A DNA stretch of 64,000 bases, from contig VMFR01000001.1 of assembly GCA_007376135.1 (NCBI GenBank), forward strand, positions 452,360 through 516,359. The letters run 5' to 3'. This DNA is from Parcubacteria group bacterium Gr01-1014_31 (lineage in GTDB: Bacteria > Patescibacteriota > Patescibacteriia > Buchananbacterales > GWA2-38-13). Below the pieces are notes generated by a model that worked only from the letters and a program-made list of their open reading frames with translations, had not been told where the DNA came from and did not search any database. Positions 1 to 64,000 of this stretch are shown piece after piece (positions within the stretch are counted from its first letter, which is position 1; every line of letters starts with the position of its first letter). A program made the translations under genes and the position numbers.

Positions 1-44
1 GGCCACGACGGCGGAAGGCGGAACGAGGGACGTGCACATAGGGA

Positions 45-602
45 TCATTGCCGCAACGTGACGGTACTGGTCAAATCCAGCGACGCGTTACGGCTCGGGT
101 CGCCGCCGGGGTTCAAGGTCTGCATGGAGATCTCCAGCCGCACGCTCTCGGGGCTGCCGGGTCGCGTCATATCCGTGAACACCAGCGAAGTAACCGTTAC
201 CAGGTCACCGGTCAGAGCGACCGGGCTGCCGCCGCCGACCGCGGCGCGCAGAAAACGCACCTCCACATCGCCGCCGCCAATGCTTACCGTGGTGGTGGCC
301 GTGTCGAACAGGATATCGCGTGCCGTCCCCGGATAATCCAAGGACAGCACCCCGGGATGCACCCCGAACCTCGAGGCGCCGGTTTGCACGCCAGCTGCCC
401 CCCGCAGCTCCTCTTCCATCCTGCGCACTGCCAGATGCGCGTTCTGCTGGGCCTCCCGCAGGGCGGTGCTACTCACCTGTGCGGAAAGCACCTGCCACAG
501 CAGGTCGAACCCCGCGACCAAAACGACCGCCACCAAGGCAAGCGCCAGCGTCGCTTCCACCAGCGTGAACCCTGCACGCCGCGGCAATCGCTTAAAAATC
601 AT
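45..602 (-). CDS. type IV pilin-like / pseudopilin with prepilin-type N-terminal cleavage-methylation domain
   Basis: N-terminus RAGFTLVEATLALALVAVV (prepilin G-F-T-L-x-E motif plus hydrophobic helix). Overlaps the upstream gene by 11 nt. Confidence 0.6.
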   Translation of the reverse strand: MIFKRLPRRAGFTLVEATLALALVAVVLVAGFDLLWQVLSAQVSSTALREAQQNAHLAVRRMEEELRGAAGVQTGASRFGVHPGVLSLDYPGTARDILFDTATTTVSIGGGDVEVRFLRAAVGGGSPVALTGDLVTVTSLVFTDMTRPGSPESVRLEISMQTLNPGGDPSRNASLDLTSTVTLRQ

Positions 603-2478
603 AGAATACGCTCACGTCTTCAAGCACCGGGGCTACCGTCGGATCAAAGGTCTGCAGGTAGGCGCGTAACTGTATCCACCGCGCGCCGCTGGCTCCCGGG
701 TCAAGGGTGACGGTTTGCCCCGGGACGGTGTACGGCGCGCTGGCGGTCCCATCCACGCCGGCCCAGCGGGCGGCCGCAAGGTGGGCGGCGGTATCGGCGG
801 TGCGCAGCAGGAACTGCACCGTGCCGGTCCCTTGCCGGCTCCACTGCAGCGTGGTGTAGGCGGTCGTGCTGGTCTGGGTGTCGAACGGTGCCGACGTGAA
901 CGTGCCGCGCGGAGCAAAGGTCGCCGTCGCGCCCCCGCGGACGGCAGTTACTTCCGCCCCGTTGGCGCGCGAGATGGCGTAGGCGAACGCCCCATACGCG
1001 CATACGCTGTTGACCGTCGAAGAGCCGGCGAGATTGACGTTGCTTTGCGCCAGCGTGCCAAGATCGATGGCGACCAGTTCGCGGCTGCCAGCATCGGTCG
1101 CGACAAAGGCGTAACGCCCCTCCACCGCGACCTGCAGGGCGTTGGTGTCCAACTCCGCAACGCTCAACGGCGACGTCGGGATGGCGCCGGGCACCGTTGC
1201 ATCATAGACGTAAAACTCGGCGCCGCTGTCCTGGCGCTTGACGACGTACAACCGGTTGCCGACGGCCAGCACGTCGCTGGCATTCCCGTTGCCGCCGATG
1301 TTCAGCTGCTGCACCACGGCGTAGTCCGCCAAGCGTACGATCACGACCTCCTCGCTGTTCCCGTCGGTCGCCACATACGCGAAACGTCCGTCCGCAGAAA
1401 GCGCGACGGCGTTGCTATTAAACCCGATCTCGGCGGTACCCAATGGCGTTCCCGGCAGGCTGGCGGGTGTGGTGATATCAATGGCGAAGAATTCCGGGTC
1501 CCCGCCATCGGCATCGGTCACCAGGTAGGCGACCGTCCCGCTGGCAGTAACGTCGTTCGCATTCGCATTCGTGCCGGGCGTGTTCCAGGACGAAAGCTGA
1601 ACACCGTCGGACAACCGGGCGACCATCATTTCCTGCCCATTCTGGCTGGTCGCAAAGTAGGCGTGAGCCGCCTGCACCGCCAGTCCGTTGGCGTCCTCGC
1701 CGATCTCGGCGGTCGCCACGGCATACAGCGCGGTCGTGGTTGCGCTGATGTCGGCCAGGTCGTACCCATAGAGCTCCGGCCGACCGCTCCCGCGCGCGTC
1801 GGTCGCCACGTACAGCACGTCGGCAACCGGGTCAACGGTGCAGTCGCTGGCATCTTCGACGCCGCCGATATCGACGGTGTGCGCGCTGACTGCCGCAGCC
1901 CAGTTGCCCTCGGCCGCCAACTGTAATTCCCCGTCATCGGTGACGGTGACCTGCAGGCTGTTACGCCGGCCCGCCGTAAAATCCGCCGTAACGTCGTGCA
2001 GCCACCGCTTGAGCGACCACTGCGTCAGCAGGGTCGTGAGCGTTACCGACTGCGGCCCGCTCAGCGTCAACCAGCTGACCGCAGCGGTCACATACCGCGA
2101 CGAGGGATCTATGCTGGCGCCTGCGTCCGTCGCTTCGGCCAGCGCTCCGGTGCCGCCCGCAAGGCGGTAGACGGGCCCCACCTGGACCTTACGGGTGTAG
2201 CCGCCGACGGTTTCCTGGGTGCCGGAGAACGCCCACGCGCCGCCCCCGGCGGTCAATCCATGGTCGCCGACCGCGAGGTCGAGGAACCGATGGTCGCGGA
2301 TGCTCCGGGCCGCTTCCAACCCTTCCACGGCGAACGCCCGCGCCTGTAGCATCCTGCCCTGGCGCTGTTCATCGGTCGTTGCTCCAAGAGCGACGGTGAG
2401 AACCGCCGATGCGACCACGGTGAAAATGCCGAACGCCAGCAATGCCTCGATTGCGGAGAATCCCTTGCGCAGCGGCAT
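592..2478 (-). CDS. prepilin-type N-terminal domain protein fused to LVIVD-like repeat beta-propeller (putative pilus-associated adhesin)
   Basis: N-terminus KGFSAIEALLAFGIFTVV (prepilin-like). The body has about 7 repeats of [AL]Y[VL][AV]TDA..G...[VI].D[IL] resembling LVIVD repeats. Confidence 0.5.
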   Translation of the reverse strand: MPLRKGFSAIEALLAFGIFTVVASAVLTVALGATTDEQRQGRMLQARAFAVEGLEAARSIRDHRFLDLAVGDHGLTAGGGAWAFSGTQETVGGYTRKVQVGPVYRLAGGTGALAEATDAGASIDPSSRYVTAAVSWLTLSGPQSVTLTTLLTQWSLKRWLHDVTADFTAGRRNSLQVTVTDDGELQLAAEGNWAAAVSAHTVDIGGVEDASDCTVDPVADVLYVATDARGSGRPELYGYDLADISATTTALYAVATAEIGEDANGLAVQAAHAYFATSQNGQEMMVARLSDGVQLSSWNTPGTNANANDVTASGTVAYLVTDADGGDPEFFAIDITTPASLPGTPLGTAEIGFNSNAVALSADGRFAYVATDGNSEEVVIVRLADYAVVQQLNIGGNGNASDVLAVGNRLYVVKRQDSGAEFYVYDATVPGAIPTSPLSVAELDTNALQVAVEGRYAFVATDAGSRELVAIDLGTLAQSNVNLAGSSTVNSVCAYGAFAYAISRANGAEVTAVRGGATATFAPRGTFTSAPFDTQTSTTAYTTLQWSRQGTGTVQFLLRTADTAAHLAAARWAGVDGTASAPYTVPGQTVTLDPGASGARWIQLRAYLQTFDPTVAPVLEDVSVFYDF

Positions 2479-2488
2479 AGTCAGCAGG

Positions 2489-2971
2489 CTACGGCGCGTT
2501 GACCGCCCCGGCGGCGTTCACCCGCAGCTCAAAAGTCTTGCCCTCGCTACTACGCAGCGTGACGCTGCCGATGTTCCCGGTGGTTCCCCGGCCGCGCGAA
2601 AATACCACCGCATCGCCGCCCGCCACCAAAATGGCATCGTAGGCGACCGACGGCGGCAAAACCGTTACCTGGTCATACGCCGCGTCCCGGGTCGCGAAGC
2701 TCGCCCCGCGGAACAGTACGAAACGATCGCTGGCGGCATCATCAAAATGCACTCCCCAGGCGCTGGCGCCGTCGCCGGCCATGGCGCGCGCCTGCGCTTC
2801 CCGCACGACGGCGGCCAATTCCTGGGCGACGGTATCCAGCCCGCTTTGCGACTGCCAGTTGAAGAACAACGGGACGGCCAGGGCCGCCAAGGTGACCATC
2901 AGGCCCAGTACGACCAGCAGCTCAATGAAGGTAAAACCGAACGACGCTCGCAGCGGAGTCTTTGATTCCAT
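2489..2971 (-). CDS. type IV pilin (PilA/pseudopilin family)
   Basis: MESKTPLRASFGFTFIELLVVLGLM: canonical prepilin leader + GFTxIELLVV. Start trimmed to the internal ATG (the 43 upstream codons carry the promoter/terminator). Confidence 0.65.
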   Translation of the reverse strand: MESKTPLRASFGFTFIELLVVLGLMVTLAALAVPLFFNWQSQSGLDTVAQELAAVVREAQARAMAGDGASAWGVHFDDAASDRFVLFRGASFATRDAAYDQVTVLPPSVAYDAILVAGGDAVVFSRGRGTTGNIGSVTLRSSEGKTFELRVNAAGAVNAP

Positions 2972-2990
2972 AGCGACGAAAATCGATTTG

Positions 2991-2999
2991 ATTATACCA
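2991..2999 (-). promoter_or_regulatory. extended -10 element TGGTATAAT upstream of pilin gene
   Basis: Minus strand reads TTTGTGGTATAAT about 20 nt upstream of the pilin ATG. The same CGGTTTGTGGTATAAT motif recurs at 4951-4959 upstream of the FG-GAP gene. Confidence 0.45.
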
Positions 3000-3030
3000 C
3001 AAAACCGCTGCCGCGATCCGCGGCAGCGGT
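3000..3030 (-). terminator. rho-independent terminator after FG-GAP/dockerin gene
   Basis: Perfect 12-bp inverted repeat ACCGCTGCCGCG atc CGCGGCAGCGGT followed by TTTT on the minus strand. The T-tract runs into the -10 box of the next gene. Confidence 0.6.
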
Positions 3031-3059
3031 TCAAGAAAGGCTTCGCGTCCAAAAAACGG

Positions 3060-4925
3060 TCAGTAGGCTTCGCACCCCAGCCTGTCGCTGGTCGGGTCAA
3101 CCCCCAAGGATGCCCCGGGGTACGGCGGCCGTGCGCCCCCCAGCAGCTGGAAACGGTTGATGAAATCCGCGTCCTTGAGATCCTTGACCCCGTCGTCGTT
3201 GGCGTCCATCGCGTCGTCGCAGTTCGGATACACGTAGCACAGCCCCTGGTTGACCTTGCACTGGAGGGAATTTGGCTGCTCGCAGCCGGGCGCGGCCGAC
3301 AGGCACGTCACGTGGTCTTTCACCGACTGTCCGTCGGCAATATCCACGCGGCCGTCGTGGTTGGCGTCGCCGCGGATGAACGCCACATCGGTGTGATTGG
3401 TATTGCCGAGGGCATACCCCGGCTGTGCCGCCGGCATCGCGTTGACCGCCTTGCTGTACGGGAACGTATACACCTGAACATTAAGCCGTCCCCGGGTGGT
3501 TCCATAATCAGAACGGAAATAATCAACGACGACTTCAAGCGTGCGGTCGCGGTTTAAATCGGCCACGGCGACACCGACGAGCGCGGAGTAGACAGGTGAT
3601 TGCCAGATCGCCACGCCGCGCTGGTCGAAAATAACGACTCGGGTCTCATCCATGCTCCCGACCGATTTTCGCACGATTGCGATCACCTCTTCGGCCGGCC
3701 CATCATCCATGTTGTGCAGTCCAACAATGGACACTCTATCTGCGGCGCCGTAACGCACCGTCAGCTGCGGCTGGCCGCTCAAAGAGAACGACTTTACGGT
3801 ATTATGGCCATCAGTGACTACTATTGCGTTGTTATGGACGACTGGGCGGCCAATTACCTCATCGTAGGTCGGCGTAATAGCGGCGACCCATAACGGGGTG
3901 CCATCCTGATCGAGGGCAACAAGCCTCCCATCGTCGTCGACATAGACCAACTCGGTATACAAATCGCTGTCGACGTTCGCCACAGCAACCTCGGACGACG
4001 CACCGCTGCGGCTCCACAGTCTTTTCCCGTTACCATCAATGACAAAGAACGTTGAGAGATTATTCGCAACGATCTGATGCCGCCGGCTTTCCACATCCTG
4101 CAGCTGAGCGGCGACGGGGGCGATCGACCCGCCGGCAAACTCCCAGATCTGCGCTCCTTCAGGGCTGAACGCCACAGTTTTCTGACGTTCAGGGTTACCA
4201 TTGGTAGCGACAACTTCCAAACGGTCATCACCGTCTAAATCCATGACGACCGGTATCAGATACGAGCCCCCCGCCGACCAAAGTTTTCGCCCGCTGGCAC
4301 CGTCCAGCGCCACCAACCCGGCATTCGTAGTGCCAAATGCGGCGTACACCACCTCCTGCGTGCCATTGCGGTCAAGGTCGGCGACCACCGGAGAACGGTA
4401 CACGGCCCGGCCGATGGCGTCCGCACGCCACAACTCACGGCCATTGGAAGAGATCACCACGAGCTCATACTGGTCGGATTCGCCCGCCAGGAGCACTTCG
4501 AGCTGTCCATCGCCGTTCACATCCGCGACCACCGGGTGCGGGGAGTACACCGAGCTGCCATCGGCACCCTGGAAAGACCACAATGGCCGAGCCACTTCCT
4601 GGCAGCTCGCGGTGCAACCCACGCCCGGCGGGTCGCACTGCTCGCTTCCCTCCACCAGACCATTGCCGCACACGGCCGTGTTCACGTTGACGTTGGTATT
4701 GCCGAAGTTGGTGATGGTGCCGTAGTTCAGCCCGCTATTCACCGCGGTTCCAAGCGAAGCCATCCGGAAACGGCCGGGATATAAGCCCTTGGCCACGTTG
4801 ACACCCAGCAGCGCCGCATAAAATCCGCCGGCCACGGGCAGCACCGTCAACGCAACGAGGGTCAAAAATGCGGTTGCGACAACTGGCTTGGTGCCGGTCT
4901 GCGTTTCCAAGAATGGACGTAGCAT
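3060..4925 (-). CDS. secreted FG-GAP repeat protein with N-terminal Cys-rich repeat and C-terminal dockerin-like Ca-binding repeats
   Basis: Motifs DLDGDDRLEVV and DLNRDRTLEVVVD (FG-GAP). C-terminus has DANHDGRVDIADGQ and DANDDGVKDLKDAD (dockerin-like DxNxDGxxxxxD x2). VCGNGLVEGSEQCD is a Cys-rich repeat. The track start 4952 lies inside the putative -10 box, so the start is placed at the internal ATG at 4925. Confidence 0.5.
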   Translation of the reverse strand: MLRPFLETQTGTKPVVATAFLTLVALTVLPVAGGFYAALLGVNVAKGLYPGRFRMASLGTAVNSGLNYGTITNFGNTNVNVNTAVCGNGLVEGSEQCDPPGVGCTASCQEVARPLWSFQGADGSSVYSPHPVVADVNGDGQLEVLLAGESDQYELVVISSNGRELWRADAIGRAVYRSPVVADLDRNGTQEVVYAAFGTTNAGLVALDGASGRKLWSAGGSYLIPVVMDLDGDDRLEVVATNGNPERQKTVAFSPEGAQIWEFAGGSIAPVAAQLQDVESRRHQIVANNLSTFFVIDGNGKRLWSRSGASSEVAVANVDSDLYTELVYVDDDGRLVALDQDGTPLWVAAITPTYDEVIGRPVVHNNAIVVTDGHNTVKSFSLSGQPQLTVRYGAADRVSIVGLHNMDDGPAEEVIAIVRKSVGSMDETRVVIFDQRGVAIWQSPVYSALVGVAVADLNRDRTLEVVVDYFRSDYGTTRGRLNVQVYTFPYSKAVNAMPAAQPGYALGNTNHTDVAFIRGDANHDGRVDIADGQSVKDHVTCLSAAPGCEQPNSLQCKVNQGLCYVYPNCDDAMDANDDGVKDLKDADFINRFQLLGGARPPYPGASLGVDPTSDRLGCEAY

Positions 4926-4950
4926 AAACAAAATGGTTAACCTTGGCGAC

Positions 4951-4959
4951 ATTATACCA
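4951..4959 (-). promoter_or_regulatory. extended -10 element TGGTATAAT upstream of FG-GAP gene
   Basis: GGTTTGTGGTATAAT on the minus strand, about 25 nt upstream of ATG 4925. Shares the motif with the pilin promoter. Confidence 0.4.
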
Positions 4960-5023
4960 CAAACCGCACCCCCCCAACTACCCCCGCGATAAACGAAAAA
5001 GACCCGGCATCACTGGGTGCTTT

Positions 5024-5054
5024 TTCCATGGCGGGGGCGGTAGGAATCGAAGTC
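5024..5054 (-). pseudogene. 31-nt exact duplicate of the tRNA-Trp 3' end (T-loop/acceptor + 6-nt trailer); tRNA fragment
   Basis: tttttccatggcgggggcggtaggaatcgaa is identical to 5226-5256. The upstream T-stem partner is not conserved (ACGAC vs CCTAC), so it is not a functional tRNA. Confidence 0.6.
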
Positions 5055-5202
5055 GTCGATCCAATAGATCTTCTCCTCATAGGGGCTTCCGCCCCTCTGG
5101 CGTTCGTCCCGCAATAGGCGGAACGAACGGTCACCCCCGGCAATGCGAGGGAGCTACGCTCCCCCGCCACCCCCCTCGTTCGATCCCTCAATTCTTTCAC
5201 GC

Positions 5203-5231
5203 GAAAAAATATCCCTTCAGGGATATTTTTT
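5203..5231 (-). terminator. rho-independent terminator downstream of tRNA-Trp
   Basis: AAAAAATATCCCT tca GGGATATTTTTT: perfect 13-bp palindromic hairpin flanked by A/T runs. Confidence 0.7.
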
Positions 5232-5234
5232 CCA

Positions 5235-5308
5235 TGGCGGGGGCGGTAGGAATCGAACCCACGCAAACGGTTTTGGAGACCGCTGTACTACCATTATACG
5301 ACGCCCCC
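5235..5308 (-). tRNA. trnW: tRNA-Trp (anticodon CCA)
   Basis: Hand-folded. Acceptor GGGGGCG/CGCCCCC, D-stem GTAT/GTAC, anticodon stem GCGGT/ACCGT, loop CUCCAAA, T-arm GTGGG-TTCGATT-CCTAC, discriminator G, CCA encoded. Resembles E. coli tRNA-Trp. Confidence 0.85.
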
Positions 5309-5330
5309 GCGGCCGCTTACGCGGTCGTCC

Positions 5331-5486
5331 CTATTTGGTTTCCTTGTGCCCGGTGTGCTTGCGGCAGTGCTCGCAGTACTTGCGCAGCTGGAGACGGTTC
5401 TTCAGCGTCTTTTTGTTCTTGCGCGAGTAGTAGTTGACGCGACGACAGTCGACGCACTCGAGTTTGATGAGATTGTCTTGGCTCAT
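5331..5486 (-). CDS. rpmG: 50S ribosomal protein L33
   Basis: 51-aa ORF MSQDNLIKLECVDCRRVNYYSRKNKKTLKNRLQLRKYCEHCRKHTGHKETK, C4 zinc-ribbon L33 signature. Below the 60-aa cutoff of the ORF track. Confidence 0.85.
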   Translation of the reverse strand: MSQDNLIKLECVDCRRVNYYSRKNKKTLKNRLQLRKYCEHCRKHTGHKETK

Positions 5487-5500
5487 AAGAATCTTGGATC

Positions 5501-5572
5501 AGCTGGGGGTGGGGGTCGAACCCACAACCTATAGTTTACAAAACTATTGCTCTACCATTGAGCTACCCCAGC
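5501..5572 (-). tRNA. tRNA-Thr (anticodon TGT)
   Basis: Acceptor GCTGGGG/CCCCAGC, D-arm GCTC-AATGGTA-GAGC, anticodon stem ATAGT/ACTAT with loop TTTGTAA, T-arm GTGGG-TTCGACC-CCCAC. No encoded CCA. Confidence 0.8.
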
Positions 5573-5654
5573 AAACTCGTCTGGTGAGTGAATAGCGCGC
5601 CCGCAAGGCGTGGTTTCGTTTTGTTAAGTGCGTGTTGTGTTTACTCAAGAGGAC

Positions 5655-5741
5655 TGGTGGGCAGGCCAGGATTCGAACCTGGGTAGCCATTACGGCGCCT
5701 GATTTACAGTCAGGTGCAATTGACCGCTCTGCCACCTGCCC
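5655..5741 (-). tRNA. tRNA-Tyr (anticodon GTA), long variable arm
   Basis: GGGCAGG...GCAG-AGCGGTCAATT-GC, anticodon loop CTGTAAA, variable arm of 16 nt, T-arm CAGG-TTCGAAT-CCTGG, CCA encoded. Confidence 0.85.
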
Positions 5742-5744
5742 AAG

Positions 5745-5987
5745 TTAACCATGAACCGTCCTCCGGAATGCCTCGCCGCCCTTATAACTCTTTAACTGCA
5801 TTTCGCGACGGTACGCTGCGGCTTTTGTTTCAAAGAATTCCTTGTAGACCATGATCCACGGTCGCCAAGCCTTGGTCGACCGCACCTCGCCGCAGTTATG
5901 CTGACTGAGGCGTGTCCGCCAGTCTGCGGCATGACCGATGTAATGCCGGCCATTCTGGGAACTCTGCAACACATATACCCAGCTCAT
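5745..5987 (-). CDS. GIY-YIG nuclease family protein (UPF0213/YhbQ-like, stand-alone URI domain)
   Basis: MSWVYVLQSSQNGRHYIGHAADWRTRLSQHNCGE...WRPWIMVYKEFFETKAAAYRREMQLKSYKG matches the GIY-YIG core. GAGGGG Shine-Dalgarno sequence lies 6 nt upstream of the ATG. Confidence 0.7.
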   Translation of the reverse strand: MSWVYVLQSSQNGRHYIGHAADWRTRLSQHNCGEVRSTKAWRPWIMVYKEFFETKAAAYRREMQLKSYKGGEAFRRTVHG

Positions 5988-6078
5988 ATGGCCCCTCATC
6001 ATTGGGGAGGTCGGGTGCAATTTCCCGCCACCGAAATTTTCTTACCTAAGGTAGGCGGGACCCCGCCGAAGGCGGTGG

Positions 6079-6099
6079 GACCGCTCTGCCACCTGCCCA
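6079..6099 (-). pseudogene. 21-nt exact duplicate of the tRNA-Tyr 5' end (acceptor + D-stem); tRNA fragment
   Basis: gaccgctctgccacctgccca is identical to 5722-5742. Downstream sequence diverges into GC hairpins, so there is no complete cloverleaf. Confidence 0.6.
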
Positions 6100-6165
6100 C
6101 GGCGTGTGGTGGTAAAAGTACAGCGTCGGAGGGTTCCCCTCCGCCACTCGACTGAAGCCGTTGGT

Positions 6166-6220
6166 CGGATCTGAACCGGCGACCTACTCCTTACCCATAC
6201 TAGCACACCCCCCTGCCATC
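6166..6220 (-). pseudogene. degenerate copy of the 3' half of tRNA-Thr(GGT)
   Basis: About 45 nt matches tRNA-Thr(GGT) from the anticodon loop to the acceptor with 3-4 substitutions (TTCGAAT->TTCAGAT, GTCGG->GCCGG). The 5' half is unrelated. Confidence 0.5.
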
Positions 6221-6225
6221 GCCTT

Positions 6226-6298
6226 AGCCGTTGGTCGGATTCGAACCGACGACCTACTCCTTACCATGGAGTTGCTCTACCAACTGAGCTACAACGGC
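6226..6298 (-). tRNA. tRNA-Thr (anticodon GGT)
   Basis: Acceptor GCCGTTG/CAACGGC, D-arm AGCTCAGTTGGTAGAGC, anticodon stem ACTCC/GGAGT with loop ATGGTAA, T-arm GTCGG-TTCGAAT-CCGAC. Confidence 0.85.
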
Positions 6299-6305
6299 TT
6301 AGGTA

Positions 6306-6376
6306 ATGGCAGGGAGAGTTGTCTCCCTGCGGGAGATCACCCGAAGGGTGACTCTGCCAGCTGAGCTCCAACGGCA
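6306..6376 (-). ncRNA. tRNA-Thr 5'-half-like sequence fused to a GC-rich multi-hairpin element with mutually exclusive folds
   Basis: Minus strand starts GCCGTTGGAGCTCAGCTGGCAGAG (21/24 nt match to the tRNA-Thr 5' end), then CACCC-UUCG-GGUGA (UUCG tetraloop hairpin) and UCUCCC-GCA-GGGAGA. On the plus strand there is an alternative 9-bp hairpin GCAGGGAGA-GTTG-TCTCCCTGC. Confidence 0.35.
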
Positions 6377-6419
6377 CTGGACGACTGGCGGGGTCGGGAG
6401 GACAAAAAAGACTCCTGGA

Positions 6420-7256
6420 TTAGCGGAGCTCATCGATCTGCTGGCGCAAATCCTGGAGCTTGGCATTGTCCGGGTCGGCTGCCTTCAGCGCCTGCCAGGT
6501 CTTGTCGGCCAACGATCGGTCTTTCACTAGAATACTGATTTTTAGCAAAAAGTCAAGCATTCGCGGGTTGTCCGCATCGGCCGCCACGGCCTTCCTTGCA
6601 TTCTGCAGCGCCTGCGCCAGCTGCCCCAGTTCCTGGAACACCATGGCGAGATTCTGGTAGCACGCGGCCAGGCGCTGGGCCTGTCCCGCCTCCTTGGGCT
6701 GTACGGCCGCCAGGCGGCTGGCGCCGCGGCGCAGAAGTTTAACCAGGTAGGTGAACACCTCGCGCGCCTTGGCGAATTCCTTGGTCTCCAGATAAAGGTC
6801 GCCCAGCATTTCGTAGGCAGCAACATGGTGCTGGTTCAAGCCGATGGCCTTGATCAGGTGGTCTTCCGCCGCCGCGAAATCACCGCCTGAGCGCAGGCGC
6901 TGTGCATCCTGGATCAAGGCGGCAAGCGTACCGGTCAGGTCGCCGCTCGGCACCGGTTCGGGTTTGGGGCGCTGGTAACGCTGCTCCAGGTCCAATATCC
7001 GCCGGTACCTGCGCTTGACGAACCGCAGCAGGGCGGAAACGACCGGACGGCAAACGGCGGAAAGCCAGCGGCCAAACCCCTGCAACCGACGCCGCAGACG
7101 GTCGGCCAATAACCGCTGCTTCAGACGCAGTTCGCGTTCCGCCGGGATGGACGCGACATCCACACTCCTGGCCTGCGGGAGCTTGCGGCCCATGATCAAC
7201 AACACCACGGTCACGCTGACCAACAGCACGAAGATCGGAATGAGATCGTAGGCCAT
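6420..7256 (-). CDS. TPR repeat-containing membrane-anchored protein
   Basis: N-terminal TM helix. C-terminal half has TPR-like helical repeats (AYEMLGDLYLETKEFAKAREVF..., AACYQNLAMVFQELGQLAQALQNARKAV...). Confidence 0.5.
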   Translation of the reverse strand: MAYDLIPIFVLLVSVTVVLLIMGRKLPQARSVDVASIPAERELRLKQRLLADRLRRRLQGFGRWLSAVCRPVVSALLRFVKRRYRRILDLEQRYQRPKPEPVPSGDLTGTLAALIQDAQRLRSGGDFAAAEDHLIKAIGLNQHHVAAYEMLGDLYLETKEFAKAREVFTYLVKLLRRGASRLAAVQPKEAGQAQRLAACYQNLAMVFQELGQLAQALQNARKAVAADADNPRMLDFLLKISILVKDRSLADKTWQALKAADPDNAKLQDLRQQIDELR

Positions 7257-7315
7257 ACTTGCCGAAGTAACAAAATCGAGCGGCTCCCCTCCGCGCCGCC
7301 CCCAAGGGGCTTTCT

Positions 7316-8197
7316 CTAGCGGGATCTCGACACTGCCCGCCCGGCGCTGCCGAACACCTTTAATTTCCCTTCCACCACACGCTGCACGGCGAGCGTCGCC
7401 GGACCCAGGTAGGTACGAAGATCATACTGGCCGCGCTGCTTCCCCAGCGTGCGCCGCAACGACTGGGTAAACGCGATCCTCAACTCGGTATCCACGTTGA
7501 TGATGCGAATACCCCGCCGGACAGCGGCGCGGATCTGTACGGGCGCGACGCCCGATCCGCCGTGCAACACTAGGGGTACCTTGGCGACTTTAGCAATGGC
7601 CGAGATCCGCGGCAGGTCCAGCCGTTCACGGCCGCGGAACGCCCCGTGCAGGGTGCCCACCGACACCGCCAGTGTGTCCACGCCGGTCGCGCGCAGATAT
7701 TCGGCCACACCCGCGGGGTCGGTCAGATATTGGCGCGCTGCGGCAACGCCGCGCAATTTCGTCAGACCCTCCTTGCCGAAGATCACGCCCAGCTCGCCCT
7801 GCACCCACACCCCGGCCCGATGGGCGTAATCAACGGCCTGGTGGGTAGCGGCGATATTGTTCTCCAGCGGCTGCTCGCTGGCGTCGATATGCACGGAAGA
7901 AAACCCGGCATCCACGCACTCGCGTACCGCGGCGAAACTGCGGCCATGGTCGAAATGCAACGCTACCGGCACGTCCCCACCGACATGCCGAGAAACCGTC
8001 CGGATGACATCCGCGATCGGTTTGAGCTCGGCGTACTTGATGGTCTTTTCGGAGATCTGCACGATAACCGGCGACCGCAGATTGACGGCGGCGCGCACGA
8101 TCGCCAACGTCACCTCAAGGTTGACGGTATTGAACGCGCCCACGGCGTAGCGGCGCCGCACGGCGTCCTGCATGATGTCCTTAAGCGGTACCAGCAT
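7316..8197 (-). CDS. fbaA: class II fructose-1,6-bisphosphate aldolase
   Basis: Motifs VALHFDHG and LVLHGGSG, with GAFN at the N-terminus. Start trimmed to MLVPLKDIMQD (the ATG directly abuts an inverted-repeat element). Confidence 0.85.
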   Translation of the reverse strand: MLVPLKDIMQDAVRRRYAVGAFNTVNLEVTLAIVRAAVNLRSPVIVQISEKTIKYAELKPIADVIRTVSRHVGGDVPVALHFDHGRSFAAVRECVDAGFSSVHIDASEQPLENNIAATHQAVDYAHRAGVWVQGELGVIFGKEGLTKLRGVAAARQYLTDPAGVAEYLRATGVDTLAVSVGTLHGAFRGRERLDLPRISAIAKVAKVPLVLHGGSGVAPVQIRAAVRRGIRIINVDTELRIAFTQSLRRTLGKQRGQYDLRTYLGPATLAVQRVVEGKLKVFGSAGRAVSRSR

Positions 8198-8305
8198 ACC
8201 CAGTAAGACAACGGTCACCGCGTGACCTTTTCGTTATCTCTCGTAAAGTTATTCGCATATGGTTATATCACCGTGTTCGATCTGTCCGTTGTCCTACTGG
8301 GCATG
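8195..8305. repeat. IR-bracketed intergenic element E1 (terminal inverted repeats CATACCCAGTAAGACAAC / GTTGTCCTACTGGGCATG)
   Basis: 17/18-bp inverted repeats flank about 75 bp that contain the GGTCACGCGTGACC palindrome. The left repeat includes the fbaA ATG. The right repeat lies inside the 3' end of tpiA and encodes a C-terminal extension. Confidence 0.55.
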
Positions 8306-9069
8306 GGGTTGAGGGCGGCGGAAATGACCGCCAAGAACGTTGCGGCGTCCAAACTCGCGCTGCCCACCAGCACGCCGTGCAGGGTCGGCAGCTGCGTGAA
8401 CGACGCCACGTTGCTTGGATTGACGCTGCCGCCGTACACGATCTGCACCGAGCGCTGCAGCACGGCCGCGCCGTACAGGTCAATGATGATGTGCCGAATG
8501 ACCTCGGATGCGTACTGGACTTCGTCCGGGGTCGCCTCAATGCCGGTACCACCGGTGCTGATCGCCCACACCGGTTCGTAGGCGACCACCAACCGGTCGT
8601 CCGGCCCAAGCGTTACCCCTTGCAGCGCCGCCTGCAGTTGGCGGATGAGCACGTAATCTTTTTGGCTGCCGGAACGCTCCTGGTAATTTTCCCCAATACA
8701 CAGCACCGGCGTCAGCCCCGTACGCAGGGCCGCCTCCAGTTTCCGGTGCACCTGCCCGTCGGTTTCCTGCATGTGTTCCCGGCGCTCGGAATGCCCCAAA
8801 ATGACATACTGACAGTCCAGCTGGCGCAGATCGGCCGGCGAAACCTCGCCGGTGAATGCGCCCTGCGTTTCCCAAAAACAATCCTGCGCGCCAAGACGCA
8901 ACGTGCTGCCCTTCACGGCTGCCGCCACGTGCGCCAAGCTCAAGAACGTCGGGCACAAAACGACCTCAGTGCCCTGCGGCAAGTGCCGCGCGGACTTCAC
9001 CATCGCCTGCGCCAGCGCGACACTCTGCAGGACGTCCAATTTCATTTTCCAATTCGCGATGGCTAGCAT
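8263..9069 (-). CDS. tpiA: triosephosphate isomerase (about 15-aa C-terminal extension)
   Basis: Motifs NWKM, GHSERR, AYEPVWAISTG and YGGSV. Start trimmed to MLAIANWKMK. The last about 15 codons (NPMPSRTTDRSNTVI) are encoded by element E1. Confidence 0.85.
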   Translation of the reverse strand: MLAIANWKMKLDVLQSVALAQAMVKSARHLPQGTEVVLCPTFLSLAHVAAAVKGSTLRLGAQDCFWETQGAFTGEVSPADLRQLDCQYVILGHSERREHMQETDGQVHRKLEAALRTGLTPVLCIGENYQERSGSQKDYVLIRQLQAALQGVTLGPDDRLVVAYEPVWAISTGGTGIEATPDEVQYASEVIRHIIIDLYGAAVLQRSVQIVYGGSVNPSNVASFTQLPTLHGVLVGSASLDAATFLAVISAALNPMPSRTTDRSNTVI

Positions 9070-9071
9070 AC

Positions 9072-9605
9072 TCAATAGTATACACCGTCCGGAACAAACC
9101 AACCCAACAGGGCCGAACCGCTGTAGGTAACGGCCAGCATGATGCCGCCCGCGATCAGCAGCCCCAGCAGAATAAGCGGCAGCGCCCGGCGCGAAGGAAT
9201 GCCAAACAGCCAAGCGGCCAGCGACGCGGTCCACGCGCCGCTAAGCGGCAGTGGCAACGGGAAAGCGACGAACAGCAGCAGCGCGAATTCGCCGTACCGC
9301 TCATACTTCTGTGAGAACTTGCCGCGGGTCCGCGCAAACAGCCAGGAAAAGAAACGTTCGGCCAGCCTGGACCGGCGCTGTAGCCACCGTGAAACTGGTT
9401 CGGCCAAGGAAAGCACCAGCAGCGCGACCAGGAAACTCCCGGCGACCGCGCTCGAGAATGCCACGCCCGCCGGCAGCCGGTACTTCAGGATGGCGAATGG
9501 GATGGCGACGGACAGCTCCACCGATGGCACCATCGCGATAAGTGCGGTGCCCAACGGCGGCGGCAGCACGGCAACCCACGAGAAGAGGGCTTGGAAAAAA
9601 TTCAT
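9072..9605 (-). CDS. putative small multidrug export-family membrane protein (Sm_multidrug_ex/COG2426-like)
   Basis: Four predicted TM helices. ...VELSVAIPFAIL... and ...PLPLSGAWTASLAAWLFGI resemble PF06695. Start trimmed to MNFFQALF. Confidence 0.45.
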   Translation of the reverse strand: MNFFQALFSWVAVLPPPLGTALIAMVPSVELSVAIPFAILKYRLPAGVAFSSAVAGSFLVALLVLSLAEPVSRWLQRRSRLAERFFSWLFARTRGKFSQKYERYGEFALLLFVAFPLPLPLSGAWTASLAAWLFGIPSRRALPLILLGLLIAGGIMLAVTYSGSALLGWFVPDGVYY

Positions 9606-9633
9606 GCGGGAAAAGATCAGGTGAACACAAGGG

Positions 9634-9642
9634 AGTATACCA
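9634..9642 (-). promoter_or_regulatory. extended -10 TGGTATACT upstream of membrane protein gene
   Basis: Minus strand GCGTGGTATACTCCC about 30 nt upstream of ATG 9605. Confidence 0.3.
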
Positions 9643-9651
9643 CGCCCGTTG

Positions 9652-10560
9652 CTACCCGCCCAACGCCGGCCAACGGAAACTGGAAAACGTCCAGGCGGCG
9701 AGCTGCACGGCGTCCTGAAATCGGGCATCTGCGGACGGCGCACCCAGCACTGCCACGCTGACCTGGTGCCCCGCCTGCTCGAAGATCAACGCTACGTTGT
9801 ACCCGCTCTCGTCAAGATACCCGGTTTTGCCGCCGACGGGGAGCGGATTGCCGTTCTTGCGGCCCTGCTGGAGCAGAATGTTGGTGCTCTCCGCCGTCAC
9901 CCGCCGGCCGGTGTTGCGTATGGTCAAACGGTAGCCGGACAGCTGCACTGCCGCGGAAATCATCGGATCGCTGAATGCCGCGCGCACGAGTTTTGCCGCG
10001 TCGGCGGCATGCGCGACGTTGCCGGGCTCCAACCCCGCAGGATCGACGAATCGGGTATCCGCCAGACCGAGCGCCTTGGCTTTCTTATTCATGGCCGCAA
10101 CGAACGCCTGGGGGGTCAGGCCGCTGGAACGCGCCAAGGCAACGGCGGCTTCATTGGAGGATGCAACCAGCATGACCTCGAAAAGGTCACGCACGCTGAC
10201 CTGGTCGCCGACCGAAAGTATCACCCGCCCGCCGCTACGGACATCCTCGGCCCGTAGCGTAACCAGCGCTTCCCAGTTCGGCTTCCGGTCGATGGCCACC
10301 AGCGCGGTCATCAATTTGGTGATGCTGGCGAGCGGGTGCGGCGCAACGCCCTCCCGCCGGTACAGCACGGCTCCGGAAGCCAAATCCACGACCGCTACCG
10401 CCAGGGCGTCCATCGCCGGCGGCGCGGCGGCCGGAGCCACCGCTGCCGGCGGGGAAACGGCCGGACGCACGGTCACCGCCGGCGCGGGCGGCAGGCCGGC
10501 GGTTACCGGCACGAACGCCGCGACCATCGCCGCCAGCAGGCGGGAAAACCACTGCCCCAT
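9652..10560 (-). CDS. D-alanyl-D-alanine carboxypeptidase (serine-type, PBP5/DacA-like)
   Basis: Motifs SITKLMT (SxxK), SSN and KTG. N-terminal Pro/Ala-rich signal region. Confidence 0.75.
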   Translation of the reverse strand: MGQWFSRLLAAMVAAFVPVTAGLPPAPAVTVRPAVSPPAAVAPAAAPPAMDALAVAVVDLASGAVLYRREGVAPHPLASITKLMTALVAIDRKPNWEALVTLRAEDVRSGGRVILSVGDQVSVRDLFEVMLVASSNEAAVALARSSGLTPQAFVAAMNKKAKALGLADTRFVDPAGLEPGNVAHAADAAKLVRAAFSDPMISAAVQLSGYRLTIRNTGRRVTAESTNILLQQGRKNGNPLPVGGKTGYLDESGYNVALIFEQAGHQVSVAVLGAPSADARFQDAVQLAAWTFSSFRWPALGG

Positions 10561-10563
10561 ACA

Positions 10564-11124
10564 TTAGGCCGCCGGTTTCACCGCCTCCGCCTCCAAGAGA
10601 CGGCCGACGGTATCCAGCGTATGGAGCCGCTGGTAATCCGGCAGCTGTTCGACGGTGGCGTACCCCAAATGTTTGAGAAAATCCAAGCTGACGACGTAGC
10701 GGATGATACCGACCTGCCGGTCGGCCTGCGCCTCTATTAAGCCCCGCATCATCAGGTTGCGGAGGATAATGGCGCAGTTCACGCCGCGGATCTGCTCCAG
10801 CTCGGCGCGCGTGACCGGCCCGCGGTACGCAATGATGGTAAGGGTTTCCAGCTGCGCACGCGTCAGTTCACCCGTGGTCTCCTGTTTCAAGAACCGCTGC
10901 ACTGCAGGAGCGGCACCCCCGGCGGTGACCAGCTGCACCTGACCGCCAACCCGCTGCAACAGGATACCGCCGTCCTGGCGCTGATCGTACTGCTGGGTCA
11001 AAGCAATAACTGCCTGCTCGGTATCCTTCGGGCTGGCTTCGGCCAAAGTTGCCAGCTCGCGCACCGTCATCGGACGGTTCGAGACCAGTAGTAGCGCTTC
11101 AATGGTCGCGGAAAGATTGGCCAT
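10564..11124 (-). CDS. scpB: segregation and condensation protein B
   Basis: ScpB winged-helix pair (…LTRAQLETLTIIAYRGPVTRAELEQIRGVN…). Adjacent to scpA. Confidence 0.8.
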   Translation of the reverse strand: MANLSATIEALLLVSNRPMTVRELATLAEASPKDTEQAVIALTQQYDQRQDGGILLQRVGGQVQLVTAGGAAPAVQRFLKQETTGELTRAQLETLTIIAYRGPVTRAELEQIRGVNCAIILRNLMMRGLIEAQADRQVGIIRYVVSLDFLKHLGYATVEQLPDYQRLHTLDTVGRLLEAEAVKPAA

Positions 11125-11136
11125 ATGGGGTGAGCT

Positions 11137-11838
11137 CTAAATGCGTTCAATGACAATATCCTTGAACAGCTCGTCCTGGCGGACGCTGACAGTACGCTGC
11201 TTGGCCAGCTCCAACACCGCCAGAAAACTGACGATGACCTCCATCCGGCTCTTGCTGGTCTTCAGAAGTTCGGAGAAACGCAACTTGGTCTCCTTCCAGA
11301 TCAGCTCGCGCAGCTGAAGGATCCGCTCATGCACCGTGATCCCGTTGGCCAGAACGCCTTTTTGCAGCGGCAAAAGCGGCGGCAGCGCGGAAACGACCCC
11401 CAGGAACATCTGGTGCAGGCGCGCGGCGGTCAGGTTGGGCGGCGGTGTAAATTCGGTCGGTTCCATTGGAACGAGCAGCCGTTCACGGGCGAAGCCGAAC
11501 TGCTTTTTCCGCAGCCGCGCGTTGACCACCAACGCCGCCAGGGCGAATTCCCGGTACAGCTTCAATTGCCGTTCCAGCTCCTGCCCCTCATCGGCGTCGG
11601 GCGGCTGCAGGTACGGCAAGAGCGTCCGCGATTTGATGAGGAGTAGCCTGGCAGCAACCGCCAGAAAATCGGCCAGGTCATTGGCCGACATCTGGTCGCC
11701 GATCTGCTGCAGCGTCAGCAGGTACTGCTCGGTCACCGCCGCCAGCGACAGCTGCGTGATGTCCAGCTTGTGCTCTTCAATGAGCTGCAGCAGTAAATCC
11801 AGCGGCCCCTCGAATTGGGTCGTTTTAATGGAATGCAT
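11137..11838 (-). CDS. scpA: segregation and condensation protein A
   Basis: N-terminus FEGPLDLLLQLIEEHKLDITQLSLAAVTEQYL is the classic ScpA kleisin. Confidence 0.8.
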   Translation of the reverse strand: MHSIKTTQFEGPLDLLLQLIEEHKLDITQLSLAAVTEQYLLTLQQIGDQMSANDLADFLAVAARLLLIKSRTLLPYLQPPDADEGQELERQLKLYREFALAALVVNARLRKKQFGFARERLLVPMEPTEFTPPPNLTAARLHQMFLGVVSALPPLLPLQKGVLANGITVHERILQLRELIWKETKLRFSELLKTSKSRMEVIVSFLAVLELAKQRTVSVRQDELFKDIVIERI

Positions 11839-11841
11839 GTA

Positions 11842-12375
11842 TCACCACTTTGAGCCCCAACGTTCCTCCATGATTCCCCACGTAATCGATTCCCACAACG
11901 AAAGAGTAAACCACAATCCAAATAGTACGACAATGAAAAGAATGGCTGCACCAAGTCCATAAATCAATCGATACCGAACCCACGGAAACCGAGAGAGTCT
12001 GACCGCAACCACCCAGTACAAGACAGATGCTAAAACCATAAATACTGTTCCAACGAGATAGAACGTCCGATGATGGTAAATGTAATCATTGGGAATGACG
12101 CAAGCGTAAGCCAAGCCGGAAGGACCCGGAATGTTCGGTACCCAACTGACACGGTCAGGGGCGAACGGATTGAAGTAATTGTAGACTGCCTCACGGTGTA
12201 ACTGCCCACCGTTCTGATCAACGCAACCATCATACTCAACTGGCAAGAAGCTGAGCGGTATACTAAGCAAACCCAACACGCCAACAGCAACACTGAGCTT
12301 CAATAGCAAGGGCCTATTTGGACGACGCTGACCAGCTGTCTGTTTACTAACTTTAACCACTGCCATCATAGGCAC
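11842..12375 (-). CDS. hypothetical membrane protein (lower GC than surroundings)
   Basis: Four or five hydrophobic segments, no recognisable motif. GC is roughly 45% against a roughly 68% background. Confidence 0.35.
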   Translation of the reverse strand: MPMMAVVKVSKQTAGQRRPNRPLLLKLSVAVGVLGLLSIPLSFLPVEYDGCVDQNGGQLHREAVYNYFNPFAPDRVSWVPNIPGPSGLAYACVIPNDYIYHHRTFYLVGTVFMVLASVLYWVVAVRLSRFPWVRYRLIYGLGAAILFIVVLFGLWFTLSLWESITWGIMEERWGSKW

Positions 12376-12393
12376 GATCCGTCAACCGAGTTA

Positions 12394-12918
12394 CTACTTC
12401 CTGTTAATCTTACGCTTGGCCTTCTTCGCTTTGGCCTTGGGCGCCGTATACCCGGCCGCGCCGGAAATACTGGCAAGTTTTGCCTGCTCCATCGCCAGAA
12501 AATCCTTCACCTTCATCCGCACCGAATCGGTGAAACTGCCGGCCTGTAAAATGATCTCCTTGGTCTTGCCCAGCCCGCGGTCGGCAATGATCTCCAGTTT
12601 GTGCAGCCCGCCGAACGCCGTCAGCGCCCCGGGTTTCACCTTCAGCACTTTGACCATTACCTTTTCGGGCACCATCGCGACGTTCTTGGCCCGCAACGCT
12701 TTCTTCAATTTCTTAAAGTCAATGCGCGAGCTGGCCGGCACGACCACCAGCACATACGCCTTGTCGGCCTTGACCAGCAGAGTCTTGCCGATCTCCTTGA
12801 GGCCGCGTTTGAGCGTCTGCGCCAAGTCATAGGCGGTAAAGACCGTCTTGTGGGCGACCACGTCGAACTTTTTATTCGCTTTTTTCAAATACGTTTCCAC
12901 GCGTTTCGGGATGGGCAT
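12394..12918 (-). CDS. YbaK/ProX-type aminoacyl-tRNA deacylase domain protein with Lys-rich tail
   Basis: ...TLLVKADKAYVLVVVPASSRIDFKKLKKAL... fits YbaK/EbsC. The C-terminal KAKAKKAKRKINRK tail is unusual. Confidence 0.5.
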   Translation of the reverse strand: MPIPKRVETYLKKANKKFDVVAHKTVFTAYDLAQTLKRGLKEIGKTLLVKADKAYVLVVVPASSRIDFKKLKKALRAKNVAMVPEKVMVKVLKVKPGALTAFGGLHKLEIIADRGLGKTKEIILQAGSFTDSVRMKVKDFLAMEQAKLASISGAAGYTAPKAKAKKAKRKINRK

Positions 12919-12973
12919 AATAAATTAATTAAAAAAATTAAGATACAAAGGTCAATAAAGATTCTATTGTATG

Positions 12974-13288
12974 CTAAGGCAAAACAGTTAATGGTGCTTC
13001 AAAAAAATTTACAAAAAACAAGTATAACCCAATTACGATAACGACGGCGGTGACGGAAATGGCGGTTAACCAAACTCCAACTTTATATATTTTTTTATCA
13101 TTACGACTACGAATCCGAAGTACAATTCCTACTGGTAACAACAATATCGCCAACAGCAGCCCAAGAATAAGTATGATATTGATAACGAACACCGTGAACC
13201 CCGTAGAACCTGAAATTAGGGTATAGGTTATCAGGGCTGCGAGAGAAATGATGAGTGACCAAACAAATATTTTTGTAAATTTTGACAT
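12974..13288 (-). CDS. hypothetical small membrane protein encoded in an AT-rich islet
   Basis: Three TM helices (Ile/Leu-rich). The surrounding 12919-13330 is about 30% GC, far below the genome background. Confidence 0.35.
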   Translation of the reverse strand: MSKFTKIFVWSLIISLAALITYTLISGSTGFTVFVINIILILGLLLAILLLPVGIVLRIRSRNDKKIYKVGVWLTAISVTAVVIVIGLYLFFVNFFEAPLTVLP

Positions 13289-13321
13289 AGATACTGAGAG
13301 TTAACGGCCGCAGATACTTTA

Positions 13322-13660
13322 TTAAATTTGGTTTGCACTTTTACCAGCTATCTTTTGTCGGACTTTCAACGGCAGTGTCTGCTGCACCCCGAGCAGCTTC
13401 CGGGCCATTCTCCTTCCCTTCGGGGTCAGGCGCACGTGGTCAAAGAACCACTTCTGCGCCGTCTTCCTGCCAAACCCAACGACCAGTTCCTTGGCAATCA
13501 GCCGCTCCACGCTGCGGGCAACGATAGTGGAAAGATCGCGCGGTTTGGGCTTGCGCGAAACGCTGTCGTAGTAACGAACGATTGCCTGGCGCCGCACTGT
13601 GCCCTGCGCGCTGCTGGCGGCCTGTTTCAGGATATAGCGTTGGAGCGCGGAGAGCGTCAT
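13322..13660 (-). CDS. hypothetical protein (basic, possibly DNA-binding)
   Basis: No recognised motif. Arg/Lys-rich. Confidence 0.3.
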   Translation of the reverse strand: MTLSALQRYILKQAASSAQGTVRRQAIVRYYDSVSRKPKPRDLSTIVARSVERLIAKELVVGFGRKTAQKWFFDHVRLTPKGRRMARKLLGVQQTLPLKVRQKIAGKSANQI

Positions 13661-13678
13661 ATGCCCCGCAACGCGGCC

Positions 13679-15505
13679 TCATTTCTTGGCCTTTTTCGCG
13701 GTAATTTCCGGGTCCAGCCGCAGCTTCAGCTCTTTCAACTGCTTGGGGTCCACCTCGGACGGCGCATTCATCATCGCATCCTCGGCGCGGCCGTTCTTGG
13801 GGAATGCGGTCACCTCGCGGATGTTGTGCTCCTCGCGCAGTATCATCACCATTCGCTCGATGCCGGGGGCAAAGCCGCAGTGCGGCGGCGCGCCATAACG
13901 GAATGCCGCGATCATATGGCCGAATTTCTTGTCCACGGCCTCTTGTCCGTAACCAGCAATTCGGAACGCCTCGTACATGATCTCGGGCACGTTGTTGCGC
14001 ACGGCGCCCGAGGACAATTCAATACCGTTGCAGACGATGTCGTACTGATAGGCCAGGACCTCCTGAGGATCCTTGTTCTTCAGCGCATGCATGCCGCCCT
14101 GGGGCATGGAGAACGGGTTGTGGCAAAAATCTATCTTTTTTTCCTGTTCGTTGTACTCGTACATCGGGAAATCCACGATCCAGCAGAAGGCGAGCTTCCC
14201 CTGGTCGACCAGTTCCAATCGCTTACCAAGGGTCAAGCGCGTAGCGCCCAGCGACGCAGCGACAATTTTTGGCGTATCGGCGCCGAAAAACAGGACGTCG
14301 CCGGGCTTTCCGCCCAATTGCGTAATGATCGTTGCCGCCAGTGCATCGCCCAAGAACTTCACGATAGGCGACTGCAGCGTGCCATCCGCTTTCACGATGA
14401 TGTAGGCCAGCCCCTTGGCGCCGAGTTTCTTTACCTCCTCGGTCATCTTTTCGATCTCCGTGCGCGAGAGTTTCGCCGCCCCCGGGGCGCACAGTGCCCG
14501 CACCACGCCGCGGTTCTTCACGGCATTGGAAAACACCGAAAACCCGCAATTCTTCACGAGCGCGGTGATATCCTCAATCTCCATCCCGAACCGTAGGTCG
14601 GGCTTGTCGGTGCCGTACTTCAGCAGCGCGTCCGCGAAGGTCAAGCGCGGCAAACGGCCGTTGACCAACGGCACGGTTTTGTTCGTGAACTCCTTGGCCA
14701 AGTCCAAAAACAGCGGCTCCATCAGGTTGAAAAACTCGTCCTGCTCCAGGAAGCTGGTCTCCACGTCCAGCTGGTAGAACTCGCCGGGACTGCGGTCGGC
14801 TCGTGCGTCCTCGTCGCGCATGCATGGCGCGATCTGGAAATATTTATCAATACCGCCGACCATCAAAAGCTGCTTGTATTGCTGGGGCGCCTGCGGCAGC
14901 GCGTAGAACTTGCCGGGATGCAGCCGAGACGGCACCAGAAAATCGCGCGCCCCCTCCGGCGAGGACGCCGTCAAGAGCGGCGTTTCCACTTCCAGGAAAC
15001 CGCGGCTGTGCATCCAGTCGCGCAGGAATTTGATGACCCGGGCGCGGAATTCCAGATTTTCCAGCATCCGATGCCGCCGCAAATCCAGGAAGCGGTACTT
15101 CAACCGCAGGTCTTCGTTGACGTCCTGCGTACTGGCCGCCCCCTCGCCTTCCGGCATCCACGTCAGCGAAAATGGCGGCGTTTTCGCGGGGTTGAGGATC
15201 TCAATGCCCGTAGCAAAAATCTCCACCTCTCCCGTGGAAAGCTTGGGGTTGATCATTTCCGCCGGCCTGCGCTCCACCGTGCCGGTCACCTTGATGACGT
15301 ATTCGTCGCGCACCTTGTCTGCGACTGCCCAAGCGTCCTTGGCTCGCGTCGGGTTGAAGGTTACCTGGGTCAGGCCGTACCGGTCGCGCAGGTCGATAAA
15401 AATCACTCCGCCGTGGTCGCGGCGGCTGTTCACCCATCCGGAAAGCGTTATCGTTGTGCCCGCAGCAGAAGCGCGCAGCTCCCCGCAGGTGTGCGTGCGA
15501 AACAT
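13679..15505 (-). CDS. aspS: aspartate--tRNA ligase
   Basis: Class II aaRS motifs and an N-terminal OB fold (…GWVNSRRDHGGVIFIDLRDRYG…). The C-terminus has the GGIDRMVM-like GIERMVMIL. Confidence 0.9.
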   Translation of the reverse strand: MFRTHTCGELRASAAGTTITLSGWVNSRRDHGGVIFIDLRDRYGLTQVTFNPTRAKDAWAVADKVRDEYVIKVTGTVERRPAEMINPKLSTGEVEIFATGIEILNPAKTPPFSLTWMPEGEGAASTQDVNEDLRLKYRFLDLRRHRMLENLEFRARVIKFLRDWMHSRGFLEVETPLLTASSPEGARDFLVPSRLHPGKFYALPQAPQQYKQLLMVGGIDKYFQIAPCMRDEDARADRSPGEFYQLDVETSFLEQDEFFNLMEPLFLDLAKEFTNKTVPLVNGRLPRLTFADALLKYGTDKPDLRFGMEIEDITALVKNCGFSVFSNAVKNRGVVRALCAPGAAKLSRTEIEKMTEEVKKLGAKGLAYIIVKADGTLQSPIVKFLGDALAATIITQLGGKPGDVLFFGADTPKIVAASLGATRLTLGKRLELVDQGKLAFCWIVDFPMYEYNEQEKKIDFCHNPFSMPQGGMHALKNKDPQEVLAYQYDIVCNGIELSSGAVRNNVPEIMYEAFRIAGYGQEAVDKKFGHMIAAFRYGAPPHCGFAPGIERMVMILREEHNIREVTAFPKNGRAEDAMMNAPSEVDPKQLKELKLRLDPEITAKKAKK

Positions 15506-15585
15506 AGAGAGATTGTCGCATTTATTATAGTTGAAAAAGCACGGTATTTCAAGCGCGCAAACTTGATATTTTTTGGCTTAACCTA

Positions 15586-15618
15586 AACAAAAAATGAGCC
15601 TCGGTCGCTGGCTCATTG
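15586..15618 (-). terminator. rho-independent terminator after recO
   Basis: Minus strand AATGAGCCAGCGACCGAGGCTCATTTTTT: 6-bp stem + T6. Confidence 0.5.
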
Positions 15619-15636
15619 CCCCGGTCATAAAAAAAT

Positions 15637-16359
15637 TCACGCGCTCTTTGCAGTTGCGTGATACGCCACCAAGTCATTGGCCATCTGTTTCGCGGTACGA
15701 CGGGTGTCCGCGGACGCCGGAACGGCTGCTGCCGCGGGCAACGGATCTTTCAGCACGCTGCGCAGGTACTGTACGGTCTCGATCCCCAGTGCCGCCGCAC
15801 CGGAAACGCTCCGGGCGCAGGACACGCACAGCAGCGCACCGGCGGGCAGGTCGAACGAACCGCTGGCAACGCCAGCATTGCACCGGCCGCACCGGTCCAA
15901 CTGCGGCCGCCATCCCAGTAGCGACGACAGTTGCAATGCAAAGACGGTGGGGACCGCATCGCGTACCTCGGGTGCAGCACCATCATCAAGCGCCGTTAAG
16001 GCGTCACGAAGCAGCGCGTACGGCTGCGGGTCATCCTGGCCAACCCCGATCAGCTCCCGGCACAGCCGCAGGCACGCGCCGGCCGCCTGCATCCGTTCCA
16101 CGGTCCGCGCGATATTCAAAAAACGACGCCGGCACACCGCGCCGGTCAGCTTAGTGGTGGTCCCGCGCTGAACCAGCGTTACCACAGCCTCTGAGAACGG
16201 CTCCAGGTGGCCGGCCAACTTGCTCAAAATTTTCCCGCTCCCATCGGCGATGGCCTCGAGCCGACCGCCGTTCGCCGCCAGGAGCGTATACACGCGGTCA
16301 CCCTCGCCCCGCCGCTGGTGGCAGATGGTGATGGCCGCGGTCGTGAAATACGTGGACAC
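15637..16359 (-). CDS. recO: DNA repair protein RecO
   Basis: N-terminal OB-fold region and a C4 zinc motif CGRC…CVSC. Next to ruvX. Confidence 0.7.
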   Translation of the reverse strand: MSTYFTTAAITICHQRRGEGDRVYTLLAANGGRLEAIADGSGKILSKLAGHLEPFSEAVVTLVQRGTTTKLTGAVCRRRFLNIARTVERMQAAGACLRLCRELIGVGQDDPQPYALLRDALTALDDGAAPEVRDAVPTVFALQLSSLLGWRPQLDRCGRCNAGVASGSFDLPAGALLCVSCARSVSGAAALGIETVQYLRSVLKDPLPAAAAVPASADTRRTAKQMANDLVAYHATAKSA

Positions 16360-16469
16360 AACGAAAAAAAATCAAAATTCAAAAGGCAAAATTCAAAAAG
16401 ATGGTGGCAGGTATTCCGGCCCGAAATACTTTCAGGCCTCCAAACTTTTGAGTTTTGGCTTTTGACTTT

Positions 16470-16862
16470 TTACTTCGCCGCCTCGGCGTCCAGCCATCCC
16501 TGCAGGATGAGCATGGCTGCGGTGGCGTCATCCCGCCCGCGCATGCCGCGCTGTAAACGCTGTGCCATTTTGGTGCTCAATCGCTCGTCGGAAACGTGCA
16601 CCGGCAGCCTGGTCGTTGCCGCCAATTCCTGGGCAAATAATTTTATCGCCGCGGCCGAACTGCCTGCGAAGCCGCCAACGGAGATCGGCAAACCGACCAC
16701 GATCTCCTCGATCCCCTCATCCTGGCAGAGCGCAAAGATCCGCGCCAATAATCCTCGCTGGCCGCGGTTCTCCCAAATGGCCAACGGCACGGCGGGAGTG
16801 CCGGCGGCGGCCTTGGCCAAACCTACCTTGCGCTTGCCGTAGTCAATGCCAAGAATGGCCAT
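16470..16862 (-). CDS. ruvX: Holliday junction resolvase-like RuvX/YqgF
   Basis: MAILGIDYGKRKVGLA… is the YqgF N-terminus, with a conserved Asp/Glu pattern. Confidence 0.8.
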   Translation of the reverse strand: MAILGIDYGKRKVGLAKAAAGTPAVPLAIWENRGQRGLLARIFALCQDEGIEEIVVGLPISVGGFAGSSAAAIKLFAQELAATTRLPVHVSDERLSTKMAQRLQRGMRGRDDATAAMLILQGWLDAEAAK

Positions 16863-16868
16863 GCTGGT

Positions 16869-17648
16869 CTACATTCGCGTCAGTACCTCGTGCCCGGTTT
16901 CCGTCACGGCCACGGTGTGCTCAAAATGCGCCGACAGCGTCCCATCCTCGGTCACCATGGTCCAGCCGTCCGGCAACGTCTTGACCCGCCAATCGCCGAC
17001 ATTCACCATCGGCTCGATGGCAATGACCAAGCCGGGCTTCAAGACCACATCTTTATGCGACGGCGTGAAGTAATTCGGCACCTGCGGCTCCTCGTGCACG
17101 GCGTAGCCGACCCCGTGGCCGACCAGCTGGCGTACGATCGAGTACCCCGCCGCTTCCACGCGGCGTTGAATTGCCCGGCTGATGTCCGAGACGCGCTTGC
17201 CCGGCTCAACCTCGGCTATGCCGAGATTGAGCGCCTCTTCGGTCGCGGTGAGCAGGCGCCGCGAAGTTCGGGTGATCCCGCCGATACCCACCGTGCGGGC
17301 GGCGTCCACGTACAGCCAACGGTCGCGCGGCTTGGTCGCCAAACCCAGGTCCAATCCGACGATGTCGCCTTCCTTGAGGACGCGGTCGGACGCCGGAGCG
17401 TGCACGACCTCGTTATTGACCGAAGCGCACAGCGTGCAGGGAAACGGCGTTCCGGCATGGGACGGCCGATAGCCTAAAAAGGCCGGCTTTGCCCCGGCCT
17501 CGCGGATGAGCTGTTCGGCGAGCTGGTCCAGCTGGCGGGTGGTGACGCCCGGCCTGGCAGCCTTTGCCAATGCCTCAAGCACGCGGGCCAGCAGCTGCCC
17601 GGCTTCCCGCAGGCTGGCGATATCCTCGGGGGTTTTCGTTGTTATCAT
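16869..17648 (-). CDS. map: type I methionine aminopeptidase
   Basis: Pita-bread metal ligands (D…D…H…E…E) and …HGVGYAVHEEPQV… The 4-bp overlap with adk conserves the usual adk-map order. Confidence 0.9.
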   Translation of the reverse strand: MITTKTPEDIASLREAGQLLARVLEALAKAARPGVTTRQLDQLAEQLIREAGAKPAFLGYRPSHAGTPFPCTLCASVNNEVVHAPASDRVLKEGDIVGLDLGLATKPRDRWLYVDAARTVGIGGITRTSRRLLTATEEALNLGIAEVEPGKRVSDISRAIQRRVEAAGYSIVRQLVGHGVGYAVHEEPQVPNYFTPSHKDVVLKPGLVIAIEPMVNVGDWRVKTLPDGWTMVTEDGTLSAHFEHTVAVTETGHEVLTRM

Positions 17649-18412
17649 ATTCGGGTCTTGGCGCCAAGCGTTTTCCGTAAACGCGAAACCACGCTGCGGA
17701 AAACCACCGAAATTGCCGGACGGCCGTCGACGCGCAACAGCACGCCCTGGCGGCGATAGTGGGACAACAGCGGCGCGGTTTCACGGTGGTAGATGCGGAT
17801 GCGGCGCCGCACCGGCGCGGGCCGGTCGTCATTGCGCACGAACAGCGCGCGGCCGCAGGAATCGCAGATATTGCGCCGCCGCGGCGGATTATGGTCCACG
17901 TGGTAGCTGGCCCCGCAGACGCAGTTGAGGCGTCCGCCGATGCGCCGCACCGCCTCGCGGTCCGGCAACGCGATCTCAATGGCATGGGTCACCCCGCCCA
18001 GACGCTCCAAGGCTTTGAGCTGGCTGTGATTGCGGGGGTACCCGTCCAGGATGAACCCGCGGCGGCGCGCCGCGGCGGTCTTGAGGTACTTGCCCACCAT
18101 GGCGTTGGTCACCGCATCGGGCACGAGCTTTCCGGAAGCCAAAAACCGCATCGCCCGCTTGCCCAGCGCGGTCTTTTTGGATATTTCCGAGCGGAAAATG
18201 TTGCCGGTGGAAACGTGGGAAACTCCGTAACGCTTGGCGATCAGTTCGGCCTGCGTCCCCTTGCCCGACCCCTGCACGCCAAAAATAACCATCCGCGGTG
18301 GCCCCGAATCTTCGGCAGGGTTCAATGGTTTTCGTTTCGCCATACGTGCAACCATGGATGGTACGGCATCTTGAGAAAAAACGCAACGGACAAACAAAAA
18401 CGAGGGCTTCAA
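17645..18412 (-). CDS. adk: adenylate kinase (zinc-lid type)
   Basis: P-loop GVQGSGKGTQ, a CxxC…CxxC lid, and GFILDGYPRN. Confidence 0.85.
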   Translation of the reverse strand: MKPSFLFVRCVFSQDAVPSMVARMAKRKPLNPAEDSGPPRMVIFGVQGSGKGTQAELIAKRYGVSHVSTGNIFRSEISKKTALGKRAMRFLASGKLVPDAVTNAMVGKYLKTAAARRRGFILDGYPRNHSQLKALERLGGVTHAIEIALPDREAVRRIGGRLNCVCGASYHVDHNPPRRRNICDSCGRALFVRNDDRPAPVRRRIRIYHRETAPLLSHYRRQGVLLRVDGRPAISVVFRSVVSRLRKTLGAKTRI

Positions 18413-18438
18413 CCCCCGTGCGACACCTGCCCCATGTT

Positions 18439-18611
18439 ACAGCCGCCCCAGCGGAGCGCCGGAGATGCCGATCGCGAACATCGCCGAGAACAACCCCAAC
18501 AATACCGGCAGCACGCCGATGGCAACGATGACGTACACCGCAACACCCAGCAGGATGCCAATGGAAACGGCCGGATGAATGTGGACTTGCAACGGTTTAG
18601 GAACTGCCATA
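18439..18611 (-). CDS. possible small hydrophobic protein (57 aa)
   Basis: Hand-translated MAVPKPLQVHIHPAVSIGILLGVAVYVIVAIGVLPVLLGLFSAMFAIGISGAPLGRL. Two TM-like segments. Below the ORF-track cutoff and could be spurious. Confidence 0.2.
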
Positions 18612-18667
18612 CTCGCCTCTACTATACCCTACCCCAAGGAAGACAAGCCAGCCCAGATATCCACTGG

Positions 18668-20074
18668 CTACTGCTGGCCCCGTACATCCGTCAATAGCAA
18701 GAACACTCCTGGCCGCAACAGGAACGGCTGCCGGGGCGCGGCGGGCGGCAAACTCTTCCAGGCGTCACCTTTGGCCGCGGCAATGATAAAATCGTAGCGC
18801 GCCAACGGCGGGAGGGGTTGCTTGATGGACCAATACTCCACCTGGTGCTGCCGCAGATAGAACGGCATCGGCCAATATTCGTCCGCCCACACCAACACCC
18901 GCGCGCGCGGGAGTATCCGCGTCAACGCCTGCGCCGCCGTAACAACGGAACGGTCCGTATGCTCATACGCATAAGGATTGCCGACCTGCCAGGACTGCAG
19001 CCATGAGAACTGCACCGCGAACACCGCCAGGAACGCGATGCTGGCAACGCCGCCGCCGTAGCGCAGCGCGCGGCTTTTCACATGCGCAAATCCCCAAGCG
19101 CCCAAGAGCGCCAACGGCGCGACCAGATTGATGACCAGCCACGGCGTTTTGTAATCGATGGCGCTGTAGACCACCAAGGCAAAGATCGCCCAGAGCGCGA
19201 TGCTGCGTCCCGCCACCTCGCGCCAAGCGTACCGCAGCCCAACGGCCGCCCACAGCAAAAGGGGCAACTCGAAGCGCGAGATCAGCAGCAGGTAGTAGGT
19301 CCAAGGCTTGTTGTGCCCGGCGCCTTCAAATCCCCGCGACAGCCAGGGAGCAAACCCCTGCAGCGAGTCGGCCAGTCCCGGGAGGTAGCGGAAAAAGCTG
19401 GAAAACAGGCTGACGTAGACGAGCACCAGCAGCGCGGAGGCGAGGGCAAGGTATTCCCACTTGTGGGGTTGCCGCAAAGCCGCCAGGCCGCGCCGCCAGT
19501 GGACGATGCAAATCAGCCCCATAACGGCCAGCACGATGACGGCGGTTTCCTTGGTGGTCACCAGCAGTGCCACGGCCGCCGCCAGCATCGGCAGGAACGC
19601 CAGATCGCGACGCTGCAGCAGGGTGACCGTGAGCATGACCGCCGCCAGCGAGAACAGCACCAACGACGATTCATGGATGGAATATCGCGAGTAATAGGTC
19701 ATGGATGGCGACAGCAGCAAGGCAACGGCGGCCGGCAGCGCGAAACGCGGCTCCCTCCGCCACCACACCAGCGGTATGGCAACCAATGCGATCCCCGAGA
19801 TCATTGCCGGCAGCCGCAGCGACAGCTCCGACACGCCGAACGCCAGGAATGAAAAAAAGACCGCGAAAAAATACAGCGGTCCGTGGTAGTTGTTCGGGTC
19901 GTAGCGGAACTGCCCGCTCTCGCTGATGCGCTGGGCAAACCAATAATTCACGCCCTCGTCGTGGTGCAGCGGCCGCAAGGCCGGCAGGGCCAGACGCGAA
20001 ATGATGGCCAAGGCCAGCACTGCGGCACCCGCCACGACCACCCACCGCCTTCGCACGATCGCTTGTTTATCCAT
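18668..20074 (-). CDS. membrane glycosyltransferase, GT-C fold (GT39/ArnT/PMT-like)
   Basis: At least 10 TM helices. The hydrophobic pattern and N-terminal loop resemble ArnT/PMT-family transferases. Start trimmed to MDKQAIV. It sits between secY and adk, which is unusual. Confidence 0.45.
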   Translation of the reverse strand: MDKQAIVRRRWVVVAGAAVLALAIISRLALPALRPLHHDEGVNYWFAQRISESGQFRYDPNNYHGPLYFFAVFFSFLAFGVSELSLRLPAMISGIALVAIPLVWWRREPRFALPAAVALLLSPSMTYYSRYSIHESSLVLFSLAAVMLTVTLLQRRDLAFLPMLAAAVALLVTTKETAVIVLAVMGLICIVHWRRGLAALRQPHKWEYLALASALLVLVYVSLFSSFFRYLPGLADSLQGFAPWLSRGFEGAGHNKPWTYYLLLISRFELPLLLWAAVGLRYAWREVAGRSIALWAIFALVVYSAIDYKTPWLVINLVAPLALLGAWGFAHVKSRALRYGGGVASIAFLAVFAVQFSWLQSWQVGNPYAYEHTDRSVVTAAQALTRILPRARVLVWADEYWPMPFYLRQHQVEYWSIKQPLPPLARYDFIIAAAKGDAWKSLPPAAPRQPFLLRPGVFLLLTDVRGQQ

Positions 20075-20082
20075 GGGAAAAG

Positions 20083-20193
20083 TATACCCGGTAGGACAAC
20101 TTCCGGGAATATCACTGTACCGGACAACGATGCACACACTCCCCCCGACGACCGAACGGAGCAGTCACCCGGCAGGTTGTACTACCGGGTATA
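20083..20193. repeat. IR-bracketed intergenic element E2 (TIRs TATACCCGGTAGGACAAC / GTTGTACTACCGGGTATA)
   Basis: 17/18-bp inverted repeats 8 nt upstream of the GT39-like ATG. Same terminal inverted repeat family as E1 and E3. Confidence 0.5.
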
Positions 20194-20196
20194 GCA

Positions 20197-20235
20197 CACG
20201 CAAAAAAAACCGCCCGCCGGCGGCGCGGACCGCAA
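20197..20235 (-). terminator. rho-independent terminator after secY
   Basis: GC-rich hairpin (CCGCGCCGCCGGCGGGCGG) followed by T8 on the minus strand. Confidence 0.45.
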
Positions 20236-20244
20236 CAAGCCGGT

Positions 20245-21567
20245 CTACCACCCCTCGTAGTCGCGCATCGTCAGCTGCGACTCGATCTGTTTGGTCGTCT
20301 CAATGACCACCGACACCACGATCAGCAGACTCGAACCCGATAAGGTCAGCGTCTGCAGCCCGGTAAAATACTGTAACGCGATGGGCAACACGGCGATGAG
20401 TGCCAGGAACAGCGCGCCGGCCAGCACAATGCGGTTGGACACCTGCCCCAGATACTCCGCGGTCGGTCGGCCCGGCCGGATGCCCGGGATGAACCCGCCC
20501 TGCTTCTGGAGGTTCTCGGCCACCTGCTCGGGATGGAAGACGACTTCGGTGTAAAAGTAGGTGAAGCCGAACACCAGCAGGAAGAACATGACGCCGTAGC
20601 CCAAGGGGTTGGCCTGGAGATTGAAAAAGCCGTAGACGGCGTTGGCCGCCCGCGCGACCGTGGTGTTGGTCGCCTGGATGAAGAACTGCGCGATCATCGG
20701 CGGGAACAGCACGACGGAGATGGCGAAGATGATAGGGATCATGCCCGCCTGGTTGACGCGCAGCGGCAGGTGCGTGTTGACCCCGCCGTAGAGCTTGATG
20801 CCGCGTACCCGCCGAGCGTAGGACACCGGCACGTTGCGCTGGGCCTCGGTGATGAACACGGTCGCCGCGGTCACCACGACCGCGACGGCCAGGAACGTCA
20901 CCACACTGATGAGTTGCGAGGTATCAAAGACGGACAACGTCTGCTGGATGGCGGTCGGAATGCTGGTCACAATGCCGGCAAAGATGAGCAAACTGATGCC
21001 GTTGCCGACCTTCTTCTCCGAGATGAGCTCACCCAGCCACATCAGGAAAATGGTGCCGGCCGTCAAGGTAACAATGGTGCCGGCCAGCTGCAGGGAGGTC
21101 ATGGCGGCGATCAGCCGCACGCCCCCGGCCTGCTGCTGCTGGAGCAACGCGATCAGCCCGTAGCCCGACAACACCGCCAACGGCACGGTCAGCATCCGCG
21201 TCCACTGATTGAGCTTATGGCGGCCCTGCTCCCCTTCCTTGCTCAAGGCCTCCATCTTGGGGATGATCATGGTCAGCAGCTGGATGATGATGGACGCGGT
21301 AATGTACGGCCCAACCCCCAGCGCGACCACGGAGAAGTTCTCCATCGCCCCGCCGGAAAAAATGTTGAGCAAACCGAACAGCTGGTTGCGCTGGAAAAAG
21401 TCGCGCAGCGCCGTCACGTCGACGTTCGGCAGCGGAATGTGGGCGGCCAGCCGGAAGACGACCAAAAGCGCCAACACGTAGAGGATACTGTTGCGCAGGT
21501 CCTTGGACTTCCAGATTTTCCGCAATGGGTCAAGCAGCATGGTCGGCAATTTAGCGGTTCCCTCCAC
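20245..21567 (-). CDS. secY: preprotein translocase subunit SecY
   Basis: 10-TM SecY with conserved GGxxxxF…P and plug regions. Follows rplO. Confidence 0.9.
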   Translation of the reverse strand: MEGTAKLPTMLLDPLRKIWKSKDLRNSILYVLALLVVFRLAAHIPLPNVDVTALRDFFQRNQLFGLLNIFSGGAMENFSVVALGVGPYITASIIIQLLTMIIPKMEALSKEGEQGRHKLNQWTRMLTVPLAVLSGYGLIALLQQQQAGGVRLIAAMTSLQLAGTIVTLTAGTIFLMWLGELISEKKVGNGISLLIFAGIVTSIPTAIQQTLSVFDTSQLISVVTFLAVAVVVTAATVFITEAQRNVPVSYARRVRGIKLYGGVNTHLPLRVNQAGMIPIIFAISVVLFPPMIAQFFIQATNTTVARAANAVYGFFNLQANPLGYGVMFFLLVFGFTYFYTEVVFHPEQVAENLQKQGGFIPGIRPGRPTAEYLGQVSNRIVLAGALFLALIAVLPIALQYFTGLQTLTLSGSSLLIVVSVVIETTKQIESQLTMRDYEGW

Positions 21568-21582
21568 GGCCGCCGCGGCGTC

Positions 21583-22062
21583 CTATCCTTTCTTTCGCGT
21601 ACTCGCCACGAGCAACGCAACGGTTGCTGTTCCGCCGGCCGCTTCGATCATCTTTTTGGCGCCGGCGGAGAACGCGTCGGCCTGGACGGTCAAGGCCTTG
21701 GTCATCGGCTTGCCCCCGGCCAGCACCTTGATGCCCTGACGGTCGGTATCCACCAGACGGGCGGCGACCAGCGTGTGGCCGGAAACCGTCGCGCCGGCGG
21801 GAAACTTCCGCTCCAGCTGGTCGGTGGTCACGGTCCGCTCTTTGGGGGCATTCGGCTTCTGCCCCTTGAACTTGGGCAGGTGCATGATGAGGTGTTTGAG
21901 CGAACGGCGGGCGATGCCTTTGGCGCCGCCGGTACGGGCGCGCTGGCCCTTCACGCCGCGCGTCGAAAATGCGCCGTGGCCGGACCCCAAGCCGCGGCCG
22001 ACCCGCTTGCGGGGACGGACCGAGTTGGGGAAACGCTGCAAATTGTGCAATCCAACGGTCAT
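21583..22062 (-). CDS. rplO: 50S ribosomal protein L15
   Basis: …RVGRGLGSGHGAFSTRGVKGQRARTGG… The gene is directly adjacent to rpsE, so there is no L30 gene between them. Confidence 0.85.
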   Translation of the reverse strand: MTVGLHNLQRFPNSVRPRKRVGRGLGSGHGAFSTRGVKGQRARTGGAKGIARRSLKHLIMHLPKFKGQKPNAPKERTVTTDQLERKFPAGATVSGHTLVAARLVDTDRQGIKVLAGGKPMTKALTVQADAFSAGAKKMIEAAGGTATVALLVASTRKKG

Positions 22063-22097
22063 AGAGGTGATAGCGGCATCCTTATCCTAGCACGCGA

Positions 22098-22652
22098 TTA
22101 TACCGACGTCTCGGTCGAAAGCTCCGTTTCTGCGGGCCGCGGCAGCTGCTGCAGCCGGCGGAACGCCTCCAGCGTCGCGCGGACATTACTGATCTTATTG
22201 CTGGAGCCGAGGTTCTTGCCGACGACATTGGACACCTGCGCCAGTTTCAACATGGTGCGCACGGCGCCGCCCACCTTCACGCCGGTACCGGCAGGCGCGG
22301 GTTTCAATAGGATATGAGCGCCCTTATACTTCACTTCGACGGGGCACGGGATGCTTTCGCGGTACACCGGAACCGCCACCAGGTGCTTGCGTGCCTGGGT
22401 AACGGCCTTATTCACTGCGCCGGTCACGTCCGCGCCTTTGGCAATACCGACGCCGACGCGATGGCCCTGGGGCATGCCGATGGCAACACAGGCGCGGAAC
22501 CGCATGCGCTTGCCGCCCGCCATCACGCGGGTAACGCGGTCAACGGCGATTATCTCCTGGGCAAAATCGGTCTCGGGCTGTGGCGCACCGCCACCGCGGC
22601 CGCCTCGGCGCCCTCCCCCGCCCCCCTTCGAGTTCATCTTGGGTCTCGGCAT
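22098..22652 (-). CDS. rpsE: 30S ribosomal protein S5
   Basis: S5 double-domain fold with a Gly/Arg-rich N-terminal extension. Confidence 0.85.
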   Translation of the reverse strand: MPRPKMNSKGGGGGRRGGRGGGAPQPETDFAQEIIAVDRVTRVMAGGKRMRFRACVAIGMPQGHRVGVGIAKGADVTGAVNKAVTQARKHLVAVPVYRESIPCPVEVKYKGAHILLKPAPAGTGVKVGGAVRTMLKLAQVSNVVGKNLGSSNKISNVRATLEAFRRLQQLPRPAETELSTETSV

Positions 22653-22661
22653 ACAAGAATC

Positions 22662-23018
22662 TTAAAACTTCAAACCGGCTTTACGCGCGCCCTCGGCCAC
22701 GGCCTTGACGCGGCCATGGTAACGGTACGCGCCGCGATCAAATACCACCGCGTCGATCTTTTTCGCTTTGGCGCCGTCAGCCGCCAGCGCGCCCAACTTT
22801 TCGGCGGCCGCGATCTTGCCCTTCGCGCCCTTGATACCAATCGTCGAACCCGCCCACAGCGTCACCCCGGCCGCATCATCGATGAGCTGGGCGTAGGTGA
22901 AGCGCAGGCTGCGGAAGACCGACAAACGCGGCCGTTGAGCGGTACCAAACAGCGTGGCGCGCGTGCGCAGGGCGCGGCGCTCTCGGCGTTGCTGGGTGGC
23001 GGTTTCACGATTTGCCAT
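22662..23018 (-). CDS. rplR: 50S ribosomal protein L18
   Basis: L18 motif …GAYRYHGRVKAVAEGARKAGL…. Confidence 0.85.
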   Translation of the reverse strand: MANRETATQQRRERRALRTRATLFGTAQRPRLSVFRSLRFTYAQLIDDAAGVTLWAGSTIGIKGAKGKIAAAEKLGALAADGAKAKKIDAVVFDRGAYRYHGRVKAVAEGARKAGLKF

Positions 23019-23038
23019 AACACTCAGGAATACGAAGA

Positions 23039-23584
23039 TTATTCGGTCTTGGTCGCCTGCTTACCGGCCTTGCGGCGGATGACCTCGCCGACGTACTTGA
23101 TACCCTTGCCCTTGTAGGGTTCGGGCGGCATGACGTGGCGGATCTCGGCGGCCACCTGGCCGACCTGCTGCTTGTCGGCGCCTGCCACGGTAATGATGTT
23201 CTTTTCCACCGTCACGGTGACACCGGCGGGCACCTGGTAAGCGACCGGGTGCGAATACCCGACGTTGAGCGTGAGCGTGCTGCCGGAAATGGCCGCCTTA
23301 AAGCCGATGCCGGAGATCTCCAGTTGCTTGGAGAATCCCTCGGTCACGCCGCGCACCATGTTGGCGATCAGGCTGCGGAACACCCCCCACAGCGCCGCCT
23401 GCTTGTGGTTGGCGGGATTCTTGACGCTGACGGACACGATGCCGTCCACGACCGACACGCCGACCAACGGATGCAGCAACGTGGTTAGTTTACCTTTCGG
23501 CCCCTGCGCGGACACCATCGGACCGTCAATGGCGATGGTGGTGCCGGCCGGCACGGGAATCGGTTGTTTACCAATCCTGGACAT
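23039..23584 (-). CDS. rplF: 50S ribosomal protein L6
   Basis: Two L6 alpha/beta domains and a conserved C-terminus. Confidence 0.85.
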   Translation of the reverse strand: MSRIGKQPIPVPAGTTIAIDGPMVSAQGPKGKLTTLLHPLVGVSVVDGIVSVSVKNPANHKQAALWGVFRSLIANMVRGVTEGFSKQLEISGIGFKAAISGSTLTLNVGYSHPVAYQVPAGVTVTVEKNIITVAGADKQQVGQVAAEIRHVMPPEPYKGKGIKYVGEVIRRKAGKQATKTE

Positions 23585-23590
23585 AACAGC

Positions 23591-23620
23591 AATTTCGATA
23601 TATCGATATTTCGAAATCTT
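23591..23620. repeat. AT-rich TCGA-containing 9-nt repeat block filling the rplF-rpsH spacer
   Basis: aatttcgatatatcgatatttcgaaatctt. 26 of its nt (1 mismatch) recur inside the fusA coding sequence at about 34956-34981. Confidence 0.6.
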
Positions 23621-24020
23621 AGTAGACTTCGCAGATCAATTCTCCACCGAGCCGGCGTTTGCGGGCTTCGCGGTTGGTCATCAGGCCGGCGGACGTGGAA
23701 ACGACGGCGATACCAAGGTCATTGAGCACGCGCGGCAGATCTTGACTGGTGACGTACACGCGGCGTCCCGGCTTGCTGATGCGCTTCACGCTGGCGATCG
23801 CGGGCACTCCCGGCTGACGATAGCGCAGACCCAGCGTCAGCTGCTGGCGCGCCGCCTGTTGCGGGTGCGGGGCAACCGCCACGGATGCCAAATACCCCTG
23901 CTGCTCCAGCACTTTGGCGATGGACAATTTCATTTTGGAGTACGGCATCACCACCTGGCGGTGACCCACGGCCAGGGCGTTGCGGATACGGGTGAGCATG
24001 TCGGCGATAGGATCGGTCAT
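23619..24020 (-). CDS. rpsH: 30S ribosomal protein S8
   Basis: MTDPIADMLTRIRNA… is the canonical S8 N-terminus. Confidence 0.85.
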   Translation of the reverse strand: MTDPIADMLTRIRNALAVGHRQVVMPYSKMKLSIAKVLEQQGYLASVAVAPHPQQAARQQLTLGLRYRQPGVPAIASVKRISKPGRRVYVTSQDLPRVLNDLGIAVVSTSAGLMTNREARKRRLGGELICEVY

Positions 24021-24030
24021 AGCAGGTACA

Positions 24031-24216
24031 TTACCAGGACGACTTGCGGACGCCGGGCAGCGCGCCTTTCAGCGCCAATTCGCGGAAACAAATGCGACAG
24101 ATCTGGAAATCCCGCATGTAGCCGCGACGCCGGCCGCACCGCCAGCAACGCCGCACAATGCGCGTGGAAAACTTGGACGGACGGGCGGATTTCAATCGTT
24201 GTGCTTTGACGGCCAT
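24031..24216 (-). CDS. rpsZ: 30S ribosomal protein S14 type Z (zinc-binding, 61 aa)
   Basis: [61 protein letters not shown]. Start trimmed to the internal M. Confidence 0.85.
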
Positions 24217-24226
24217 AGGGGAAACG

Positions 24227-24766
24227 CTAGCTGCGGAATGGGAAGCCCAGCTGTCGCAGCAAGGCCAGCCCTTCATCACGGTTGCGGGCGCTGGTGACGA
24301 CCGTCACCTCGACGCCGTGCAGCCGCTCCACCTCGTCGGCGGAGATCTCCGGGAACGGCAGGTTCTCTTTAAAGCCAAGGGACAGGTTGCCGTTGCGGTC
24401 GACGCCCTTGGGGTCCAACCCGCGGAAATCGCGCACGCGAGGCAACGTCACGTGCACCAATTTTTGCAAAAAGCTGAACATCCGTTCGCCACGCAGGGTC
24501 GCCTTCAACCCGATGACCTGGCCCTGGCGGATCTTAAAGTTGGAGATGGACTGCTTGGACTGCGTTTCCACCGGCTTCTGCCCGGTGATACGCCGCATGG
24601 TGCTGGCCGCAGCCTCGACGAACTTGGGGTCCTTGAGCCCGGGGCCCAGACCGATATTGACCACGACCTTCTGCAGACGCGGTACCTGCCAGACGTTGCG
24701 GTACCCGAGCTGCTGCTGGAGCGCCGCGGAGATCTGCTGCTGAAATTTGTTCTTCATGGTTTCCAT
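24227..24766 (-). CDS. rplE: 50S ribosomal protein L5
   Basis: L5 N-terminal and C-terminal domains. Confidence 0.85.
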
Positions 24767-24770
24767 AGGT

Positions 24771-25082
24771 CTAGCGGAAAGTTGCCTGACAGTGATGGCA
24801 GCGGCGCTCGTGGCGGCCGTTCTCCTGCACGGCCACGCCGACGCGTGTCGGCTTGCCGCACTGGGGACAAACCAGCATCACCTTGGCCGCCGGCATCGGC
24901 GCCGGGAATTGCACTTTCTGGCCTTGCTCGCCCGAACGGCGCGGGCGCAGGTGTTTGACCGCCAGGTTCATGCCTTCGATCGACAGCACCCCAAGCCGCG
25001 GGAACGCCTGCAGCACTTTGCCGGTCTTGCCGCGGTCCTTGCCGCGAATGACCATCACTTTGTCGCCGGTTTTGATCTTCAT
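24771..25082 (-). CDS. rplX: 50S ribosomal protein L24 (variant with C-terminal CxxC…CxxC)
   Basis: N-terminus MKIKTGDKVMVIRGKDRGKTGKVL (KOW domain). The C-terminus carries CPQCGKP…CHHC. Confidence 0.8.
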   Translation of the reverse strand: MKIKTGDKVMVIRGKDRGKTGKVLQAFPRLGVLSIEGMNLAVKHLRPRRSGEQGQKVQFPAPMPAAKVMLVCPQCGKPTRVGVAVQENGRHERRCHHCQATFR

Positions 25083-25087
25083 AGGGT

Positions 25088-25459
25088 CTACAGTACTTCC
25101 TCCGCGAGCGAAATGATCTTCGCAAACCCGCGGTTGCGCAGCTCGCGCGCCACGGGGCCGAAGATGCGCGTGCCCTTGGGTTCCTTGGTCTCCTTATCCA
25201 CCAGCACAATGGCGTTGTCGTCGAAGCGGATGAAGCTGCCGTCGGCCCGGCGCACTTCCTTGCGGGTGCGCACGATCACCCCGTGGTGGACCTCGCCTTT
25301 CTTGACCATGGCATGCGGTACGGCTTCCTTGATGGTCACCGTCACGATGTCGCCGACCGTCGCCACACGGCGCTTGTAGCCGCCCAAAACACGGATCACC
25401 TGGATGCGGCGAGCTCCGGTGTTATCGGCGGGCGTCATCATGGTGCGATGTTGGACCAT
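25088..25459 (-). CDS. rplN: 50S ribosomal protein L14
   Basis: [24 protein letters not shown]…. Confidence 0.85.
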
Positions 25460-25486
25460 AGGAATGCAGTACGAGGCGTGCCGGGC

Positions 25487-25741
25487 TTAAGATTTCGGGT
25501 ACACCACCAGCCAACGCTTGGTGCGCGAGATCGGCCGGCAGGCGACGAATTCGACCGTGTCGCCGGCGCGAAACTTGCCCAACGGGTCGTGCACGTGGAA
25601 CCGGCGGTGGGTGGTGTAGATCTTGTGATACTTGGGGTGCTCAACCGAACGCGCCACCTCGACCACCAGCGTTTTGGGGGTCTTGGCCGAGAGCACCTGG
25701 CCCTGGAATCGACGGATGCGGAGCGGTTGAGTGGTGGTCAT
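25487..25741 (-). CDS. rpsQ: 30S ribosomal protein S17
   Basis: OB fold; …GQVLSAKTPKTLVVEVAR…. Confidence 0.85.
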   Translation of the reverse strand: MTTTQPLRIRRFQGQVLSAKTPKTLVVEVARSVEHPKYHKIYTTHRRFHVHDPLGKFRAGDTVEFVACRPISRTKRWLVVYPKS

Positions 25742-25750
25742 AACAGTCTG

Positions 25751-25978
25751 TTACTTGGCCGTAATGGCGGGCGCGGATGCCGCGGGCTTGACGACGGGAG
25801 GATGCCGCAACGCGGTCTCCAGCTGGGCAATTGCCCGGCGGGCGGCGCGCACCTCGCGGACGTCCTTGTGTATGCCTTCGGCAACCTGCACGCGTAGCTG
25901 CTCCAGGCGGCGCTGCTCTTCCCGCAGCATCGTCTGCAGCTCTTCGCGATTTTTTCCGGCCAATGCAGCGAACTTCAT
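25751..25978 (-). CDS. rpmC: 50S ribosomal protein L29
   Basis: KELQTMLREEQRRLEQLRVQ coiled-coil. Confidence 0.8.
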   Translation of the reverse strand: MKFAALAGKNREELQTMLREEQRRLEQLRVQVAEGIHKDVREVRAARRAIAQLETALRHPPVVKPAASAPAITAK

Positions 25979-25981
25979 AGG

Positions 25982-26398
25982 TTATTTGAAACGCGTCAGA
26001 AATCTACTGCGCACCGGTAACTTGTGGGATGCCAAGAGCATCGCCTGTCGCGCCACGGTCTCCTCGACGCCATCCAGCTCGAACATGACAATACCCGGCC
26101 GGACGACCGCCACGTAGTGGTCCACGGCGCCCTTGCCCGAGCCCATCGTCGACTGCGTCCCCTTCATCGTCACCGGCTTATCGGGGAAAATGCGGATCCA
26201 GAGCTTGCCGCCCCGCTTCAGTTCACGCGTCATTGCGCGGCGCGCCGCCTCGATCTGGCGCGACGTCACCCAGGCGCCGGTCATTGCCTGCAAGCCGAAA
26301 TGGCCGTAGCCCAAAGCCGTCCCGGCGGTTGCCGCTTGACGGCGGCGCCGGCGTCCCTTGTGCCACTTGCGATGTTTGACTTTCTTCGGCATTAACAT
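25982..26398 (-). CDS. rplP: 50S ribosomal protein L16
   Basis: [17 protein letters not shown]…. Confidence 0.85.
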
Positions 26399-26423
26399 AC
26401 GTTCCTGGGTCGTTGATCAAGCA

Positions 26424-27116
26424 TTAGCGTCCGCGCGGATTGGCCCGGGCCGGAGCCGGGGCGGCCGCTGCCGGCTGCTCTTCCTTGGCGAATTTCTCAC
26501 CCTTATAGATCCAAACCTTGACCCCGATAGCGCCATAGGTCGTGAACGCGGCGCCGCGGCAGTAGTCGATGTTGGCGCGCAGCGTGTGCAACGGCATCTT
26601 GCCCGACACTAATTTTTCGGTCCGCGCGATCTCGGCGCCGTTGAGACGACCCGACAACATCACCTTGCAACCCAAAGCTCCTGCCCGATCGGCCCGCATA
26701 ACGGCCTGCTTCATGACCCGACGGAACGGCAGGCGCTTCTCCAGATCGGTGATCATCGCCTGCATCACGAGCGCGGCCGACTGATTAGCATTGGATACTT
26801 CCTGAATATTGATGGTCAAATTGGTCTTGGGTGGCAGGAGCTGCAGGATATCTTTCTTCAATTGCTCCACGCCCTGGCCGCCGCGGCCAATGATCATGCC
26901 CGGCTTGGCGGCATGTAAAATGACCGTCCACGCGGCGGGCGTGCGTTCGATCTCCACGCTTGCCAATCCGGCATCCCGAAGCTTGACCGCCAAGAACTTG
27001 CGGACCTGTACGTCCTGACGCAGCAGCACCGGGTAATCGCGCTTGCCGAACCACTTCGAATTCCACGGCATCATGACGCCGATGCGGATCGCAATGGGAT
27101 TGATCTTATGGCCCAT
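26424..27116 (-). CDS. rpsC: 30S ribosomal protein S3
   Basis: MGHKINPIAIRIGV… with KH domain and a basic C-terminal tail. Confidence 0.85.
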   Translation of the reverse strand: MGHKINPIAIRIGVMMPWNSKWFGKRDYPVLLRQDVQVRKFLAVKLRDAGLASVEIERTPAAWTVILHAAKPGMIIGRGGQGVEQLKKDILQLLPPKTNLTINIQEVSNANQSAALVMQAMITDLEKRLPFRRVMKQAVMRADRAGALGCKVMLSGRLNGAEIARTEKLVSGKMPLHTLRANIDYCRGAAFTTYGAIGVKVWIYKGEKFAKEEQPAAAAPAPARANPRGR

Positions 27117-27122
27117 ACCGAA

Positions 27123-27695
27123 TTAACCAGCTTTGCGGTTGAATAATTTGCGGGTAAAACCCTTCCCTCCCGAACGCCCGGATTCACCCGGCTTGCCGTC
27201 CTTGCCGGCTTCGCCGGCCGCGGCACCCATGCCGCGCTTCAACTCATCGAGCGTTACCGTCTTGATGGGCTCTGCAGGTTTGGCCGCCGCGGCTGACGGC
27301 TTGCGAGCCGCGCCCGGCCGTTCCGCCAGGATCACCGTGACGTGGCTGGAACGCTTGCGGATCATACCGGCGCGGCCGAATGCGCGCGGCCGCCAGCGTT
27401 TCAGGGTCGGTCCCTGGTTGACCAGGATCTCGCGCACCACCAGGTCTTCTTTGGCGATCTGAAAATTATGCGAGGCGTTGGCCACGGCCGAAGCGATGAG
27501 TTTGGCCAGCGGCACGGCCGGAGCCTTACGCAGCATCTTCAACCGGTCAATGGCAGAAGCCGCCGGCTGGCGCACGACCGTCTGGGCGACGACGCGCATC
27601 TTGCGCGGTGACATCCGGCAGTTGCGCAAAAACGCCGTCACCAACCGCGGGGACGCGGCGGGCTTGGCGGCTTTCGTTTTTTGCGCTGTGGCCAT
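27123..27695 (-). CDS. rplV: 50S ribosomal protein L22 (with long Ala/Gly/Lys-rich C-terminal extension)
   Basis: L22 core …CRMSPRKMRVVAQTV… plus an extension of about 70 aa. Confidence 0.85.
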   Translation of the reverse strand: MATAQKTKAAKPAASPRLVTAFLRNCRMSPRKMRVVAQTVVRQPAASAIDRLKMLRKAPAVPLAKLIASAVANASHNFQIAKEDLVVREILVNQGPTLKRWRPRAFGRAGMIRKRSSHVTVILAERPGAARKPSAAAAKPAEPIKTVTLDELKRGMGAAAGEAGKDGKPGESGRSGGKGFTRKLFNRKAG

Positions 27696-27724
27696 AGGAT
27701 AATGCTCCGATGAAAGTCCGGGAA

Positions 27725-28087
27725 TTATTTACCGGCGGGTTTACCTCCTGCGGCCGGGGCGGGAGCGCCAACGGCTGCCTTGCGAGCCGCTTCCTCCTTG
27801 GCCAACTGGGCGGCTTGCTGCTCTTTCGCCATGCGGCCGCCGTGGGTCGTGAACTTGCGGGTCTGCGCGAACTCGCCCAACCGGTGGCCGACCATGTTTT
27901 CCACGACCTGCACCGGCACGTGGGCACGGCCGTTATGCACGCCGATCGTGAACCCTACCATGGCAGGAGTGATGGTGCAAGCGCGGTCCCAGGTCTTTAC
28001 GACCGTGCGGTCGCCCGGTTTGCGCTTGACGAGTTTCGCCAGTAAACGCTGGTTAATATAGGGGCCTTTTTTGAGCGATCGTGCCAT
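27725..28087 (-). CDS. rpsS: 30S ribosomal protein S19
   Basis: [16 protein letters not shown]…[13 protein letters not shown]…. Confidence 0.85.
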
Positions 28088-28094
28088 AAAAGTA

Positions 28095-28934
28095 TTACTT
28101 GGCCAGCTTGCGACGCTGGATGATCAGGCGGTTGGAGTATTTCTTCGGCTTGCGGGTCTTGACCCCCAGCGCCAGCTTGCCCCACTTGGTCTTGGGCGCC
28201 TTCAAACCGATCGGTTGATTGCCTTCACCGCCGCCGTGCGGGTGGTCCACCGGGTTTTGCGCCTTGCCGCGCACCGTCGGACGCCAGCCCATGTGGCGCT
28301 TGCGGCCGGCTTTGCCAACGCGCACGTGCATGGCATCGGGGTTGGAAACCTGCCCGACCGTGGCCAGGCACTGTTTGGCGATCAGACGCACTTCCTTGGA
28401 GGGCAGAACCAGCTGCGCGAACGGCCCGTCGATGGCCAACAGCTTGATGGTTGTTCCGGCCGCGCGGGCCAGTTCGCCACCCTTGCCGGGCAAGAGCTCC
28501 ACGTTGCAGATCGGGGTTCCCGGCGGCACCATTTCCAGCGGCATGCGATTGCCAACCTTGATGTCCACACGGCCGCGGGACGTCACGATCTTCTGTCCGA
28601 CCTGCAAACCGTCGGGTGCCAAAATGTAGCTCTTCACGCCGTCGGCGTAATACACTAAGGCGATCCGCGCGCGACGCGCCGGGTCGTACTCGATGGTCCT
28701 GACCACGGCGGGAATGTCAAAACGATTCTGCTGGAAATCCACCATGCGAATAAAGCGCTTGGCGCCGCCCCCGCGGTGGCGCACGGTGATCTTGCCCGCC
28801 GCGTTGCGACCGGAGTGTTCCTTGCGGATGAACAACAGCGGCTTGTGCGGCCGATCGGTGGTCAGCTCGCTGAACGTGCTGACCGACGACAGCCGACGGC
28901 CGGGGCTGGTGGGACGATACTGTTTCACTGGCAT
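28095..28934 (-). CDS. rplB: 50S ribosomal protein L2
   Basis: [14 protein letters not shown]… and …[10 protein letters not shown]… Start trimmed to the internal ATG. Confidence 0.85.
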
Positions 28935-28948
28935 ACGATAGGCAAAAA

Positions 28949-29341
28949 CTAGGCGGTGGTCTTTTCCGCGTCGATCTTGGCGTTGGCAGGGAATGTGGCG
29001 ATCGCCTTCTTCCAAGCTTTCGTCTTCCCCTGCGTGCGTCCGAACCGCATCCCGCGGCCGCGGAGGTTAACGATGCGCACCTTTTCGGGAGCCACGCCGT
29101 ACCGCTGTTGCAAAGCGCGCTTGATGGTGATCTTATTGGCATCCGGGGCGACCTCGAACACGTACTGCGAGCGCGGCGCGCCCGCGGCGGCCTTCTCGGT
29201 CACCAGCCGTCGCAAAACGATGCCCGAAAGGTGCGGCGCCCGGCCCCCGAGCTTGGCGGAATGCGCTGGCGTCGCGACGGACTTCACCGCCGCTGCCGCC
29301 GGTTTTCCGTCCTGTTTTTTAAAAGCTTTGAGGAATCCCAT
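28949..29341 (-). CDS. rplW: 50S ribosomal protein L23 (N-terminal extended)
   Basis: …IVLRRLVTEKAAAGAPRSQYVFEVAPDANKITIKRALQQRYGV…. Confidence 0.8.
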   Translation of the reverse strand: MGFLKAFKKQDGKPAAAAVKSVATPAHSAKLGGRAPHLSGIVLRRLVTEKAAAGAPRSQYVFEVAPDANKITIKRALQQRYGVAPEKVRIVNLRGRGMRFGRTQGKTKAWKKAIATFPANAKIDAEKTTA

Positions 29342-29345
29342 AGAT

Positions 29346-30053
29346 CTAGGCCTTGGCGGTGGAACCGTACACTTCCATCATCCGGTCCAAACCGGCGAGC
29401 GGCAGCACCAGCACCTGGTGGGACAGAACGTCGGCAACGTTCAAACTGTCAGCGGCAATCGTCGACACGCGGCGCAGATTACGGAAGGCCAACACCTGGT
29501 CGTCGGATTTCGGGGGTAACACCACCAAGACGCGCGGCCAAGATTTGGCTGCGGGAACTGCCGCTGCTTTCTTTTTCAATTCCGTAGCGGCCGGCTTGAC
29601 CGCTTTGCCGGGACGGAGCTTCAACGCGGTCAACAGCTGGAACGCGACCTTGGCCTTGCCGCCCAATGGTTTGATGTCATCCACCAAATGCACGGCTTCG
29701 GCCTTAGACGACAATGCCATACGCAGCGCCTGACGGCGCACCTTGCGGTTCATCTTCAGTGTAAAATTGCGGTTCGAGCGCGGACCGAACGTGATACCGC
29801 CGCCGATCCAGATGGGCGAACGGATGGAGCCGTGGCGGGCGCGCCCGGTCCCCTTCTGCTTCCAGGGCTTACGGCCGCCGCCGCGCACTTCACCGCGGGT
29901 CTTGGTATGCGCCAACACTTGGCGGGCATTGGCCTGCTGGGCGACGACCGCCAGCTGCAACAATCCCGGTTTCACGGGGACGCCAAACAGCGCGGCGGGG
30001 AGCTCACGCTCGCCGACCGCCTGACCGCTGACGTTGTAGACCTTCACTTTCAT
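29346..30053 (-). CDS. rplD: 50S ribosomal protein L4
   Basis: L4 family; …KTRGEVRGGGRKPWKQKGTGRARHGS…. Confidence 0.85.
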   Translation of the reverse strand: MKVKVYNVSGQAVGERELPAALFGVPVKPGLLQLAVVAQQANARQVLAHTKTRGEVRGGGRKPWKQKGTGRARHGSIRSPIWIGGGITFGPRSNRNFTLKMNRKVRRQALRMALSSKAEAVHLVDDIKPLGGKAKVAFQLLTALKLRPGKAVKPAATELKKKAAAVPAAKSWPRVLVVLPPKSDDQVLAFRNLRRVSTIAADSLNVADVLSHQVLVLPLAGLDRMMEVYGSTAKA

Positions 30054-30056
30054 ATC

Positions 30057-30797
30057 CTACTGGGTGGTGGTTGCCGCGGGCACGGCCGGGGCTTCCGATA
30101 TCGCGGGAACGGCTGCCGGCTCAACCGGTGCGGCCGCTTTCGCGGTCGTGAGGTCGCCCTTCCCCTGGATCACGAGCAATCCGTTGCGGCTGCCCGGGAT
30201 CGCACCTTGCACATACAAGGTATGCTCCGGGACATCCACCGCGATGATCTCCAAATTGGCGACCGTGATCTGCTCGTTGCCCATGCGGCCGGGCATACGC
30301 TTGCCAGGTCGCACCCGCTGCACGCCGCCCGCGCCGCTCGAGCCAGGCATGCGTAGCTGGTCCTTATGACCGTGGGTTTTCGGCGAACCCTTGAATCCAT
30401 GGCGCTTCACAACCCCCTGGAAACCGCGGCCCTTGGACCACCCCGTTACTTTTACCACGTCGCCGGGGACAAAGGTTTCCACCGTAATGCGGTCGCCCAC
30501 CGCCAGTGGCTTTGCCTCCTCGGGCGTCAAGCGGATCTCACGCAAGACGGCAACCGGACCGATACCCTTGAGGTGGCCGGCCTGGGGCTTGGCAACGCGC
30601 TTCCGCTTGCCGCTCGCCACCTGCACGGCGGTGTACCCGTCGCGCGATACCGATTTGATCTGCGCCACCACGCACGGCTCGGCGACCACTTTGGTCACCA
30701 CAACCGCGCTGCCGTCGGGACGGTAGCGCTGGGTCATTTCCGATTTTCGGCCGAGGATGAACTTCATACCGCGGATAAACAAAAACTGCCTCAACAA
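30057..30797 (-). CDS. rplC: 50S ribosomal protein L3
   Basis: …GFKGSPKTHGHKDQLRMPGS…. Confidence 0.85.
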   Translation of the reverse strand: MLRQFLFIRGMKFILGRKSEMTQRYRPDGSAVVVTKVVAEPCVVAQIKSVSRDGYTAVQVASGKRKRVAKPQAGHLKGIGPVAVLREIRLTPEEAKPLAVGDRITVETFVPGDVVKVTGWSKGRGFQGVVKRHGFKGSPKTHGHKDQLRMPGSSGAGGVQRVRPGKRMPGRMGNEQITVANLEIIAVDVPEHTLYVQGAIPGSRNGLLVIQGKGDLTTAKAAAPVEPAAVPAISEAPAVPAATTTQ

Positions 30798-30998
30798 TGA
30801 GCCAGCTCCAAGAGCTTTTGGCAGATTGTCGGTCGGGCTGTTAGGTCGGGTTGTCAGTGCTCCATGCGCCTCGCCGTTCGGGGCCGGGGATGCCCCGCAT
30901 CTTTGGTTGAATCGCTTCCACCAAAGGTGCGGGGCCGCATCCGGCGCTTTCCGGAGGGGCTGGGCTCCGCCGCCGCAGGTGCGGACGGCGGGGCGAGC

Positions 30999-31370
30999 TT
31001 ACATCTTGATTTCAATGTCGACGCCCGCGGGCAAGCTCAGGTTGGTTAGGGCGTCAACGGTCTTGGCGGTCGGGTCCAGGATATCCAGCAGCCGCTTGTG
31101 GATGCGCATCTCATACTGGTCGCGGCTGTTCTTGTGGACGAATGTCGAACGGTTGACGGTATACTTCTTCTTTTCGGTCGGCAGCGGCACCGGACCGATG
31201 ACCTTGGCCCCGCTGCGGTTGGCCGTCTCAATGATGGTGCGCAGCGACTGGTCCGCGATCTTGTGGTCGTACGCGCGGATCTTGATGCGGATCCGCTGAC
31301 GGCCCTCCTCCTGTTCCGGAGCGGCCGGAGCGGCCGCCACCGTCTTTGTGCGCGCTGCGATTGCGGTCAT
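30999..31370 (-). CDS. rpsJ: 30S ribosomal protein S10
   Basis: …[41 protein letters not shown]… The annotated N-terminal extension is possibly upstream of the true start. Confidence 0.85.
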
Positions 31371-31396
31371 GGGAAAGATCGTGCCGACGAATGGCG

Positions 31397-32587
31397 TTAC
31401 TTAATGATCTTGATGACCGCACCGGCGCCCACGGTATGGCCGCCTTCGCGGATGGCAAACCGCTGCTTCTCTTCCAGTGCGATCGGCCCGATCAGCTTGA
31501 TCTTGATCTTCACGGTGTCACCGGGCATGACCATTTCCGTGCCTTCCGGCAACTCGATCTCACCCGTCACGTCCGCGGTGCCGATGAAAAACTGAGGCTT
31601 GTACCCCTTGAAGAACGGCTTATGGCGGCCACCTTCCTCTTTCGTCAAGATATACGTCTGGCCCTCGAACTCCGTGTGCGGGGTGATGCTACCGCTCTTG
31701 GCGAGCACCATGCCGCGGTCGACTTCCTCTTTCTTGATACCGCGCAACAGGATGCCGGCGTTGTCGCCCGCCTCACCCTGATCCAGCGACTTGTTGAACA
31801 TTTCAATGCCGGTCACGGTGGTCTTCTTGGTGTCGCGGATGCCGACCAGCTCGACTTCGTCGTTCAGTTTGACCATCCCGCGCTCGATGCGGCCGGTCAC
31901 GACGGTGCCGCGGCCTTCGATGGAGAAGATGTCCTCGATCGGCATCAGGAACGGCTTATCCTTCTGGCGCACCGGCTCCGGAATGTAGGTGTCCAGCGCA
32001 TTGACCAGATCATCCATTGGTTTGATCCACTCGGCATCGCCGGGGTTCTCCAAGACCTTGAGGGCCGAACCGCGGATGACCGGAATGGTGTCGCCGGGGA
32101 ATTCGTACTTCTTGAGCAGCTCGCGAACCTCTTCCTCCACCAGGTCCACCAGTTCCTTGTCCTTGACCTGGTCGACTTTATTGATGAATACGACGATATG
32201 GGGCACCCCTACCTGGCGGGCCAGGAGGATGTGCTCGCGCGTCTGCGGCATCGGTCCGTCGGTCGCCGCCACCACCAGGATGGCGCCGTCCATTTGGGCC
32301 GCACCCGTCACCATGTTCTTGACGTAGTCGGCGTGCCCGGGACAGTCGATGTGCGCGTAGTGGCGGTTGGCGGATTCGTACTCGACGTGCGAAGTATTGA
32401 TGGTGATACCGCGCGCCTTCTCTTCCGGCGCGTTGTCGATCTGATCGACCGACTTCTGCTGGGCCTTGAGGCCTTTTTTATTCAAATACGTCAAAAGCGC
32501 CGCCGTCAACGTGGTCTTACCGTGGTCGACGTGGCCGATGGTGCCGACATTCAAGTGCGGCTTCGTGCGTTCAAATTTACCGGTCAT
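31397..32587 (-). CDS. tuf: elongation factor Tu
   Basis: [22 protein letters not shown] and the full EF-Tu length. Confidence 0.95.
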
Positions 32588-32680
32588 GGGAGACTCCTTA
32601 CGGCGCAGCCAACCGCGAGGCGCGGGTGGCCGGACGCGCGGGTTAATTAATTTAAATCAAGCTATTTTTTACGTTCCCCA

Positions 32681-32709
32681 ATTATAGAGAGAATGAGCCA
32701 AAATGTCAA
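32681..32709 (-). promoter_or_regulatory. consensus sigma70-type promoter for tuf (TTGACA-17-TATAAT)
   Basis: Minus strand TTGACATTTTGGCTCATTCTCTCTATAAT, with a GGAG Shine-Dalgarno sequence before the tuf ATG. Confidence 0.6.
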
Positions 32710-32752
32710 ATCGACGCTCCGCACAGCCTATCCACACGGTTTTTTTGCTGGG

Positions 32753-33100
32753 TTACTCGATCGGTTCAAAAAAATACTGGTCCGATGCGTTTTCTGCGGC
32801 GGTTGCCTCCGGCGCGGCTGGGGATGGCTCTTCTGGACCCCATGGCTGGGGTGCCCCGATGCCGCGGGATTCGGCGTCACGGGAAATATCGGCGGCGAGA
32901 TCTTTCGGCATGGCGAGCGGACGACGCTCCGCCAAGCGTTCGTACTCGTTGAGCGGCAGGATGACGTAGGCGGGGTTGCCCTCGTGATCCAGCACGATAC
33001 AGCGGTCGCCGGTGCGCTTGATGAACGCGATGATCTTTTCCAAACCCGTGGTCATAGGCGGCTTAGCGGCCCTTGGCGCGCTCGGTGTCATACTCGCCAA
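32753..33100 (-). CDS. hypothetical small protein between fusA and tuf
   Basis: 115-aa ORF (…[37 protein letters not shown]…) with an acidic Pro-rich tail. No recognised family. Overlaps the fusA 3' end by 38 nt. Confidence 0.3.
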
Positions 33101-35219
33101 TAAGCTTTTCGGCGACCTGGCGCGGAACGGGCTGGTATTCGTGGAACTCCATTGTGGAAGCGGCGCGACCCTGAGTCAGCGAACGCAGCTCGGTGGCGTA
33201 GCCGAACATCTCGGCCAGCGGCACCTCGCCGTCCACCACCTTGGTCTTGCCGCGGTCGCGCATTTCGGTGATCTTGGTGCGCTTGCTGTTGAGGTTGCCG
33301 ATGACCTCGCCCATGAACTGTTCCGGCGTGATGACCTGGATCTTCATGATAGGCTCGAGGATGACCGGGTTGGCCTTGCGGACGGCGGCCTGGAACGCCA
33401 TGCTGCCGGCGATCTTGAAAGCCGCTTCCGACGAGTCAACGTCGTGATAGGAACCGTCAAAAACAGCGGCCGCCACATCCACCACCGGGTAGCCGGCAAT
33501 GACCCCCCGAGTCATGGCCTCGGTAACGCCCTTCTCAATGGCGGGCAAAAATTCGCGCGGGATCAAGCCACCCTTGATCTCGTCCAAAAATTCGAATTCG
33601 CCGCCCCGCGGGCGCGGCTCCACCCGCAGCCAGCAGTGGCCATACTGGCCGCGGCCGCCGGACTGCCGGATATACTTGCCTTCAGCTTCGGCGCTGGCCA
33701 GAATGGTTTCCTTGTAGGCAACCTGCGGCTTGCCGACGGTCGCTTCCACCTTGAACTCGCGCTTCATCCGGTCGACGATGATCTCCAGGTGCAACTCGCC
33801 CATCCCCTCAATGATGGTTTGCATCGTTTCCTCGTCGGTATGCACCTTGAACGTCGGGTCTTCTTCCGAGAGTTTCTGCAATGCCACGCCCATCTTTTCC
33901 TGATCGGCCTTGGTCTTCGGTTCAATGGCCTGGGCAATGACCGGGTCGGGGAAGCTGATGGATTCTAGCAGGAGCGGGCTGCCCGGATCGCACAAGGTGT
34001 GGCCGGTAAAGGTATTTTTCAACCCGACAATGGCGGCGATCTCCCCGGCAAAAACCTCAGTCACATCTTCGCGGAGGTTCGCGTGCAGCCGCACAATGCG
34101 GCCGACGCGCTCCTGGTTGCCGGTGGTCGCGTTCAGCACGTAGGAACCGGCCTTGATGGAACCGGAATAGACGCGGAAGAAGCACAGCTTGCCCACGAAC
34201 GGGTCAGCAGCGATCTTGAATGCCAGCGCCGAGAACGGCTCAGTGTCGGACGCGTGGCGCTCCAAGGACTTGTTCTTGTCGTTGAGGTCGTGGCCCTGGA
34301 TGGACGGAACATCCAGCGGGGACGGCAGGTACGCGACCACGGCGTCCAGCAACAGCTGCACGCCCTTGTTCTTAAGCGCCGAACCGCAGAATACCGGCAG
34401 GATCTTGGAGGCAATGACGGCCTTGCGCAGCACGGGCTTGAGCTCCTCCACGGACGGCTCGTCGCCCGCCAGGTAGCGGTTCATCAATTTTTCATCGTGC
34501 TCGACGATGGCTTCCACCAGCTTGGCGCGCCACTTCTCGGCGGTCGCCTTGAGGTCCTCGGGAATGGCGATAACCTCCATATCTTTGCCCAGGTCGTCCT
34601 TCCAGATGAGGGCGGTCCGATCCAGCAGGTTCACGACGCCCTGAAATTTTTCCTCGGTGCCAATGGGGAGCTGCATCGGGTAGGCCGCTTCGGTCAGCCG
34701 CTCGTGGATGGAGGCCAGGTCCGCGAAGAAATCCGCCCCCATGCGGTCGAGCTTGTTGACGAACGCGACCAGGGGGACTTTGAACTTTTCGGCCTGGTGG
34801 TAGACGGTCTCGGACTGCGGCTCCACACCCGCCACGCCGTCAAAGACGACCACCCCGCCGTCCAGCACGCGCAAGCTGCGCTGCACCTCGGCGGTAAAGT
34901 CGATGTGGCCGGGGGTGTCGATGATGTTGATCTGGCAGGTCTCGATTTTTTGAGATTTCGATATGTCGATATTTCGAAATGTCGAAATTTCGTCCGGCCG
35001 CGGCCAAAAGCAGGTCACCGCGGCGGCCGTGATGGTGATGCCGCGCTCGCGCTCCTGCTCCATCCAGTCGGTGGTGGTATCGCCCTCGTGAACCTCGCCG
35101 ATCTTGTGCTTCTTTCCCGTGTAAAACAAAACGCGCTCGGTGACCGTGGTCTTACCGGCGTCAATGTGAGCGATGATCCCGATATTGCGGACGCGCTCGA
35201 TCGGATAGGAGCGGGGCAT
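33063..35219 (-). CDS. fusA: elongation factor G (with about 20-aa AT-rich in-frame insert between the G2 and G3 motifs)
   Basis: [18 protein letters not shown] and domains II-V. The insert [24 protein letters not shown] is encoded by AT-rich 9-nt repeats. Confidence 0.9.
34941..34992. repeat. AT-rich in-frame 9-nt tandem repeat block (TCGA-containing) inside fusA
   Basis: ctcgattttttgagatttcgatatgtcgatatttcgaaatgtcgaaatttcg. 26/27 nt match the rplF-rpsH spacer repeat. Confidence 0.6.
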
Positions 35220-35231
35220 TCGGCTACAGCG

Positions 35232-35711
35232 TTACTTCCGGCGGTTGAAGCGGGCAAAGTGCGCGAACGCGCGGTTGGCTTCGGCCATCCGGTAGACATC
35301 CTCGCGCTTCTTGAAGGCGGAGCCGACCTTGTTGGCGGCATCGGTCAGCTCAGCGGACAACTTCTGCCACATCGGCTGGCCCTTGCGGGTGTGGGCGGCC
35401 GCCAGGATCCAGCGGAACGCCAGCGCCTGCCGGCGCTCAGGGGAGACGGGCGTGGGGATCTGGTAATTGGCGCCGCCGACCCGGCGTGAGCGCACCTCAA
35501 CCTCGGGGCCGACGTTGCGCACGGCCGCGTCGAACACCTCGCGCGGATCGTGCTTGGTTTTTTCTGCAATGTCCTCAAAACTCTGGTAAAGAATGGATCG
35601 GGCAATGGACTTCTTGCCCTTGCGCATGATGTAGTTGATGAACTTTGTGACCGTCGCGCTGCCGTACTTGGCATCCGGCACCATCTTCCGTTTCGGGGAT
35701 TTTCCGCGCAT
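35232..35711 (-). CDS. rpsG: 30S ribosomal protein S7
   Basis: …KFINYIMRKGKKSIARSILYQSF…. Confidence 0.85.
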   Translation of the reverse strand: MRGKSPKRKMVPDAKYGSATVTKFINYIMRKGKKSIARSILYQSFEDIAEKTKHDPREVFDAAVRNVGPEVEVRSRRVGGANYQIPTPVSPERRQALAFRWILAAAHTRKGQPMWQKLSAELTDAANKVGSAFKKREDVYRMAEANRAFAHFARFNRRK

Positions 35712-35726
35712 ACCAAAAACTTCCGA

Positions 35727-36155
35727 TTAAGCGGCTTTCGCCTGGGTCTTCTTCACGCCGTACATCGAGCGGCTCTGCTTGCGGCCTTCCACGCCAGCGG
35801 TGTCGTACACGCCGCGGACAATATGGTAGCGCACGCCGGGCAAGTCTTTGACGCGGCCGCCGCGCACCAACACAATGGAGTGCTCCTGCAAATTGTGGCC
35901 CTCGCCGGGGATGTAGGCGGTCACTTCCAAACCGTTGGACAGCCGAACGCGAGCGATCTTGCGCAGCGCGGAGTTGGGCTTCTTCGGGGTGGTCGTGGTG
36001 ACCTTCAGACACACGCCGCGCTTGAACGGCGAACCTCCCGGCAGCTCGTAGCGACGGCGGCGCAAGGTATTATTGACCGACTGCAACGCCGGCGTTTTGG
36101 CTTTGCTCCGCTGCTGCTTTCGGCTTTTGCGGAGTAGTTGGTTGATGGTGGACAT
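35727..36155 (-). CDS. rpsL: 30S ribosomal protein S12
   Basis: [13 protein letters not shown]…[10 protein letters not shown]…. Start trimmed to the internal ATG. Confidence 0.9.
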
Positions 36156-36185
36156 GGGGGTGCGAGCGTATGCGGCGTACCGGAA

Positions 36186-36210
36186 GAAAAACCCTGCCCG
36201 AAGGACAGGG
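36186..36210 (-). promoter_or_regulatory. terminator-like hairpin + T-run in the rpsL leader (possible attenuator)
   Basis: Minus strand GCCCTGTCC-UUCG-GGCAGGG-UUUUU, located 3' of a TTGACG-17-TATACT candidate promoter (36225-36252). Confidence 0.35.
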
Positions 36211-36271
36211 CAACAGAATGAAACGAGTATATCGGGGAACGCGGCTCCCGTCAAGTCAGCAGGCCCGCGTC

Positions 36272-36910
36272 CTACCAGTAGGCGCCAACCAACAGCGCGT
36301 AGACGAACTGGAGTATCGGCGACAGCAACGGACCGGCGACAAAAATGAGCGGCAGCAGCAGCCACAAGCCGTAGGCCTGCAGGAACACCTCCACATTATG
36401 CAGCCGGTCGGGCAACAATGAGAACAGCACCTTGGAACCGTCCAGTGGAGGAATGGGCACCAGGTTGAAGACCGCCAAGAGCACGTTGGCGAACACCGCG
36501 ATGGATAAAAGGTCGGTGAACGAGGACGGCGGCGCGAACTGCACCACCACCCCGAGCACCATCGCCAGCAGCAGGTTGGATAACGGCCCGGCCAGCGCCA
36601 CCACCCCGCCATCGCGTTTCGGATTGCGTAAATTGTACGGATTGACCGGTACGGGCTTGGCGTACGCGAACAACACGCTGTTGCCCGGCAGCGCCAAGAG
36701 CAGCAGTGGCAGCAGCAGTGTGCCGATGGGGTCGATGTGCGGCAGTGGGTTGAGTGTTAGCCGGCCGGCCAGCCGGGCGGTCGGGTCGCCCAAACGATCG
36801 GCCATCCAGCCGTGACAGTACTCGTGGACGATCGCGAACACGGCGACCGCCAGGAGAAAAAATATCCGTTCAAGTTCGAACATAGCGCTGTCGCTTGCCA
36901 GAGCGCGCAC
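36272..36910 (-). CDS. site-2 protease family (peptidase M50) membrane metalloprotease
   Basis: HEYCHG (HExxH) inside a TM helix plus the LDG motif ([13 protein letters not shown]). Confidence 0.6.
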
Positions 36911-36947
36911 AATGTGCTACGCTCAAGGCCACGGTAATTTGCATGCT

Positions 36948-37139
36948 ATGGCAAAAGTTTGTGATTCCTGCGGCCGACGCGCCCTGCGCGGCAATTCCCG
37001 CAGCCACTCCAATATCGCGACCGTCCGGCACCAGCAGATCAACCTACAGTGGCGCCGGTTGCCCGGCGGACGCCGTCGGCTGTGCGTCAACTGCATCAAA
37101 ACGATGCACCGCGACGCTCCGCGTCCCAAAACAGCATAA
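36948..37139 (+). CDS. rpmB: 50S ribosomal protein L28 (zinc-binding form)
   Basis: MAKVCDSCGRRALRGNSRSHSNIATVRHQQINL…CVNCIK. Start trimmed to the internal ATG. Confidence 0.8.
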   Translation: MAKVCDSCGRRALRGNSRSHSNIATVRHQQINLQWRRLPGGRRRLCVNCIKTMHRDAPRPKTA

Positions 37140-37158
37140 CACCCATTCCGCCGCTGGT

Positions 37159-37183
37159 AAACGGCCCTTGGGCCGTTTTTTCG
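37159..37183 (+). terminator. rho-independent terminator after rpmB
   Basis: AAACGGCCC-ttg-GGCCGTTTTTT. Confidence 0.65.
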
Positions 37184-37270
37184 TTTCCCGCGATTTGACC
37201 CGCGAGAAAGAGCGATGCTAGGGTTTCCCCGACCGTCCTAAACTCATCGCCCTTTTTCAAGGAGGCCGAC

Positions 37271-37519
37271 GTGCAAGGGATCATTTGCACCCACTGCCGT
37301 GAAGAAAACTCCCCCGAGGACCTGTACTGTGCCCAATGCGGCACGCCGCTGCCCGTCTTTTGCGTCCACTGCGAAAAGGACAACGACCGGTTGCTGGACG
37401 CCTGCGAATGCTGCGGGCAACAGCGCGAAACCCGCCCGCTCACTACTTGCCGCTTCTGCGGCCAGCCATTAGAGGATCCGCTCGCGCAACGCGCGGCCAC
37501 GCCTGCAAAACCGAAATAA
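37271..37519 (+). CDS. double zinc-ribbon small protein
   Basis: Four CxxC pairs (CTHC…CAQC…CVHC…CECC…CRFC). AAGGAGG Shine-Dalgarno sequence 9 nt upstream of a GTG start. Confidence 0.5.
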   Translation: MQGIICTHCREENSPEDLYCAQCGTPLPVFCVHCEKDNDRLLDACECCGQQRETRPLTTCRFCGQPLEDPLAQRAATPAKPK

Positions 37520-37548
37520 CGTCCGCCCGCAACGGCCGACGCCTTTCC

Positions 37549-37570
37549 CCCGCCCTCCCGCGGGGCTTTT
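37549..37570. terminator. bidirectional terminator between convergent genes
   Basis: CCCTCCCGCGGGG palindrome followed by T7. Confidence 0.4.
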
Positions 37571-37571
37571 T

Positions 37572-39185
37572 TTAGTTCACGTGCGGCTCCAATTTTCCCT
37601 GCAATCCATTGGCGCGCAGGATCTGCTCCGGCGTCACGGTCAAGAGTTTCGGGTCGCGCTGGTCCACCGGGTACAGCACCGTATACATCTCCGGCAGCAT
37701 CGGCTCCATCATCTCGGACATCGTGACGGTACGCGCCAACCGCGCGAACGCCCCGAAGGTGGTGTCCTCACCCTCCAGGGCCATATCAATGCCGGTCGCC
37801 GGCACCAGCGACCCCGTCACGGTCTTGAGGTACGACAGCACCATGCCGTCGCCGCCCAATTCCTTGGTCTGCACGGGTTCCAGCGCTGCGGCCTCGTCGG
37901 ACCGCCCGACCGCCGCCAAGAGCTTGCGCCAGGCCTCCTTGGTCAACGTCAGGTCGTGTACCTGGCAGAATCCGCCCAGACATTTGAACCCGTAATACAA
38001 CGCGACGGTCAGGTAGCACAGCAGCATGCTGGGGAAGATCTTTTTCTGCCGTAACGCTTCGGCAATGTCCTCGGGCGTGAACGGCAACACATACTGGCTG
38101 GTTTTTGTTCGCAGGGTTCGATGGTCCAGCAGCATGCGCATGCGGTGTAATTTTTCGTCCACCGCCCAAAAAAAGAAGGACCCCCAATCCCCTTGGCGTG
38201 AAAACCCGCCGGGAATGCCGTCGAACAGCTCCAGCGCCAAGCGCTGGTAGTCGGGCACAAACAGCACTTGGTACAGGAGCGAGGACGGGTCGTTCAGGTG
38301 GCGGCGCAAAAGCAGCTCCGTCACCAGGGTCTCGATATCCAGGTACACCAGGTCGGGGATCTTCGGTCCGCCGGTCTGCGGGACATTGGCCGCCGGGTGG
38401 AAGAAGGTCGGCCATAACCGGTAGTTGATGGCCGAGATCTGGGATGCGAAATCGGGCTTCGCCAGCACTTGCGGCGTTGCGAAATACGCTTCCAACAGCG
38501 CGCGGATCTTTTGCCCGCGGCCGTCGGCGATCTCGCCCTTCTTCTCTTTCTTCACCAGCTCGGCTTCCGCTTTGGTCAGATCCTCGCGCGTGAACGGCCG
38601 CATGCCGTAGACGACCCCCATCTTGACGCGGTCGGGCAGGATGGGCAGCCGGATGAAATTCCCCGAGCCGTTAATGCCGCCGTGGAACTCGATACCTCGC
38701 GGATACGCCGAGGCGTTGTTGACCGAAACCGACGCAAATGAAAAAACCACCAGGTACCGGAGCTCCGGAATGGTGGCAGTCACGTACGGCAGCGCGGAGA
38801 TGATGTTGGCGTTGATGAAGAAGGGATGGTCGATGGGACCGTGATGGTCGGTGGTGGAGACCAGCGGCAAACGGGCCAGTTGCGTCGCGACGCCGGCGGC
38901 TACTTCCTCGCCCAAGCGCTTGGCGATCAGCTCGCGCGCGACGGCGATCAACTCGGGCTTGCGCGCATCCAACCGCGGCGCGGGATTCACATCCAGAAAA
39001 TCCTGGGCGTAGTCGTGCAGGATCAACGATCCGTGCTTGGCCATGATCTCGCCCAGCACCGGCCGGCGCTTCCAGATGGCTTCCCGTAACACGGAAAGAT
39101 TGCCCGCAACGGTGTGAGCCGGCGGTCTACCCTCGGTCTCGGGGGTAAAGGAAGCCATAAACTGGCTTGCCGGGAACACTACCAC
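37572..39185 (-). CDS. hypothetical protein, 537 aa
   Basis: Long ORF with no recognisable catalytic motif. Mixed alpha-helical. Preceded by an AT-rich promoter region. Confidence 0.4.
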   Translation of the reverse strand: MVVFPASQFMASFTPETEGRPPAHTVAGNLSVLREAIWKRRPVLGEIMAKHGSLILHDYAQDFLDVNPAPRLDARKPELIAVARELIAKRLGEEVAAGVATQLARLPLVSTTDHHGPIDHPFFINANIISALPYVTATIPELRYLVVFSFASVSVNNASAYPRGIEFHGGINGSGNFIRLPILPDRVKMGVVYGMRPFTREDLTKAEAELVKKEKKGEIADGRGQKIRALLEAYFATPQVLAKPDFASQISAINYRLWPTFFHPAANVPQTGGPKIPDLVYLDIETLVTELLLRRHLNDPSSLLYQVLFVPDYQRLALELFDGIPGGFSRQGDWGSFFFWAVDEKLHRMRMLLDHRTLRTKTSQYVLPFTPEDIAEALRQKKIFPSMLLCYLTVALYYGFKCLGGFCQVHDLTLTKEAWRKLLAAVGRSDEAAALEPVQTKELGGDGMVLSYLKTVTGSLVPATGIDMALEGEDTTFGAFARLARTVTMSEMMEPMLPEMYTVLYPVDQRDPKLLTVTPEQILRANGLQGKLEPHVN

Positions 39186-39313
39186 CAGCCCGAAAATAAA
39201 TCAATCCTCCCAAAATCATACGAAATCATAAAAAATATATTTTCTACTGATCTCGGCCAAAAAAAATATGCCACCCCGGAGAGCGGCGAAAAAATTACGG
39301 CGCGTAATTATCG

Positions 39314-40549
39314 CTATTCGTAGCGCAACGCTTCGATGGGGTTTTTGCGCGCAGCCTGCGACGCCGGGTACAAGCCGAACACCACGCCCACCAGCGTTGA
39401 GACTCCGACGCCCAGCATCACCGCCGAGAGCGGCAGCGCGTAGCCCCACTGCAAGCCCATGGCATACCGCAATACCAGCGACGCGATCCCGGAAAACATT
39501 GCGCCTAAAGCGATGCCGACCACCCCGCCGGTCCCCGTCAGCAGGATGGATTCAAGCAGGAACTGCTGCATGATGTCGCCGCCCGTCGCGCCCACGGCCT
39601 TGCGCAGCCCGATCTCGCGCGTGCGTTCGGTCACGGCCACCAGCATGATGTTCATGATGCCAATACCGCCCACCACCAGCGAGATGGCGGCGACCGACGT
39701 GAGCAGCACCGTCAGGATGGTGGACACGATGCCGATGGACGCCATGGCGTCGGCTTGCGTCGTGACGTGGAAATCGTCCTTGTCCGGGTCGGTAATGTTG
39801 TGCGATTCGCGCAGCGTCAGCTCGATATCGCGGGCCACGCGCGGCACTAAGGCCTCGGTCTGCGCCTGCACCATGATGGCATGGAAATGGTTGATGCCCA
39901 GCAGGTACTCCTGCGCCGTCGTGTACGGCACGAACGCCATCTGGTCGATGTCGATGAGACCGGCGCCCTTTTCCTTGAGCACGCCCACAACCCGGAAGGT
40001 CTTGCCCTTGATCTTCACCTTCTGGCCGACCGCGGCATCCGCACCGAACAGCTCCTCCCCCACCTTCGTGCCGATGACCACGACGCTGGCGCGCCGCCGC
40101 ACATCCTCATCCGTGAAGAAACTGCCCTCCGCGACCGCCAAATTCATGATCTCGCTGATGAACGGGTCGGTGCCGCGCATCGTGATGCGCTTGGTCTCGG
40201 TGCCGTAGACAATGGTCGCGGCGACCGCCACGGCCGGCGAAACGCGCGCGACCCCCTGGACATTGGCCGGCTGGAGGATGGCCGCAACGTCGCGCGGCTT
40301 GAGCGAGTCCGTGAAGATCTCGACGAAATCCGACGGCCCTTTCGGCTGGCGGCCCGGCTCCACGATAATGGTGCGTGATCCCAGGCCGCGGATCTGATCC
40401 AAGATGAGCTGCTCGGCGCCCTCGCCCACCGACATGACCAAAATGATGGCGGTGATGCCGATGACGATACCCAGAATCGTCAGCGCGGAACGCGACTTGT
40501 TGGCACGCAGGCCCCGGAAGGCGGTTTTCAGCGTAAAGCGCAGTCGCAT
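39314..40549 (-). CDS. ABC transporter permease (FtsX/MacB family)
   Basis: N-terminal TM helix, a large periplasmic domain, and three C-terminal TM helices typical of MacB/LolCE permeases. Confidence 0.75.
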   Translation of the reverse strand: MRLRFTLKTAFRGLRANKSRSALTILGIVIGITAIILVMSVGEGAEQLILDQIRGLGSRTIIVEPGRQPKGPSDFVEIFTDSLKPRDVAAILQPANVQGVARVSPAVAVAATIVYGTETKRITMRGTDPFISEIMNLAVAEGSFFTDEDVRRRASVVVIGTKVGEELFGADAAVGQKVKIKGKTFRVVGVLKEKGAGLIDIDQMAFVPYTTAQEYLLGINHFHAIMVQAQTEALVPRVARDIELTLRESHNITDPDKDDFHVTTQADAMASIGIVSTILTVLLTSVAAISLVVGGIGIMNIMLVAVTERTREIGLRKAVGATGGDIMQQFLLESILLTGTGGVVGIALGAMFSGIASLVLRYAMGLQWGYALPLSAVMLGVGVSTLVGVVFGLYPASQAARKNPIEALRYE

Positions 40550-40784
40550 ACCCAGTAGGACAACTTTGAAAAGATACTATTTTAAAACCGCGAAAAAAGT
40601 GGTGATCGCTGTCATTGCGAGGAGTCCCGAGCCAGTCGAGGGACAACGTGGCGATCTCGTTTTTGGTTTGACACCGAGATTGCTTCGTTTCACTCGCAAT
40701 GACGAAAGGTACCGCTCACCGCCCTGGAGGCATTGCAGAATATGGACGTAGTGGGATTCTGTCGAAGTTGTCCTACTGGGCATA
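40547..40784. repeat. IR-bracketed intergenic element E3 (TIRs CATACCCAGTAGGACAAC / GTTGTCCTACTGGGCATA)
   Basis: Perfect 15-bp inverted repeats (17 including flanks) bracket about 200 bp between the ABC ATPase stop and the permease ATG. The left repeat contains the permease start codon. Confidence 0.55.
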
Positions 40785-40787
40785 CCC

Positions 40788-41507
40788 TTATTTGACGAAA
40801 TCCGACGACGCGTGCAGCCGTTTGGCAACGGCCTGGTCGGATTCTATTAGGCCGTCGCGGACCCGAATAATGCGCCCCGCGTGTTCGGCGGTATAGGTTT
40901 CGTGGGTAATGAGGACGACCGTGTGGTTGTCGTGTTCGTTGAGCTTCTGCAAAATTTCCATCACGGCTTTACCCGACTGGGAATCCAGGTTGCCGGTCGG
41001 CTCATCCGCGAAGATCACTCGCGGCTTGTTCACCAGCGCCCGCGCGATGGCGACCCGCTGGCGTTCGCCCCCCGATAGTTTCGCCACATCAAAACCGGCG
41101 CGGTGGGACAGCCCGACCGCATCAATGGCAATTCTCGCGCGCTCGTCCCACTCGGCCGGCGGCACCGAAGAATACAAAAGCGGCAGCCGCACGTTATCCA
41201 TCACGCTGGTGCGCGGCAGCAGGTTGAACGACTGGAACACGAACCCCATTTGTTCGTTGCGCACCCGTGCCAACTCGCGATCGGTATGCTCGCCGATCTC
41301 GCGACCATCGAACCGGTAGGTGCCGGCGGTCTGGCGGTCCAAGAACCCCAGGATATGCAGCAAGGTGGATTTGCCGGACCCCGACGGCCCCATGATGGCA
41401 ACGAATTCCCCTGCGGCGATGGTAAAACTTACGCCGTGGAGTACCGGGGTCTGCAGCTCGTCGCTACTATAGACCTTGGTCAGCGCGTTGACCTCAATGA
41501 GTGCCAT
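40788..41507 (-). CDS. ABC transporter ATP-binding protein (MacB/LolD-like)
   Basis: Walker A GPSGSGKST, Q-loop, signature LSGGERQRVAIARAL, and Walker B IFADEPTGNLD. Confidence 0.85.
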   Translation of the reverse strand: MALIEVNALTKVYSSDELQTPVLHGVSFTIAAGEFVAIMGPSGSGKSTLLHILGFLDRQTAGTYRFDGREIGEHTDRELARVRNEQMGFVFQSFNLLPRTSVMDNVRLPLLYSSVPPAEWDERARIAIDAVGLSHRAGFDVAKLSGGERQRVAIARALVNKPRVIFADEPTGNLDSQSGKAVMEILQKLNEHDNHTVVLITHETYTAEHAGRIIRVRDGLIESDQAVAKRLHASSDFVK

Positions 41508-41524
41508 AGCACGCCGCGCGATGG

Positions 41525-43171
41525 TTACGGTTTTGGGACTTCGATAAGCACGCGGTCCCCCTCACTCAATCCGGTCGTGATCTCGATATTACCGTCCGAA
41601 CCGCGCAGGCCGACTCCCACCGTCACCTCCACCACTTCATTGCCGCCGGTCTGAGAGCGCAATTTGCGGACGAATTTATCGCCATTGCGGCCGAACACCG
41701 CCCGCAGTGGGACCACGATGACGTTGGTGCGTTCCGCGGCCCGGATGTCCAGGTCGGCAGTCATGCCCGAGCGGATGCGTTCGTCCGGCTGGTCAAATAG
41801 AACGGTCACGACGTAGGTCGGCACCCCCTCCACCACCGTTTCCGCCGGGTCGATCTTTGCCACATGCGTACGAAACGTCACATCGTTGCCGTAGGCGTCC
41901 AGCGTGGCGACGCCGGCATCGCCGATCTTGAGCTTGGCGATATCCGCTTCCGGGACGTTGGCCTCGATCTCATAGCCCGCATCGGAAATGATGGACACGA
42001 GCGACACATTGGCGGCGATGATCTCGCCGACCTCAAGGTCGACTTTGGTGACCACGCCATCGAACGGCGAGCGCAACACGGCCTTATCCAGCTGCGCGCG
42101 GATGTTGGCGGCGCTGGCTTCCATCTGCCGGATCTGGGCCAGCTGGCCGGCAAGCGTCGCCTCGGCCTGGGCGACCAACGCCTCCTGCGCGGCCACCTGC
42201 GAGGACGTACTGCCCGCCTGCTTGAGCTTGAGCTCCTCCTCCACGCGGGCGACGATGCGCTGATTGGCGGAAATGTCCTGCTGCAGATCGGCGACCGCTG
42301 CCAGCTGCGCCGCAATGTTCACCCGCGCGGTATTGACATCATCGCGACGGGTATCCAGCGCGTCGTCCTGGAGCGAGCACTCGGTCACCAGCGCCTGGTT
42401 AAGCCGATCAAGGAACTGCTGGTACAGCATGAGCTCCTTGGCGGCATCGCTCAACGCCAGATCCAGCACGTCTCGCGCCGTCCCCGCCCCGATCGCCGTC
42501 AAAGAGGTCTGCCACGCCTGGAGCGAACGCTCGCTGGAAGCGCGCAGAAAGGTCACATCATTCTCCAGCGGATCGTTGCAGGCCCGGAACAACAGCAAAT
42601 AGCCACTCGAAAGGTTGCCGGAGAACAGCGCGGTGGTCTTGACGCGCACGGCGTCATCGGCCTTGGTGGACGCGGTCCGCAGCGTATCCACGACATCCTT
42701 GTAGGCATTCGCGAGATCCTGCTGAGCCGTGTCCAACTCCGCCTGCTTGACGGCAATCTCCTCCGGCCGGGTGCCGCGCCGCACCTCATCCAATCTGGCT
42801 TGCTGGTTGCGCAGAGCGGCCGCATACTGGTCCGATTGCGCTTTCGCGGAATCAACCCTCGCCAGCGCCTCGCTCAATTGCGCGACCAGATCCGCGCTGT
42901 TGAGGCCGGCGAGCAGCGCGCCCTTGTTGACCCGATCGCCGACGGCGACGGGGATGACGGCAACCCTTCCACTCCGCTCAAACGCCAGGTCCACCGCGTG
43001 GGTCGGCTTGACGCGACCGGTGACGCTGACCTCTTGCACCAGATCGGCGCGAACGGCGGTCGCCGTTTCGTACTCGACTGGCTTAGGCCGGGTGGCGGCG
43101 TACCCCAACGCGGCGGCAGCGATCACGATCGTCCCTGCGATCCCCACGGTTACTTTCGTGCGCGTGCGCAT
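41525..43171 (-). CDS. efflux transporter periplasmic adaptor (HlyD/MacA-like, long coiled-coil)
   Basis: N-terminal TM helix, a long Ala/Gln/Leu-rich coiled coil, and a C-terminal beta-barrel/MP domain. Confidence 0.55.
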   Translation of the reverse strand: MRTRTKVTVGIAGTIVIAAAALGYAATRPKPVEYETATAVRADLVQEVSVTGRVKPTHAVDLAFERSGRVAVIPVAVGDRVNKGALLAGLNSADLVAQLSEALARVDSAKAQSDQYAAALRNQQARLDEVRRGTRPEEIAVKQAELDTAQQDLANAYKDVVDTLRTASTKADDAVRVKTTALFSGNLSSGYLLLFRACNDPLENDVTFLRASSERSLQAWQTSLTAIGAGTARDVLDLALSDAAKELMLYQQFLDRLNQALVTECSLQDDALDTRRDDVNTARVNIAAQLAAVADLQQDISANQRIVARVEEELKLKQAGSTSSQVAAQEALVAQAEATLAGQLAQIRQMEASAANIRAQLDKAVLRSPFDGVVTKVDLEVGEIIAANVSLVSIISDAGYEIEANVPEADIAKLKIGDAGVATLDAYGNDVTFRTHVAKIDPAETVVEGVPTYVVTVLFDQPDERIRSGMTADLDIRAAERTNVIVVPLRAVFGRNGDKFVRKLRSQTGGNEVVEVTVGVGLRGSDGNIEITTGLSEGDRVLIEVPKP

Positions 43172-43258
43172 ACGTGGTAAATGAAAGCGCTATGAATCAA
43201 ATCGTAGTGATGCGGAACTCACCCATCTGGTTCACCCGCCCTTTTTCGGGGTGCGGGC

Positions 43259-43358
43259 CCCGTTAGAAAATTACTGTTCCGCTGGTCAAACGCTCCAACG
43301 ATTTCCAGCATCCAGAAATATTACAGAACACATTATTCGCAAAGTTTTCTAACGGGGC
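43259..43358. mobile_element. MITE-like 100-bp element with perfect 13-bp terminal inverted repeats (CCCCGTTAGAAAA) and a 4-bp CGGG target duplication
   Basis: Removing the element and one CGGG restores TCGGGGTGCGGGGAGTCGAACC, identical to the 3' end of the adjacent tRNA-Pro. The element interior is AT-rich. Confidence 0.5.
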
Positions 43359-43407
43359 GGGGAGTCGAACCGCCGCCGCATGCACCCTTCACCCCACACC
43401 TTTCCTC
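43359..43407 (-). pseudogene. degenerate tRNA-Pro-like copy (acceptor/T-arm retained, D/anticodon region deleted), disrupted by the MITE-like element
   Basis: Shares GGGGAGTCGAACC and GGGTGCATG with tRNA-Pro. The T-stem is mispaired (GGCGG vs CCCCG). Confidence 0.45.
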
Positions 43408-43478
43408 TCGGGGTGCGGGGAGTCGAACCCCGTCTCCATGCACCCCATGCACGTGTACTGCCGGTATACTACACCCCG
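43408..43478 (-). tRNA. tRNA-Pro (anticodon GGG)
   Basis: Acceptor CGGGGTG/CACCCCG, D-arm GTAT-ACCGGCA-GTAC, anticodon stem CGTGC/GCATG with loop ATGGGGT (G37), T-arm CGGGG-TTCGACT-CCCCG, discriminator A. Confidence 0.8.
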
Positions 43479-43648
43479 AAAGGAAAGGTGTGGGGCAATC
43501 GCACGTGGACTACCACTACCCCATACCCCGAAAAAAGGCGGGTGAAAAACGAACTTGCCCGCGATGCCGCACACCTGTGAAGTAAAAACGTGAAATGTAC
43601 GAATACCCACTCTACCGCATCGGTGCGCTCCCGGCAAGGCGTCCGGCG

Positions 43649-44272
43649 TCACCCGAGCAGCGCCGCCCGCAACGGTGCCCCATCCAACCCCATAAACTTC
43701 AACGGCAGCCCGATGAACACGTAACGCCCGGGCCGAACTTTTGACAAGTCCAATCCCTCCACGATGGGAATGCCGCGTGAAAGCAGGGCCGTATGCGGCC
43801 GGTTGTCAGGACTGCCGCGCTGCTTGACCGAGAGCGAATCAATGCCGACCAGACTGACGCGCCGCTGCGCGAGCCAAGCAGCCGCCTCCCCAGTAAGCCA
43901 GACATAATCGTCCCACCAGCGGGAAAACCCACGACGCGAATTGCGCGTTTTCAAAAGAACGCGCTCCCCCGCCCGGATACGGTATCCGGCAAGGTCGGTG
44001 GTCGTAATGGCGCCAGCCAAACGAGTCAAATCCAGCACGCGGCACGGCCCGTAGAATGCTTGCAGCGGTAAGCGGTCCACGCCGCCGCCATCCCGGAACG
44101 CATGACGCGGCGCGTCCACGTGCGTGCCCGTGTGCGATCCAAGTACTACCTCCGAATGCCAAGAGGTTTTGCCGCGCAGCGTGCGAATTTTCACGCGCGG
44201 GTTGCCGGGGTACACCACGGTCTTGCCGTGCAGCGGGAGTGAAATATCAACTAGGCGTAATCGTCGAGCCAT
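43649..44272 (-). CDS. cyclase family protein (kynurenine formamidase-like fold)
   Basis: HTGTHVDAPRH motif. Start trimmed to MARRLRLVDISL. Confidence 0.6.
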   Translation of the reverse strand: MARRLRLVDISLPLHGKTVVYPGNPRVKIRTLRGKTSWHSEVVLGSHTGTHVDAPRHAFRDGGGVDRLPLQAFYGPCRVLDLTRLAGAITTTDLAGYRIRAGERVLLKTRNSRRGFSRWWDDYVWLTGEAAAWLAQRRVSLVGIDSLSVKQRGSPDNRPHTALLSRGIPIVEGLDLSKVRPGRYVFIGLPLKFMGLDGAPLRAALLG

Positions 44273-44274
44273 AG

Positions 44275-45219
44275 CTAGAGGGTCGTAATTGGTCGCGACT
44301 GGACAATGAAAAATTTCTTCTTCGCGAACGCCCACTCGATATCCTGCGGCTTACTGTAATGACGCTCAATGTCAGTGCAGAGCTTCGCCAGTTCAACGAT
44401 CTGGCGGCCGGTCAATTTTTGCACCTCTCGTTTCTCTGCGGACACGGACCGCCACACGTTGCCGCCGCTAGATTTTCGTACCAGCATTTTTTCCTGCGCG
44501 GCAATGTTGATGTCGACCAGATGGAGGTCGCGCTTATCGATGACGTAGCTGTCGGGCGTGATCTGGCCGGAAACGATAGCTTCGCCCAGGCCGAACCCGG
44601 CCTCAATGATCATCTGGTTATAGTCCTTGGTCACCGGATGCACGGTGAAGGCGATGCCAGCAACCTCGGCCTGGATCATCTGCTGCACCACCACCGCGAC
44701 CGACACTTTTGACCGTCTCATTCCTTTCTCGTTGCGGTAAACAATGGCCCGCGGCGTGAACAGTGACGACCAGCACTTCTTGACATTGCCGAGCAAAATC
44801 TTTGCCGTTGTGTTCAGATAGCTCTCTAATTCTCCCGCCCAAGAGGCAACCGAGGAATCTTCGGCGGTTGCCGAGCTTCGGACCGCGACCAGCGGGCTCT
44901 TGAGCTGGCGGAAGCGGCCCAGCACGGCCGCACTGAGATCCTTAGGAAACGCTGCGTCGTGGATAAGGTCGCGGATGATTACTGACGCCCGCTCAACGGA
45001 ATGGACGTCGCGATAGTTGACCTTAGCCAACGCGGCCCTAATCTCTTGGACCAAGTCAGCGCCCTTCAAAAACTGTTCAAACGCGGCTGCCGTGACCACA
45101 AAACCTGGCGGCACCGGAATGCCCGCGCGCGTCATTTCCCCCAACGATGCCCCCTTGCCGCCGGCCAGATGCGCGTCGGTCTTTTTTAACTGTTCAAAAT
45201 CTAGGAGATAATCCACCAT
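44275..45219 (-). CDS. stand-alone PPDK_N-type ATP-grasp nucleotide-binding domain protein (PEP synthase / rifampin phosphotransferase N-terminal domain homolog)
   Basis: GGKGASLGEM, VPPGFVVT, VRSSATAEDS…SWAG, VAVVVQQMIQ, GFGLGEAIVSG, and QDIEWA. 314 aa, ending where a fused dikinase would continue. Confidence 0.75.
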   Translation of the reverse strand: MVDYLLDFEQLKKTDAHLAGGKGASLGEMTRAGIPVPPGFVVTAAAFEQFLKGADLVQEIRAALAKVNYRDVHSVERASVIIRDLIHDAAFPKDLSAAVLGRFRQLKSPLVAVRSSATAEDSSVASWAGELESYLNTTAKILLGNVKKCWSSLFTPRAIVYRNEKGMRRSKVSVAVVVQQMIQAEVAGIAFTVHPVTKDYNQMIIEAGFGLGEAIVSGQITPDSYVIDKRDLHLVDINIAAQEKMLVRKSSGGNVWRSVSAEKREVQKLTGRQIVELAKLCTDIERHYSKPQDIEWAFAKKKFFIVQSRPITTL

Positions 45220-45228
45220 ACCGTCAGC

Positions 45229-46710
45229 CTATCGTTTTTTCACCAATTTGACCACGCCGCGATTTGCATCCACCTCAACCTCATCGCCATCCTGGAACAC
45301 CCTCGTCGCAATCTTGGTACCGATGATGCAGGGTTTGCCGAGCTCTCGCGCGATAATCGCAGCGTGGCTGGTTACACCGCCGACTTCAGCAATAATCGCT
45401 GAAGCCAATTTCATCGCCGTGACAAGTCGGGGGTTTGTCGTATGGGCGACGAGCACATCACCTTTCTCCATTTTTGTAATATCTTGCACTGTATCCACAA
45501 TTTTTACTAGCCCCCTTGCTTTTCCCGGCGAACCCGTAGCACCTTTCAATTCTTTTATATTCCTCTCAATAACTGAAGTTTGGGCAAGCAGCCAATCAAA
45601 CAAATGTTGGGCGATCTGGCCTTGATATTCATCAATTATTCCATCATGAAAATAGAGGGCAAACATTTTCTTTCTTTGGCTGAGCAAGTTGGCGTTCACT
45701 GACGCGCCTTTTAAGGTCTTGATCATTTCAAGCGGCTTGAGAAATTGCACTTGTGTAAGCGACAGAAAATGTTCTCGGGCAATTTTACAAAGGAGCGGCT
45801 CCAAAGACCAATACAACAACCAAGAGGCATCAACGCGTAAGGCTTTCATGGTAGCGATCTCTTCAAGCAATTTCGCGATTCTCGTGGCTTCCTTTGATAA
45901 TTTATATTTTTTTACCATCTCTTTTTTCCGGCGGCGGATTTCCTGTCGATATTTCGTTTCAGGTTTTATATATTTTTTGGAATTTTTTTCTTTTCTGATG
46001 AGCTTCACTCGCTCTTCAAAATAGCCAACATCATACGCCGGCCCTTGCCAATTGTATCCCAACCATGCGTATTTCTGCCAGTGTTGCTTTATTTTCTTCC
46101 CTGGCGGCCTCCCTTCGATTAAACCCAAAAGGTCTTGCTCTTCTTTCTGCAAAAAACTGTATTGCTCGGGAGTGGTGATAACGGTAAATATTTCTCCAAG
46201 AGATGACCGAGACACGCTGTTTCCTTCCAAAATTTTCTTTAATTTATCTCCGAGCAACGAACGACCCATTTCCAACAAGTTAATTGCTTGTCCCCGAAAC
46301 CACAGATGATCGTGAATTTCATACAATTTGAAGTACATTTTAGCAAGCTTTCCATTTGCAATCTTATTAACATCAAGGCGTTGTAGGCGGCGGGATTCAA
46401 CCATGAGTTTTTGGCTTAAACTCCTGATCTCATCTAAAATGTTTTTTATAAAACCGGGTTTTTTTATATCCTGTGCAAGTATTTTTTTGCCAGCAATCTC
46501 CAATTCATCATCGAGATGGTACATGAAAATATCATTATTTTTAAAAACCCAAATCCCACGAAATATGCCGGTTTTGTACATTTTATTGAGCATGTACGCA
46601 TAGGCGATTAAGGCTGACTGGACTATCCAGAGCGGGCAATTCGGAATTTTCTCAAAAAGATCCCAGCGGTAAGATTGTATTTGTTTTTTTATATCCTTTA
46701 TCGTGTTCAT
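45229..46710 (-). CDS. PEP-utilising-enzyme mobile (phospho-His swivel) domain protein, paralog 1; AT-rich gene
   Basis: C-terminus GDVLVAHTTNPRLVTAMKLASAIIAEVGGVTSHAAIIARELGKPCIIGTKIA (phospho-histidine domain). The N-terminal 380 aa are uncharacterised and Lys-rich. About 38% GC against about 68% for neighbours. Confidence 0.6.
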   Translation of the reverse strand: MNTIKDIKKQIQSYRWDLFEKIPNCPLWIVQSALIAYAYMLNKMYKTGIFRGIWVFKNNDIFMYHLDDELEIAGKKILAQDIKKPGFIKNILDEIRSLSQKLMVESRRLQRLDVNKIANGKLAKMYFKLYEIHDHLWFRGQAINLLEMGRSLLGDKLKKILEGNSVSRSSLGEIFTVITTPEQYSFLQKEEQDLLGLIEGRPPGKKIKQHWQKYAWLGYNWQGPAYDVGYFEERVKLIRKEKNSKKYIKPETKYRQEIRRRKKEMVKKYKLSKEATRIAKLLEEIATMKALRVDASWLLYWSLEPLLCKIAREHFLSLTQVQFLKPLEMIKTLKGASVNANLLSQRKKMFALYFHDGIIDEYQGQIAQHLFDWLLAQTSVIERNIKELKGATGSPGKARGLVKIVDTVQDITKMEKGDVLVAHTTNPRLVTAMKLASAIIAEVGGVTSHAAIIARELGKPCIIGTKIATRVFQDGDEVEVDANRGVVKLVKKR

Positions 46711-48239
46711 GGTAGCAATGTTACAACTCCTCTGTTTGCATCTACCTCGACCTCATCGCCGTCCTTAAACACCTTCGTGGCGATCTTCGTGCCGATCACG
46801 CATGGGATATTCAACTCGCGGCTGACAATCGCCGCGTGTGAGGTAACGCCACCTTGCTCGGTGACGATCGCAGCGGCCTTTTTCATCGCCGACACAATGT
46901 CTGGGTCAGTGGCAATAGACACGAGGATATCACCCTGCTTCATCTTGGCCATATCCGAAGCGCGAATGATAATCTTGACCGTCCCCCGCGCATGGCCCAG
47001 ACAGGCTGGCTGGCCCCTGATCTCACGCACGTCAGTATCAACTATCCGTTCCACTGTCGAGAGATATTCCCTCGCGGTATCGCCGATCATGAGCTTATCG
47101 CACCCGCGTTCAGCGTAGTAAACCATGAGCTTCGTCCGCTCCTCCAGGACAGCGGGGTGGCAGATGCGCCGCAGCAGCATGGCCTTCATTTCTTCCGGCA
47201 AGACGCAGCGCACCTGCGCCTCGCTGATGCCGCGGCGGCGGGCGATCTCGCGGAGGATCGCCCCCATGTGATGCACGGCGAGCAGTTGCGCGTAACGCCG
47301 ATAAATTTTTGTCACCATGAAGTCGCCAAAAGACCCAAAGACCGCCGCCCATTGGCCATTGATCTTGAGCCGACGAAATAATTGCCGGCGTCGGCTCCGC
47401 GCCCTTACAAGCTCGCGGGTTTGGAGCCGCAGCTGTTCCTGCGGCGATTGGTCCTTGTCAAAAATCTCTTTGAGTTGGCGGAGGTAGTCCGCGATCGTGT
47501 ACTCCCCGCTCACCCAGAGGTGCTTCGTGTAGTAGTACTTGCGGCGGTGCGTCTCTAGCGACCGACGAATAGCGGGGGGAAACTTCGCCATTACAACTTG
47601 AGTATCCTTGTGTTTCAACGCCGCTTGCGCCGACTGATCACCCACAATCTTAGCCGCAATCTTAAGAAGCTGCTCATGCTCGATGTAGATGAGCGACTTC
47701 TTGGTCGGTTGTGTCAGAATGAGAAATGACTCAGTGATTCGCTCGTCGCTCACCCCTTTAGCCCGTAGGTACTCCTTCACCTTATCCGTGAGGTTGTTAT
47801 GGAACATGTCCGCGCCCACGGGAATCCAGCACCAAGTGTAATACGTCGAGTGAATTTCATTATGGCGCCGGTAGACGGCCCACAGCTGACGATCGGTTAG
47901 GCGATCGAGATTACGCTGCGGAATTTTATCGCAAAAGCGTCGCAGCTTGTCCGCCTCAACGATGATGTGACGGTTCACCCGAGCCGCATAACCAGGCTCG
48001 CCGACAATGCGCCGAGCGATATTTTCTCCCACGGCAAATGAATCCTGCTGGCCGAAATAAAACCACAAATGGTAGCCAACGTACTTGCTGACGATTTTAG
48101 CGTACGCCCGACCGGTGTGCTTGGCAAAGTCGTTGACGAACCCGTGCAGCCAAACGTTAGAGAAGAACAGATCGGCGTTGGGGATGTCTTCGCCCAGCAT
48201 CCAGGGATCTTTGTCGTGGTAGTGTTGAAGTGACTTCAT
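46707..48239 (-). CDS. PEP-utilising-enzyme mobile domain protein, paralog 2
   Basis: C-terminus GDILVSIATDPDIVSAMKKAAAIVTEQGGVTSHAAIVSRELNIPCVIGTKIA. 4-bp overlaps with both neighbours. Confidence 0.6.
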   Translation of the reverse strand: MKSLQHYHDKDPWMLGEDIPNADLFFSNVWLHGFVNDFAKHTGRAYAKIVSKYVGYHLWFYFGQQDSFAVGENIARRIVGEPGYAARVNRHIIVEADKLRRFCDKIPQRNLDRLTDRQLWAVYRRHNEIHSTYYTWCWIPVGADMFHNNLTDKVKEYLRAKGVSDERITESFLILTQPTKKSLIYIEHEQLLKIAAKIVGDQSAQAALKHKDTQVVMAKFPPAIRRSLETHRRKYYYTKHLWVSGEYTIADYLRQLKEIFDKDQSPQEQLRLQTRELVRARSRRRQLFRRLKINGQWAAVFGSFGDFMVTKIYRRYAQLLAVHHMGAILREIARRRGISEAQVRCVLPEEMKAMLLRRICHPAVLEERTKLMVYYAERGCDKLMIGDTAREYLSTVERIVDTDVREIRGQPACLGHARGTVKIIIRASDMAKMKQGDILVSIATDPDIVSAMKKAAAIVTEQGGVTSHAAIVSRELNIPCVIGTKIATKVFKDGDEVEVDANRGVVTLLP

Positions 48240-49753
48240 ACTTTCCTCACCACTCCCCTCTCCGCATCCACCTCGACCCGGTCTCCATCACGAAATACTG
48301 ACGTTGCGATTTTCGTACCCACAACACATGGGATCAGGAGCTCGCGCGAAACAATCGCCGCATGGCAGGTCAAGCCGCCTTCATCGGTCACGATCGCCGA
48401 CGCCTGGCGAATTGCCGGCATCAGATTCGGGCTGGTCGCCCGTGATACGAGAATATCCCCACGTTTCATTTTTCCCATCTCCGATGGCGCAGAGATGAGC
48501 TTGACCGTACCACGGACCTTACCGGTGCAGGCGGTAGTTCCATGAATTTCATTGACTTCTACGACAGCATTTTTCTCGGCATTCGCCTGCAGAAAATCCG
48601 CCGCCGGCTTTCCCACCAATAACCACTGCCGCTTGCCCTGCCGTCCATAGACAACACAACGGAGACGATTTCGAATCTCTGACCGATCAACGCCTCCATA
48701 CCGTAGTAGAATTTCTACCTCCGAAGGCAGCAGCATACGTATCTCTGGTATGGTCAACCCCGCACGACGAGCCATCTCGGCAAGTAACGGTTCCAACAGA
48801 TAATACGACCATGTTTGCAATTCCCGGCGGTAGGGTTTAAAAAATACGCTCGCCCGAGCAAGCTCAAGGATGGCCCGTTCATTACGGTCGAGCTGCAGCT
48901 TCTTCACGACTGCATGTTGCCGCAGCGCCAATGTCTTTCGTTCCTGTTCGTATTGGCGGAGCTGCGCCTCCGGCGAGATACCCTGATCGACCAAATCTTT
49001 CAAGGCGGATACGAAATACGCCGGACCCGCCGCCGGACCTTGATAGACATAATTCACCCAGGCAAACGTTTGTGCATGTGATCGGATCTTCCGCCAAACC
49101 GTCGGATAGTTGCCGGAAATGATAGTGACCAAACGATCCGGAGGCAAAGTTTTAAACTGTTGGACCAGTCGCGACTGCCGGCGAATCGTGGCAAGAATGT
49201 GTAATAATGCAATTTCGGCGCGTTTGTTGTAGGTGGCTCGCCGCGGCGTCGTGAGCAGGGTGGTGTGCGCAGCGGCATTATGCCCCTGCAGAATGCGGTT
49301 GATCTCATCGGTTATAAAAGTCGTGGTCTGGAAATCAAGGAGTGGAATCACGGCGCTCAAACCGTACAATGTTGTGTTCATCACAACGTACCGCTGGTAG
49401 CACCGATTGAGCTGCGCAGCCGTGAGCGTCCGCAAAAATGACGGAGATAATGTTTTCGCGTACGCGATCAACTTTTTCCCCCGCTCTTCACAGGTTCGGA
49501 AGTTTTGCGCCAGAAAGCGCGGGTATAGCTGGATCTTCGCCACCAGCCGCCGGTGCGCGATCTCCCAATTTTTTGGCTGACAAAACCACGTCAAATCTTC
49601 ACCGTGAATCGCAACGGCAATGGACACCGGATGTTGTAGAATGCCGAGCTTCGATAACCTCGCCCACCCGTCCGGCAGCATGAAGGCCGGAAAGAGCGAG
49701 GCGACGTACTCTTTGGCAATGATGGACCAAGCCGCTTGCTTTGCCATACTCAT
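48236..49753 (-). CDS. PEP-utilising-enzyme mobile domain protein, paralog 3
   Basis: C-terminus GDILVSRATSPNLMPAIRQASAIVTDEGGLTCHAAIVSRELLIPCVVGTKIA. Shares the LEPLLAEMARR motif with paralog 1. Confidence 0.6.
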   Translation of the reverse strand: MSMAKQAAWSIIAKEYVASLFPAFMLPDGWARLSKLGILQHPVSIAVAIHGEDLTWFCQPKNWEIAHRRLVAKIQLYPRFLAQNFRTCEERGKKLIAYAKTLSPSFLRTLTAAQLNRCYQRYVVMNTTLYGLSAVIPLLDFQTTTFITDEINRILQGHNAAAHTTLLTTPRRATYNKRAEIALLHILATIRRQSRLVQQFKTLPPDRLVTIISGNYPTVWRKIRSHAQTFAWVNYVYQGPAAGPAYFVSALKDLVDQGISPEAQLRQYEQERKTLALRQHAVVKKLQLDRNERAILELARASVFFKPYRRELQTWSYYLLEPLLAEMARRAGLTIPEIRMLLPSEVEILLRYGGVDRSEIRNRLRCVVYGRQGKRQWLLVGKPAADFLQANAEKNAVVEVNEIHGTTACTGKVRGTVKLISAPSEMGKMKRGDILVSRATSPNLMPAIRQASAIVTDEGGLTCHAAIVSRELLIPCVVGTKIATSVFRDGDRVEVDAERGVVRKV

Positions 49754-51120
49754 CTACGAGACAATCTCCGCACAGTCCCCTTCTCAGCGTCCACTTCCAC
49801 ACGGTCGCCGTCTTTGAGTGCTTGGGTGGCGATCTTGGTACCCATCACGCACGGAATTTTATATTCCCGCGCCACGATCGCGGCGTGCGCGGTAATACCG
49901 CCTTCGTCCGTCACGATGGCCTTCACTCTTTTCAAAAAAGGTACAATCTCGGGCGTGGTCATTCCCGTCACAATGATATCGCCGCGCCGGATGCGGTCGT
50001 AGGAGTACGGATTGACCTTGCGGACGCGACCGCGAACGTTGCCAGGGTAGGCCGCCAAGCCACGTAAGAATTTCTCCTTCTGCCCCCCACCCTCGTTCGC
50101 CATAGCCCGAAACCAACGACCGGTGAAGAGATACCCCTGGCCACCCAGCACGACGTAGCCCATACCACGCTGACGCTGACGAATGACGGCACGCGAAATG
50201 CGCTGCTGCAATATCTCGTCGGCGGTCAGCTGGATGATCTCGTTGAAAGTCAAACCATACCGCCGCGCCAGCTCGCTCATGAACGGCTGCTGGGCATAAA
50301 AAAATTTCGTCACGGCCAGCAGGCGCGTATCGCGAAATGCTACCAAGCGCTGCGCAACGTAAAATAATTTCCGATGACGCCGCAACGACGCTGGCAGGAT
50401 TTTATGGCGAGACGGGGTTGATGTACGCGCCTCGCGCATTTCGCGCCGTAATACCGCCGGAGTGTAGTGCCGAATATGAAAAAGATAGGAATTCGACCAG
50501 CCGTAACGTTCAATAAAATCGGCAGCAACCTTGGCCGGCAGGCGTGTGCCATACCGGCGGCGCAACGTCACCAATGCCTGCTGTTTCCGTTGCAGTTCCG
50601 TCAACCCATGAGGTGCCGAATAGCGTACAATGGCGTCAGCGTCCACACCTCGAGCCGTCAACCGGTCTTTCACGACCTGGTCGGCAAACATCGGAAAATA
50701 GGCCGACGCCCATACCCGGTCGCAATGCTCGACAAATTTCAAAAAATGGCGCTGCAACTCCTGTAGGGTCCAGGTGCGAAACGGCACATGGCGCTGACCC
50801 TCGCCCCAGCGTATGGCCCGATCGAGGATCCGCTGGAGGACGTCGACGCGCTGGATGACGAGGTCCGGACGACGCGTGAGCCAGCCGCGGATGGTCCGGT
50901 GGACCGCGGCCAGTTCGCGCCGATGGAAAAAGGACGCCTCGCCGTAGCGTTTCCAGTATTGAAGATTCGGTAAACCTAAAATCGGCCGCAGCTGCGACCG
51001 ATTGCATCGTCGGATGGTATCTACAACGAGAACGGGATGGCCTCCGCGGGCGACGAAACGCTCCCAAGGAATTTGCCGCTGTTGCCGCAACGCGCTTGCC
51101 AAGGACAGCCGTTTCGCCAT
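49750..51120 (-). CDS. PEP-utilising-enzyme mobile domain protein, paralog 4
   Basis: C-terminus GDIIVTGMTTPEIVPFLKRVKAIVTDEGGITAHAAIVAREYKIPCVMGTKIA. Confidence 0.6.
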   Translation of the reverse strand: MAKRLSLASALRQQRQIPWERFVARGGHPVLVVDTIRRCNRSQLRPILGLPNLQYWKRYGEASFFHRRELAAVHRTIRGWLTRRPDLVIQRVDVLQRILDRAIRWGEGQRHVPFRTWTLQELQRHFLKFVEHCDRVWASAYFPMFADQVVKDRLTARGVDADAIVRYSAPHGLTELQRKQQALVTLRRRYGTRLPAKVAADFIERYGWSNSYLFHIRHYTPAVLRREMREARTSTPSRHKILPASLRRHRKLFYVAQRLVAFRDTRLLAVTKFFYAQQPFMSELARRYGLTFNEIIQLTADEILQQRISRAVIRQRQRGMGYVVLGGQGYLFTGRWFRAMANEGGGQKEKFLRGLAAYPGNVRGRVRKVNPYSYDRIRRGDIIVTGMTTPEIVPFLKRVKAIVTDEGGITAHAAIVAREYKIPCVMGTKIATQALKDGDRVEVDAEKGTVRRLSRR

Positions 51121-51133
51121 AACACCATGTTTC

Positions 51134-52444
51134 TCACCGCCCCAAAATCCGACGCGTTTCTACTTTGTAGGCCTCGACGTTCGGCTGGTCAAAGGCGTTC
51201 ACGTTCATCAGCTTGCCCAGGTACATCATCTCCATCATTTTGAATTGCATAAATTCGCCCAGGCTGCGTTCCGACACGTCATCAAGTATCACCTCCATGA
51301 ACGGCAGGCCGCGCTTGCCGTAGGCGATCTTTACGCCGGACAGTATCGCGTCCATGACGCCCACAGCAGTTTTCCCCGCGATGCCGGAGACCAAGCCCGC
51401 CAACGCCAGTTTGGACGGGATTTTCACGCTTGCGCTTTTCGCGGTGGTAACGAACGTCGTTACCACCGCCTTGGGCCCGCCTAGATACAGCTGCCCGACC
51501 GAATGCAGGTCCGTGGAACCGACCGACACGGTCGGGAACATCCCGGCGTTGACGGTCTTTCCGCCAACATCCTGCTCTTTGCCGATGCTTTCGCCCATCA
51601 GCTGCCGGTACCACTTCCCCAGCGACTCCAGTTCCGGATGGAACACGAACGTGTCGTGGATGAGAAATCCGCGCTGCCGCTGCTGATATAAAATACAAGC
51701 CGAAAGCATTGCCGGGTTGTCTTCCAAACGTTGGGCCAGGCAACGCTCAAGCATTGCCGCTGCACCCCCGCGCAGTGCCTTGATATTGTATCCAGCCGCG
51801 GCCAGCGGGAAGAGGCCGACTGCCGACAGCACCGAGTAGCGTCCGCCCACGGACTTGGGAATGGGCAGGCGTCGTAGCCCGAGCGTCACGGCCAGCTGCC
51901 AAAGTTTCGAGCCCTCGTCGGTGGTCACCACCAGGCGGTGGGCGGCGTCCGGAAAGCGACGGGAAAGGTGGCGGTACAAAATTTCAAAGTTGGCGACCGG
52001 TTCCGTGTTGCTCCCGGATTTGCTGATGATGTTGACCACGACCTCACTCGACCGCTTGACCTCGGTTTCCATTAGGCGGCCCAACCGCTGCAGCCACTCC
52101 GGGTCAACGGTATCGGCGAACAACAGCTTGGGAAAACGGCGCGGTTCCAGGACATCAAATCCTCCGGAGATCGCGTCGTAGATGGCCTTGGTACCTAGAT
52201 TGGAACCGCCGATGCCAACGACCACCAGGTACTTGAGCGATTTGGTTGCCGTCGCCTTCACCGCCGCCGTAACATTATTGGACAGCACGGCATCCGACGC
52301 CAAACACAACGAGCTTTCCGCCGCTTCATAGCCGCCGCGGGTCGTGGCTGTGCGCAGTTGCTGCCGGTACGCGACCAGCTCCTGCCCGCACTGCTGCAGT
52401 TCGATCGGCGTCAAACGGCAGGTCTCTCGATAGCGCAGTTCCAT
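51134..52444 (-). CDS. pgi: glucose-6-phosphate isomerase
   Basis: SIS-domain motifs (…VVVGIGGSNLGTKAI…) and a catalytic Glu/His region. 436 aa. Confidence 0.8.
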   Translation of the reverse strand: MELRYRETCRLTPIELQQCGQELVAYRQQLRTATTRGGYEAAESSLCLASDAVLSNNVTAAVKATATKSLKYLVVVGIGGSNLGTKAIYDAISGGFDVLEPRRFPKLLFADTVDPEWLQRLGRLMETEVKRSSEVVVNIISKSGSNTEPVANFEILYRHLSRRFPDAAHRLVVTTDEGSKLWQLAVTLGLRRLPIPKSVGGRYSVLSAVGLFPLAAAGYNIKALRGGAAAMLERCLAQRLEDNPAMLSACILYQQRQRGFLIHDTFVFHPELESLGKWYRQLMGESIGKEQDVGGKTVNAGMFPTVSVGSTDLHSVGQLYLGGPKAVVTTFVTTAKSASVKIPSKLALAGLVSGIAGKTAVGVMDAILSGVKIAYGKRGLPFMEVILDDVSERSLGEFMQFKMMEMMYLGKLMNVNAFDQPNVEAYKVETRRILGR

Positions 52445-52457
52445 ACCGTCAGGCCAC

Positions 52458-54287
52458 CTACAATATTTTTTTCACCATCTCGACGATGGCCGGCGCCGAG
52501 ATCTCTTCGTAGTCCAGCAATTCTTGCGGGGTGCCGGACTTCGGCTGCTTGCGAACTGCCAGACTGTACACGCGCACCGGAATTTCAGCCACGGCTTCCC
52601 GCACCGCGTCGCCGATCCCGCCCTCCGCCACATGGTCTTCCACCGTGATGATGGCTTTCGTATCGTGCGCGGCGCGCTGCAAGGTCGCGCGGTCCACCGG
52701 TTTGACGCTGTAACAGTCAATAACTCGCGCGTCAATCCCCTGTTCCTTGAGCTGGTCGGCGGCTTTGAGCGCCTCAAATACCGTGACCCCTGCACCGACG
52801 ATGGCAACCTGGTCGGCCGCGGTTGCCCGCAGCACCTTGCTGCCGCCGATAGCAAGCTTCTCGCCGGGACTATACAGCAGGGGCGTTGCCATGCGCGTGG
52901 TGCGCACGTACACGATCCCGCGATGTTTGACCGCCTCCTCCACCAGGGCTTCGGTACTATACGCATCGCACGGGTACAGCACGACGCTGTTGAGGACCGT
53001 CCGAAACATCGCCAGATCCTCCAACCCCATCTGCGACGGCCCGTCCTGCCCGATGGACACGCCAGCGTGCGAACCGCAAAACTTGATGTTGCCGCCGGAA
53101 TACTGGCTCATGCGGATCTGGTCAAACGCGCGGGTGAAGAATGCCGCGAAAGTGGAGACGAACGGGATCTTGCCGCGTCGCGCCATCCCCAAAGCCGCGC
53201 CGACCATGTTCTGCTCGGCAATGTACATTTCCACGTAGCGTTCCGGATACACCTGCCGCATCTTCTCAGCAAAGGTGGAATTGGAGGTCTCGCCGTCCAT
53301 GGCGACCAGCGACGGGAACAGCGGCGCCAATCGGACGAGCGCATGCCCGTACGCTTCGCGGGTGGCCACCGGCTTTCCCGCCGGATAGGACGGGGCCTTG
53401 CTCACGCCAACCACGAATGACCGCGGCCGCTGCTCTTCCGGCAGGGCGATTTGCCCCCGCACCGACGCATCCACCGGCCCCAGCTCGGCCAGCGCCCCTT
53501 TCAGTTCGTCCTGGCTCAAGGCCTTACCGTGCCAACCCGGTTTATTCTCCAGCAGCGAGACGCCCCTCCCCTTCATCGTCTTGGCAACGACCATCACGGG
53601 CTTGCCTTTGACGCGCGCAGCGGCGCGGTAGGCGGCAATGACCTTGGGCAAGCTGTGGCCATTCACGACGATGCACTTCCACCCGAAAGACTCGACGCGC
53701 TTGGCGTACGCCTTCACATCGTGGCCGTACATCGTCGGACCGGTCTGGCCCAAGCGGTTGACGTCCAGGATGCCGACCAAATTGTCCAATTGGTAGTGGG
53801 CAGCCAGCTGGATCGCTTCCCAGATCGAACCCTCGGCCATCTCGCTGTCGCCCAGCAGGACGTACGTGCGATAGGGCAGCTGGTCGAAGTACTTGGCGTT
53901 GTAGGCCATGCCGACGCCGATGGACAGCCCTTGGCCCAGCGACCCGGTGGCCGCCTCCGCGAACGGGAACGCCGGGACCGGATGGCCTTCGAGCACGCTC
54001 CCGAATTTCCGCAACGTTACCAGCTCATTTTCGCTGACGCGGCCCGCGGCCGCCCAGAGCGCGTACAGCAGCGGCGAAGCGTGACCTTTGGAAAAAATGA
54101 GCCGGTCGTTGTTGGGCCGAGCGGGGTGGTCGGCGTCAAAACGGAACACGCCGGAAAACAGCAGCCCGACGGTGAGCTCCACCGCCGACAGCGACGAGCT
54201 CGGATGCCCCGACCCGGCCGCGGTCGTCGATTTCAAAATGTAATACCGGACCAATTGGGTGAGTTGCCGTAAAGAGTCTTTCGCCAT
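52458..54287 (-). CDS. tkt: transketolase
   Basis: TPP-binding GSGHPSSS…, GDSEMAEGS, a pyrimidine domain and a C-terminal domain. 609 aa. Confidence 0.9.
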   Translation of the reverse strand: MAKDSLRQLTQLVRYYILKSTTAAGSGHPSSSLSAVELTVGLLFSGVFRFDADHPARPNNDRLIFSKGHASPLLYALWAAAGRVSENELVTLRKFGSVLEGHPVPAFPFAEAATGSLGQGLSIGVGMAYNAKYFDQLPYRTYVLLGDSEMAEGSIWEAIQLAAHYQLDNLVGILDVNRLGQTGPTMYGHDVKAYAKRVESFGWKCIVVNGHSLPKVIAAYRAAARVKGKPVMVVAKTMKGRGVSLLENKPGWHGKALSQDELKGALAELGPVDASVRGQIALPEEQRPRSFVVGVSKAPSYPAGKPVATREAYGHALVRLAPLFPSLVAMDGETSNSTFAEKMRQVYPERYVEMYIAEQNMVGAALGMARRGKIPFVSTFAAFFTRAFDQIRMSQYSGGNIKFCGSHAGVSIGQDGPSQMGLEDLAMFRTVLNSVVLYPCDAYSTEALVEEAVKHRGIVYVRTTRMATPLLYSPGEKLAIGGSKVLRATAADQVAIVGAGVTVFEALKAADQLKEQGIDARVIDCYSVKPVDRATLQRAAHDTKAIITVEDHVAEGGIGDAVREAVAEIPVRVYSLAVRKQPKSGTPQELLDYEEISAPAIVEMVKKIL

Positions 54288-54296
54288 GGAAGTTTC

Positions 54297-54650
54297 CTAC
54301 AGGCTTATGAACAGTGCGGAGACCAGGTTCACAATGCCGCCGACCAGCAGGCCCGTGCCGATCCCCAGGTGTTTTTTTTGGACTTTCAATACGGCCAGCA
54401 AGACCGCCCCGCCGACCACCAGCACGAACGGCGAGACCAGATAAAAGAAGAACGCGTAGTAGGCGGCGCCGATCTCGGCGTCCGGCTGCCGCATTCCCAG
54501 GTAGCCGACGATAGAGGAAACCACGCCGGGCATCAGACCGAGGATGAACGGCAAACTCTTGGCGAACCGCCCCGGCAGCATGGGCATCGGCGGTATAGGT
54601 ACGGGTACGTTTTCCATAGGCAAAAAAATTTCTGTTATTCTACTTAACAT
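54297..54650 (-). CDS. hypothetical small membrane protein
   Basis: Three hydrophobic helices. No motif recognised. Confidence 0.3.
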   Translation of the reverse strand: MLSRITEIFLPMENVPVPIPPMPMLPGRFAKSLPFILGLMPGVVSSIVGYLGMRQPDAEIGAAYYAFFFYLVSPFVLVVGGAVLLAVLKVQKKHLGIGTGLLVGGIVNLVSALFISL

Positions 54651-54657
54651 TTCATCA

Positions 54658-54686
54658 TTGACATACTACCAGATTCAGCGTATATT
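54658..54686 (+). promoter_or_regulatory. sigma70-type promoter TTGACA-17-TATATT for the alpha-CTD-like gene
   Basis: Followed by an AGGAGG Shine-Dalgarno sequence at 54729-54734 and a TTG start at 54740. Confidence 0.5.
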
Positions 54687-54739
54687 ATCCTTTCGCAATT
54701 CTTGCACTTTCGACAACCACATTTTGATAGGAGGCTCCC

Positions 54740-55177
54740 TTGGCGAATAGTCGACTTGAGCGGGTCTTTGACGAATTCCGAGCGTTGATTCAAGGTGGCC
54801 GACTGGATGAGGCGAGCGTCTACTGGTGGCTTCTTGAAGCCTCAGGGATTGCCAGCACGCGGCCAATCAAGAAACGCAGGGAGAGCGTCACGGGTCTCGA
54901 AGAATACGATGTCGATGTGCTACGCACCCCCGCCATTCAAATCCCATCCTTCCGATGGTCAGGACGGGCGCAGACCCTGCTCGCCTCCATCGAACGAGAA
55001 CAGGGACAGCCACTCCTCCTCCACCACCTCATCCAATACACCGAAATGGAGCTGATGAGCTTCCGCGGGACGGGCATGACCACAATCAACGAAGTCAGGA
55101 CCAACCTTGCAACCCTCGGGCTAAGCCTCGGTTCCATTATCGGGATCGAACTCGCCAAACGAATCCTCTCCATGTAG
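54740..55177 (+). CDS. stand-alone protein with an RNA polymerase alpha-subunit C-terminal-domain-like (HhH) module
   Basis: C-terminus LIQYTEMELMSFRGTGMTTINEVRTNLATLGLSLGS is close to the RpoA alpha-CTD [35 protein letters not shown]. The N-terminal 90 aa are unrelated. Confidence 0.45.
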   Translation: MANSRLERVFDEFRALIQGGRLDEASVYWWLLEASGIASTRPIKKRRESVTGLEEYDVDVLRTPAIQIPSFRWSGRAQTLLASIEREQGQPLLLHHLIQYTEMELMSFRGTGMTTINEVRTNLATLGLSLGSIIGIELAKRILSM

Positions 55178-55244
55178 CGGTAGCCCCCGAACCTAAGGGC
55201 CGACAGCTACGAACCAGCCGCCACACACAAGTGGCGGTTTTATT

Positions 55245-57653
<2,409 letters not shown>

Positions 57654-57749
57654 AGCAATAAACTACCCGCCGTCTCCTGCCGGCGTTCCTGCTCATTTTA
57701 GCACTGTCTGACCCAGCGGCGCCAACCAATCGTTTCGCTGCTCACTGCG

Positions 57750-57841
57750 GCCGCCAGGTTGAAAATCCGCCGAAAGAAAGCTCCGGGATCGGTTGGAAGT
57801 AGGGTTCGGCAATCAAAATCTTGGGCCACCGGGTAGCCTAT
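57750..57841 (-). pseudogene. remnant copy of the 3' end (last about 30 codons + stop) of the GT-C membrane protein gene
   Basis: Minus strand encodes (AT)RWPKILIAEPYFQPIPELSFGGFSTWRPQ*. The current gene end at 59783-59875 encodes (VI)RWPKRLIAEPYFRQVPELSFGGFSTWRVR*. Differences are mostly synonymous third positions. Confidence 0.55.
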
Positions 57842-58819
57842 TCAGGCGGAACGAATCTGGCCCTGGTAGCGCTGATATGCTTGTTTTTTGAGCAGAAGTC
57901 GTCGCGCCCTTGTTGGGCTATACGCACCTCTTTTTTTTAGTAAATTTATTACGCTATCTCTCCTTGAACGGCTTTTACTCCCCATCGCCAATTTATTTCT
58001 CCCTAATTTCAAGCCGAGATGCTCGGCCCCGCTAGCGTAGGTGCGTATTTTCGTTTTTGCAGGGTTTACTGGAAGTCTCTGATTATTATCAAAATCAGAA
58101 AGGATTTTTTCCACTATTTTTACGACTGCCGAAATTTTTTCCTGGCTCACTCTGCTTGCGCTGATACCTATGTCGTCTATAAAAATCGCCACTCGAGGAT
58201 CATATTTTTTAAGGAGCTTTTTTACTTCCCGATCAAGGTGAATAAAGGTATCTAAATTACACCACACGGCTAATCGAGTAGAGGTTGCGAAACCTCGAGC
58301 AAGAGTTTTTTCTGTAGACATAGAACCCTTTTGGCCAACGGGAACGCAACATAGACTGGCCAATAGCCGTGATGCTCGGGGGCTACAGCCGCATTTTCTA
58401 TAGAAGAAAAAAAATACTCTCTGTTCACGAATCTGTTCAAAAAAATGCGTGATGTCGAGACTAGCTAAAATCCTCCCTCTCTCTTGCCCCAGTAGACTAC
58501 GGGCTGCTTGTATATGACTTCTGCCTGTCATGCCGCCAAAAATATAATTGGGTACGAGACGATCATGAGGTGCAAGAACCTTCTTATCAATCCGTTCGAG
58601 AAGCACGCCCAATGGAGTGCGGGCCGCACTACGCACAAACTTTCCTCTGTTAGGTTGAGAATTCTCGCTATTATCGCGCCAGTAATAATCAAAGTTACGA
58701 ATCACATCATTAATGAGTGTCAGTGCCTGCGGATAAGGTAAGGCGCTATCGCTAATCGTTTTTGCCAACTCATTCTTGCTACCAATCCTCAATCGCGGGT
58801 ATCGCGGACGGCTAAACAT
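57842..58819 (-). CDS. reverse transcriptase (retron/defence-associated RT-like, 325 aa), AT-rich
   Basis: RT motifs: IFGGMTGRSHIQAARSLL (2a), LDITHFFEQI (3), CVPVGQKGSMS (4, LPQGxxxSP-like), RVAIFIDDIGIS (5, xxDD), and NPAKTKI (6). No maturase or endonuclease domain. Confidence 0.7.
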   Translation of the reverse strand: MFSRPRYPRLRIGSKNELAKTISDSALPYPQALTLINDVIRNFDYYWRDNSENSQPNRGKFVRSAARTPLGVLLERIDKKVLAPHDRLVPNYIFGGMTGRSHIQAARSLLGQERGRILASLDITHFFEQIREQRVFFFFYRKCGCSPRASRLLASLCCVPVGQKGSMSTEKTLARGFATSTRLAVWCNLDTFIHLDREVKKLLKKYDPRVAIFIDDIGISASRVSQEKISAVVKIVEKILSDFDNNQRLPVNPAKTKIRTYASGAEHLGLKLGRNKLAMGSKSRSRRDSVINLLKKRGAYSPTRARRLLLKKQAYQRYQGQIRSA

Positions 58820-59135
58820 AGCGCTTTAAATATTTTGCCCTCACATCGATCAGATACAGCTGTAGTTGACTACCAACGTCAATCAGCGATTTTTCTAGCT
58901 GGGATAATTTTTTTGTGGATGAGGGACTATCGAGCAACAAGAACGGCGTAATCGAACTGGGTTGTACACCCAATTTGTCAGCAAGTTTGATGATAAAATT
59001 TTTGGATACCTCTTTTTGACCCGATTCGATCATCGCAACAAGGACAGTTGATACACCTAAAACATTGGCAAATTCACTCTGCGTTAAATCACTTTCATCC
59101 CGAATTTTTTTTATCAACTCCGGTAGAGTATACAT
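58812..59135 (-). CDS. XRE-family helix-turn-helix protein
   Basis: LTQSEFANVLGVSTVLVAMIESGQK is the Cro/C1-type HTH. Overlaps the RT start by 8 nt. Confidence 0.7.
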   Translation of the reverse strand: MYTLPELIKKIRDESDLTQSEFANVLGVSTVLVAMIESGQKEVSKNFIIKLADKLGVQPSSITPFLLLDSPSSTKKLSQLEKSLIDVGSQLQLYLIDVRAKYLKRYV

Positions 59136-59149
59136 AATGTAAATATGAC

Positions 59150-59600
59150 TAAGGGGTGGCTACATGAACCGCATGATGTCCATCACGATGCGAATGATCC
59201 AGATAATGATCCGAATGATTCGCAGAATGTAGACCAGCATACGTGCTAGCCACCCCTACACACGGAACGCCCAGACTAGAGTTTAGATTGGAGAAATGAG
59301 TTGCATTCATAGATAAGGGGTTTATTAATTAACCGACCTTTACCCAGGTGACTGATTACTCCAAAGCTTATGGCCATTTATTCCGAAATGCGGCGTTCCG
59401 GCGGAACTCACGGCCATAAGCTGTGAGCAATCATTAGACATCGACCTAATATCTTACAAGCACTTCCCTGCCCCTCGTCCTCCCCATCATCTCCTACACA
59501 TCTACTGGTTGTTTTTTTGAGGCAGATACTTTCGCTTGAGACAGCACCCGGGATTCCCCGGGGCAATAATTCATCCCCCCTACGGCACTAGCAGGAGAGA
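59150..59600 (-). ncRNA. candidate structured non-coding RNA region upstream of the HTH-RT operon (retron msr/msd-like or RT-associated ncRNA)
   Basis: 11-bp inverted repeat AGGGGTGGCTA…TAGCCACCCCT (59151-61 and 59247-57) brackets GGATCATT repeats. Further hairpins: GCTTATGGCC…GGCCATAAGC with an inner GTTCC-GGC-GGAAC; CCCGGG-attc-CCCGGG; AGACAC-ttaac-GTGTCT. No ORF of at least 60 aa with a plausible start. Confidence 0.35.
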
Positions 59601-59782
59601 GATCCAGACACTTAACGTGTCTAAAATCATCGGATTCAACGGCCATCACTCTACTCCGTTTTCAATGTACCGTGATTGAATCATATACTTTTCGTATATG
59701 AATGTCAACTGACTTATCCACAGAGCAAAACACGAGCTAGGGTGCCGCGAAGAGTAAAAATATTGACTTTGGTAAGAACATT

Positions 59783-61537
59783 TTACCTCACCCGCCAGGT
59801 AGAAAACCCACCAAAGGAAAGCTCGGGTACTTGCCGGAAGTACGGTTCAGCGATCAACCGCTTCGGCCAGCGGATGACCTCTTCGCGGCCGCCGTTCGGA
59901 TAGTCGTCGAGCCACAGGTACAGGAGGTAGTCGTCCCCGTCGCCGTACAGGATGAGTTGTTCGATGGGATCAAATACGTTCTTGCGGTGGAACCACTCGG
60001 AAAATTGCGCCGGGGTTTTCGCCAGCGCGAGTATGCGCAGATAGCGGAGGCGCTCGGAGAATCGGGCGGCCGGATGCGAGTAGTGCTGATTGTAGGAAAT
60101 GAACTGTGGCAGCGCAACCTGCGCCTGGAGCGGCGGGAAGAAACTCAAGGCCGTCCTCTTGGCGTCCTCCGGATGCGTGCGGAAATAGTCAGCAAAACGG
60201 GCGGCGGTAACGCTCCCCTGCCGCACTGCTGCTAAGCGCACGGCGGTGGACTCCTGGTCCAGCCACAGGCCGAACGGCAGCGATACGGCAATCGCGATCC
60301 AGGCGAGCAAAAATTTCGTCGCCCCCGTCTGCGGAACGGCGGCCGAAAATCGTTCCCGCAAGACCGCGGCAACGCGGGTGAAACCCTGGGCGGGTGCGCT
60401 TCCCGCGATCCAGACGGTCAGTCCATAGGCGGCGCCGTACGCCAGAATAATCTCCCCGAAAAACGTAAAGCCGCGCGCGCCCTGGAACGGCGCGTCGCCA
60501 AACATCGTCGCTACCAGCGTAACGGCCTGCCAGACGTAACACCCCAACAGCAGCTGCAGCGCGGGACGGATCAGCGGCCGCCGGCGATACGCGACCAACG
60601 CGACCAGCCCGACCCAGAGCCAGGCGCTGCGGGGCGTGAACTCCACGGGCGGAAAAAAATTGAGATCCGAGGCGATAAAGAACGCCGGCTGCCAATTCTC
60701 CATCCCATGCCGGACGTAGCTTGCCGCCAACGGCCACCAGTACCAGAGGGACCCCAAGGCGACAACACCCCCGATCGCTCCCCAGGAAACAAGCTCGCGC
60801 GCCAGCGACCGCGGATTCCGCCAGGGCAAGAACGTCAGCACCGCGATGCCGACCATCACAAACCACAGGTAGTACGTCGTGAACAACGCCGCCCCCAGTA
60901 CCCCGATGGCTAGCATGTGCAGCAACTGCCGCTCGCTGCCCGCCAAAAAACGCCGCACCACGGTGAACCACAAGAGAACCCCCAAAGCGGAGGCAAACTC
61001 ATACGGTTTGGCCAGCACCGACGGAAAATCCACGGCCAGGAACGGGGTGAGCGTCAACAGCAGCGGAAAGAGCGGATTGGCGATGGGCCCGTCCGAGTCA
61101 CGCCGGACCGTGCGCCAAAACCACCAGGAAAGCAGCGGAATGACGAGGGACGCAATGACCCCGGCAAGCTTGGCCGCCCCAACCCCCGTCAGACCAAACA
61201 TTCGGGCGATGCCGCCGATCGAATAAAACCACAGCGGCGGATAAAACGCCGGCAATTTGGCATACGTAAGATCATGCCCGATGCCGTCGGTAATGACCCG
61301 CTGGTAGAACGCCGTGGTCAACGCTTCGTCCCCCTGCAAGCCGCCGAACGGCAGAGGGGTTTGCCAGAGTATGACCACCTGCAGGGTAACGATGGCAGCG
61401 ATCACCGCACCCGCCGCCAGCAGGCATCGCCGCGCGATCTTGCGATTCGTCCATAGGCCCACCCCAAGCACAGCAAACAACAGCATCTTGCCGAACGCGA
61501 GGATATGAATCGTGGACGGCTGGAACGGTGGCAGCAT
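59783..61537 (-). CDS. polytopic membrane protein, GT-C-fold glycosyl/arabinofuranosyltransferase-like
   Basis: About 12 TM helices then a soluble C-terminal domain. Weak resemblance to AftA/GT39-type transferases. Its 3' end is duplicated downstream of the RT cassette. Confidence 0.4.
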   Translation of the reverse strand: MLPPFQPSTIHILAFGKMLLFAVLGVGLWTNRKIARRCLLAAGAVIAAIVTLQVVILWQTPLPFGGLQGDEALTTAFYQRVITDGIGHDLTYAKLPAFYPPLWFYSIGGIARMFGLTGVGAAKLAGVIASLVIPLLSWWFWRTVRRDSDGPIANPLFPLLLTLTPFLAVDFPSVLAKPYEFASALGVLLWFTVVRRFLAGSERQLLHMLAIGVLGAALFTTYYLWFVMVGIAVLTFLPWRNPRSLARELVSWGAIGGVVALGSLWYWWPLAASYVRHGMENWQPAFFIASDLNFFPPVEFTPRSAWLWVGLVALVAYRRRPLIRPALQLLLGCYVWQAVTLVATMFGDAPFQGARGFTFFGEIILAYGAAYGLTVWIAGSAPAQGFTRVAAVLRERFSAAVPQTGATKFLLAWIAIAVSLPFGLWLDQESTAVRLAAVRQGSVTAARFADYFRTHPEDAKRTALSFFPPLQAQVALPQFISYNQHYSHPAARFSERLRYLRILALAKTPAQFSEWFHRKNVFDPIEQLILYGDGDDYLLYLWLDDYPNGGREEVIRWPKRLIAEPYFRQVPELSFGGFSTWRVR

Positions 61538-61539
61538 TA

Positions 61540-62058
61540 TTATTTTTCTGACGGGTAAAAACGCGCTTGATTGGCGTAGAGCCAGGAAAAACAGGGTGGC
61601 ACCTGGGGATGGACCCGAAAGCCGCCCTCCACCAGTGCACGGGCTGATTCTAGGTCATAGAACTCCCCGTACGCAACTTCGCCGTCTGCGAATTGAAATC
61701 CCTCACCCGCAAAGGCAACAAAAAGCTGGACAAAGCGCTGGTGGCCCTGGTCTGAATAGACGAATGCATGAGCCGCCGACAGCGGGACCGTGAGGCCTAA
61801 TTCTTCACGCAACTCTCTGGCCGCGGCCGCAGCATACGATTCGCCGCTGCGCACATGGCCGCCGGCGGATGTGCACCAGTAGCCGGGGAGGTAGGATTTT
61901 GTTTCCGCGCGGCGCTGCAGATAGACCGCACGACGTTCCGGATGCAAGACGAGCACATGCACGACACGGTGCCCAAGTTTACGGCGGTATACCTCCCCCA
62001 TCTCGGCCTGGCCGATGACCACGTCGCGCGCATCCACAATATCCAAGACTTCCGGCAT
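61540..62058 (-). CDS. NUDIX hydrolase
   Basis: Nudix box GGHVRSGESYAAAAARELREELGL. Confidence 0.75.
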   Translation of the reverse strand: MPEVLDIVDARDVVIGQAEMGEVYRRKLGHRVVHVLVLHPERRAVYLQRRAETKSYLPGYWCTSAGGHVRSGESYAAAAARELREELGLTVPLSAAHAFVYSDQGHQRFVQLFVAFAGEGFQFADGEVAYGEFYDLESARALVEGGFRVHPQVPPCFSWLYANQARFYPSEK

Positions 62059-62069
62059 ACGACTCCGGG

Positions 62070-62639
62070 TCAGCGGGTAGCCTCGTAGACCGACAGCGGC
62101 GGCAGGTTGGGCCAGACCCGCCGGGCAACGACCCGCGGGAACACCACCCGCAAATGCGCGCCCACCTGCGGCGAGAATTGGTACACGATGAACACCCCGC
62201 CGGGCTTCAGGGCGGCAGCGACCTGGCGCATGATGGCTTCCTGCCGATGCCCGGGGAAAAAACTGAACGGAATGCCCGAGATGGCCGCATCCGCCGGCGG
62301 AAATCCGCGGGCGGAAAGCAGCTCGGACAGATGCTCGGCGGAATCCTGCACGACCGTGAGGCGCGGGTCATGCCACGCGTTGAGCGTCGCGACAAACGTC
62401 GGGTTCAGATCGACGGCCAGCACCCGGCTGTCGGCAGTCATTTGAGACAGCAGGTAACGGGTGAACGCCCCGTTGCCCGGACCCAGCTCGACCACGTTGA
62501 GCGGACGCGAAAAGTCGAGCGGACGGCAGACTTGGACGACGGCACGGGGCGAGGTCGGCACCACCGACGCGATCTTGCCGTCACGCAAAAACGTTCGAAA
62601 AAATTGCCAGCGGCTAGGGTTACTGGGCGTCGCACTCAT
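62070..62639 (-). CDS. class I SAM-dependent methyltransferase
   Basis: Motif I VVELGPGNGAFT and motif II region. Start trimmed to avoid a long overlap with ribD. Confidence 0.55.
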   Translation of the reverse strand: MSATPSNPSRWQFFRTFLRDGKIASVVPTSPRAVVQVCRPLDFSRPLNVVELGPGNGAFTRYLLSQMTADSRVLAVDLNPTFVATLNAWHDPRLTVVQDSAEHLSELLSARGFPPADAAISGIPFSFFPGHRQEAIMRQVAAALKPGGVFIVYQFSPQVGAHLRVVFPRVVARRVWPNLPPLSVYEATR

Positions 62640-63675
62640 ATAAGGCGTCAGGTCCGAAAAATTGCGGGTTGGTACGGTCCAGGCAGCGGTGCAACGGTAC
62701 AAGGTCGGTCAGGGCGTCCACGCCGGTATGGCCGAGCGGGCGCGAGGCGACAAAGATGTACCAACGGCGGATGAGGCCGGCGCGGGTAAAACTGTCGAGC
62801 ACTTCCCTGCCCCCCTCCACCAAAAGACTAGAAATTTCGTGCTGGGCGCACCACGTCAGAACTTCCGCGACGTTGACCCGCCCTTCCTGACGGTCGGTCA
62901 CCAGCACCGGGATACCGGACTGGCGCAGGCCGGCAAGCACGGCCGGGTCGGCATCCTGGGTCGTTGCAACGAGCACGTTCTGGTCGGCCAGCGCCTTGGA
63001 ACCGAGCGGCAACTTGAGCGTGCTGTCCAAAATGATGCGGCGCGGGTCGCGCGGGCGTTCCGGATAGTGGCGGACCGTCAACGCGGGGTCGTCGGTGATG
63101 ACCGTGCCGGCGCCGACCAGGATGGCATCATGGGTCTGGCGCAATTCGTGGGCCTTGCGCTGCGCCTCCTCCCCCGTGATGTGCGTGCGCACGCCGGGCG
63201 CGGCGGCGATCTTCCAATCGCTGCCGATGGCAATTTTGGCGGCGATGTAGGGCGTGCCCGTGGTGATCCAGTGGATAAAGATGCGGTTGAGGGCGCGGCA
63301 TTCTGCCTCGCGCACGCCGACCGTCACGCGGATGCCCGCTTGGCGCAATTTGGCAATGCCCCGGCCCGAAACCTTCGGATTGGGGTCCACCATGCCGACC
63401 ACCACCCGCTTGATGCCGGCGGCAATGATCGCGTCGGTGCAGGGCGGCGTTCTGCCCTGATGGTCGCAGGGCTCCAAATTGACGTACAGGGTCGCCCCGC
63501 GGACCGGCGTTTTCGCGCGCGTAAACGCTGCGGCTTCCGCGTGCGCGCCGCCGAGCTTTTCATGGAAACCATCGGCAATGACGGTCCTGCCGCGCGCGAT
63601 CACCGCCCCCACCAGGGGGTTGGGCGACACCCAGCCCAAACCGCGACGCGCCAATAGCAGGCAGCGCCCCATCAT
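62620..63675 (-). CDS. ribD: bifunctional riboflavin biosynthesis protein RibD (deaminase/reductase)
   Basis: CMP/dCMP deaminase motif HAEAAA…LEPCDHQGRTPPC and a C-terminal RibD reductase domain. Start trimmed to MMGRCLLLARRG. Confidence 0.8.
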   Translation of the reverse strand: MMGRCLLLARRGLGWVSPNPLVGAVIARGRTVIADGFHEKLGGAHAEAAAFTRAKTPVRGATLYVNLEPCDHQGRTPPCTDAIIAAGIKRVVVGMVDPNPKVSGRGIAKLRQAGIRVTVGVREAECRALNRIFIHWITTGTPYIAAKIAIGSDWKIAAAPGVRTHITGEEAQRKAHELRQTHDAILVGAGTVITDDPALTVRHYPERPRDPRRIILDSTLKLPLGSKALADQNVLVATTQDADPAVLAGLRQSGIPVLVTDRQEGRVNVAEVLTWCAQHEISSLLVEGGREVLDSFTRAGLIRRWYIFVASRPLGHTGVDALTDLVPLHRCLDRTNPQFFGPDALYECDAQ

Positions 63676-63719
63676 CCGCTTGTCTTGTGCACCGTGGAAC
63701 AACATTCTAGGATGGTTAC

Positions 63720-64000
63720 ATGCGCTTGTTTCCTCCGGTGCGCGCGATGCTGTTCGACTGGAACGGTACGCTGCTAGCCGACCTTCCGGCGGCCTACCGC
63801 GCCTGGATGGCGTGTTTTAGGCTACTCGGTCGGCCGGAAATCACGCTCGCGGAATTCCGCCGCACCTACGCACTGCCCTGGCAGGCATTCTACCGCCGCC
63901 ATGGGGTCTCCGCCAGGCAACTGCGGCGCGAAGGGAAACGGCTTGCCGCGCGCCATCGGCTCGCGTACGGCACCCCGCCCTTCGCTCCCGGCGCACGGCA
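63720..64000 (+). CDS. HAD-superfamily hydrolase (partial, runs off the window end)
   Basis: MRLFPPVRAMLFDWNGTLLADL (DxDGTL-type motif I). Open to the window end. Confidence 0.45.
   Translation, partial: MRLFPPVRAMLFDWNGTLLADLPAAYRAWMACFRLLGRPEITLAEFRRTYALPWQAFYRRHGVSARQLRREGKRLAARHRLAYGTPPFAPGAR

Follow-up and report, generated by a model that had tools for sequence, protein, structure and literature searches.

tRNA genes are usually viewed as passive landing pads for integrase-borne islands, and partial tRNA copies commonly derive from integrative elements. T4 SegB belongs to the I-TevI type of enzyme and possesses a DNA-binding region, and the Allomyces-type (atp6) mobile open reading frame (ORF) brings a part-copy of its host gene, so that the gene remains whole as the part pushed aside degenerates. 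The segB gene is described as a free-standing GIY-YIG gene in a tRNA cluster; its product cleaves the tRNA region of a rival genome and the gene is inherited along with the flanking tRNA genes (PMC2330249; PMC13096335). Short GC-rich palindromic double hairpins, the GC clusters of yeast mitochondria, are described as mobile, optional elements (PMC4478555), and van der Gulik et al. deal with partial tRNA copies mis-categorised as tRNA genes (PMC9897764). In CPR bacteria, rRNA genes carry insertions that encode GIY-YIG proteins, belong to neither the group I nor the group II introns and reside mostly at the top or the base of stem-loops (Tsurumaki et al., 2024; PMC11270868).

The tRNA operon analysed here belongs to a Patescibacteria (CPR) bacterium and lies in a 64-kb stretch of DNA, the window, with four intact tRNA genes, rpmG, a GIY-YIG ORF and several partial tRNA copies all on the minus strand (Table 1). 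The inventory of intact genes given by an earlier, sequence-only reading (Thr-GGT, Tyr, Thr-TGT, Trp and rpmG) agrees with ARAGORN, Rfam (62-75 bits for the four tRNAs) and Pfam (PF00471), as does its placement of the GIY-YIG gene immediately upstream of tRNA-Tyr, with the stop codon ending 3 nt before the tRNA. The ORFs flanking the cluster encode an FG-GAP-repeat protein and a TPR protein (Pfam). Comparison with other genomes suggests that this operon was probably invaded repeatedly by tRNA-targeting selfish cassettes which carry a replacement tRNA and would spread by nuclease-driven homing. A published description of this stereotyped arrangement of tRNA and mini-nuclease was not found in the literature.

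Going by their description, the CPR rRNA insertions (PMC11270868) resemble the cassettes in bacterial group, in the choice of structural-RNA genes, in coding for a GIY-YIG protein and in their non-intron nature. The hosts here, however, are tRNA genes, of which that paper makes no mention; the replacement tRNA would rescue function, whereas the rRNA insert is tolerated or removed, and only the cassettes include conserved double hairpins and pseudo-halves in their anatomy. With T4 SegB, the common feature is a free-standing GIY-YIG gene among tRNA genes, but the 80-aa protein of the cassettes amounts to a catalytic domain of the UPF0213/SLX1 type (TIGR01453 16.8 bits), and split pseudo-halves and hairpin junctions are, to our knowledge, not part of the SegB system. 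The carriage of a replacement gene part recalls the Allomyces ORFs and the mobile double hairpins recall the GC clusters, by analogy only, as both belong to eukaryotic organelles with mostly protein-coding targets. Partial non-functional copies adjoin intact tRNA genes as in van der Gulik et al.; unlike tRNA fragments from integrative elements, these units lack an integrase, are below 1 kb in size, duplicate 5' halves and possess hairpin junctions and a recurrent nuclease ORF.

Table 1. Features of the tRNA loci in the 64-kb window (positions count from the first letter of the window).
Feature	Position	Strand	Basis or remark
Outer stem 5' arm CCGCCAGTCGTCCAGT, pairs with 6141-6155	6376-6391	-	Inverted repeat I2; predicted fold
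Pseudo 5' part of tRNA-Thr(GGT), positions 1-24	6352-6375	-	21/24 identical; E 0.39
Two 15-nt GC hairpins TCACCCTTCGGGTGA, TCTCCCGCAGGGAGA, fused to Thr-GGT pseudo 5' part	6322-6351	-	
Leader arm of tRNA-Thr(GGT), complementary to trailer arm	6299-6321	-	Inverted repeat I1, 87% complementary
tRNA-Thr(GGT), intact, inner gene of nested unit	6299-6225	-	ARAGORN; Rfam 72.9 bits
Trailer arm of tRNA-Thr(GGT), complementary to leader arm	6208-6225	-	
Pseudo 3' half of tRNA-Thr(GGT), anticodon loop to 3' end	about 6156-6196	-	37/40, E 1e-10
Outer stem 3' arm	6141-6155	-	Inverted repeat I2
Pseudo 5' part A of tRNA-Tyr, 1 nt leader and positions 1-20	6079-6099	-	Exact repeat
GC double hairpin in pseudo-Tyr D loop, CCACCGCCTTCGGCGGGG and TCCCGCC[24 nt]GGCGGGA	6023-6078	-	
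Pseudo 5' part B of tRNA-Tyr, positions 21-33	6010-6022	-	12/13; repeat family D6
Small hairpin with Shine-Dalgarno-like GAGGGG a few nt before ATG	5992-6009	-	Read from sequence
80-aa GIY-YIG nuclease gene, UPF0213/SLX1-like clade	5745-5987	-	PF01541
tRNA-Tyr(GTA), intact, directly 3' of GIY-YIG ORF	5741-5655	-	ARAGORN, Rfam
tRNA-Thr(TGT), intact	5572-5501	-	ARAGORN, Rfam
rpmG (ribosomal protein L33)	5486-5331	-	PF00471, 3.4e-17
tRNA-Trp(CCA), intact	5308-5235	-	ARAGORN, Rfam
Optional 206-bp Trp unit	5021-5226	-	Empty site in L001; fold z = -5.5
Terminator-like hairpin 2	4994-5020	-	Directly after tRNA-Trp in L001
Second nested unit, tRNA-Pro, outside the finding	43353-43530	-	Same layout as Thr-GGT
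tRNA-Pro pseudo 5' half	43530-43496	-	
Arm CCCCACACCTTTCC between tRNA-Pro pseudo 5' half and intact tRNA-Pro		-	
Intact tRNA-Pro(GGG)	43479-43407	-	ARAGORN
Arm GGAAAGGTGTGGGG between intact tRNA-Pro and pseudo 3' half		-	
tRNA-Pro pseudo 3' half	43391-43353	-	

All partial copies reported by the sequence-only reading were recovered, and their anatomy turned out to be richer than described there. The exact 21-nt copy of the tRNA-Tyr 5' end upstream of the GIY-YIG gene (5742-5722 = 6099-6079, E 1.8e-6, repeat E-values being computed for the 64-kb window) is only part A of a longer pseudo-copy, as a double hairpin of 56 nt splits it from an overlooked part B, the likeness of which to the tRNA ends where the anticodon loop starts. 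In three relatives (L002-L004) an additional 36-nt double hairpin is nested within the first pseudo-Tyr hairpin; missing in the window, it represents a precise indel among close relatives, with no target-site duplication. The GAGGGG motif ahead of the start codon may act as a Shine-Dalgarno-like element for the GIY-YIG ORF.

With respect to tRNA-Thr(GGT), the 5'-half-like copy fused to GC hairpins and the degenerate 3' half (6195-6156) noticed before in fact form a nest around the intact gene, which has the pseudo-5' part before it and the pseudo-3' half after it. The 5' copy is weak alone but stands in register and is fused to the two GC hairpins; the hairpin type TCACCC..GGGTGA is also present in L049 and L058. 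In the relative L002 the pseudo-3' half matches the intact gene at 40/40, but it has diverged in the window, and the leader and trailer arms together with the acceptor stem of the intact tRNA are predicted to form a 23-bp helix. The same nested layout, equally missed before, surrounds tRNA-Pro 37 kb from the cluster, while the repeat search of the 64-kb window found no partial copies of tRNA-Thr(TGT). The folding check proposed with the sequence-only reading returned intact genes only, as neither ARAGORN, with or without introns, nor Rfam (E up to 10) calls any partial copy as a tRNA, which speaks against intron-containing tRNA genes. Independent assemblies of other samples (L002-L004) show the arrangement too, so an assembly artefact can be dismissed.

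At tRNA-Trp, the exact 31-nt copy of the 3' end and trailer was likewise confirmed (5257-5227 = 5051-5021, E 1.8e-12); the repeat reaches from the T loop through the 3' end and 8 nt into the trailer, and its two copies start 206 nt apart. They delimit a 206-bp unit, absent from the close relative L001, which comprises terminator hairpin 1 (5233-5203), GC hairpins over about 150 nt and finally the 31-nt copy (5051-5021). Units resembling it are seen in other species, and in Trp pseudo-copies TCCA..TCCA flanks palindromes centred on TCGCGA. The assignment of the Trp unit to the same process is nevertheless the weakest link, because it has no ORF and no conserved double hairpin and fails to align with the analogous units elsewhere.

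Among 80 metagenome loci centred on homologous GIY-YIG ORFs, 78 of which were evaluable for tRNA linkage, a same-strand tRNA starts within 150 nt downstream of the ORF in 68, as compared to 4.9% for random positions in the same loci, and six further ORFs have such a tRNA within 150 nt upstream. An upstream copy of the 5' part of the linked tRNA, mostly exact and typically covering positions 1-35, accompanies 52 of the 69 evaluable pairs, with a downstream 3' copy as well in 22 ORF-tRNA pairs. The order is stereotyped (pseudo-5'-half, GC double hairpin, 80-aa ORF, intact tRNA, sometimes pseudo-3'-half), and the ORF family is found in constant position and orientation beside Tyr, Ser, Pro, Trp, Glu, Thr and Cys tRNAs in many genomes; around rpmG, about 15 of 80 GTDB species genomes have the cassette arrangement at Tyr, Trp or Glu. 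The double hairpin at the junction (CCACCGCC..GGCGGGG followed by T[GC]CCGCC..GGCGG[CG]A) occupies a fixed position in the anticodon loop (between ACTG and TAAA in Tyr, CTTG and AAAA in Ser, TTTG and GGAG in Pro) and is identical on both sides of the cassette. In 0.93 Mb of loci there are 54 such modules, 51 of them within 500 nt of an intact tRNA; in the manner of MITE- or REP-like elements they are short palindromes in many copies, with the 36-nt unit polymorphic in close relatives. The nested-hairpin site is also occupied in L158, L097/L102 and L133.

Sister species display both empty and filled sites, with an insert of 318 nt at Trp between identical flanks (L016/L017) and one of 338 nt at Glu (L060/L058), that is, homologous cassettes are polymorphic for presence at a conserved target, while L012 and L022 differ by a simple and a nested Tyr arrangement. 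Together with the recurrent position of ORF and tRNA, these pairs uphold the earlier suggestion that the GIY-YIG gene between tRNA repeats is a small mobile insertion. All four related contigs that extend to the Tyr site (L001-L004) have the Tyr cassette of the window, so that the mobility of this cassette itself is deduced from the homologous cassettes elsewhere. Pseudo-halves lean towards the allele of the sister species: in L022 the sister's allele is matched at 44/45 by the pseudo-3' half and at 42/45 by the intact gene, and in L019 at 34/38 and 29/37, respectively, comparisons which rest on as few as 1 versus 3 and 4 versus 8 differences. In L114, the acceptor strand of the pseudo-5' copy reads GGGCAGG, while that of the intact gene, GGGTGGA, is complementary to its own 3' strand. 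The ORF lineages follow the tRNA that they target, as 49 of 69 nearest neighbours share a target compared to about 14 expected, which could partly reflect vertical inheritance. Cumulatively, the comparison shows the stereotyped anatomy, the tight linkage of ORF and tRNA, the empty and filled sites, two indel polymorphisms and the lean in alleles.

The protein matches PF01541 with 56.1 bits (gathering cut-off 22.6, E 4.6e-15), and its nearest relatives in sequence and fold are UPF0213 proteins and the SLX1 nuclease domain: a PDB profile search gave 1zg2 (1.4e-16), 1ywl (2.2e-13), SLX1 7cq2 (3.8e-7) and I-TevI (3.5e-3), and Foldseek with the AlphaFold model (pLDDT 92) retrieved 1zg2 and SLX1 with probability 1.0 and a TM of about 0.7, I-TevI being weak. 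All of 14 cassette ORFs share Y5, Y16, G18, R26, H30, E62 and K66, and at least 90% keep E50; the catalytic residues of this fold are the Tyr of GIY, the Tyr of YIG, an Arg and a Glu. Judged by these residues and the confident SLX1/UPF0213-like model, the protein looks active. With 80 aa, of which residues 1-67 make up the GIY-YIG domain, a second domain is not possible; the architecture of eukaryotic SLX1, an enzyme with a RING/zinc-finger C-terminal domain and an SLX4 partner, was thus rejected, as was, by length and TIGR01453 score (16.8 bits against a cut-off of 56.05), an I-TevI-type homing endonuclease, in which a linker and a DNA-binding domain follow the N-terminal catalytic domain. 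PHROG homing-endonuclease families match only residues 1-35 at E of about 2e-3, and there is no DNA-binding domain able to give sequence specificity. The UPF0213 family is very large, with 14,075 clusters at 50% identity retrieved in a search. No relatives of the ORF were found on viral contigs.

In the proposed scenario, a complete cassette would consist of the GC-rich double hairpin, the GIY-YIG gene of about 80 residues and a replacement for the target tRNA, whole or as its 5' part, and would lodge in a loop, usually the anticodon loop, of a resident tRNA gene. The old gene would therefore survive in pieces, a pseudo-5'-half upstream and, in many cases, a pseudo-3'-half downstream, which enclose the co-oriented ORF and intact tRNA. 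The nuclease may introduce a break in or close to the anticodon loop of a tRNA gene that lacks a cassette, or may cut hairpin or cruciform DNA; repair from the occupied copy, with the two tRNA halves as homology arms, would amount to homing, and the hairpins would destroy the target in the pseudo-copies. The hijacked tRNA promoter would drive the ORF, the intact tRNA being processed from the co-transcript. As the intact inner tRNA retains the presumed target sequence, simple homing immunity is left unexplained. In the window, tRNA-Tyr would host an ORF-bearing cassette, tRNA-Thr(GGT) and tRNA-Pro nested remnants that lack the ORF but keep, between the pseudo-5' and pseudo-3' parts, the intact tRNA with an arm on either side, and tRNA-Trp the ORF-less optional unit bounded by the 31-nt repeats.

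The hairpins themselves could alternatively be the mobile entity. As ends of a transposon, they would be cut, together with loops in target hairpins, by the SLX1-like nuclease, and movement by cut- or copy-and-paste would use tRNA D, anticodon and T loops or other hairpins as targets without any homology; short hairpins would then be non-autonomous derivatives. This fits lone double hairpins in all three tRNA loops and nested in other hairpins at the recurrent junction of ..GG and CGGGG, the precise 36-nt indel, the TCGCGA-centred palindromes, full cassettes with the same hairpin at both ends and closest solved protein relatives that are structure-specific SLX1 nucleases, while the occurrence of one hairpin family at Tyr, Ser and Pro targets implies that target switching needs no homology. 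A nuclease alone, on the other hand, cannot join DNA, so that host ligation or repair would be needed; target-site duplication is inconsistent, excised forms were not observed and, in a tRNA-centred sample, the hairpins are seen in tRNA pseudo-copies alone. Such transposition is considered rather unlikely, and may coexist with homing of whole cassettes. It may tentatively be suggested, at somewhat better than this level of belief, that double hairpins and an SLX1-like nuclease, a bare catalytic domain that recognises folded hairpins instead of a sequence, constitute a new class of bacterial mobile element. Its hairpin-ended cassettes would insert into loops of tRNA genes and of other hairpins and would survive by virtue of the spare tRNA, and alleles moving horizontally would serially replace the tRNA genes of CPR bacteria.

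A host factor in RNA or tRNA processing or repair, co-transcribed with the tRNAs, would account for an ORF that is intact, conserved and invariably co-oriented with the tRNA, with pseudo-copies arising by slippage, unequal crossing-over or gene conversion and hairpins serving RNA stability or processing. UUCG- or GNRA-like loops, characteristic of stable RNA hairpins, cap several of the hairpins, tandem arrays occur in L084, L098 and L143, the Thr pseudo-3' half, identical to the intact gene in L002 and diverged in the window, suggests gene conversion, and an RNA role was proposed for a prokaryotic protein in which an Slx1-like part is joined to a TrmH-like tRNA methyltransferase (PMC1564403). 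This reading is nonetheless improbable in view of the sporadic distribution (about 15 of 80 species at the rpmG locus, with a different tRNA between genomes), the clean absence of the whole unit in sister species, pseudo-halves and intact genes that can be different alleles, degenerate ORF fragments in L094, L097 and L130 and the failure of slippage to explain one hairpin at one loop position in Tyr, Ser and Pro genes.

The exact tRNA-end repeats had been read as scars of integrase-mediated integration and excision, and no integrase or transposase was found within about 10 kb of either tRNA locus. The scan proposed earlier covered 20 ORFs (about 45-16,400 and 37,600-46,700, four ORFs of 104-130 aa left out), which gave housekeeping, pilin-like or transporter domains only, or no match, and the window units hold no ORF besides the GIY-YIG gene. 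An integrase-borne island with kb-scale 3' repeats was dismissed, as 3' repeats bound only 206 bp (Trp) and about 70 bp (Thr) and the Tyr repeat is a 5' one. Tyrosine integrases that target tRNA genes usually cross over in the anticodon loop or the T loop. That the partial copies are attL/attR remnants of deleted integrative elements, with the GIY-YIG gene as leftover cargo, is very improbable: breakpoints do fall in these two loops, the Trp repeat covers 3' end and trailer as att repeats often do and the loss of the 206-bp unit in L001 resembles clean excision, but integrases are absent also from inside any unit, the units measure merely 0.17-0.36 kb, 5' halves are duplicated as frequently as 3' halves, the nuclease is the sole recurrent gene and in fixed orientation, junctions bear conserved hairpins, and independent deletions would have had to yield the same architecture in dozens of lineages.

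The evidence points to another kind of tRNA gene parasite, a minimal nuclease gene that splits the tRNA gene and supplies the replacement. If true, this would explain where tRNA fragments and odd tRNA calls commonly come from in Patescibacteria genomes, and essential tRNA genes would be exchanged horizontally in these reduced genomes. The UPF0213 family would gain a concrete, testable role in one lineage, and a nuclease of 80 residues with a 35-nt hairpin would make up a very small system for structure-directed DNA targeting.

The four intact tRNA genes and rpmG that the sequence-only reading had recognised are confirmed, with ARAGORN and Rfam concordant on the tRNAs, and the repeats it had listed, exact for Trp and Tyr and degenerate for the two copies of tRNA-Thr(GGT), are all found in the window (see the table). 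None of the partial copies, here termed pseudo-5' and pseudo-3' halves when they accompany an intact gene, is called as a tRNA by ARAGORN or Rfam, whether introns are allowed or not. The candidacy of the copies as intron-containing tRNAs or known RNAs was likewise rejected, as the ARAGORN intron search and Rfam at E-values up to 10 recovered only the intact genes, the sole extra match in the structured-RNA searches being a permuted tmRNA of 16 bits, which is chance level. Intron-containing, split or permuted tRNAs gain no support from these general tRNA and Rfam searches, in which only the intact genes are called. Since assemblies made independently from further samples show the arrangement too, it does not stem from an assembly error. 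The partial copies break off in the anticodon loop in the case of Thr, Tyr and Pro and in the T loop in the case of Trp. A scan for sigma-70 promoters between 4850 and 6500 gave no matches.

Genes, partial tRNA copies and the associated double hairpin in the tRNA/rpmG cluster (window coordinates)
Feature	Position	Strand	Remarks
tRNA-Thr(GGT) 5'-part copy, 21/24	6375-6352	minus	joined to two 15-nt GC hairpins
tRNA-Thr(GGT), intact	6299-6225	minus	ARAGORN and Rfam
tRNA-Thr(GGT) 3'-half copy, 37/40	6195-6156	minus	E 1e-10
tRNA-Tyr 5'-end copy, 21 nt exact	5742-5722 = 6099-6079	minus	E 1.8e-6
GC double hairpin, 56 nt, at would-be D loop of pseudo-Tyr copy	6078-6023	minus	
Pseudo-Tyr copy, resumed part, 12/13	6022-6010	minus	stops where the anticodon loop begins
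GIY-YIG ORF, 80 codons	5987-5745	minus	Pfam 4.6e-15; stop codon 3 nt short of tRNA-Tyr
tRNA-Tyr(GTA), intact	5741-5655	minus	ARAGORN and Rfam
tRNA-Thr(TGT), intact	5572-5501	minus	ARAGORN and Rfam
rpmG (L33)	5486-5331	minus	
tRNA-Trp(CCA), intact	5308-5235	minus	ARAGORN and Rfam
tRNA-Trp 3'-end copy, 31 nt exact	5257-5227 = 5051-5021	minus	from the T loop through the 3' end and 8 nt into the trailer; E 1.8e-12 in the window

The upstream Tyr copy extends beyond its 21 exact nucleotides, a continuation not seen in the sequence-only reading, and leads into a short hairpin, in which a Shine-Dalgarno-like motif is recognisable, and then into the ATG of the GIY-YIG ORF. Equally unseen was that the intact tRNA-Thr(GGT) gene is nested between its own two partial copies, in the order pseudo-5' part, two hairpins, leader arm, intact tRNA, trailer arm and pseudo-3' half; leader and trailer arms are complementary over 23 bp counting the acceptor stem, and a second complementary arm pair lies outside the pseudo-copies. 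A nested layout like that of Thr-GGT, also overlooked before, is found 37 kb from the cluster at tRNA-Pro(GGG) (43530-43353, minus strand). There, the intact gene with its complementary 14-nt flanking arms (CCCCACACCTTTCC / GGAAAGGTGTGGGG) lies between the pseudo-5' and pseudo-3' halves of a different-looking tRNA-Pro allele, without an ORF. The idea that complementary leaders and trailers are a general trait, or one peculiar to cassettes, was rejected, as the duplex energies of ORF-adjacent tRNAs (mean -8.5 kcal/mol) are no different from those of other tRNAs (-10.2) or shuffled controls (-8.6); such complementarity is confined to some units, among them Thr-GGT and Pro of the window. Long leader-trailer helices were observed around some tRNAs of the loci compared with the window (L084, L019, L105, L107, L109), for example AAAACTGCCGA-TGAT-[tRNA-Trp]-TCGGCAGTTTT.

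The L33 protein of the window is at most 78% identical to its homologues in GTDB species genomes, the best matches being Patescibacteria (Falkowbacteria- and Uhrbacteria-type MAGs), which have the Thr-Tyr-Thr-rpmG-Trp cluster in common. Many of the closest rpmG loci (L009, L011, L016 and other GTDB records) are titled 'uncultured Gammaproteobacteria' (binchicken TPA assemblies); these records group with Patescibacteria MAGs by L33, most keep some or all of the same tRNAs beside rpmG, and their titles look unreliable. In at least one other rpmG locus (L043), tRNA-Trp lies about 100 nt 3' of rpmG according to ARAGORN and the rpmG match coordinates, much like in the window. In the roughly 10 kb around each of the two tRNA loci, the ORFs with a Pfam match are of housekeeping (class II aldolase, TIM, ScpA/B, AspRS, RecO, PPDK), pilin-like or transporter type, several ORFs have no match, and no integrase or transposase is found among the ORFs scanned. 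Directly 3' of the tRNA cluster (45-4952, minus strand), an FG-GAP/PQQ-repeat protein of 630 aa, whose resemblance to dockerin is weak and scores below threshold, is encoded together with pilin-like ORFs, one with the Pfam N-terminal methylation motif and another with a prepilin-like N-terminus recognised by eye only.

Six metagenome contigs carry an identical L33 and DNA 93-99% identical to the window; L001-L004 come from the samples of ERZ27254767, ERZ4903055, ERZ4903072 and ERZ28563803. Among the close relatives, L002-L004 possess an additional 36-nt double hairpin (TCACCGCCTCCGGCGGGATCCCGCAGTATGCGGTGA) within the first hairpin of the pseudo-Tyr copy, which is absent from the window, and L001 lacks exactly the 206-bp unit between the 31-nt Trp repeats, the second terminator hairpin directly following tRNA-Trp there; the gain or loss of both elements has therefore been precise and recent. 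As to the GIY-YIG ORF, all four related contigs that reach this position possess it, and its three nucleotide differences between the window and L002, two of which alter an amino acid, are too few for judging selection.

Around rpmG in 80 species genomes, exact partial tRNA copies are numerous, and small GIY-YIG ORFs occur in about 15 of the species. These ORFs nearly always share the strand of the tRNA, ending 7-67 nt 5' of an intact gene for Tyr, Trp or Glu, and upstream of them stands an exact copy of the adjoining tRNA's 5' part (Trp 1-36/37 in L017, L075 and L084; Tyr 1-23/24 in L052 and L079; Glu 1-22 in L058). An ORF-centred sample comprises 80 metagenome loci found with the Tyr-type protein sub-alignment and is biased to the KSYKGG subfamily; here, a same-strand tRNA starts at most 150 nt 3' of 68 of the 78 evaluable ORFs (4.9% for random positions in the same loci), and six further ORFs have a tRNA just upstream. 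When every ORF match that has a tRNA in its vicinity is counted, Tyr is the target 27 times, four isoacceptors of Ser together 33 times and Pro 7 times, besides Thr, Glu and Cys; for ORFs without a downstream tRNA, no other structured-RNA target was found. In 52 of 69 pairs, the ORF is preceded by a 5'-part copy of the same tRNA that is exact in most of them, usually as positions 1-35, 35-70 nt of hairpins and positions 36-46/49 touching the ATG, and a 3' copy from position 36 to the end lies downstream in 22 pairs. In its full form (L158, L114, L168), the cassette, made up of a GC double hairpin, an ORF of about 80 codons and a putative replacement copy of the tRNA (whole or 5' part), reads tRNA 1-35, double hairpin, 36-4x, ORF and intact tRNA, followed by a short trailer, positions 31-35, an identical double hairpin and the remainder of the tRNA from position 36 on. 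A mirror form with the intact tRNA first, then the ORF and a hairpin-bearing 3' copy is present in L092, and ORF-less nested forms occur (L022 Tyr).

Further variants were observed at some loci. Two identical 336-nt units (Trp 1-36, hairpin, GIY-YIG ORF) stand in tandem 5' of tRNA-Trp in L084 (4264-5009), and two tandem GIY-YIG ORFs precede tRNA-Ser(CGA) in L098/L103 (2501-3168). L143 (1-591) contains repeated 74-nt tRNA-Pro pseudo-copies with a GC hairpin in place of the D arm, one of these hairpin-bearing copies being called a tRNA by ARAGORN. At several loci, the GIY-YIG frame enters the first bases of the intact tRNA and stops inside the tRNA gene (L017 4274-4525, L058 3822-4091, L125, L139, L142, L162, L166).

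Sister-species pairs show clean empty and filled sites. A single tRNA-Trp in L016 has as its counterpart in L017 identical flanks plus 318 nt (Trp 1-37, hairpin, ORF), a difference of 338 nt at tRNA-Glu separates L060 from L058, and L012 has a simple Thr-Tyr pair where in L022 Tyr is nested and the pseudo-3' half of Thr bears a hairpin. The pseudo-halves resemble the sister's allele more closely than the intact gene does: identity to that allele is 44/45 for the pseudo-3' half and 42/45 for the intact gene in L022, and 34/38 and 29/37, respectively, in L019; in L114, the acceptor strand reads GGGCAGG in the pseudo-5' half and GGGTGGA in the intact gene, where its partner is the gene's own 3' strand. 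Although these numbers are low, the three cases are concordant and point to the pseudo-halves as the old resident gene and to an intact tRNA that came with the insert.

Among the double hairpins, a module of the form CCACCGCC-N3-5-GGCGGGG followed by T[GC]CCGCC-N3-4-GGCGG[CG]A is found repeatedly at a fixed place of the anticodon loop: between ACTG and TAAA in Tyr, between CTTG or CTCG and AAAA in Ser, and between TTTG and GGAG in Pro. Related double hairpins occupy the D loop (after position 14) or the T loop (between TTCG and AAT) of pseudo-copies, the D-loop insert of the window's pseudo-Tyr copy being a member of this family, and in Trp pseudo-copies TCGCGA-centred palindromes have TCCA on either side. 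In 0.93 Mb of loci, 51 of 54 modules have an intact tRNA at most 500 nt away. A hairpin within a hairpin is found at one recurrent site (between ..GG and CGGGG) in L158, L097/L102, L133 and the window's relatives. The recurrent loop placement, the nesting, the TCCA-flanked palindromes and the 36-nt polymorphism point to hairpins that are mobile in their own right. A hairpin census within the window is uninformative, the genome being GC-rich with chance hairpins all over the window, which consists mostly of long ORFs.

At the protein level, the profile built from 14 cassette ORFs has its best matches in UPF0213 BH0048 (1.4e-16) and EF2693, then the structure-specific endonuclease SLX1 (3.8e-7), and I-TevI with 3.5e-3 only; the confident AlphaFold model (pLDDT 92) gives the same order of matches in Foldseek, and the I-TevI-type family model is missed (16.8 bits vs a cut-off of 56). 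Residues Y5, Y16, G18, R26, H30, E62 and K66 are invariant, and a length of 80 aa leaves no space for a DNA-binding domain. In its wider sense the family is very large, with 14,075 clusters at 50% identity (E up to 1e-3). The protein of the window has no exact database match and four matches in a word-indexed homologue search, and no relatives of the ORF were found on viral contigs. Nearest-neighbour ORFs share the target tRNA in 49 of 69 cases vs about 14 expected, behind which vertical inheritance could partly lie.

These loci best support the interpretation as selfish cassettes specialised on tRNA genes. The cassette would land in a tRNA loop and split the resident gene, the cell would stay viable as the cassette supplies a replacement tRNA or its 5' part, and the ORF would be expressed from the hijacked tRNA promoter, with which the fixed orientation fits. 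By homing, the nuclease would break the empty tRNA gene and repair would copy the occupied allele with the tRNA halves as arms; the main problem of simple homing is that the presumed target is retained in the intact inner tRNA. Alternatively, a structure-specific nuclease would cut as directed by the hairpins, which would account for solitary and nested hairpins and for target switching between Tyr, Ser and Pro; both processes may operate. Fragments of tRNA genes are commonly left behind by integrative elements, and the sequence-only reading had taken the partial copies as such integrase-type scars, an explanation now disfavoured by the lack of a recombinase among the ORFs scanned, units below one kilobase, the duplication of 5' halves, conserved hairpins at the junctions and a nuclease ORF as the only recurrent gene. 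A host function, with the ORF as an RNA-processing factor beside local duplications, is conceivable but less probable, since the scattered occurrence, the cleanly empty sites and the differing alleles agree poorly with it.

Among the units of the window, Tyr would represent an ORF-bearing selfish cassette, and Thr-GGT and Pro would be ORF-less nested remnants, which could have arisen by recombination between the repeated halves, as the diverse forms seen elsewhere suggest. At Trp, the optional unit of 206 bp, which has neither an ORF nor the conserved double hairpin and does not align with its counterparts in L036, L050, L056 and L079, is probably a further cassette remnant, the least secure of these assignments. 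Homology among the approximately 150-nt units 3' of tRNA-Trp in five species was considered and rejected, as nothing aligns beyond the inverted T-loop motif (GGAATCGAA) and the tRNA 3' part. These units (window 5052-5200; L056, L079, L050) start with an inverted T-loop copy (GGAATCGAA or GGGATCGAA), each thus being bounded by inverted T-loop repeats. Pseudo-3' halves of tRNA-Trp were also observed 3' of the intact gene, two in L031, two in L052 and one in L019 (5841-5940), with a mostly TCGCGA-centred anticodon-loop palindrome in both copies of L052 and in the first copy of L031 and L019; some of them differ from the intact allele, as though earlier residents had been displaced successively.

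Full-text searches of the literature yielded no account of GIY-YIG cassettes within the tRNA genes of CPR bacteria. Among the nearest described relatives are organellar mobile ORFs, which bring a replacement gene end. The others are insertions in CPR rRNA genes that encode GIY-YIG proteins, sit at stem-loops and are not introns (PMC11270868), T4 SegB located in a phage tRNA cluster (PMC2330249), mitochondrial GC clusters or double-hairpin elements (PMC4478555) and tRNA fragments in prokaryotic genomes (PMC9897764). The arrangement would be a free-standing nuclease cassette with gene replacement, and there is a realistic chance that the system of hairpin plus mini-nuclease represents a new class of element.

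Follow-up and report, generated by a model that had tools for sequence, protein, structure and literature searches.

Introduction

The Correia/NEMIS elements of Neisseria and the ERIC/IRU elements of enterobacteria are 100-150 bp long and carry long terminal inverted repeats (TIRs) that fold into a hairpin in the transcript. They are located inside operons, occur in many copies per genome and alter neighboring reading frames. REPINs of the REPIN/RAYT system consist of hairpin-forming inverted doublets of ~100 bp, which have multiplied in extragenic regions. Cut-and-paste elements of the IS1380/piggyBac type make a specific 4-bp duplication, have CCC...GGG termini and leave apparently precise empty sites. 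Among nucleases, the free-standing GIY-YIG homing genes of the phage T4 Seg and I-TevI type are selfish, nuclease-only genes located between host genes. The stand-alone bacterial Slx1-like UPF0213 proteins (1zg2, 1ywl) consist of a minimal GIY-YIG domain. In a phylogenomic study of GIY-YIG nucleases, the bacterial Slx1-like proteins that stand alone were taken to be repair factors with vertical inheritance (PMC1564403). A survey of rRNA insertions in CPR bacteria recorded GIY-YIG ORFs in non-intron insertions, which were not analyzed further (PMC11270868).

Here we describe three elements, E1, E2 and E3, and the family they belong to. The family resembles each of these systems in the features listed above. 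Unlike Correia and ERIC elements, which duplicate TA and insert in both orientations, it has a 4-bp YATG duplication, a single orientation and a location on start codons, and its full-length relative encodes a nuclease instead of a DDE transposase. The 26-bp TIR, TA duplication and free orientation of Correia/NEMIS were not found in it, and it is not known to share sequence similarity with Correia or ERIC elements. The kinship to these elements that had been proposed for the locus is one of analogy only. Compared to REPIN/RAYT, the family has no HUH transposase, has a target duplication, is located at gene starts rather than 3' ends, and its arms are not themselves palindromic. No DDE transposase like that of IS1380/piggyBac was found, and the element is 5-6 times smaller. 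Compared to the T4 Seg and I-TevI genes, the encoded protein has only ~100 residues, lacks a DNA-binding domain and has a fold nearer to Slx1 than to I-TevI; the family also has TIRs, a target duplication, many unrelated loci per genome and non-coding derivatives. The UPF0213 proteins share its minimal domain and are its best sequence and fold matches. However, the subfamily described here lies inside a TIR element, with both protein termini encoded by the repeats.

Results

Three inverted-repeat elements in the window

The window is the whole stretch of DNA that was analyzed, 64 kb in length. A 14-nt core, GTTGTCCTACYGGG, forms three inverted pairs in it, at the three repeat-bracketed loci of the original prediction. 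The core arms are located at 8199-8212 and 8288-8301 in E1, at 20087-20100 (right) and 20176-20189 (left in the sense direction) in E2, and at 40551-40564 (right) and 40767-40780 (left in the sense direction) in E3. The motif GTTGTCCTACTGGG, allowing up to three mismatches, has 12 matches in the window compared to 3.3 expected, a number reached in none of 100 shuffles. The six arms of E1, E2 and E3 have 0-2 mismatches to it. A weak match at 30051-30064 was rejected; it is the stop/ribosome-binding junction of two adjacent ORFs in a ribosomal-protein gene cluster. The genes flanking the three elements are on the minus strand throughout. Elsewhere in the window, an assignment of respiratory complex genes at 45-54 kb was also rejected; these are paralogues with PEP-utiliser domains and sugar-phosphate enzymes.

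E1 (8195..8305, minus strand) is a 103-bp non-autonomous element with 4-bp flanks. In sense order it is composed of CATG (8305-8302), the left arm (8301-8288), the interior (8287-8213), the right arm (8212-8199) and TATG (8198-8195). It is located between tpiA (8263-9069) and the downstream fbaA (7316-8197), both on the minus strand, and the fbaA start codon is the terminal ATG of its right flank. E2 (20083..20193, minus strand) is also a 103-bp non-autonomous element, flanked by TATA on both sides. Upstream of it is secY (20245-21567), followed by a hairpin and T-run resembling an intrinsic terminator (20202..20230, minus strand) directly adjacent to the element; downstream is a gene for a PMT_2 glycosyltransferase (18668-20074), the ATG of which (20074) is 8 nt beyond the right TATA. 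E3 (40547..40784, minus strand) is 230 bp long with TATG on both sides, and lies between genes for an ABC ATPase (40788-41507) and a MacB/FtsX permease (39314-40549), whose start codon (40549-40547) is located in the right flank. The gene-proximal repeat therefore lies 0-8 nt from the start codon, as had been predicted: in E1 and E3 the ATG is within the 4 bp immediately flanking the core, and in E2 it is 8 nt further. For fbaA and the permease the ATG had been placed inside the repeat. It is indeed part of the 4-bp flank, but this flank lies outside the inverted repeat.

The interiors had been described as unrelated sequence. That of E3 is not anonymous. The first 76 nt of this element match a profile of the nuclease-coding full-length elements described below (E 3e-10), and an ORF remnant of a GIY-YIG nuclease (MPSRTTSTESHYVHILQCLQGGERY..., 40640..40783, minus strand) begins at its left duplicated ATG. 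The remnant matches the nuclease of one full-length element (L066) with 40% identity over 53 residues (tblastn, E 9e-06). The rest of the nuclease-like sequence has been replaced by a nested palindromic element of a second family (GTCATTGCGAG...CTCGCAATGAC, 93 bp, 40611..40703, with no strand assigned), the inverted pairs of which recur in the L048 orthologue and in seven other Patescibacteria loci. In E1 and E2 the arms alone match the profile; the two contain only short leader ORFs and no nuclease remnant. No intact nuclease ORF of this GIY-YIG subfamily was found within the 64-kb window, and the 53-residue N-terminal remnant in E3 is the only trace of one in its elements. E1 and E2 are deletion derivatives, and E3 is a decayed longer copy.

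E1 encodes the C-terminus of TPI

The tpiA reading frame continues into E1, crossing its distal arm, and its product terminates in NPMPSRTTDRSNTVI. The tail MPSRTTDRSNTVI and the stop codon (8263..8304, minus strand) are encoded by the left duplicated ATG, the left arm and the interior. E1 supplies the last 13 residues, slightly fewer than the ~15 first suggested. This tail is absent from homologues with 51-78% identity, which end 0-8 residues past an '..AA' motif. The comparison indicates that the insertion of E1 took over the tpiA stop codon and lengthened TPI by 13 residues. The stop is 43 nt into the element, an extreme case of an upstream ORF ending inside it.

Evidence for insertion

A relative with ~95% identity, an unclassified MAG (L096), contains the orthologue of E1 and two extra elements. 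At the tpiA start the window has a single TATG (9067..9070, minus strand), whereas the MAG has TATG, 100 bp and a second TATG. At the start of a gene for a Sm_multidrug_ex-like membrane protein the window has a single CATG (9603..9606, minus strand), whereas the MAG has two copies of CATG separated by 98 bp. These empty and filled sites indicate that insertion duplicates a 4-bp target, the outer (C/T)ATG, whose ATG was already present as the host start codon. The consensus originally proposed for the repeat is corrected accordingly: its 14-nt core is inverted, but the outer (C/T)AT(A/G) is a direct repeat, the target-site duplication. Comparison of the tpiA-fbaA spacers, which the original prediction had suggested, gave an element-free junction in a more distant relative (tpiA-TAA-AAAG-ATG-fbaA, a 4-nt spacer). 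In a further relative a different inverted-repeat spacer occupies this junction.

E1, E2 and E3 thus have the attributes of MITEs. The elements of this type are 98-150 bp long, with a 14-bp core TIR plus extensions; two sites are empty in the window and filled, with the duplication, in the MAG; E1, E2 and E3 have no capacity to encode a mobilizing enzyme, containing leader ORFs or a broken remnant; and there are many copies together with a longer relative sharing the TIRs, the nuclease of which is the putative mobilizing enzyme. The sequence evidence supports the MITE-like insertion suggested earlier and assigns all three elements to one family. Many further occurrences of the motif were found elsewhere, and relatives lack the TPI extension, the opposite of what had been named as evidence against insertion.

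A family of elements located on start codons

To describe the family we combined two scans, one of a single genome per species with the pattern GTTGTCCTACYGGGYAT, which gave 104 loci, and one of metagenome sequence, the set being filtered for a right-hand ATG. Together they gave 97 unique copies, nearly all from Patescibacteria. Matches in Streptomyces, Pseudomonas and similar genomes are solitary and at the level expected by chance for a 17-mer, whereas Patescibacteria MAGs contain many matches each, as inverted pairs spaced 90-150 bp apart. One Uhrbacteria MAG contains at least 17 copies in 14 loci; the window has 3 copies in 64 kb. Most copies are within the 98-150 bp range, with a median of 137 bp for the 97. 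Tandem and nested copies exist. Carriage by phages was considered and rejected: the only matches in IMG/VR are solitary and apparently coding. The nuclease-coding longer members, the Patescibacteria-wide family and the fixed orientation relative to the gene were not part of the original prediction.

Among the 97 copies the flanks are TATG/TATG in 75, CATG/TATG in 10 and CATG/CATG in 7, counts that are partly built in by scan patterns that required one arm to adjoin YAT or ATG and by the right-ATG filter of the metagenome set. This ascertainment bias does not affect the secondarily found copies or the analysis of the downstream ORFs. An ORF of 60 codons or more starts at the right-hand ATG in 85 of the 97 copies; in 7 others the ORF leaves the contig (92/97 together). 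Interiors are homologous within a genome, and the orientation relative to the downstream gene is identical in all copies. The asymmetry of TATG alone was rejected as the cause, because elements at palindromic CATG sites (5 of 7 checked individually) are oriented alike. The same loci contain, by crude gene calls, 417 YATG sites at start codons, 586 in sense non-coding and 538 in antisense non-coding positions. Uniform use of tolerated sites would therefore place ~27-42% of insertions on start codons, compared to >90% seen. Start codons are strongly over-used as insertion sites.

The sequences upstream of the left end indicate which start codons are targeted. About a third of members have a TANNNT/-10 box, in many cases preceded by TG. 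The boxes are concentrated at positions -14 to -12 relative to the left ATG (27 copies, compared to ~1.7 per position elsewhere), the geometry expected of leaderless genes. In another third, a co-directional upstream ORF has its stop codon 0-12 nt before the left arm or within the arm. Together these features suggest that the targets are start codons reached by ribosomes from the 5' end or from an upstream ORF. Shine-Dalgarno-like motifs are found upstream of the left end in just 5 of the 97 copies, and we therefore rejected the idea that the hairpin carries a Shine-Dalgarno sequence to the ATG.

Longer members encode a GIY-YIG nuclease

An intact element is ~300 bp long and has the 14-bp core TIR (CCCGGTAGGACAAC...GTTGTNCTACCGGG), the 4-bp YATG duplication and a single ORF. 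This ORF fills the entire element and uses the duplicated host ATG as its start codon. The left arm encodes the N-terminus, MPGRTT or MPSRTT. The C-terminus reads KLS or KLY. The one-nucleotide 'bulge' of the right arm creates the stop codon within this arm, leaving 6-8 nt to the host ATG. Four members of ~300 bp (L007, L066, L180 and L205) have an ORF of 98-101 codons, broken by an in-frame stop in L205; nuclease ORFs of 93-101 residues were found at four further loci (L036, L211, L219 and L222).

A search with the ORF product identified PF01541, the catalytic domain of GIY-YIG enzymes, at E 1e-14 to 1e-16. The closest solved structures found by Foldseek are the UPF0213 proteins 1zg2 and 1ywl and Slx1, with 1zg2 and Slx1 at the top. 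Y16, Y27-x-G29, R37 and E73 are invariant in 20 nuclease sequences and correspond to the catalytic Tyr, Tyr-x-Gly, Arg and Glu. An AlphaFold model has a pLDDT of 78, with the arm-encoded termini disordered. By motifs, by the Arg and Glu residues and by fold, the full-length relatives belong to the Slx1/UPF0213 branch of the superfamily; the ORF encodes a Slx1/UPF0213-like GIY-YIG nuclease, with enzymatic function predicted. Values of dN/dS are 0.01-0.19 for the six pairs with estimable dS, which is largely saturated, and they indicate that the nuclease is under purifying selection.

Public databases contain 59 matching clusters, named just 'GIY-YIG nuclease family protein' or 'putative endonuclease'. 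Among 25 sequences retrieved, most begin with MP[GS]RT and about half end with KL[SY]. On both sides the gene always has a co-directional neighbor, separated from it by a few nucleotides. Counted at E<=1e-3, the wider family of small GIY-YIG proteins comprises 5949 clusters, and very few of the 150 best-scoring hits align from the arm-encoded N-terminus.

Full-length and short copies are related by a deletion series that extends from ~300 bp to a 34-bp hairpin. The short copies keep 30-60 nt from each end of the full-length element, and both forms are found together, sharing TIRs, in at least two genomes (JBAYHD01 and MEWX01). The inner extensions of the TIR are lineage-specific and co-vary between the arms. 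The stems formed by the cores contain a G.A mismatch in 57 copies, a U.C mismatch in 10 and a bulge in ~30; only 3 are perfect.

Promoter and RNA structure

Each element had been proposed to contain a TGATAT box and to supply a promoter. E1 and E2 have this box, but E3 does not. A consensus scan identified no internal promoter in E1 or E2 and one weak, unconvincing site in E3. The best -10 scores in 56 elements from the genome scan are equal on both strands (8.71 sense, 8.66 antisense), so that the promoter claim is not upheld. Because about a third of members have a TANNNT/-10 box immediately before the left end, the element is more likely a transcribed leader than a promoter donor.

At the RNA level, RNAalifold supports the terminal stem alone in 14 Uhrbacteria copies, with no covariation in their interiors. 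In the predicted terminal stem the AUG is base-paired (z-scores of -6 to -7.5 in several copies), and the interior is rich in A in its 3' half. These two features make translation effects plausible as a consequence of insertion. Rfam 15 has no match at the gathering threshold in the window and none at E<=1 in four element-bearing loci. G.U and A.C mismatches in the core are symmetric, indicating no wobble bias on the sense strand. Between E1 orthologues, 6 of 28 positions differ in the arms (including one compensatory pair), 3 of 75 in the interior and 1 of 98 in the flanks. This pattern points to correction or conversion of a quasi-palindrome at the DNA level rather than to conservation at the RNA level.

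Discussion

A mobile element that may be moved by its own nuclease

We propose that E1, E2 and E3 derive, as non-autonomous or decayed copies, from a TIR element of Patescibacteria (CPR) that is mobilized by its nuclease, lands on start codons and relies on reinitiation, a joint reading to which we assign a probability of roughly 0.75. The nuclease would recognize the junctions between TIR and flank, perhaps as a branched or cruciform substrate, and make 4-nt staggered cuts at YATG, mobilizing full-length and short copies. Cohesive, non-palindromic TATG ends could suffice for precise excision, duplication and fixed orientation. Known GIY-YIG homing and restriction enzymes leave 3' overhangs of 1-2 nt, which does not match the proposed 4-nt stagger.

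The location on start codons may be explained by the expression of the element. Without a promoter or a ribosome-binding site, it would be expressed through host signals, at leaderless or translationally coupled starts, and sense insertion on a start codon would be the sole expression route for its ORF. Ribosomes that initiate at the left ATG or come from an upstream ORF would unfold the terminal stem, in which the real AUG is paired, before reinitiating at this host AUG, so that the host gene is still translated. The nuclease stop codon, 6-8 nt before the host ATG, fits termination-reinitiation. In short copies the distance from the end of the leader ORF to the host ATG ranges from 4 to 116 nt and is within 30 nt in only about one in four, and this relay is therefore not uniformly supported.

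Alternative explanations

The copies in the window could instead be ordinary MITEs mobilized in trans by a conventional DDE transposase of the IS1380/piggyBac type, with the GIY-YIG ORF carried along as cargo or as a passenger of the homing type. The family does have features typical of DDE elements, namely TIRs, a 4-bp duplication and CCC...GGG termini; no GIY-YIG transposase is known, and the short copies clearly amplify without coding capacity. However, in ~200 loci we found no TIR pairs 0.4-6 kb apart, no transposase ORF and no other ORF between the TIRs. The nuclease ORF is the only coding version, in at least eight independent loci and lineages, and it fits exactly between the duplicated ATG, where it starts, and the right arm, where it stops, with part of its sequence provided by the TIRs. 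Its purifying selection counts against mere cargo, and we regard a DDE transposase acting in trans as unlikely. The nuclease could also belong to a free-standing homing gene that enters cognate alleles only, the inverted repeats being by-products. GIY-YIG enzymes are classic homing endonucleases, and the element is found between conserved genes. But a single domain of ~100 residues with no DNA-binding domain, occupying dozens of unrelated loci in one genome, flanked by 4-bp duplications, with tandem and nested copies and amplified non-coding derivatives, is not what such a gene predicts, and homing is very improbable as an explanation.

Two regulatory explanations of the repeats were considered, and both leave the insertion polymorphism and the coding full-length relatives unexplained. 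In one, the repeats form a cis-regulatory RNA selected by the host, in which the stem sequesters the start codon or is an RNase III site and mobility is incidental or ancient. Expression would then depend on upstream translation or processing, and the pairing of the AUG with strongly negative z-scores, the A-rich 3' half of the interior, the fixed orientation and the mismatch or bulge kept in nearly every core stem are all consistent with this. Its probability is nevertheless low. Presence and absence differ between close relatives at the same gene, interiors lack covariation and core wobble pairs lack sense-strand bias, the arms of E1 orthologues evolve faster than the interior, there is no Rfam match, and the bulge is accounted for by the nuclease stop codon. 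RNA-level regulation can be a secondary effect of insertion. In the other, the arms are paired operator half-sites of a DNA-looping regulator that flank promoters. Two identical sites of 14-18 bp, 75-200 bp apart beside gene starts, would have this appearance, but a 4-bp duplication, inner TIR extensions that co-vary by lineage and, in E1, a site within a coding region would be hard to reconcile with it, and we give an operator pair hardly any weight.

Significance

No prokaryotic insertion-sequence family, those of ISfinder included, is known to use a GIY-YIG enzyme, and a full-text search of the literature found no description of an element like this one. The copies in the window are MITE-like relics. 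We regard the family as a novel type of TIR transposon, which could with substantial probability form a class of its own. Judging from its sequences, it may represent a previously unrecognized class of autonomous prokaryotic transposon, possibly the smallest, in which ~300 bp encode a Slx1-like GIY-YIG protein as transposase and which combines start-codon insertion with reinitiation; this stronger claim is tentative, at a little under even odds.

If the nuclease does mobilize the element, GIY-YIG would be added to the transposase chemistries known from DDE, HUH, serine and tyrosine enzymes, and homing endonucleases, restriction-like nucleases and transposons would be linked. If the element is autonomous, 300 bp would be a new lower size limit. 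A nuclease of 100 residues tied to a defined 14-bp sequence may also be of biotechnological interest.

For annotation, the elements rewrite protein ends, as in TPI, spawn spurious small ORFs and shift start calls in CPR genomes. They lengthen intergenic spacers in compact operons and explain why the label 'GIY-YIG nuclease family protein' occurs in multiple copies. The start-codon habit is an unusual parasitic strategy. Because the targets lack Shine-Dalgarno motifs and appear to be leaderless or coupled, it also provides a handle on translation initiation in the largely uncultured Patescibacteria.

Re-use of the insertion site and variation in the arms

The start-codon elements are also found in combined and much reduced forms. 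At L032 817-1094, a locus from another genome, elements are arranged in tandem and have one TATG in common. At L036 6040-6102, a full-length copy has a minimal hairpin copy embedded in its right end. At L197 1109-1150, a 34-bp remnant consists of the arms only. Taken as a set, these three loci show that the duplicated site is re-used and that the deletion series is complete.

Substitutions between orthologous copies are concentrated in the 14-nt arms. We compared E1, the element between tpiA and fbaA in the window, with its orthologue at L096 2672-2792. The two copies differ at 6 of 28 positions in the arms, versus 3 of 75 in the interior and 1 of 98 in the flanks. The arm differences include one compensatory pair, A-T to G-C. 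The arm of the elements (ACTACCGGGTAT, for example at window 20087-20100) resembles with a 1-nt gap what we take to be the universal 16S primer 806R (GGACTACHVGGGTWTCTAAT). The matching segment would presumably be the complement of 16S positions ~787-799. A published survey reported GIY-YIG ORFs within non-intron insertions in the rRNA genes of CPR bacteria (PMC11270868).

Other elements and genes

The tRNA cluster of the window contains a second, intact GIY-YIG ORF of 91 aa (5745-6020, minus strand), which is 35-40% identical to the nucleases of the start-codon elements. tRNA-Tyr (5655-5741) lies directly downstream of it, and partial copies of the 5' part of this tRNA, GGGCAGGTGGCAGAGCGGTC and AATTGCACC, are located upstream of the ORF (6009-6021 and 6080-6105). 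This layout would fit the insertion of a further nuclease element into the tRNA gene or next to it. Similar ORFs are present in L096 and L090. A second tRNA fragment duplication is found in the same cluster, where a near-copy of the tRNA-Thr 3' half (ggtaaggagtaggtcgccggttcagatccgaccaacggct, 6155-6195) lies ~30 nt downstream of the tRNA-Thr gene (6225-6299). Elsewhere, two nested inverted repeats (43231-43546) surround tRNA-Pro (43407-43479), with complementarity of 89% (27 nt) and 96% (24 nt).

Three further gene regions are on the minus strand. The first (44275-51120) starts with a PPDK_N (ATP-binding) ORF. Behind it come four paralogous ORFs in tandem, each 456-510 aa long, whose sole Pfam match is the C-terminal PEP-utiliser mobile domain; G+C is lower in this region, about 50% versus 62%. 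Glucose-6-phosphate dehydrogenase and 6-phosphogluconate dehydrogenase domains are fused in one 802-aa ORF (55245-57653). At 57842-59135, a reverse-transcriptase ORF (RVT_1, 325 aa) and an adjacent, overlapping 107-aa ORF are located in the part of the window with the lowest G+C (45%), and may be a relic of the retron, DGR or group II type.

E3, the largest of the start-codon elements in the window, contains a nested palindromic element, GTCATTGCGAG ... CTCGCAATGAC (40611-40703). This represents a separate, second family of small elements (70-160 bp), also found at L048, L058, L089, L091, L095, L173, L174 and L191. The same Patescibacteria genomes carry both families.

The tpiA-fbaA junction was also analyzed in L106, from a 71%-identical relative. 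Its 94-nt spacer (3465-3558) is bracketed by an inverted repeat, AAGCAGTACGTAGG ... CCTACTGCGTACTGCT, that is unlike that of E1. Therefore, another element struck the same tpiA-fbaA junction.

Follow-up and report, generated by a model that had tools for sequence, protein, structure and literature searches.

Two short AT-rich repeat blocks in the genome of a Parcubacterium (CPR), one in the spacer between rpsH and rplF and the other in frame within fusA, are on balance probably ORF-less copies, standing alone, of a CPR repeat family that resembles an IVS or a MITE; the copy in fusA would be translated as a disordered loop. Most likely the repeat is a remnant that does no harm, left by a cassette without its gene; that gene belongs to PF05635, the family of the 23S-rRNA-IVS protein (S23p / 23S_rRNA_IVP), an Avd-like four-helix bundle. 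Both blocks lie in the 64-kb stretch of DNA that was analysed, referred to here as the window, and the features concerned are collected in Table 1.

Table 1. Coordinates of the two arrays, their host gene and the spacers discussed in the text (positions in the window).
Feature	Coordinates	Strand	Description
rpsH-rplF intercistronic spacer, 34 nt	23585..23618	-	TAA-G-(array)-TGCTGTT-ATG
Solo spacer array	23592..23617	-	3 units, near-palindrome; coding strand ATTTCGAAATATCGATATATCGAAAT; 1 substitution in the second genome
rplB-rpsS spacer, array-free	28088..28094	-	TACTTTT
fusA (EF-G, 718 aa)	33063..35219	-	host gene of the in-frame array
EF-G codons 73-96	34932..35003	-	loop lengthened by the array, joining strands 67-72 and 95-100 of the G domain
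fusA octamer array	34942..34992	-	about 6.4 octamer units (TRF period 8); same sequence in the second genome

The two arrays and their repeat unit

The 26-mer ATTTCGATAT[A/G]TCGATATTTCGAAAT is found at 23592-23617 and at 34955-34980 with one mismatched base. It has no third site in the 64 kb and no match in 100 dinucleotide shuffles, which bears out the sequence-only reading that it is present twice with one A/G difference. That reading also took the copy to be the entire rplF-rpsH spacer; the array fills 26 of the 34 nt. The GC content, which had been put at ~68%, is 0.60 in the window. Where tandem 9-nt units had been described, TRF gives the fusA array a period of 8 (4.4 copies at 34958-34992) and reports 6.4 copies across the whole 51-nt fusA block in a near-identical relative. 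The unit is an 8-nt near-palindrome, TCGAWATN, which can also be written as TWTCGAWA with period 8 (TCGANATN in pattern form), and its forms TTTCGAAA, TATCGATA and TATCGAAA stand in tandem as contiguous 8-bp palindromic boxes. On the coding strand the fusA array reads CGAAATTT CGACATTT CGAAATAT CGACATAT CGAAATCT CAAAAAAT CGAG. A two-unit pattern search of the window matched only the same two arrays, with 0 expected. Because the alphabet of units is small, the 25/26 identity between the two arrays is weak evidence that one was copied directly from the other.

Stop trinucleotides occur in 0 of the 4096 four-unit combinations on either strand, so that an array is stop-free in all six frames. Although self-complementary, the solo arrays have no more RNA folding stability than their shuffles (z -0.8 to -1.3). 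No promoter-like site, terminator or functional RNA hairpin was found at either of them, the arrays had no Rfam match, and the window holds no rRNA gene. The literature search found no paper with the exact repeat strings.

The local density of TCGA, ATCGAT and TTCGAA in the arrays is high, and it had suggested a methylase-recognition array. More broadly, it might mark a cluster of restriction-modification or methylase targets (of the TaqI, ClaI or BstBI type) or a DNA-uptake sequence. Across the window, however, TCGA is not enriched but slightly under-represented (216 observed vs 260 +/- 17 expected), and two arrays in 64 kb is far below the density of an uptake sequence. In addition, the arrays at one related locus (L044, described below) vary in their core (TAGA, TTGA) yet keep the same architecture. 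This explanation seems very improbable.

A second genome, GCA_030648715.1, is an independent assembly from another project with 91.7% nucleotide identity over 20.5 kb, and it carries both arrays. Its 72-nt fusA loop is identical to the one in the window, while the fusA genes overall are 96% identical (4% of nucleotides differ), and its rpsH-rplF array is the same apart from the substitution given in Table 1. The loop shows 0 differences in 72 nt where ~2.9 would be expected (P ~0.055), which hints at constraint on the fusA array but is not significant. The presence of the same arrays in an independent genome disfavours fast length variation and excludes an assembly artefact. An assembly or sequencing artefact would have had only the odd composition in its favour, and with related versions of the sequence in three more assemblies we give it negligible probability.

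A further spacer differs between the two genomes. The rplB-rpsS spacer, array-free in the window, is 26 nt long in GCA_030648715.1 and contains a 2-unit array (GCTTTCGATATTTCGATATCTCAACT) that is absent from the window. The difference is 19 nt, the empty site holds no array-like seed, and the filled and empty spacers have only CTTT...T in common; at this polymorphic site the sequence shows no clear target-site duplication, and the edges of the insertion are not clean. Elsewhere, rpsH-rplF spacers are mostly 1-27 nt long (judged from 26 bacteria, out of 31 others examined, in which an rplF start could be located). The metagenome scan with RpsH, whose relatives were 47-56% identical, is informative only on this normal shortness of rpsH-rplF spacers. 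Spacers of relatives are in places filled by other short AT-rich tandem repeats, for example AAAATTC in L203.

The array within EF-G

The EF-G encoded in the window matches that of Parcubacteria group bacterium Gr01-1014_31 with 100% identity. The fusA array lies in frame between CFW and INIIDTPGH. The segment from RGITI to DTPGH is 42 residues long here, compared with 22, 28-29 or 33-35 residues in others among the 120 best homologues. The sequence-only reading described an extra loop of roughly 20 aa that other EF-Gs lack. The figure holds against the solved EF-G of Thermus (~20 aa), but the excess over the gamma-proteobacterial type is 13 aa. The loop is indeed the longest here, but three of the four closest relatives (EF-G identity 82%) have a shorter version of the insert. 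The loop of L001 is a 3-unit version, CGATAGAG CGAAATAT CGAAATAT CGAG, that of P0004 has the peptide AISKSRNLE, that of L003 has the same length in a GC-rich form, and in L002 the insert is absent.

In the AlphaFold2 model, residues 79-90 have a pLDDT below 50 and connect strands 67-72 and 95-100. Together with the natural variability of the loop's length, the low pLDDT suggests that the insert position is surface-exposed and structurally tolerant. Excision of the array from the fusA transcript would destroy the mRNA, and we infer that the fusA copy is instead translated, and that it is neutral.

One could imagine that unit slippage in fusA alters the length of the EF-G loop or toggles the gene, as at a contingency locus, and a tandem repeat within a coding region is what such a locus would have. 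The sequence-only reading had claimed that changes in length would stay in frame. With a period of 8, however, a one-unit slippage would shift the frame and only three-unit changes keep it, so a change of one unit would destroy fusA, which is essential and present in single copy. Moreover, two independent genomes share the same array despite the 4% divergence of fusA. The claim is therefore set aside, and a contingency locus is exceedingly improbable.

The EF-G loop is not the only protein segment of this kind. In other CPR, in-frame arrays lie within the Pfam domains of TsaD (+5 aa), Pth (+2 aa), a class II aaRS (in its core), a prepilin peptidase A24 and a metallo-beta-lactamase. The octamer repeat occurs between genes and also, in frame, within several protein genes that are unrelated to one another. 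The suggestion that a mobile insertion is tolerated in a surface loop of EF-G thus holds up in its direction, given the dispersed units, the presence/absence difference, the in-frame CPR copies and the disordered loop.

Arrays flanking PF05635 genes

A pattern scan of genome contigs gave at least 118 loci; the focal genome is not among the matches listed. In nine CPR contexts, one of them in the focal species, arrays lie immediately upstream of a PF05635 ORF, and they abut its start codon in every case examined. Arrays stand on both sides of the ORF in eight of the nine contexts (among them L022, L036, L049, L012, L260, L270 and L276; in L037 the downstream flank is cut by the contig end). In seven of the eight two-sided contexts the flanks are complementary, and they form a long inverted repeat that encloses the ORF; when upstream and downstream flanks pair, the duplex energy lies between -19.9 and -48.2 kcal/mol (z from -3.5 to -11.5). 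The genomic neighbours of the cassette are different in every case. There are 102 small ORFs no more than 150 nt from an array, and PF05635, with 6 members, is the commonest Pfam family in this set. The cassette of the focal species itself (L259, with protein P0245, on the focal 539-kb contig) has an array upstream only. A 15-mer, ATTTCGAAATATCGA (about 15-16 nt in extent), is common to both focal arrays (spacer and fusA) and the flank of this same-species cassette.

The repeat unit varies with the PF05635 subfamily: it is TCGAAATA, GGTATAC in L102, and TAGAAATG with TTGATATG in L044. Array-like DNA also codes for YIDIS[KT]F, a conserved peptide of one PF05635 subfamily. The sequence-only reading missed that the arrays are flanking inverted repeats of PF05635 gene cassettes, and flanking octamer arrays are not described in the literature found on PF05635 or four-helix-bundle proteins.

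An iterated HMM search found no PF05635 gene in the 64-kb window and the focal arrays carry no ORF, so that their link to the cassettes runs through the sequence family and through a locus elsewhere in the genome. No transposase was seen next to the PF05635 partner ORF and no mobility enzyme was identified; we know of no recombinase in the PF05635 family. A DGR-type mutagenic replacement was considered because PF05635 is Avd-like and the window contains a reverse transcriptase, and it was rejected: the repeats around the reverse transcriptase are not A-specific, and array units differ from one another at bases other than adenine as well. The reverse transcriptase in the window is a type VI retron RT with an HTH partner.

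Similar arrays also occur well away from PF05635 genes. Arrays of the same pattern are found in Bacteroidales, Spirochaetales and other groups, where the iterated HMM search finds no PF05635 gene within 8 kb; by this search, PF05635 genes occur only at the CPR-type array loci. In viral contigs, palindromic 8-mer arrays have a TGCA core at 37 loci, TCGA at 11 and ACGT at 6, and since TGCA arrays are commoner there than TCGA arrays, such arrays can also arise by plain slippage. For these reasons the arrays in other phyla are not claimed as one widespread element.

The same observations would suit another explanation, in which the two blocks are independent local microsatellites made in place by hairpin-assisted slippage, and their likeness is convergence within a small unit alphabet. 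Similar arrays without a nearby PF05635 gene in many phyla, viral control cores at similar or higher counts, the differing number of units in the fusA loop among lineages, and spacer repeats such as AAAATTC in L203 would all fit. Against it, the same 15-16-mer is present at three loci, a cassette flank included, in a genome of 60% GC, and the PF05635 association holds in nine different genomic contexts. The 19-nt rplB-rpsS difference has no array-like seed at its empty site, and array length is unchanged across 4% nucleotide divergence of fusA. We consider independent microsatellites unlikely.

It is just as unlikely, in our estimate, that the arrays are operators. Here the 8-bp palindromes would be cooperative sites for a PF05635 pentamer or for a MetJ-type ribbon-helix-helix repressor, the cassette sites would autoregulate the PF05635 gene, while the solo arrays would serve as additional sites of a regulon or of the nucleoid. 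The position of the arrays directly at the PF05635 start codon, the change of unit with subfamily and the conservation of the rpsH-rplF array in two genomes are consistent with this. So is the geometry, since the met-box operators of MetJ are tandem 8-bp palindromes (AGACGTCT) and the arrays likewise have 2-6 contiguous 8-bp near-palindromic units in tandem. They differ from met boxes in that their sequence is another one and copies lie inside coding regions. In-frame copies in fusA, tsaD, pth and other coding regions would be odd sites for a regulator, the 64 kb contain just two arrays, neither has a promoter-like site, and of the two close genomes only one has the rplB-rpsS array.

Solo copies of a cassette repeat are the preferred reading. 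The full cassette, a PF05635 ORF enclosed by arms, has the layout of an ORF-bearing rRNA IVS or of a small TIR element. Solo copies may be the arms that remained once the ORF was lost, or arms may have been copied alone by template switching or gene conversion; both this manner of spread and the direction of descent, from cassettes to solo arrays and not the reverse, are inferred. ORF-less arms would persist at harmless places such as short intercistronic spacers and, since an array is stop-free in six frames, protein surface loops. The fusA copy would simply be translated, lengthening the variable G-domain beta-hairpin loop by 13-20 residues that are predicted to be disordered, and it would require no host function.

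A bolder and rather doubtful extension, less likely than either microsatellites or operators, is that the arrays and the PF05635 oligomer together make up a system that propagates itself. The protein would recognise the 8-bp unit in DNA or RNA and would promote copying or homing of the arms, whether or not the ORF goes with them. If true, this would account both for rRNA IVSs and for arrays in translation genes (rRNA, r-protein spacers, fusA, tsaD, pth, aaRS), and a very widespread orphan family with kinship to Avd, the DGR accessory protein, would gain its first function.

To our knowledge, neither a function nor a means of spread has been assigned to PF05635 proteins and rRNA IVSs in the 30 years since they became known. 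They are now linked to miniature octamer-repeat copies that also land in CPR protein genes. The arrays are a tractable signature for tracing gain and loss, and the 8-bp array is a defined candidate ligand for binding tests. In practice, an AT-rich block that stays in frame can pass for a frameshift or an assembly error, and in-frame arrays add non-homologous columns to CPR marker alignments (EF-G, TsaD, aaRS).

Comparison with known repeat systems

The arrays resemble MITE and REP elements in that short palindromic non-coding copies are akin to the ends of a larger gene-bearing element, with several copies per genome and insertion polymorphism among close relatives. They differ in that no clear target-site duplication is seen at the polymorphic site, the partner gene is PF05635 and not a transposase, and the arms are tandem octamer arrays in place of unique terminal repeats.

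Rickettsia palindromic elements (RPE) are reportedly selfish repeats that sit in frame in protein genes (Ogata et al. 2000). The likeness to the arrays lies in a dispersed, frame-open palindromic repeat, both intergenic and in frame at surface positions of conserved proteins, in a bacterial host with a reduced genome. RPEs, however, are single units of ~100-150 bp without 8-bp periodicity, the arrays are 26-51 nt long, and the sequences are unrelated; we know of no link between RPEs and a PF05635 cassette. The arrays would be an independent second case of selfish repeats translated in essential proteins of a reduced-genome lineage.

The other system to compare is the ORF-bearing 23S rRNA IVS with its S23p (PF05635) protein, present in Leptospira, Coxiella and Xanthomonas. 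The focal copies differ from an IVS in being ORF-less and only 26-51 nt long, in their location (fusA codons 73-96 and the rpsH-rplF mRNA spacer, as against rRNA helices 25 or 45), and in forming poor hairpins as solo arrays; moreover, the fusA array would have to be translated and not cut out. Shared with IVSs, on the other hand, are the protein family in the full cassettes, stem-forming inverted repeats around the ORF, short tandem repeats directly upstream of the ORF start, a GC content low relative to the host, a sporadic distribution, and translation-apparatus genes as insertion places where extra sequence is tolerated. In Coxiella, the IVS has tandem heptamers (GACAGAT) just upstream of the S23p ORF in strain-variable copy number, along with inverted repeats and excision by RNase III (PMC4990558), and rRNA insertions in the CPR contain 23S_rRNA_IVP ORFs (PMC11270868).

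The two arrays and other features of the window

The 26-mer ATTTCGATAT[A/G]TCGATATTTCGAAAT occurs at only two sites in the window, one in the spacer between rpsH and rplF and one in frame in fusA, and no match was found in 100 dinucleotide-preserving shuffles, which bears out the two copies described in the sequence-only reading. A looser two-unit pattern found the same two places only, with 0 expected. On the coding strand the fusA units read CGAAATTT CGACATTT CGAAATAT CGACATAT CGAAATCT CAAAAAAT CGAG. TRF gives a period of 8 nt instead of the 9 nt first described, and the GC content of the window is 0.60 instead of about 68%, so the earlier observation is confirmed in part, as a real feature whose period and GC content were wrongly given. 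Single units are near-palindromic, as in TTTCGAAA and TATCGATA. Stop trinucleotides appear in 0 of 4096 four-unit arrays on either strand, and because 8 = -1 mod 3, the same kind of peptide is read in every frame.

Features of the window (window coordinates)
Feature	Position	Strand	Detail
Inverted repeat, ~30 nt	16360-16475		between two minus-strand genes; encloses ~45 nt
Its arms	16367-16398; 16444-16475		AAAATTC x4.6; complement
rpsH-rplF spacer	23585-23618	minus	TAA-G-[array]-TGCTGTT-ATG
Array copy 1	23592-23617	minus-strand genes	26 of 34 nt between rpsH stop and rplF start
rplB-rpsS spacer	28088-28094		TACTTTT, array-free
fusA	33063-35219	minus	host of array copy 2
Array copy 2	34955-34980	minus	between strand ending ...VTCFW and next strand
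Low-GC stretch	44275-48239		
PPDK_N ORF	44275-45219		adjoins the paralogous ORFs
Paralogous ORFs	45229-46710; 46707-48239		each ends in PEP-utilizers mobile domain
Low-GC island	57751-59884		GC 0.44-0.47
93-nt direct repeat	57751-57843; 59792-59884		74% identity; brackets island
Reverse transcriptase	57842-58819	minus	RT_VI (E 8e-30)
Small HTH protein	58812-59135	minus	HTH_VI (E 4e-13)
AftA_N-like glycosyltransferase	59783-61537		3' end is second repeat copy

An independent second assembly (GCA_030648715.1, contig JAUSGZ010000053.1) aligns with the window over 20.5 kb at 91.7% identity. Its fusA has 96.0% nucleotide identity and a 72-nt loop identical to the window's, and therefore the fusA block is real and inherited; it predates the split of these genomes and has kept its length since. 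The rpsH-rplF array has one substitution there (GATCTCGAAAT... where the window has GATTTCGAAAT...). Since this spacer is mostly 1-27 nt elsewhere (26 of the 31 other bacteria examined with a locatable rplF start), most of its length in the window is array. The rplB-rpsS spacer is 26 nt in the second assembly, GCTTTCGATATTTCGATATCTCAACT: here an array has been gained or lost between two closely related genomes. No target-site duplication can be seen at this polymorphic site.

No sigma-70-like promoter or intrinsic terminator was found at either focal array, nor any Rfam match, the window's matches being five tRNAs only, and as RNA the solo arrays (those with no PF05635 ORF) are no more stably folded than shuffled sequence (z -0.8 to -1.3). 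The window shows no enrichment for TCGA, which speaks against the methylase-recognition array proposed at first. A contingency locus, a restriction-site array and an artefact were considered and are disfavoured or refuted by the period of 8, the stable loop, the second assembly and the lack of TCGA enrichment.

Other small repeats were seen nearby. In the relative L203 (RplF 82% identical), the rpsN-rpsH and rpsE-rplO spacers hold 100-120-nt hairpin-like inserts (1100-1225 and 3195-3335 of that locus) whose sequence has no relation to the octamer arrays; small palindromic inserts of several kinds thus accumulate in the ribosomal-protein operon spacers of this clade. The clade's second family of short AT-rich repeats is the AAAATTC 7-mer of the window's inverted repeat, which also fills the 85-nt rpsH-rplF spacer of L203. 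Elsewhere in the window, the low-GC stretch resembles a split pyruvate-phosphate-dikinase or PEP-synthase-like arrangement, and the two proteins of the low-GC island match the PADLOC models of a type VI retron. The second direct-repeat copy of this island suggests integration into the end of the glycosyltransferase gene.

The EF-G loop and other in-frame copies

The window's EF-G matches, at 100% identity, the one encoded on a 539-kb contig of Parcubacteria group bacterium Gr01-1014_31. Loop length was gauged from the conserved RGITI motif to DTPGH in the 120 best homologues: it is 22 residues in 30 proteins, 28 in 22, 29 in 60, 33-35 in 7, and 42 in one, the window EF-G. The claim that other EF-Gs lack the insert holds for the 42-residue segment, found only here among the 120, but not for the loop, which has shorter versions in relatives. 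The four closest, at 81-82% identity, form a graded series: L002 has an ordinary GC-rich loop of 33 nt without an array, L001 has 51 nt (CGATAGAG CGAAATAT CGAAATAT CGAG), L003 has the same length as L001 in GC-rich sequence (CGAACGAT CGCAACCG CGAACCGT CG), and P0004, known from its protein alone, has the peptide AISKSRNLE, as an array would encode. The loop exceeds that of solved EF-Gs of the gamma-proteobacterial type by 13 residues and that of Thermus by about 20. An AlphaFold2 model (70 homologues, mean pLDDT 81.8) predicts strands at 67-72 and 95-100, with residues 79-90 not ordered (pLDDT <50).

Five other CPR proteins also contain arrays within their Pfam domain envelopes: TsaD (L043, +5 aa vs PDB 8IEY), Pth (L028, +2 aa vs 7WT6), a class II aaRS core (L036), a metallo-beta-lactamase (L111) and a prepilin peptidase A24 (L107). 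In the PGA_cap protein of L034 the array is in the N-terminal linker. The array in fusA thus exemplifies something that has happened repeatedly.

Arrays and PF05635 cassettes

When 185,579 species genomes were scanned for three TCGAWATN units in a row, at least 118 loci were found. Among the matches listed, Bacteroidales and other phyla account for many and CPR genomes for about two dozen, including GCA_964373635.1, which also holds the L001 fusA. One main rival is that the arrays are independent local slippage products. Viral contigs hold TCGA-core arrays at 11 loci, and the TGCA-core and ACGT-core controls at 37 and 6; plain slippage can therefore generate arrays of palindromic octamers, and matches outside CPR are not to be assumed homologous. 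No PF05635 gene was found in the Bacteroidales-type array loci.

In the CPR loci one kind of gene repeatedly stands next to the arrays. Of 102 small ORFs located no more than 150 nt from an array, 6 belong to PF05635 (23S_rRNA_IVP), more than to any other Pfam family. Arrays adjoin the start and stop codons of the PF05635 ORF on both sides in L022, L036, L049, L012, L260, L270/L274 and L276, and the start codon in L037, where the contig end removes the downstream flank. The neighbours of these cassettes are all different (pheS/nudix, ?/proS, hisI/dsbD, DUF4015/scpA, peptidase C39/gyrB). The other main rival makes the arrays operator or binding sites for an oligomeric protein, possibly PF05635 itself. 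In seven cassettes the 60 nt upstream pair with the 60 nt downstream well beyond shuffled controls: L036 (-48.2 kcal/mol, z -11.5), L260 (-30.1, z -3.9), L270 (-25.8, z -4.5), L012 (-22.8, z -5.9), L022 (-22.3, z -4.5), L049 (-20.4, z -4.9) and L276 (-19.9, z -3.5). A more distant PF05635 gene (L102, 623-1024 plus flanks) has the same layout with the unit GGTATAC at period 7 (-44.6 kcal/mol, z -6.2), and another (L044, 2506-3081 plus flanks) has TAGAAATG and TTGATATG at period 8; different PF05635 subfamilies therefore go with different repeat units.

No PF05635 gene was found in the window. The focal species has one, P0245, on the 539-kb contig and Logan contig L259; its protein is 85% identical to that of L037, and arrays lie upstream of the gene with none downstream. 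The 15-mer ATTTCGAAATATCGA occurs in both focal arrays and in the P0245 flank. The conserved peptide YIDIS[KT]F of this subfamily is encoded by array-like DNA, and homologues without such DNA there have the same length.

The reading with the best support takes both focal blocks as solo, gene-less copies of PF05635 cassette arm sequence. They would be miniature derivatives, passing from cassette to solo array, that survive in spacers between cistrons and, since every frame is open, in protein loops that tolerate them; the fusA copy would be translated and neutral. The earlier idea of a mobile insertion tolerated in a loop is partly supported, and the PF05635 link sharpens it. Their means of spread is inferred, because no recombinase was seen and no enzymatic activity is known for PF05635.

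Some records deserve separate mention. L012, labelled Bacteroidales, has a PF05635 cassette and downstream gene very similar to the Patescibacteria locus L049. GCA_964373635.1 (L001, L037, L063) is titled 'uncultured Gammaproteobacteria', with an EF-G 82% identical to the window's Parcubacteria EF-G, and by this likeness is probably mislabelled or mis-binned. In L006, L047, L073, L074, L100, L018 and L099 (Spirochaetales, UBP6, rumen MAGs), TCGAWATN arrays lie between GC-rich inverted repeats (gccgccg...cggcggc) or in 57-65-bp higher-order tandem repeats, and no PF05635 gene was found up to 8 kb away; these may be a separate kind of element.

Comparison with known elements

No description of such arrays was found in the searchable literature. 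In architecture the PF05635 cassette matches ORF-bearing rRNA intervening sequences (IVS). The Coxiella IVS has an S23p (PF05635) ORF, flanking inverted repeats and RNase III excision, with tandem GACAGAT heptamers directly upstream of the ORF whose copy number differs between strains (PMC4990558), and 23S_rRNA_IVP ORFs are found in CPR rRNA-gene insertions (PMC11270868). Like the Coxiella IVS, the cassettes have a PF05635 ORF, inverted-repeat flanks and short tandem repeats upstream. Rickettsia palindromic elements persist in intercistronic spacers and tolerant protein loops, as the solo arrays do. The fusA and spacer arrays are a variant of IVS-type cassettes and in-frame selfish palindromic repeats.
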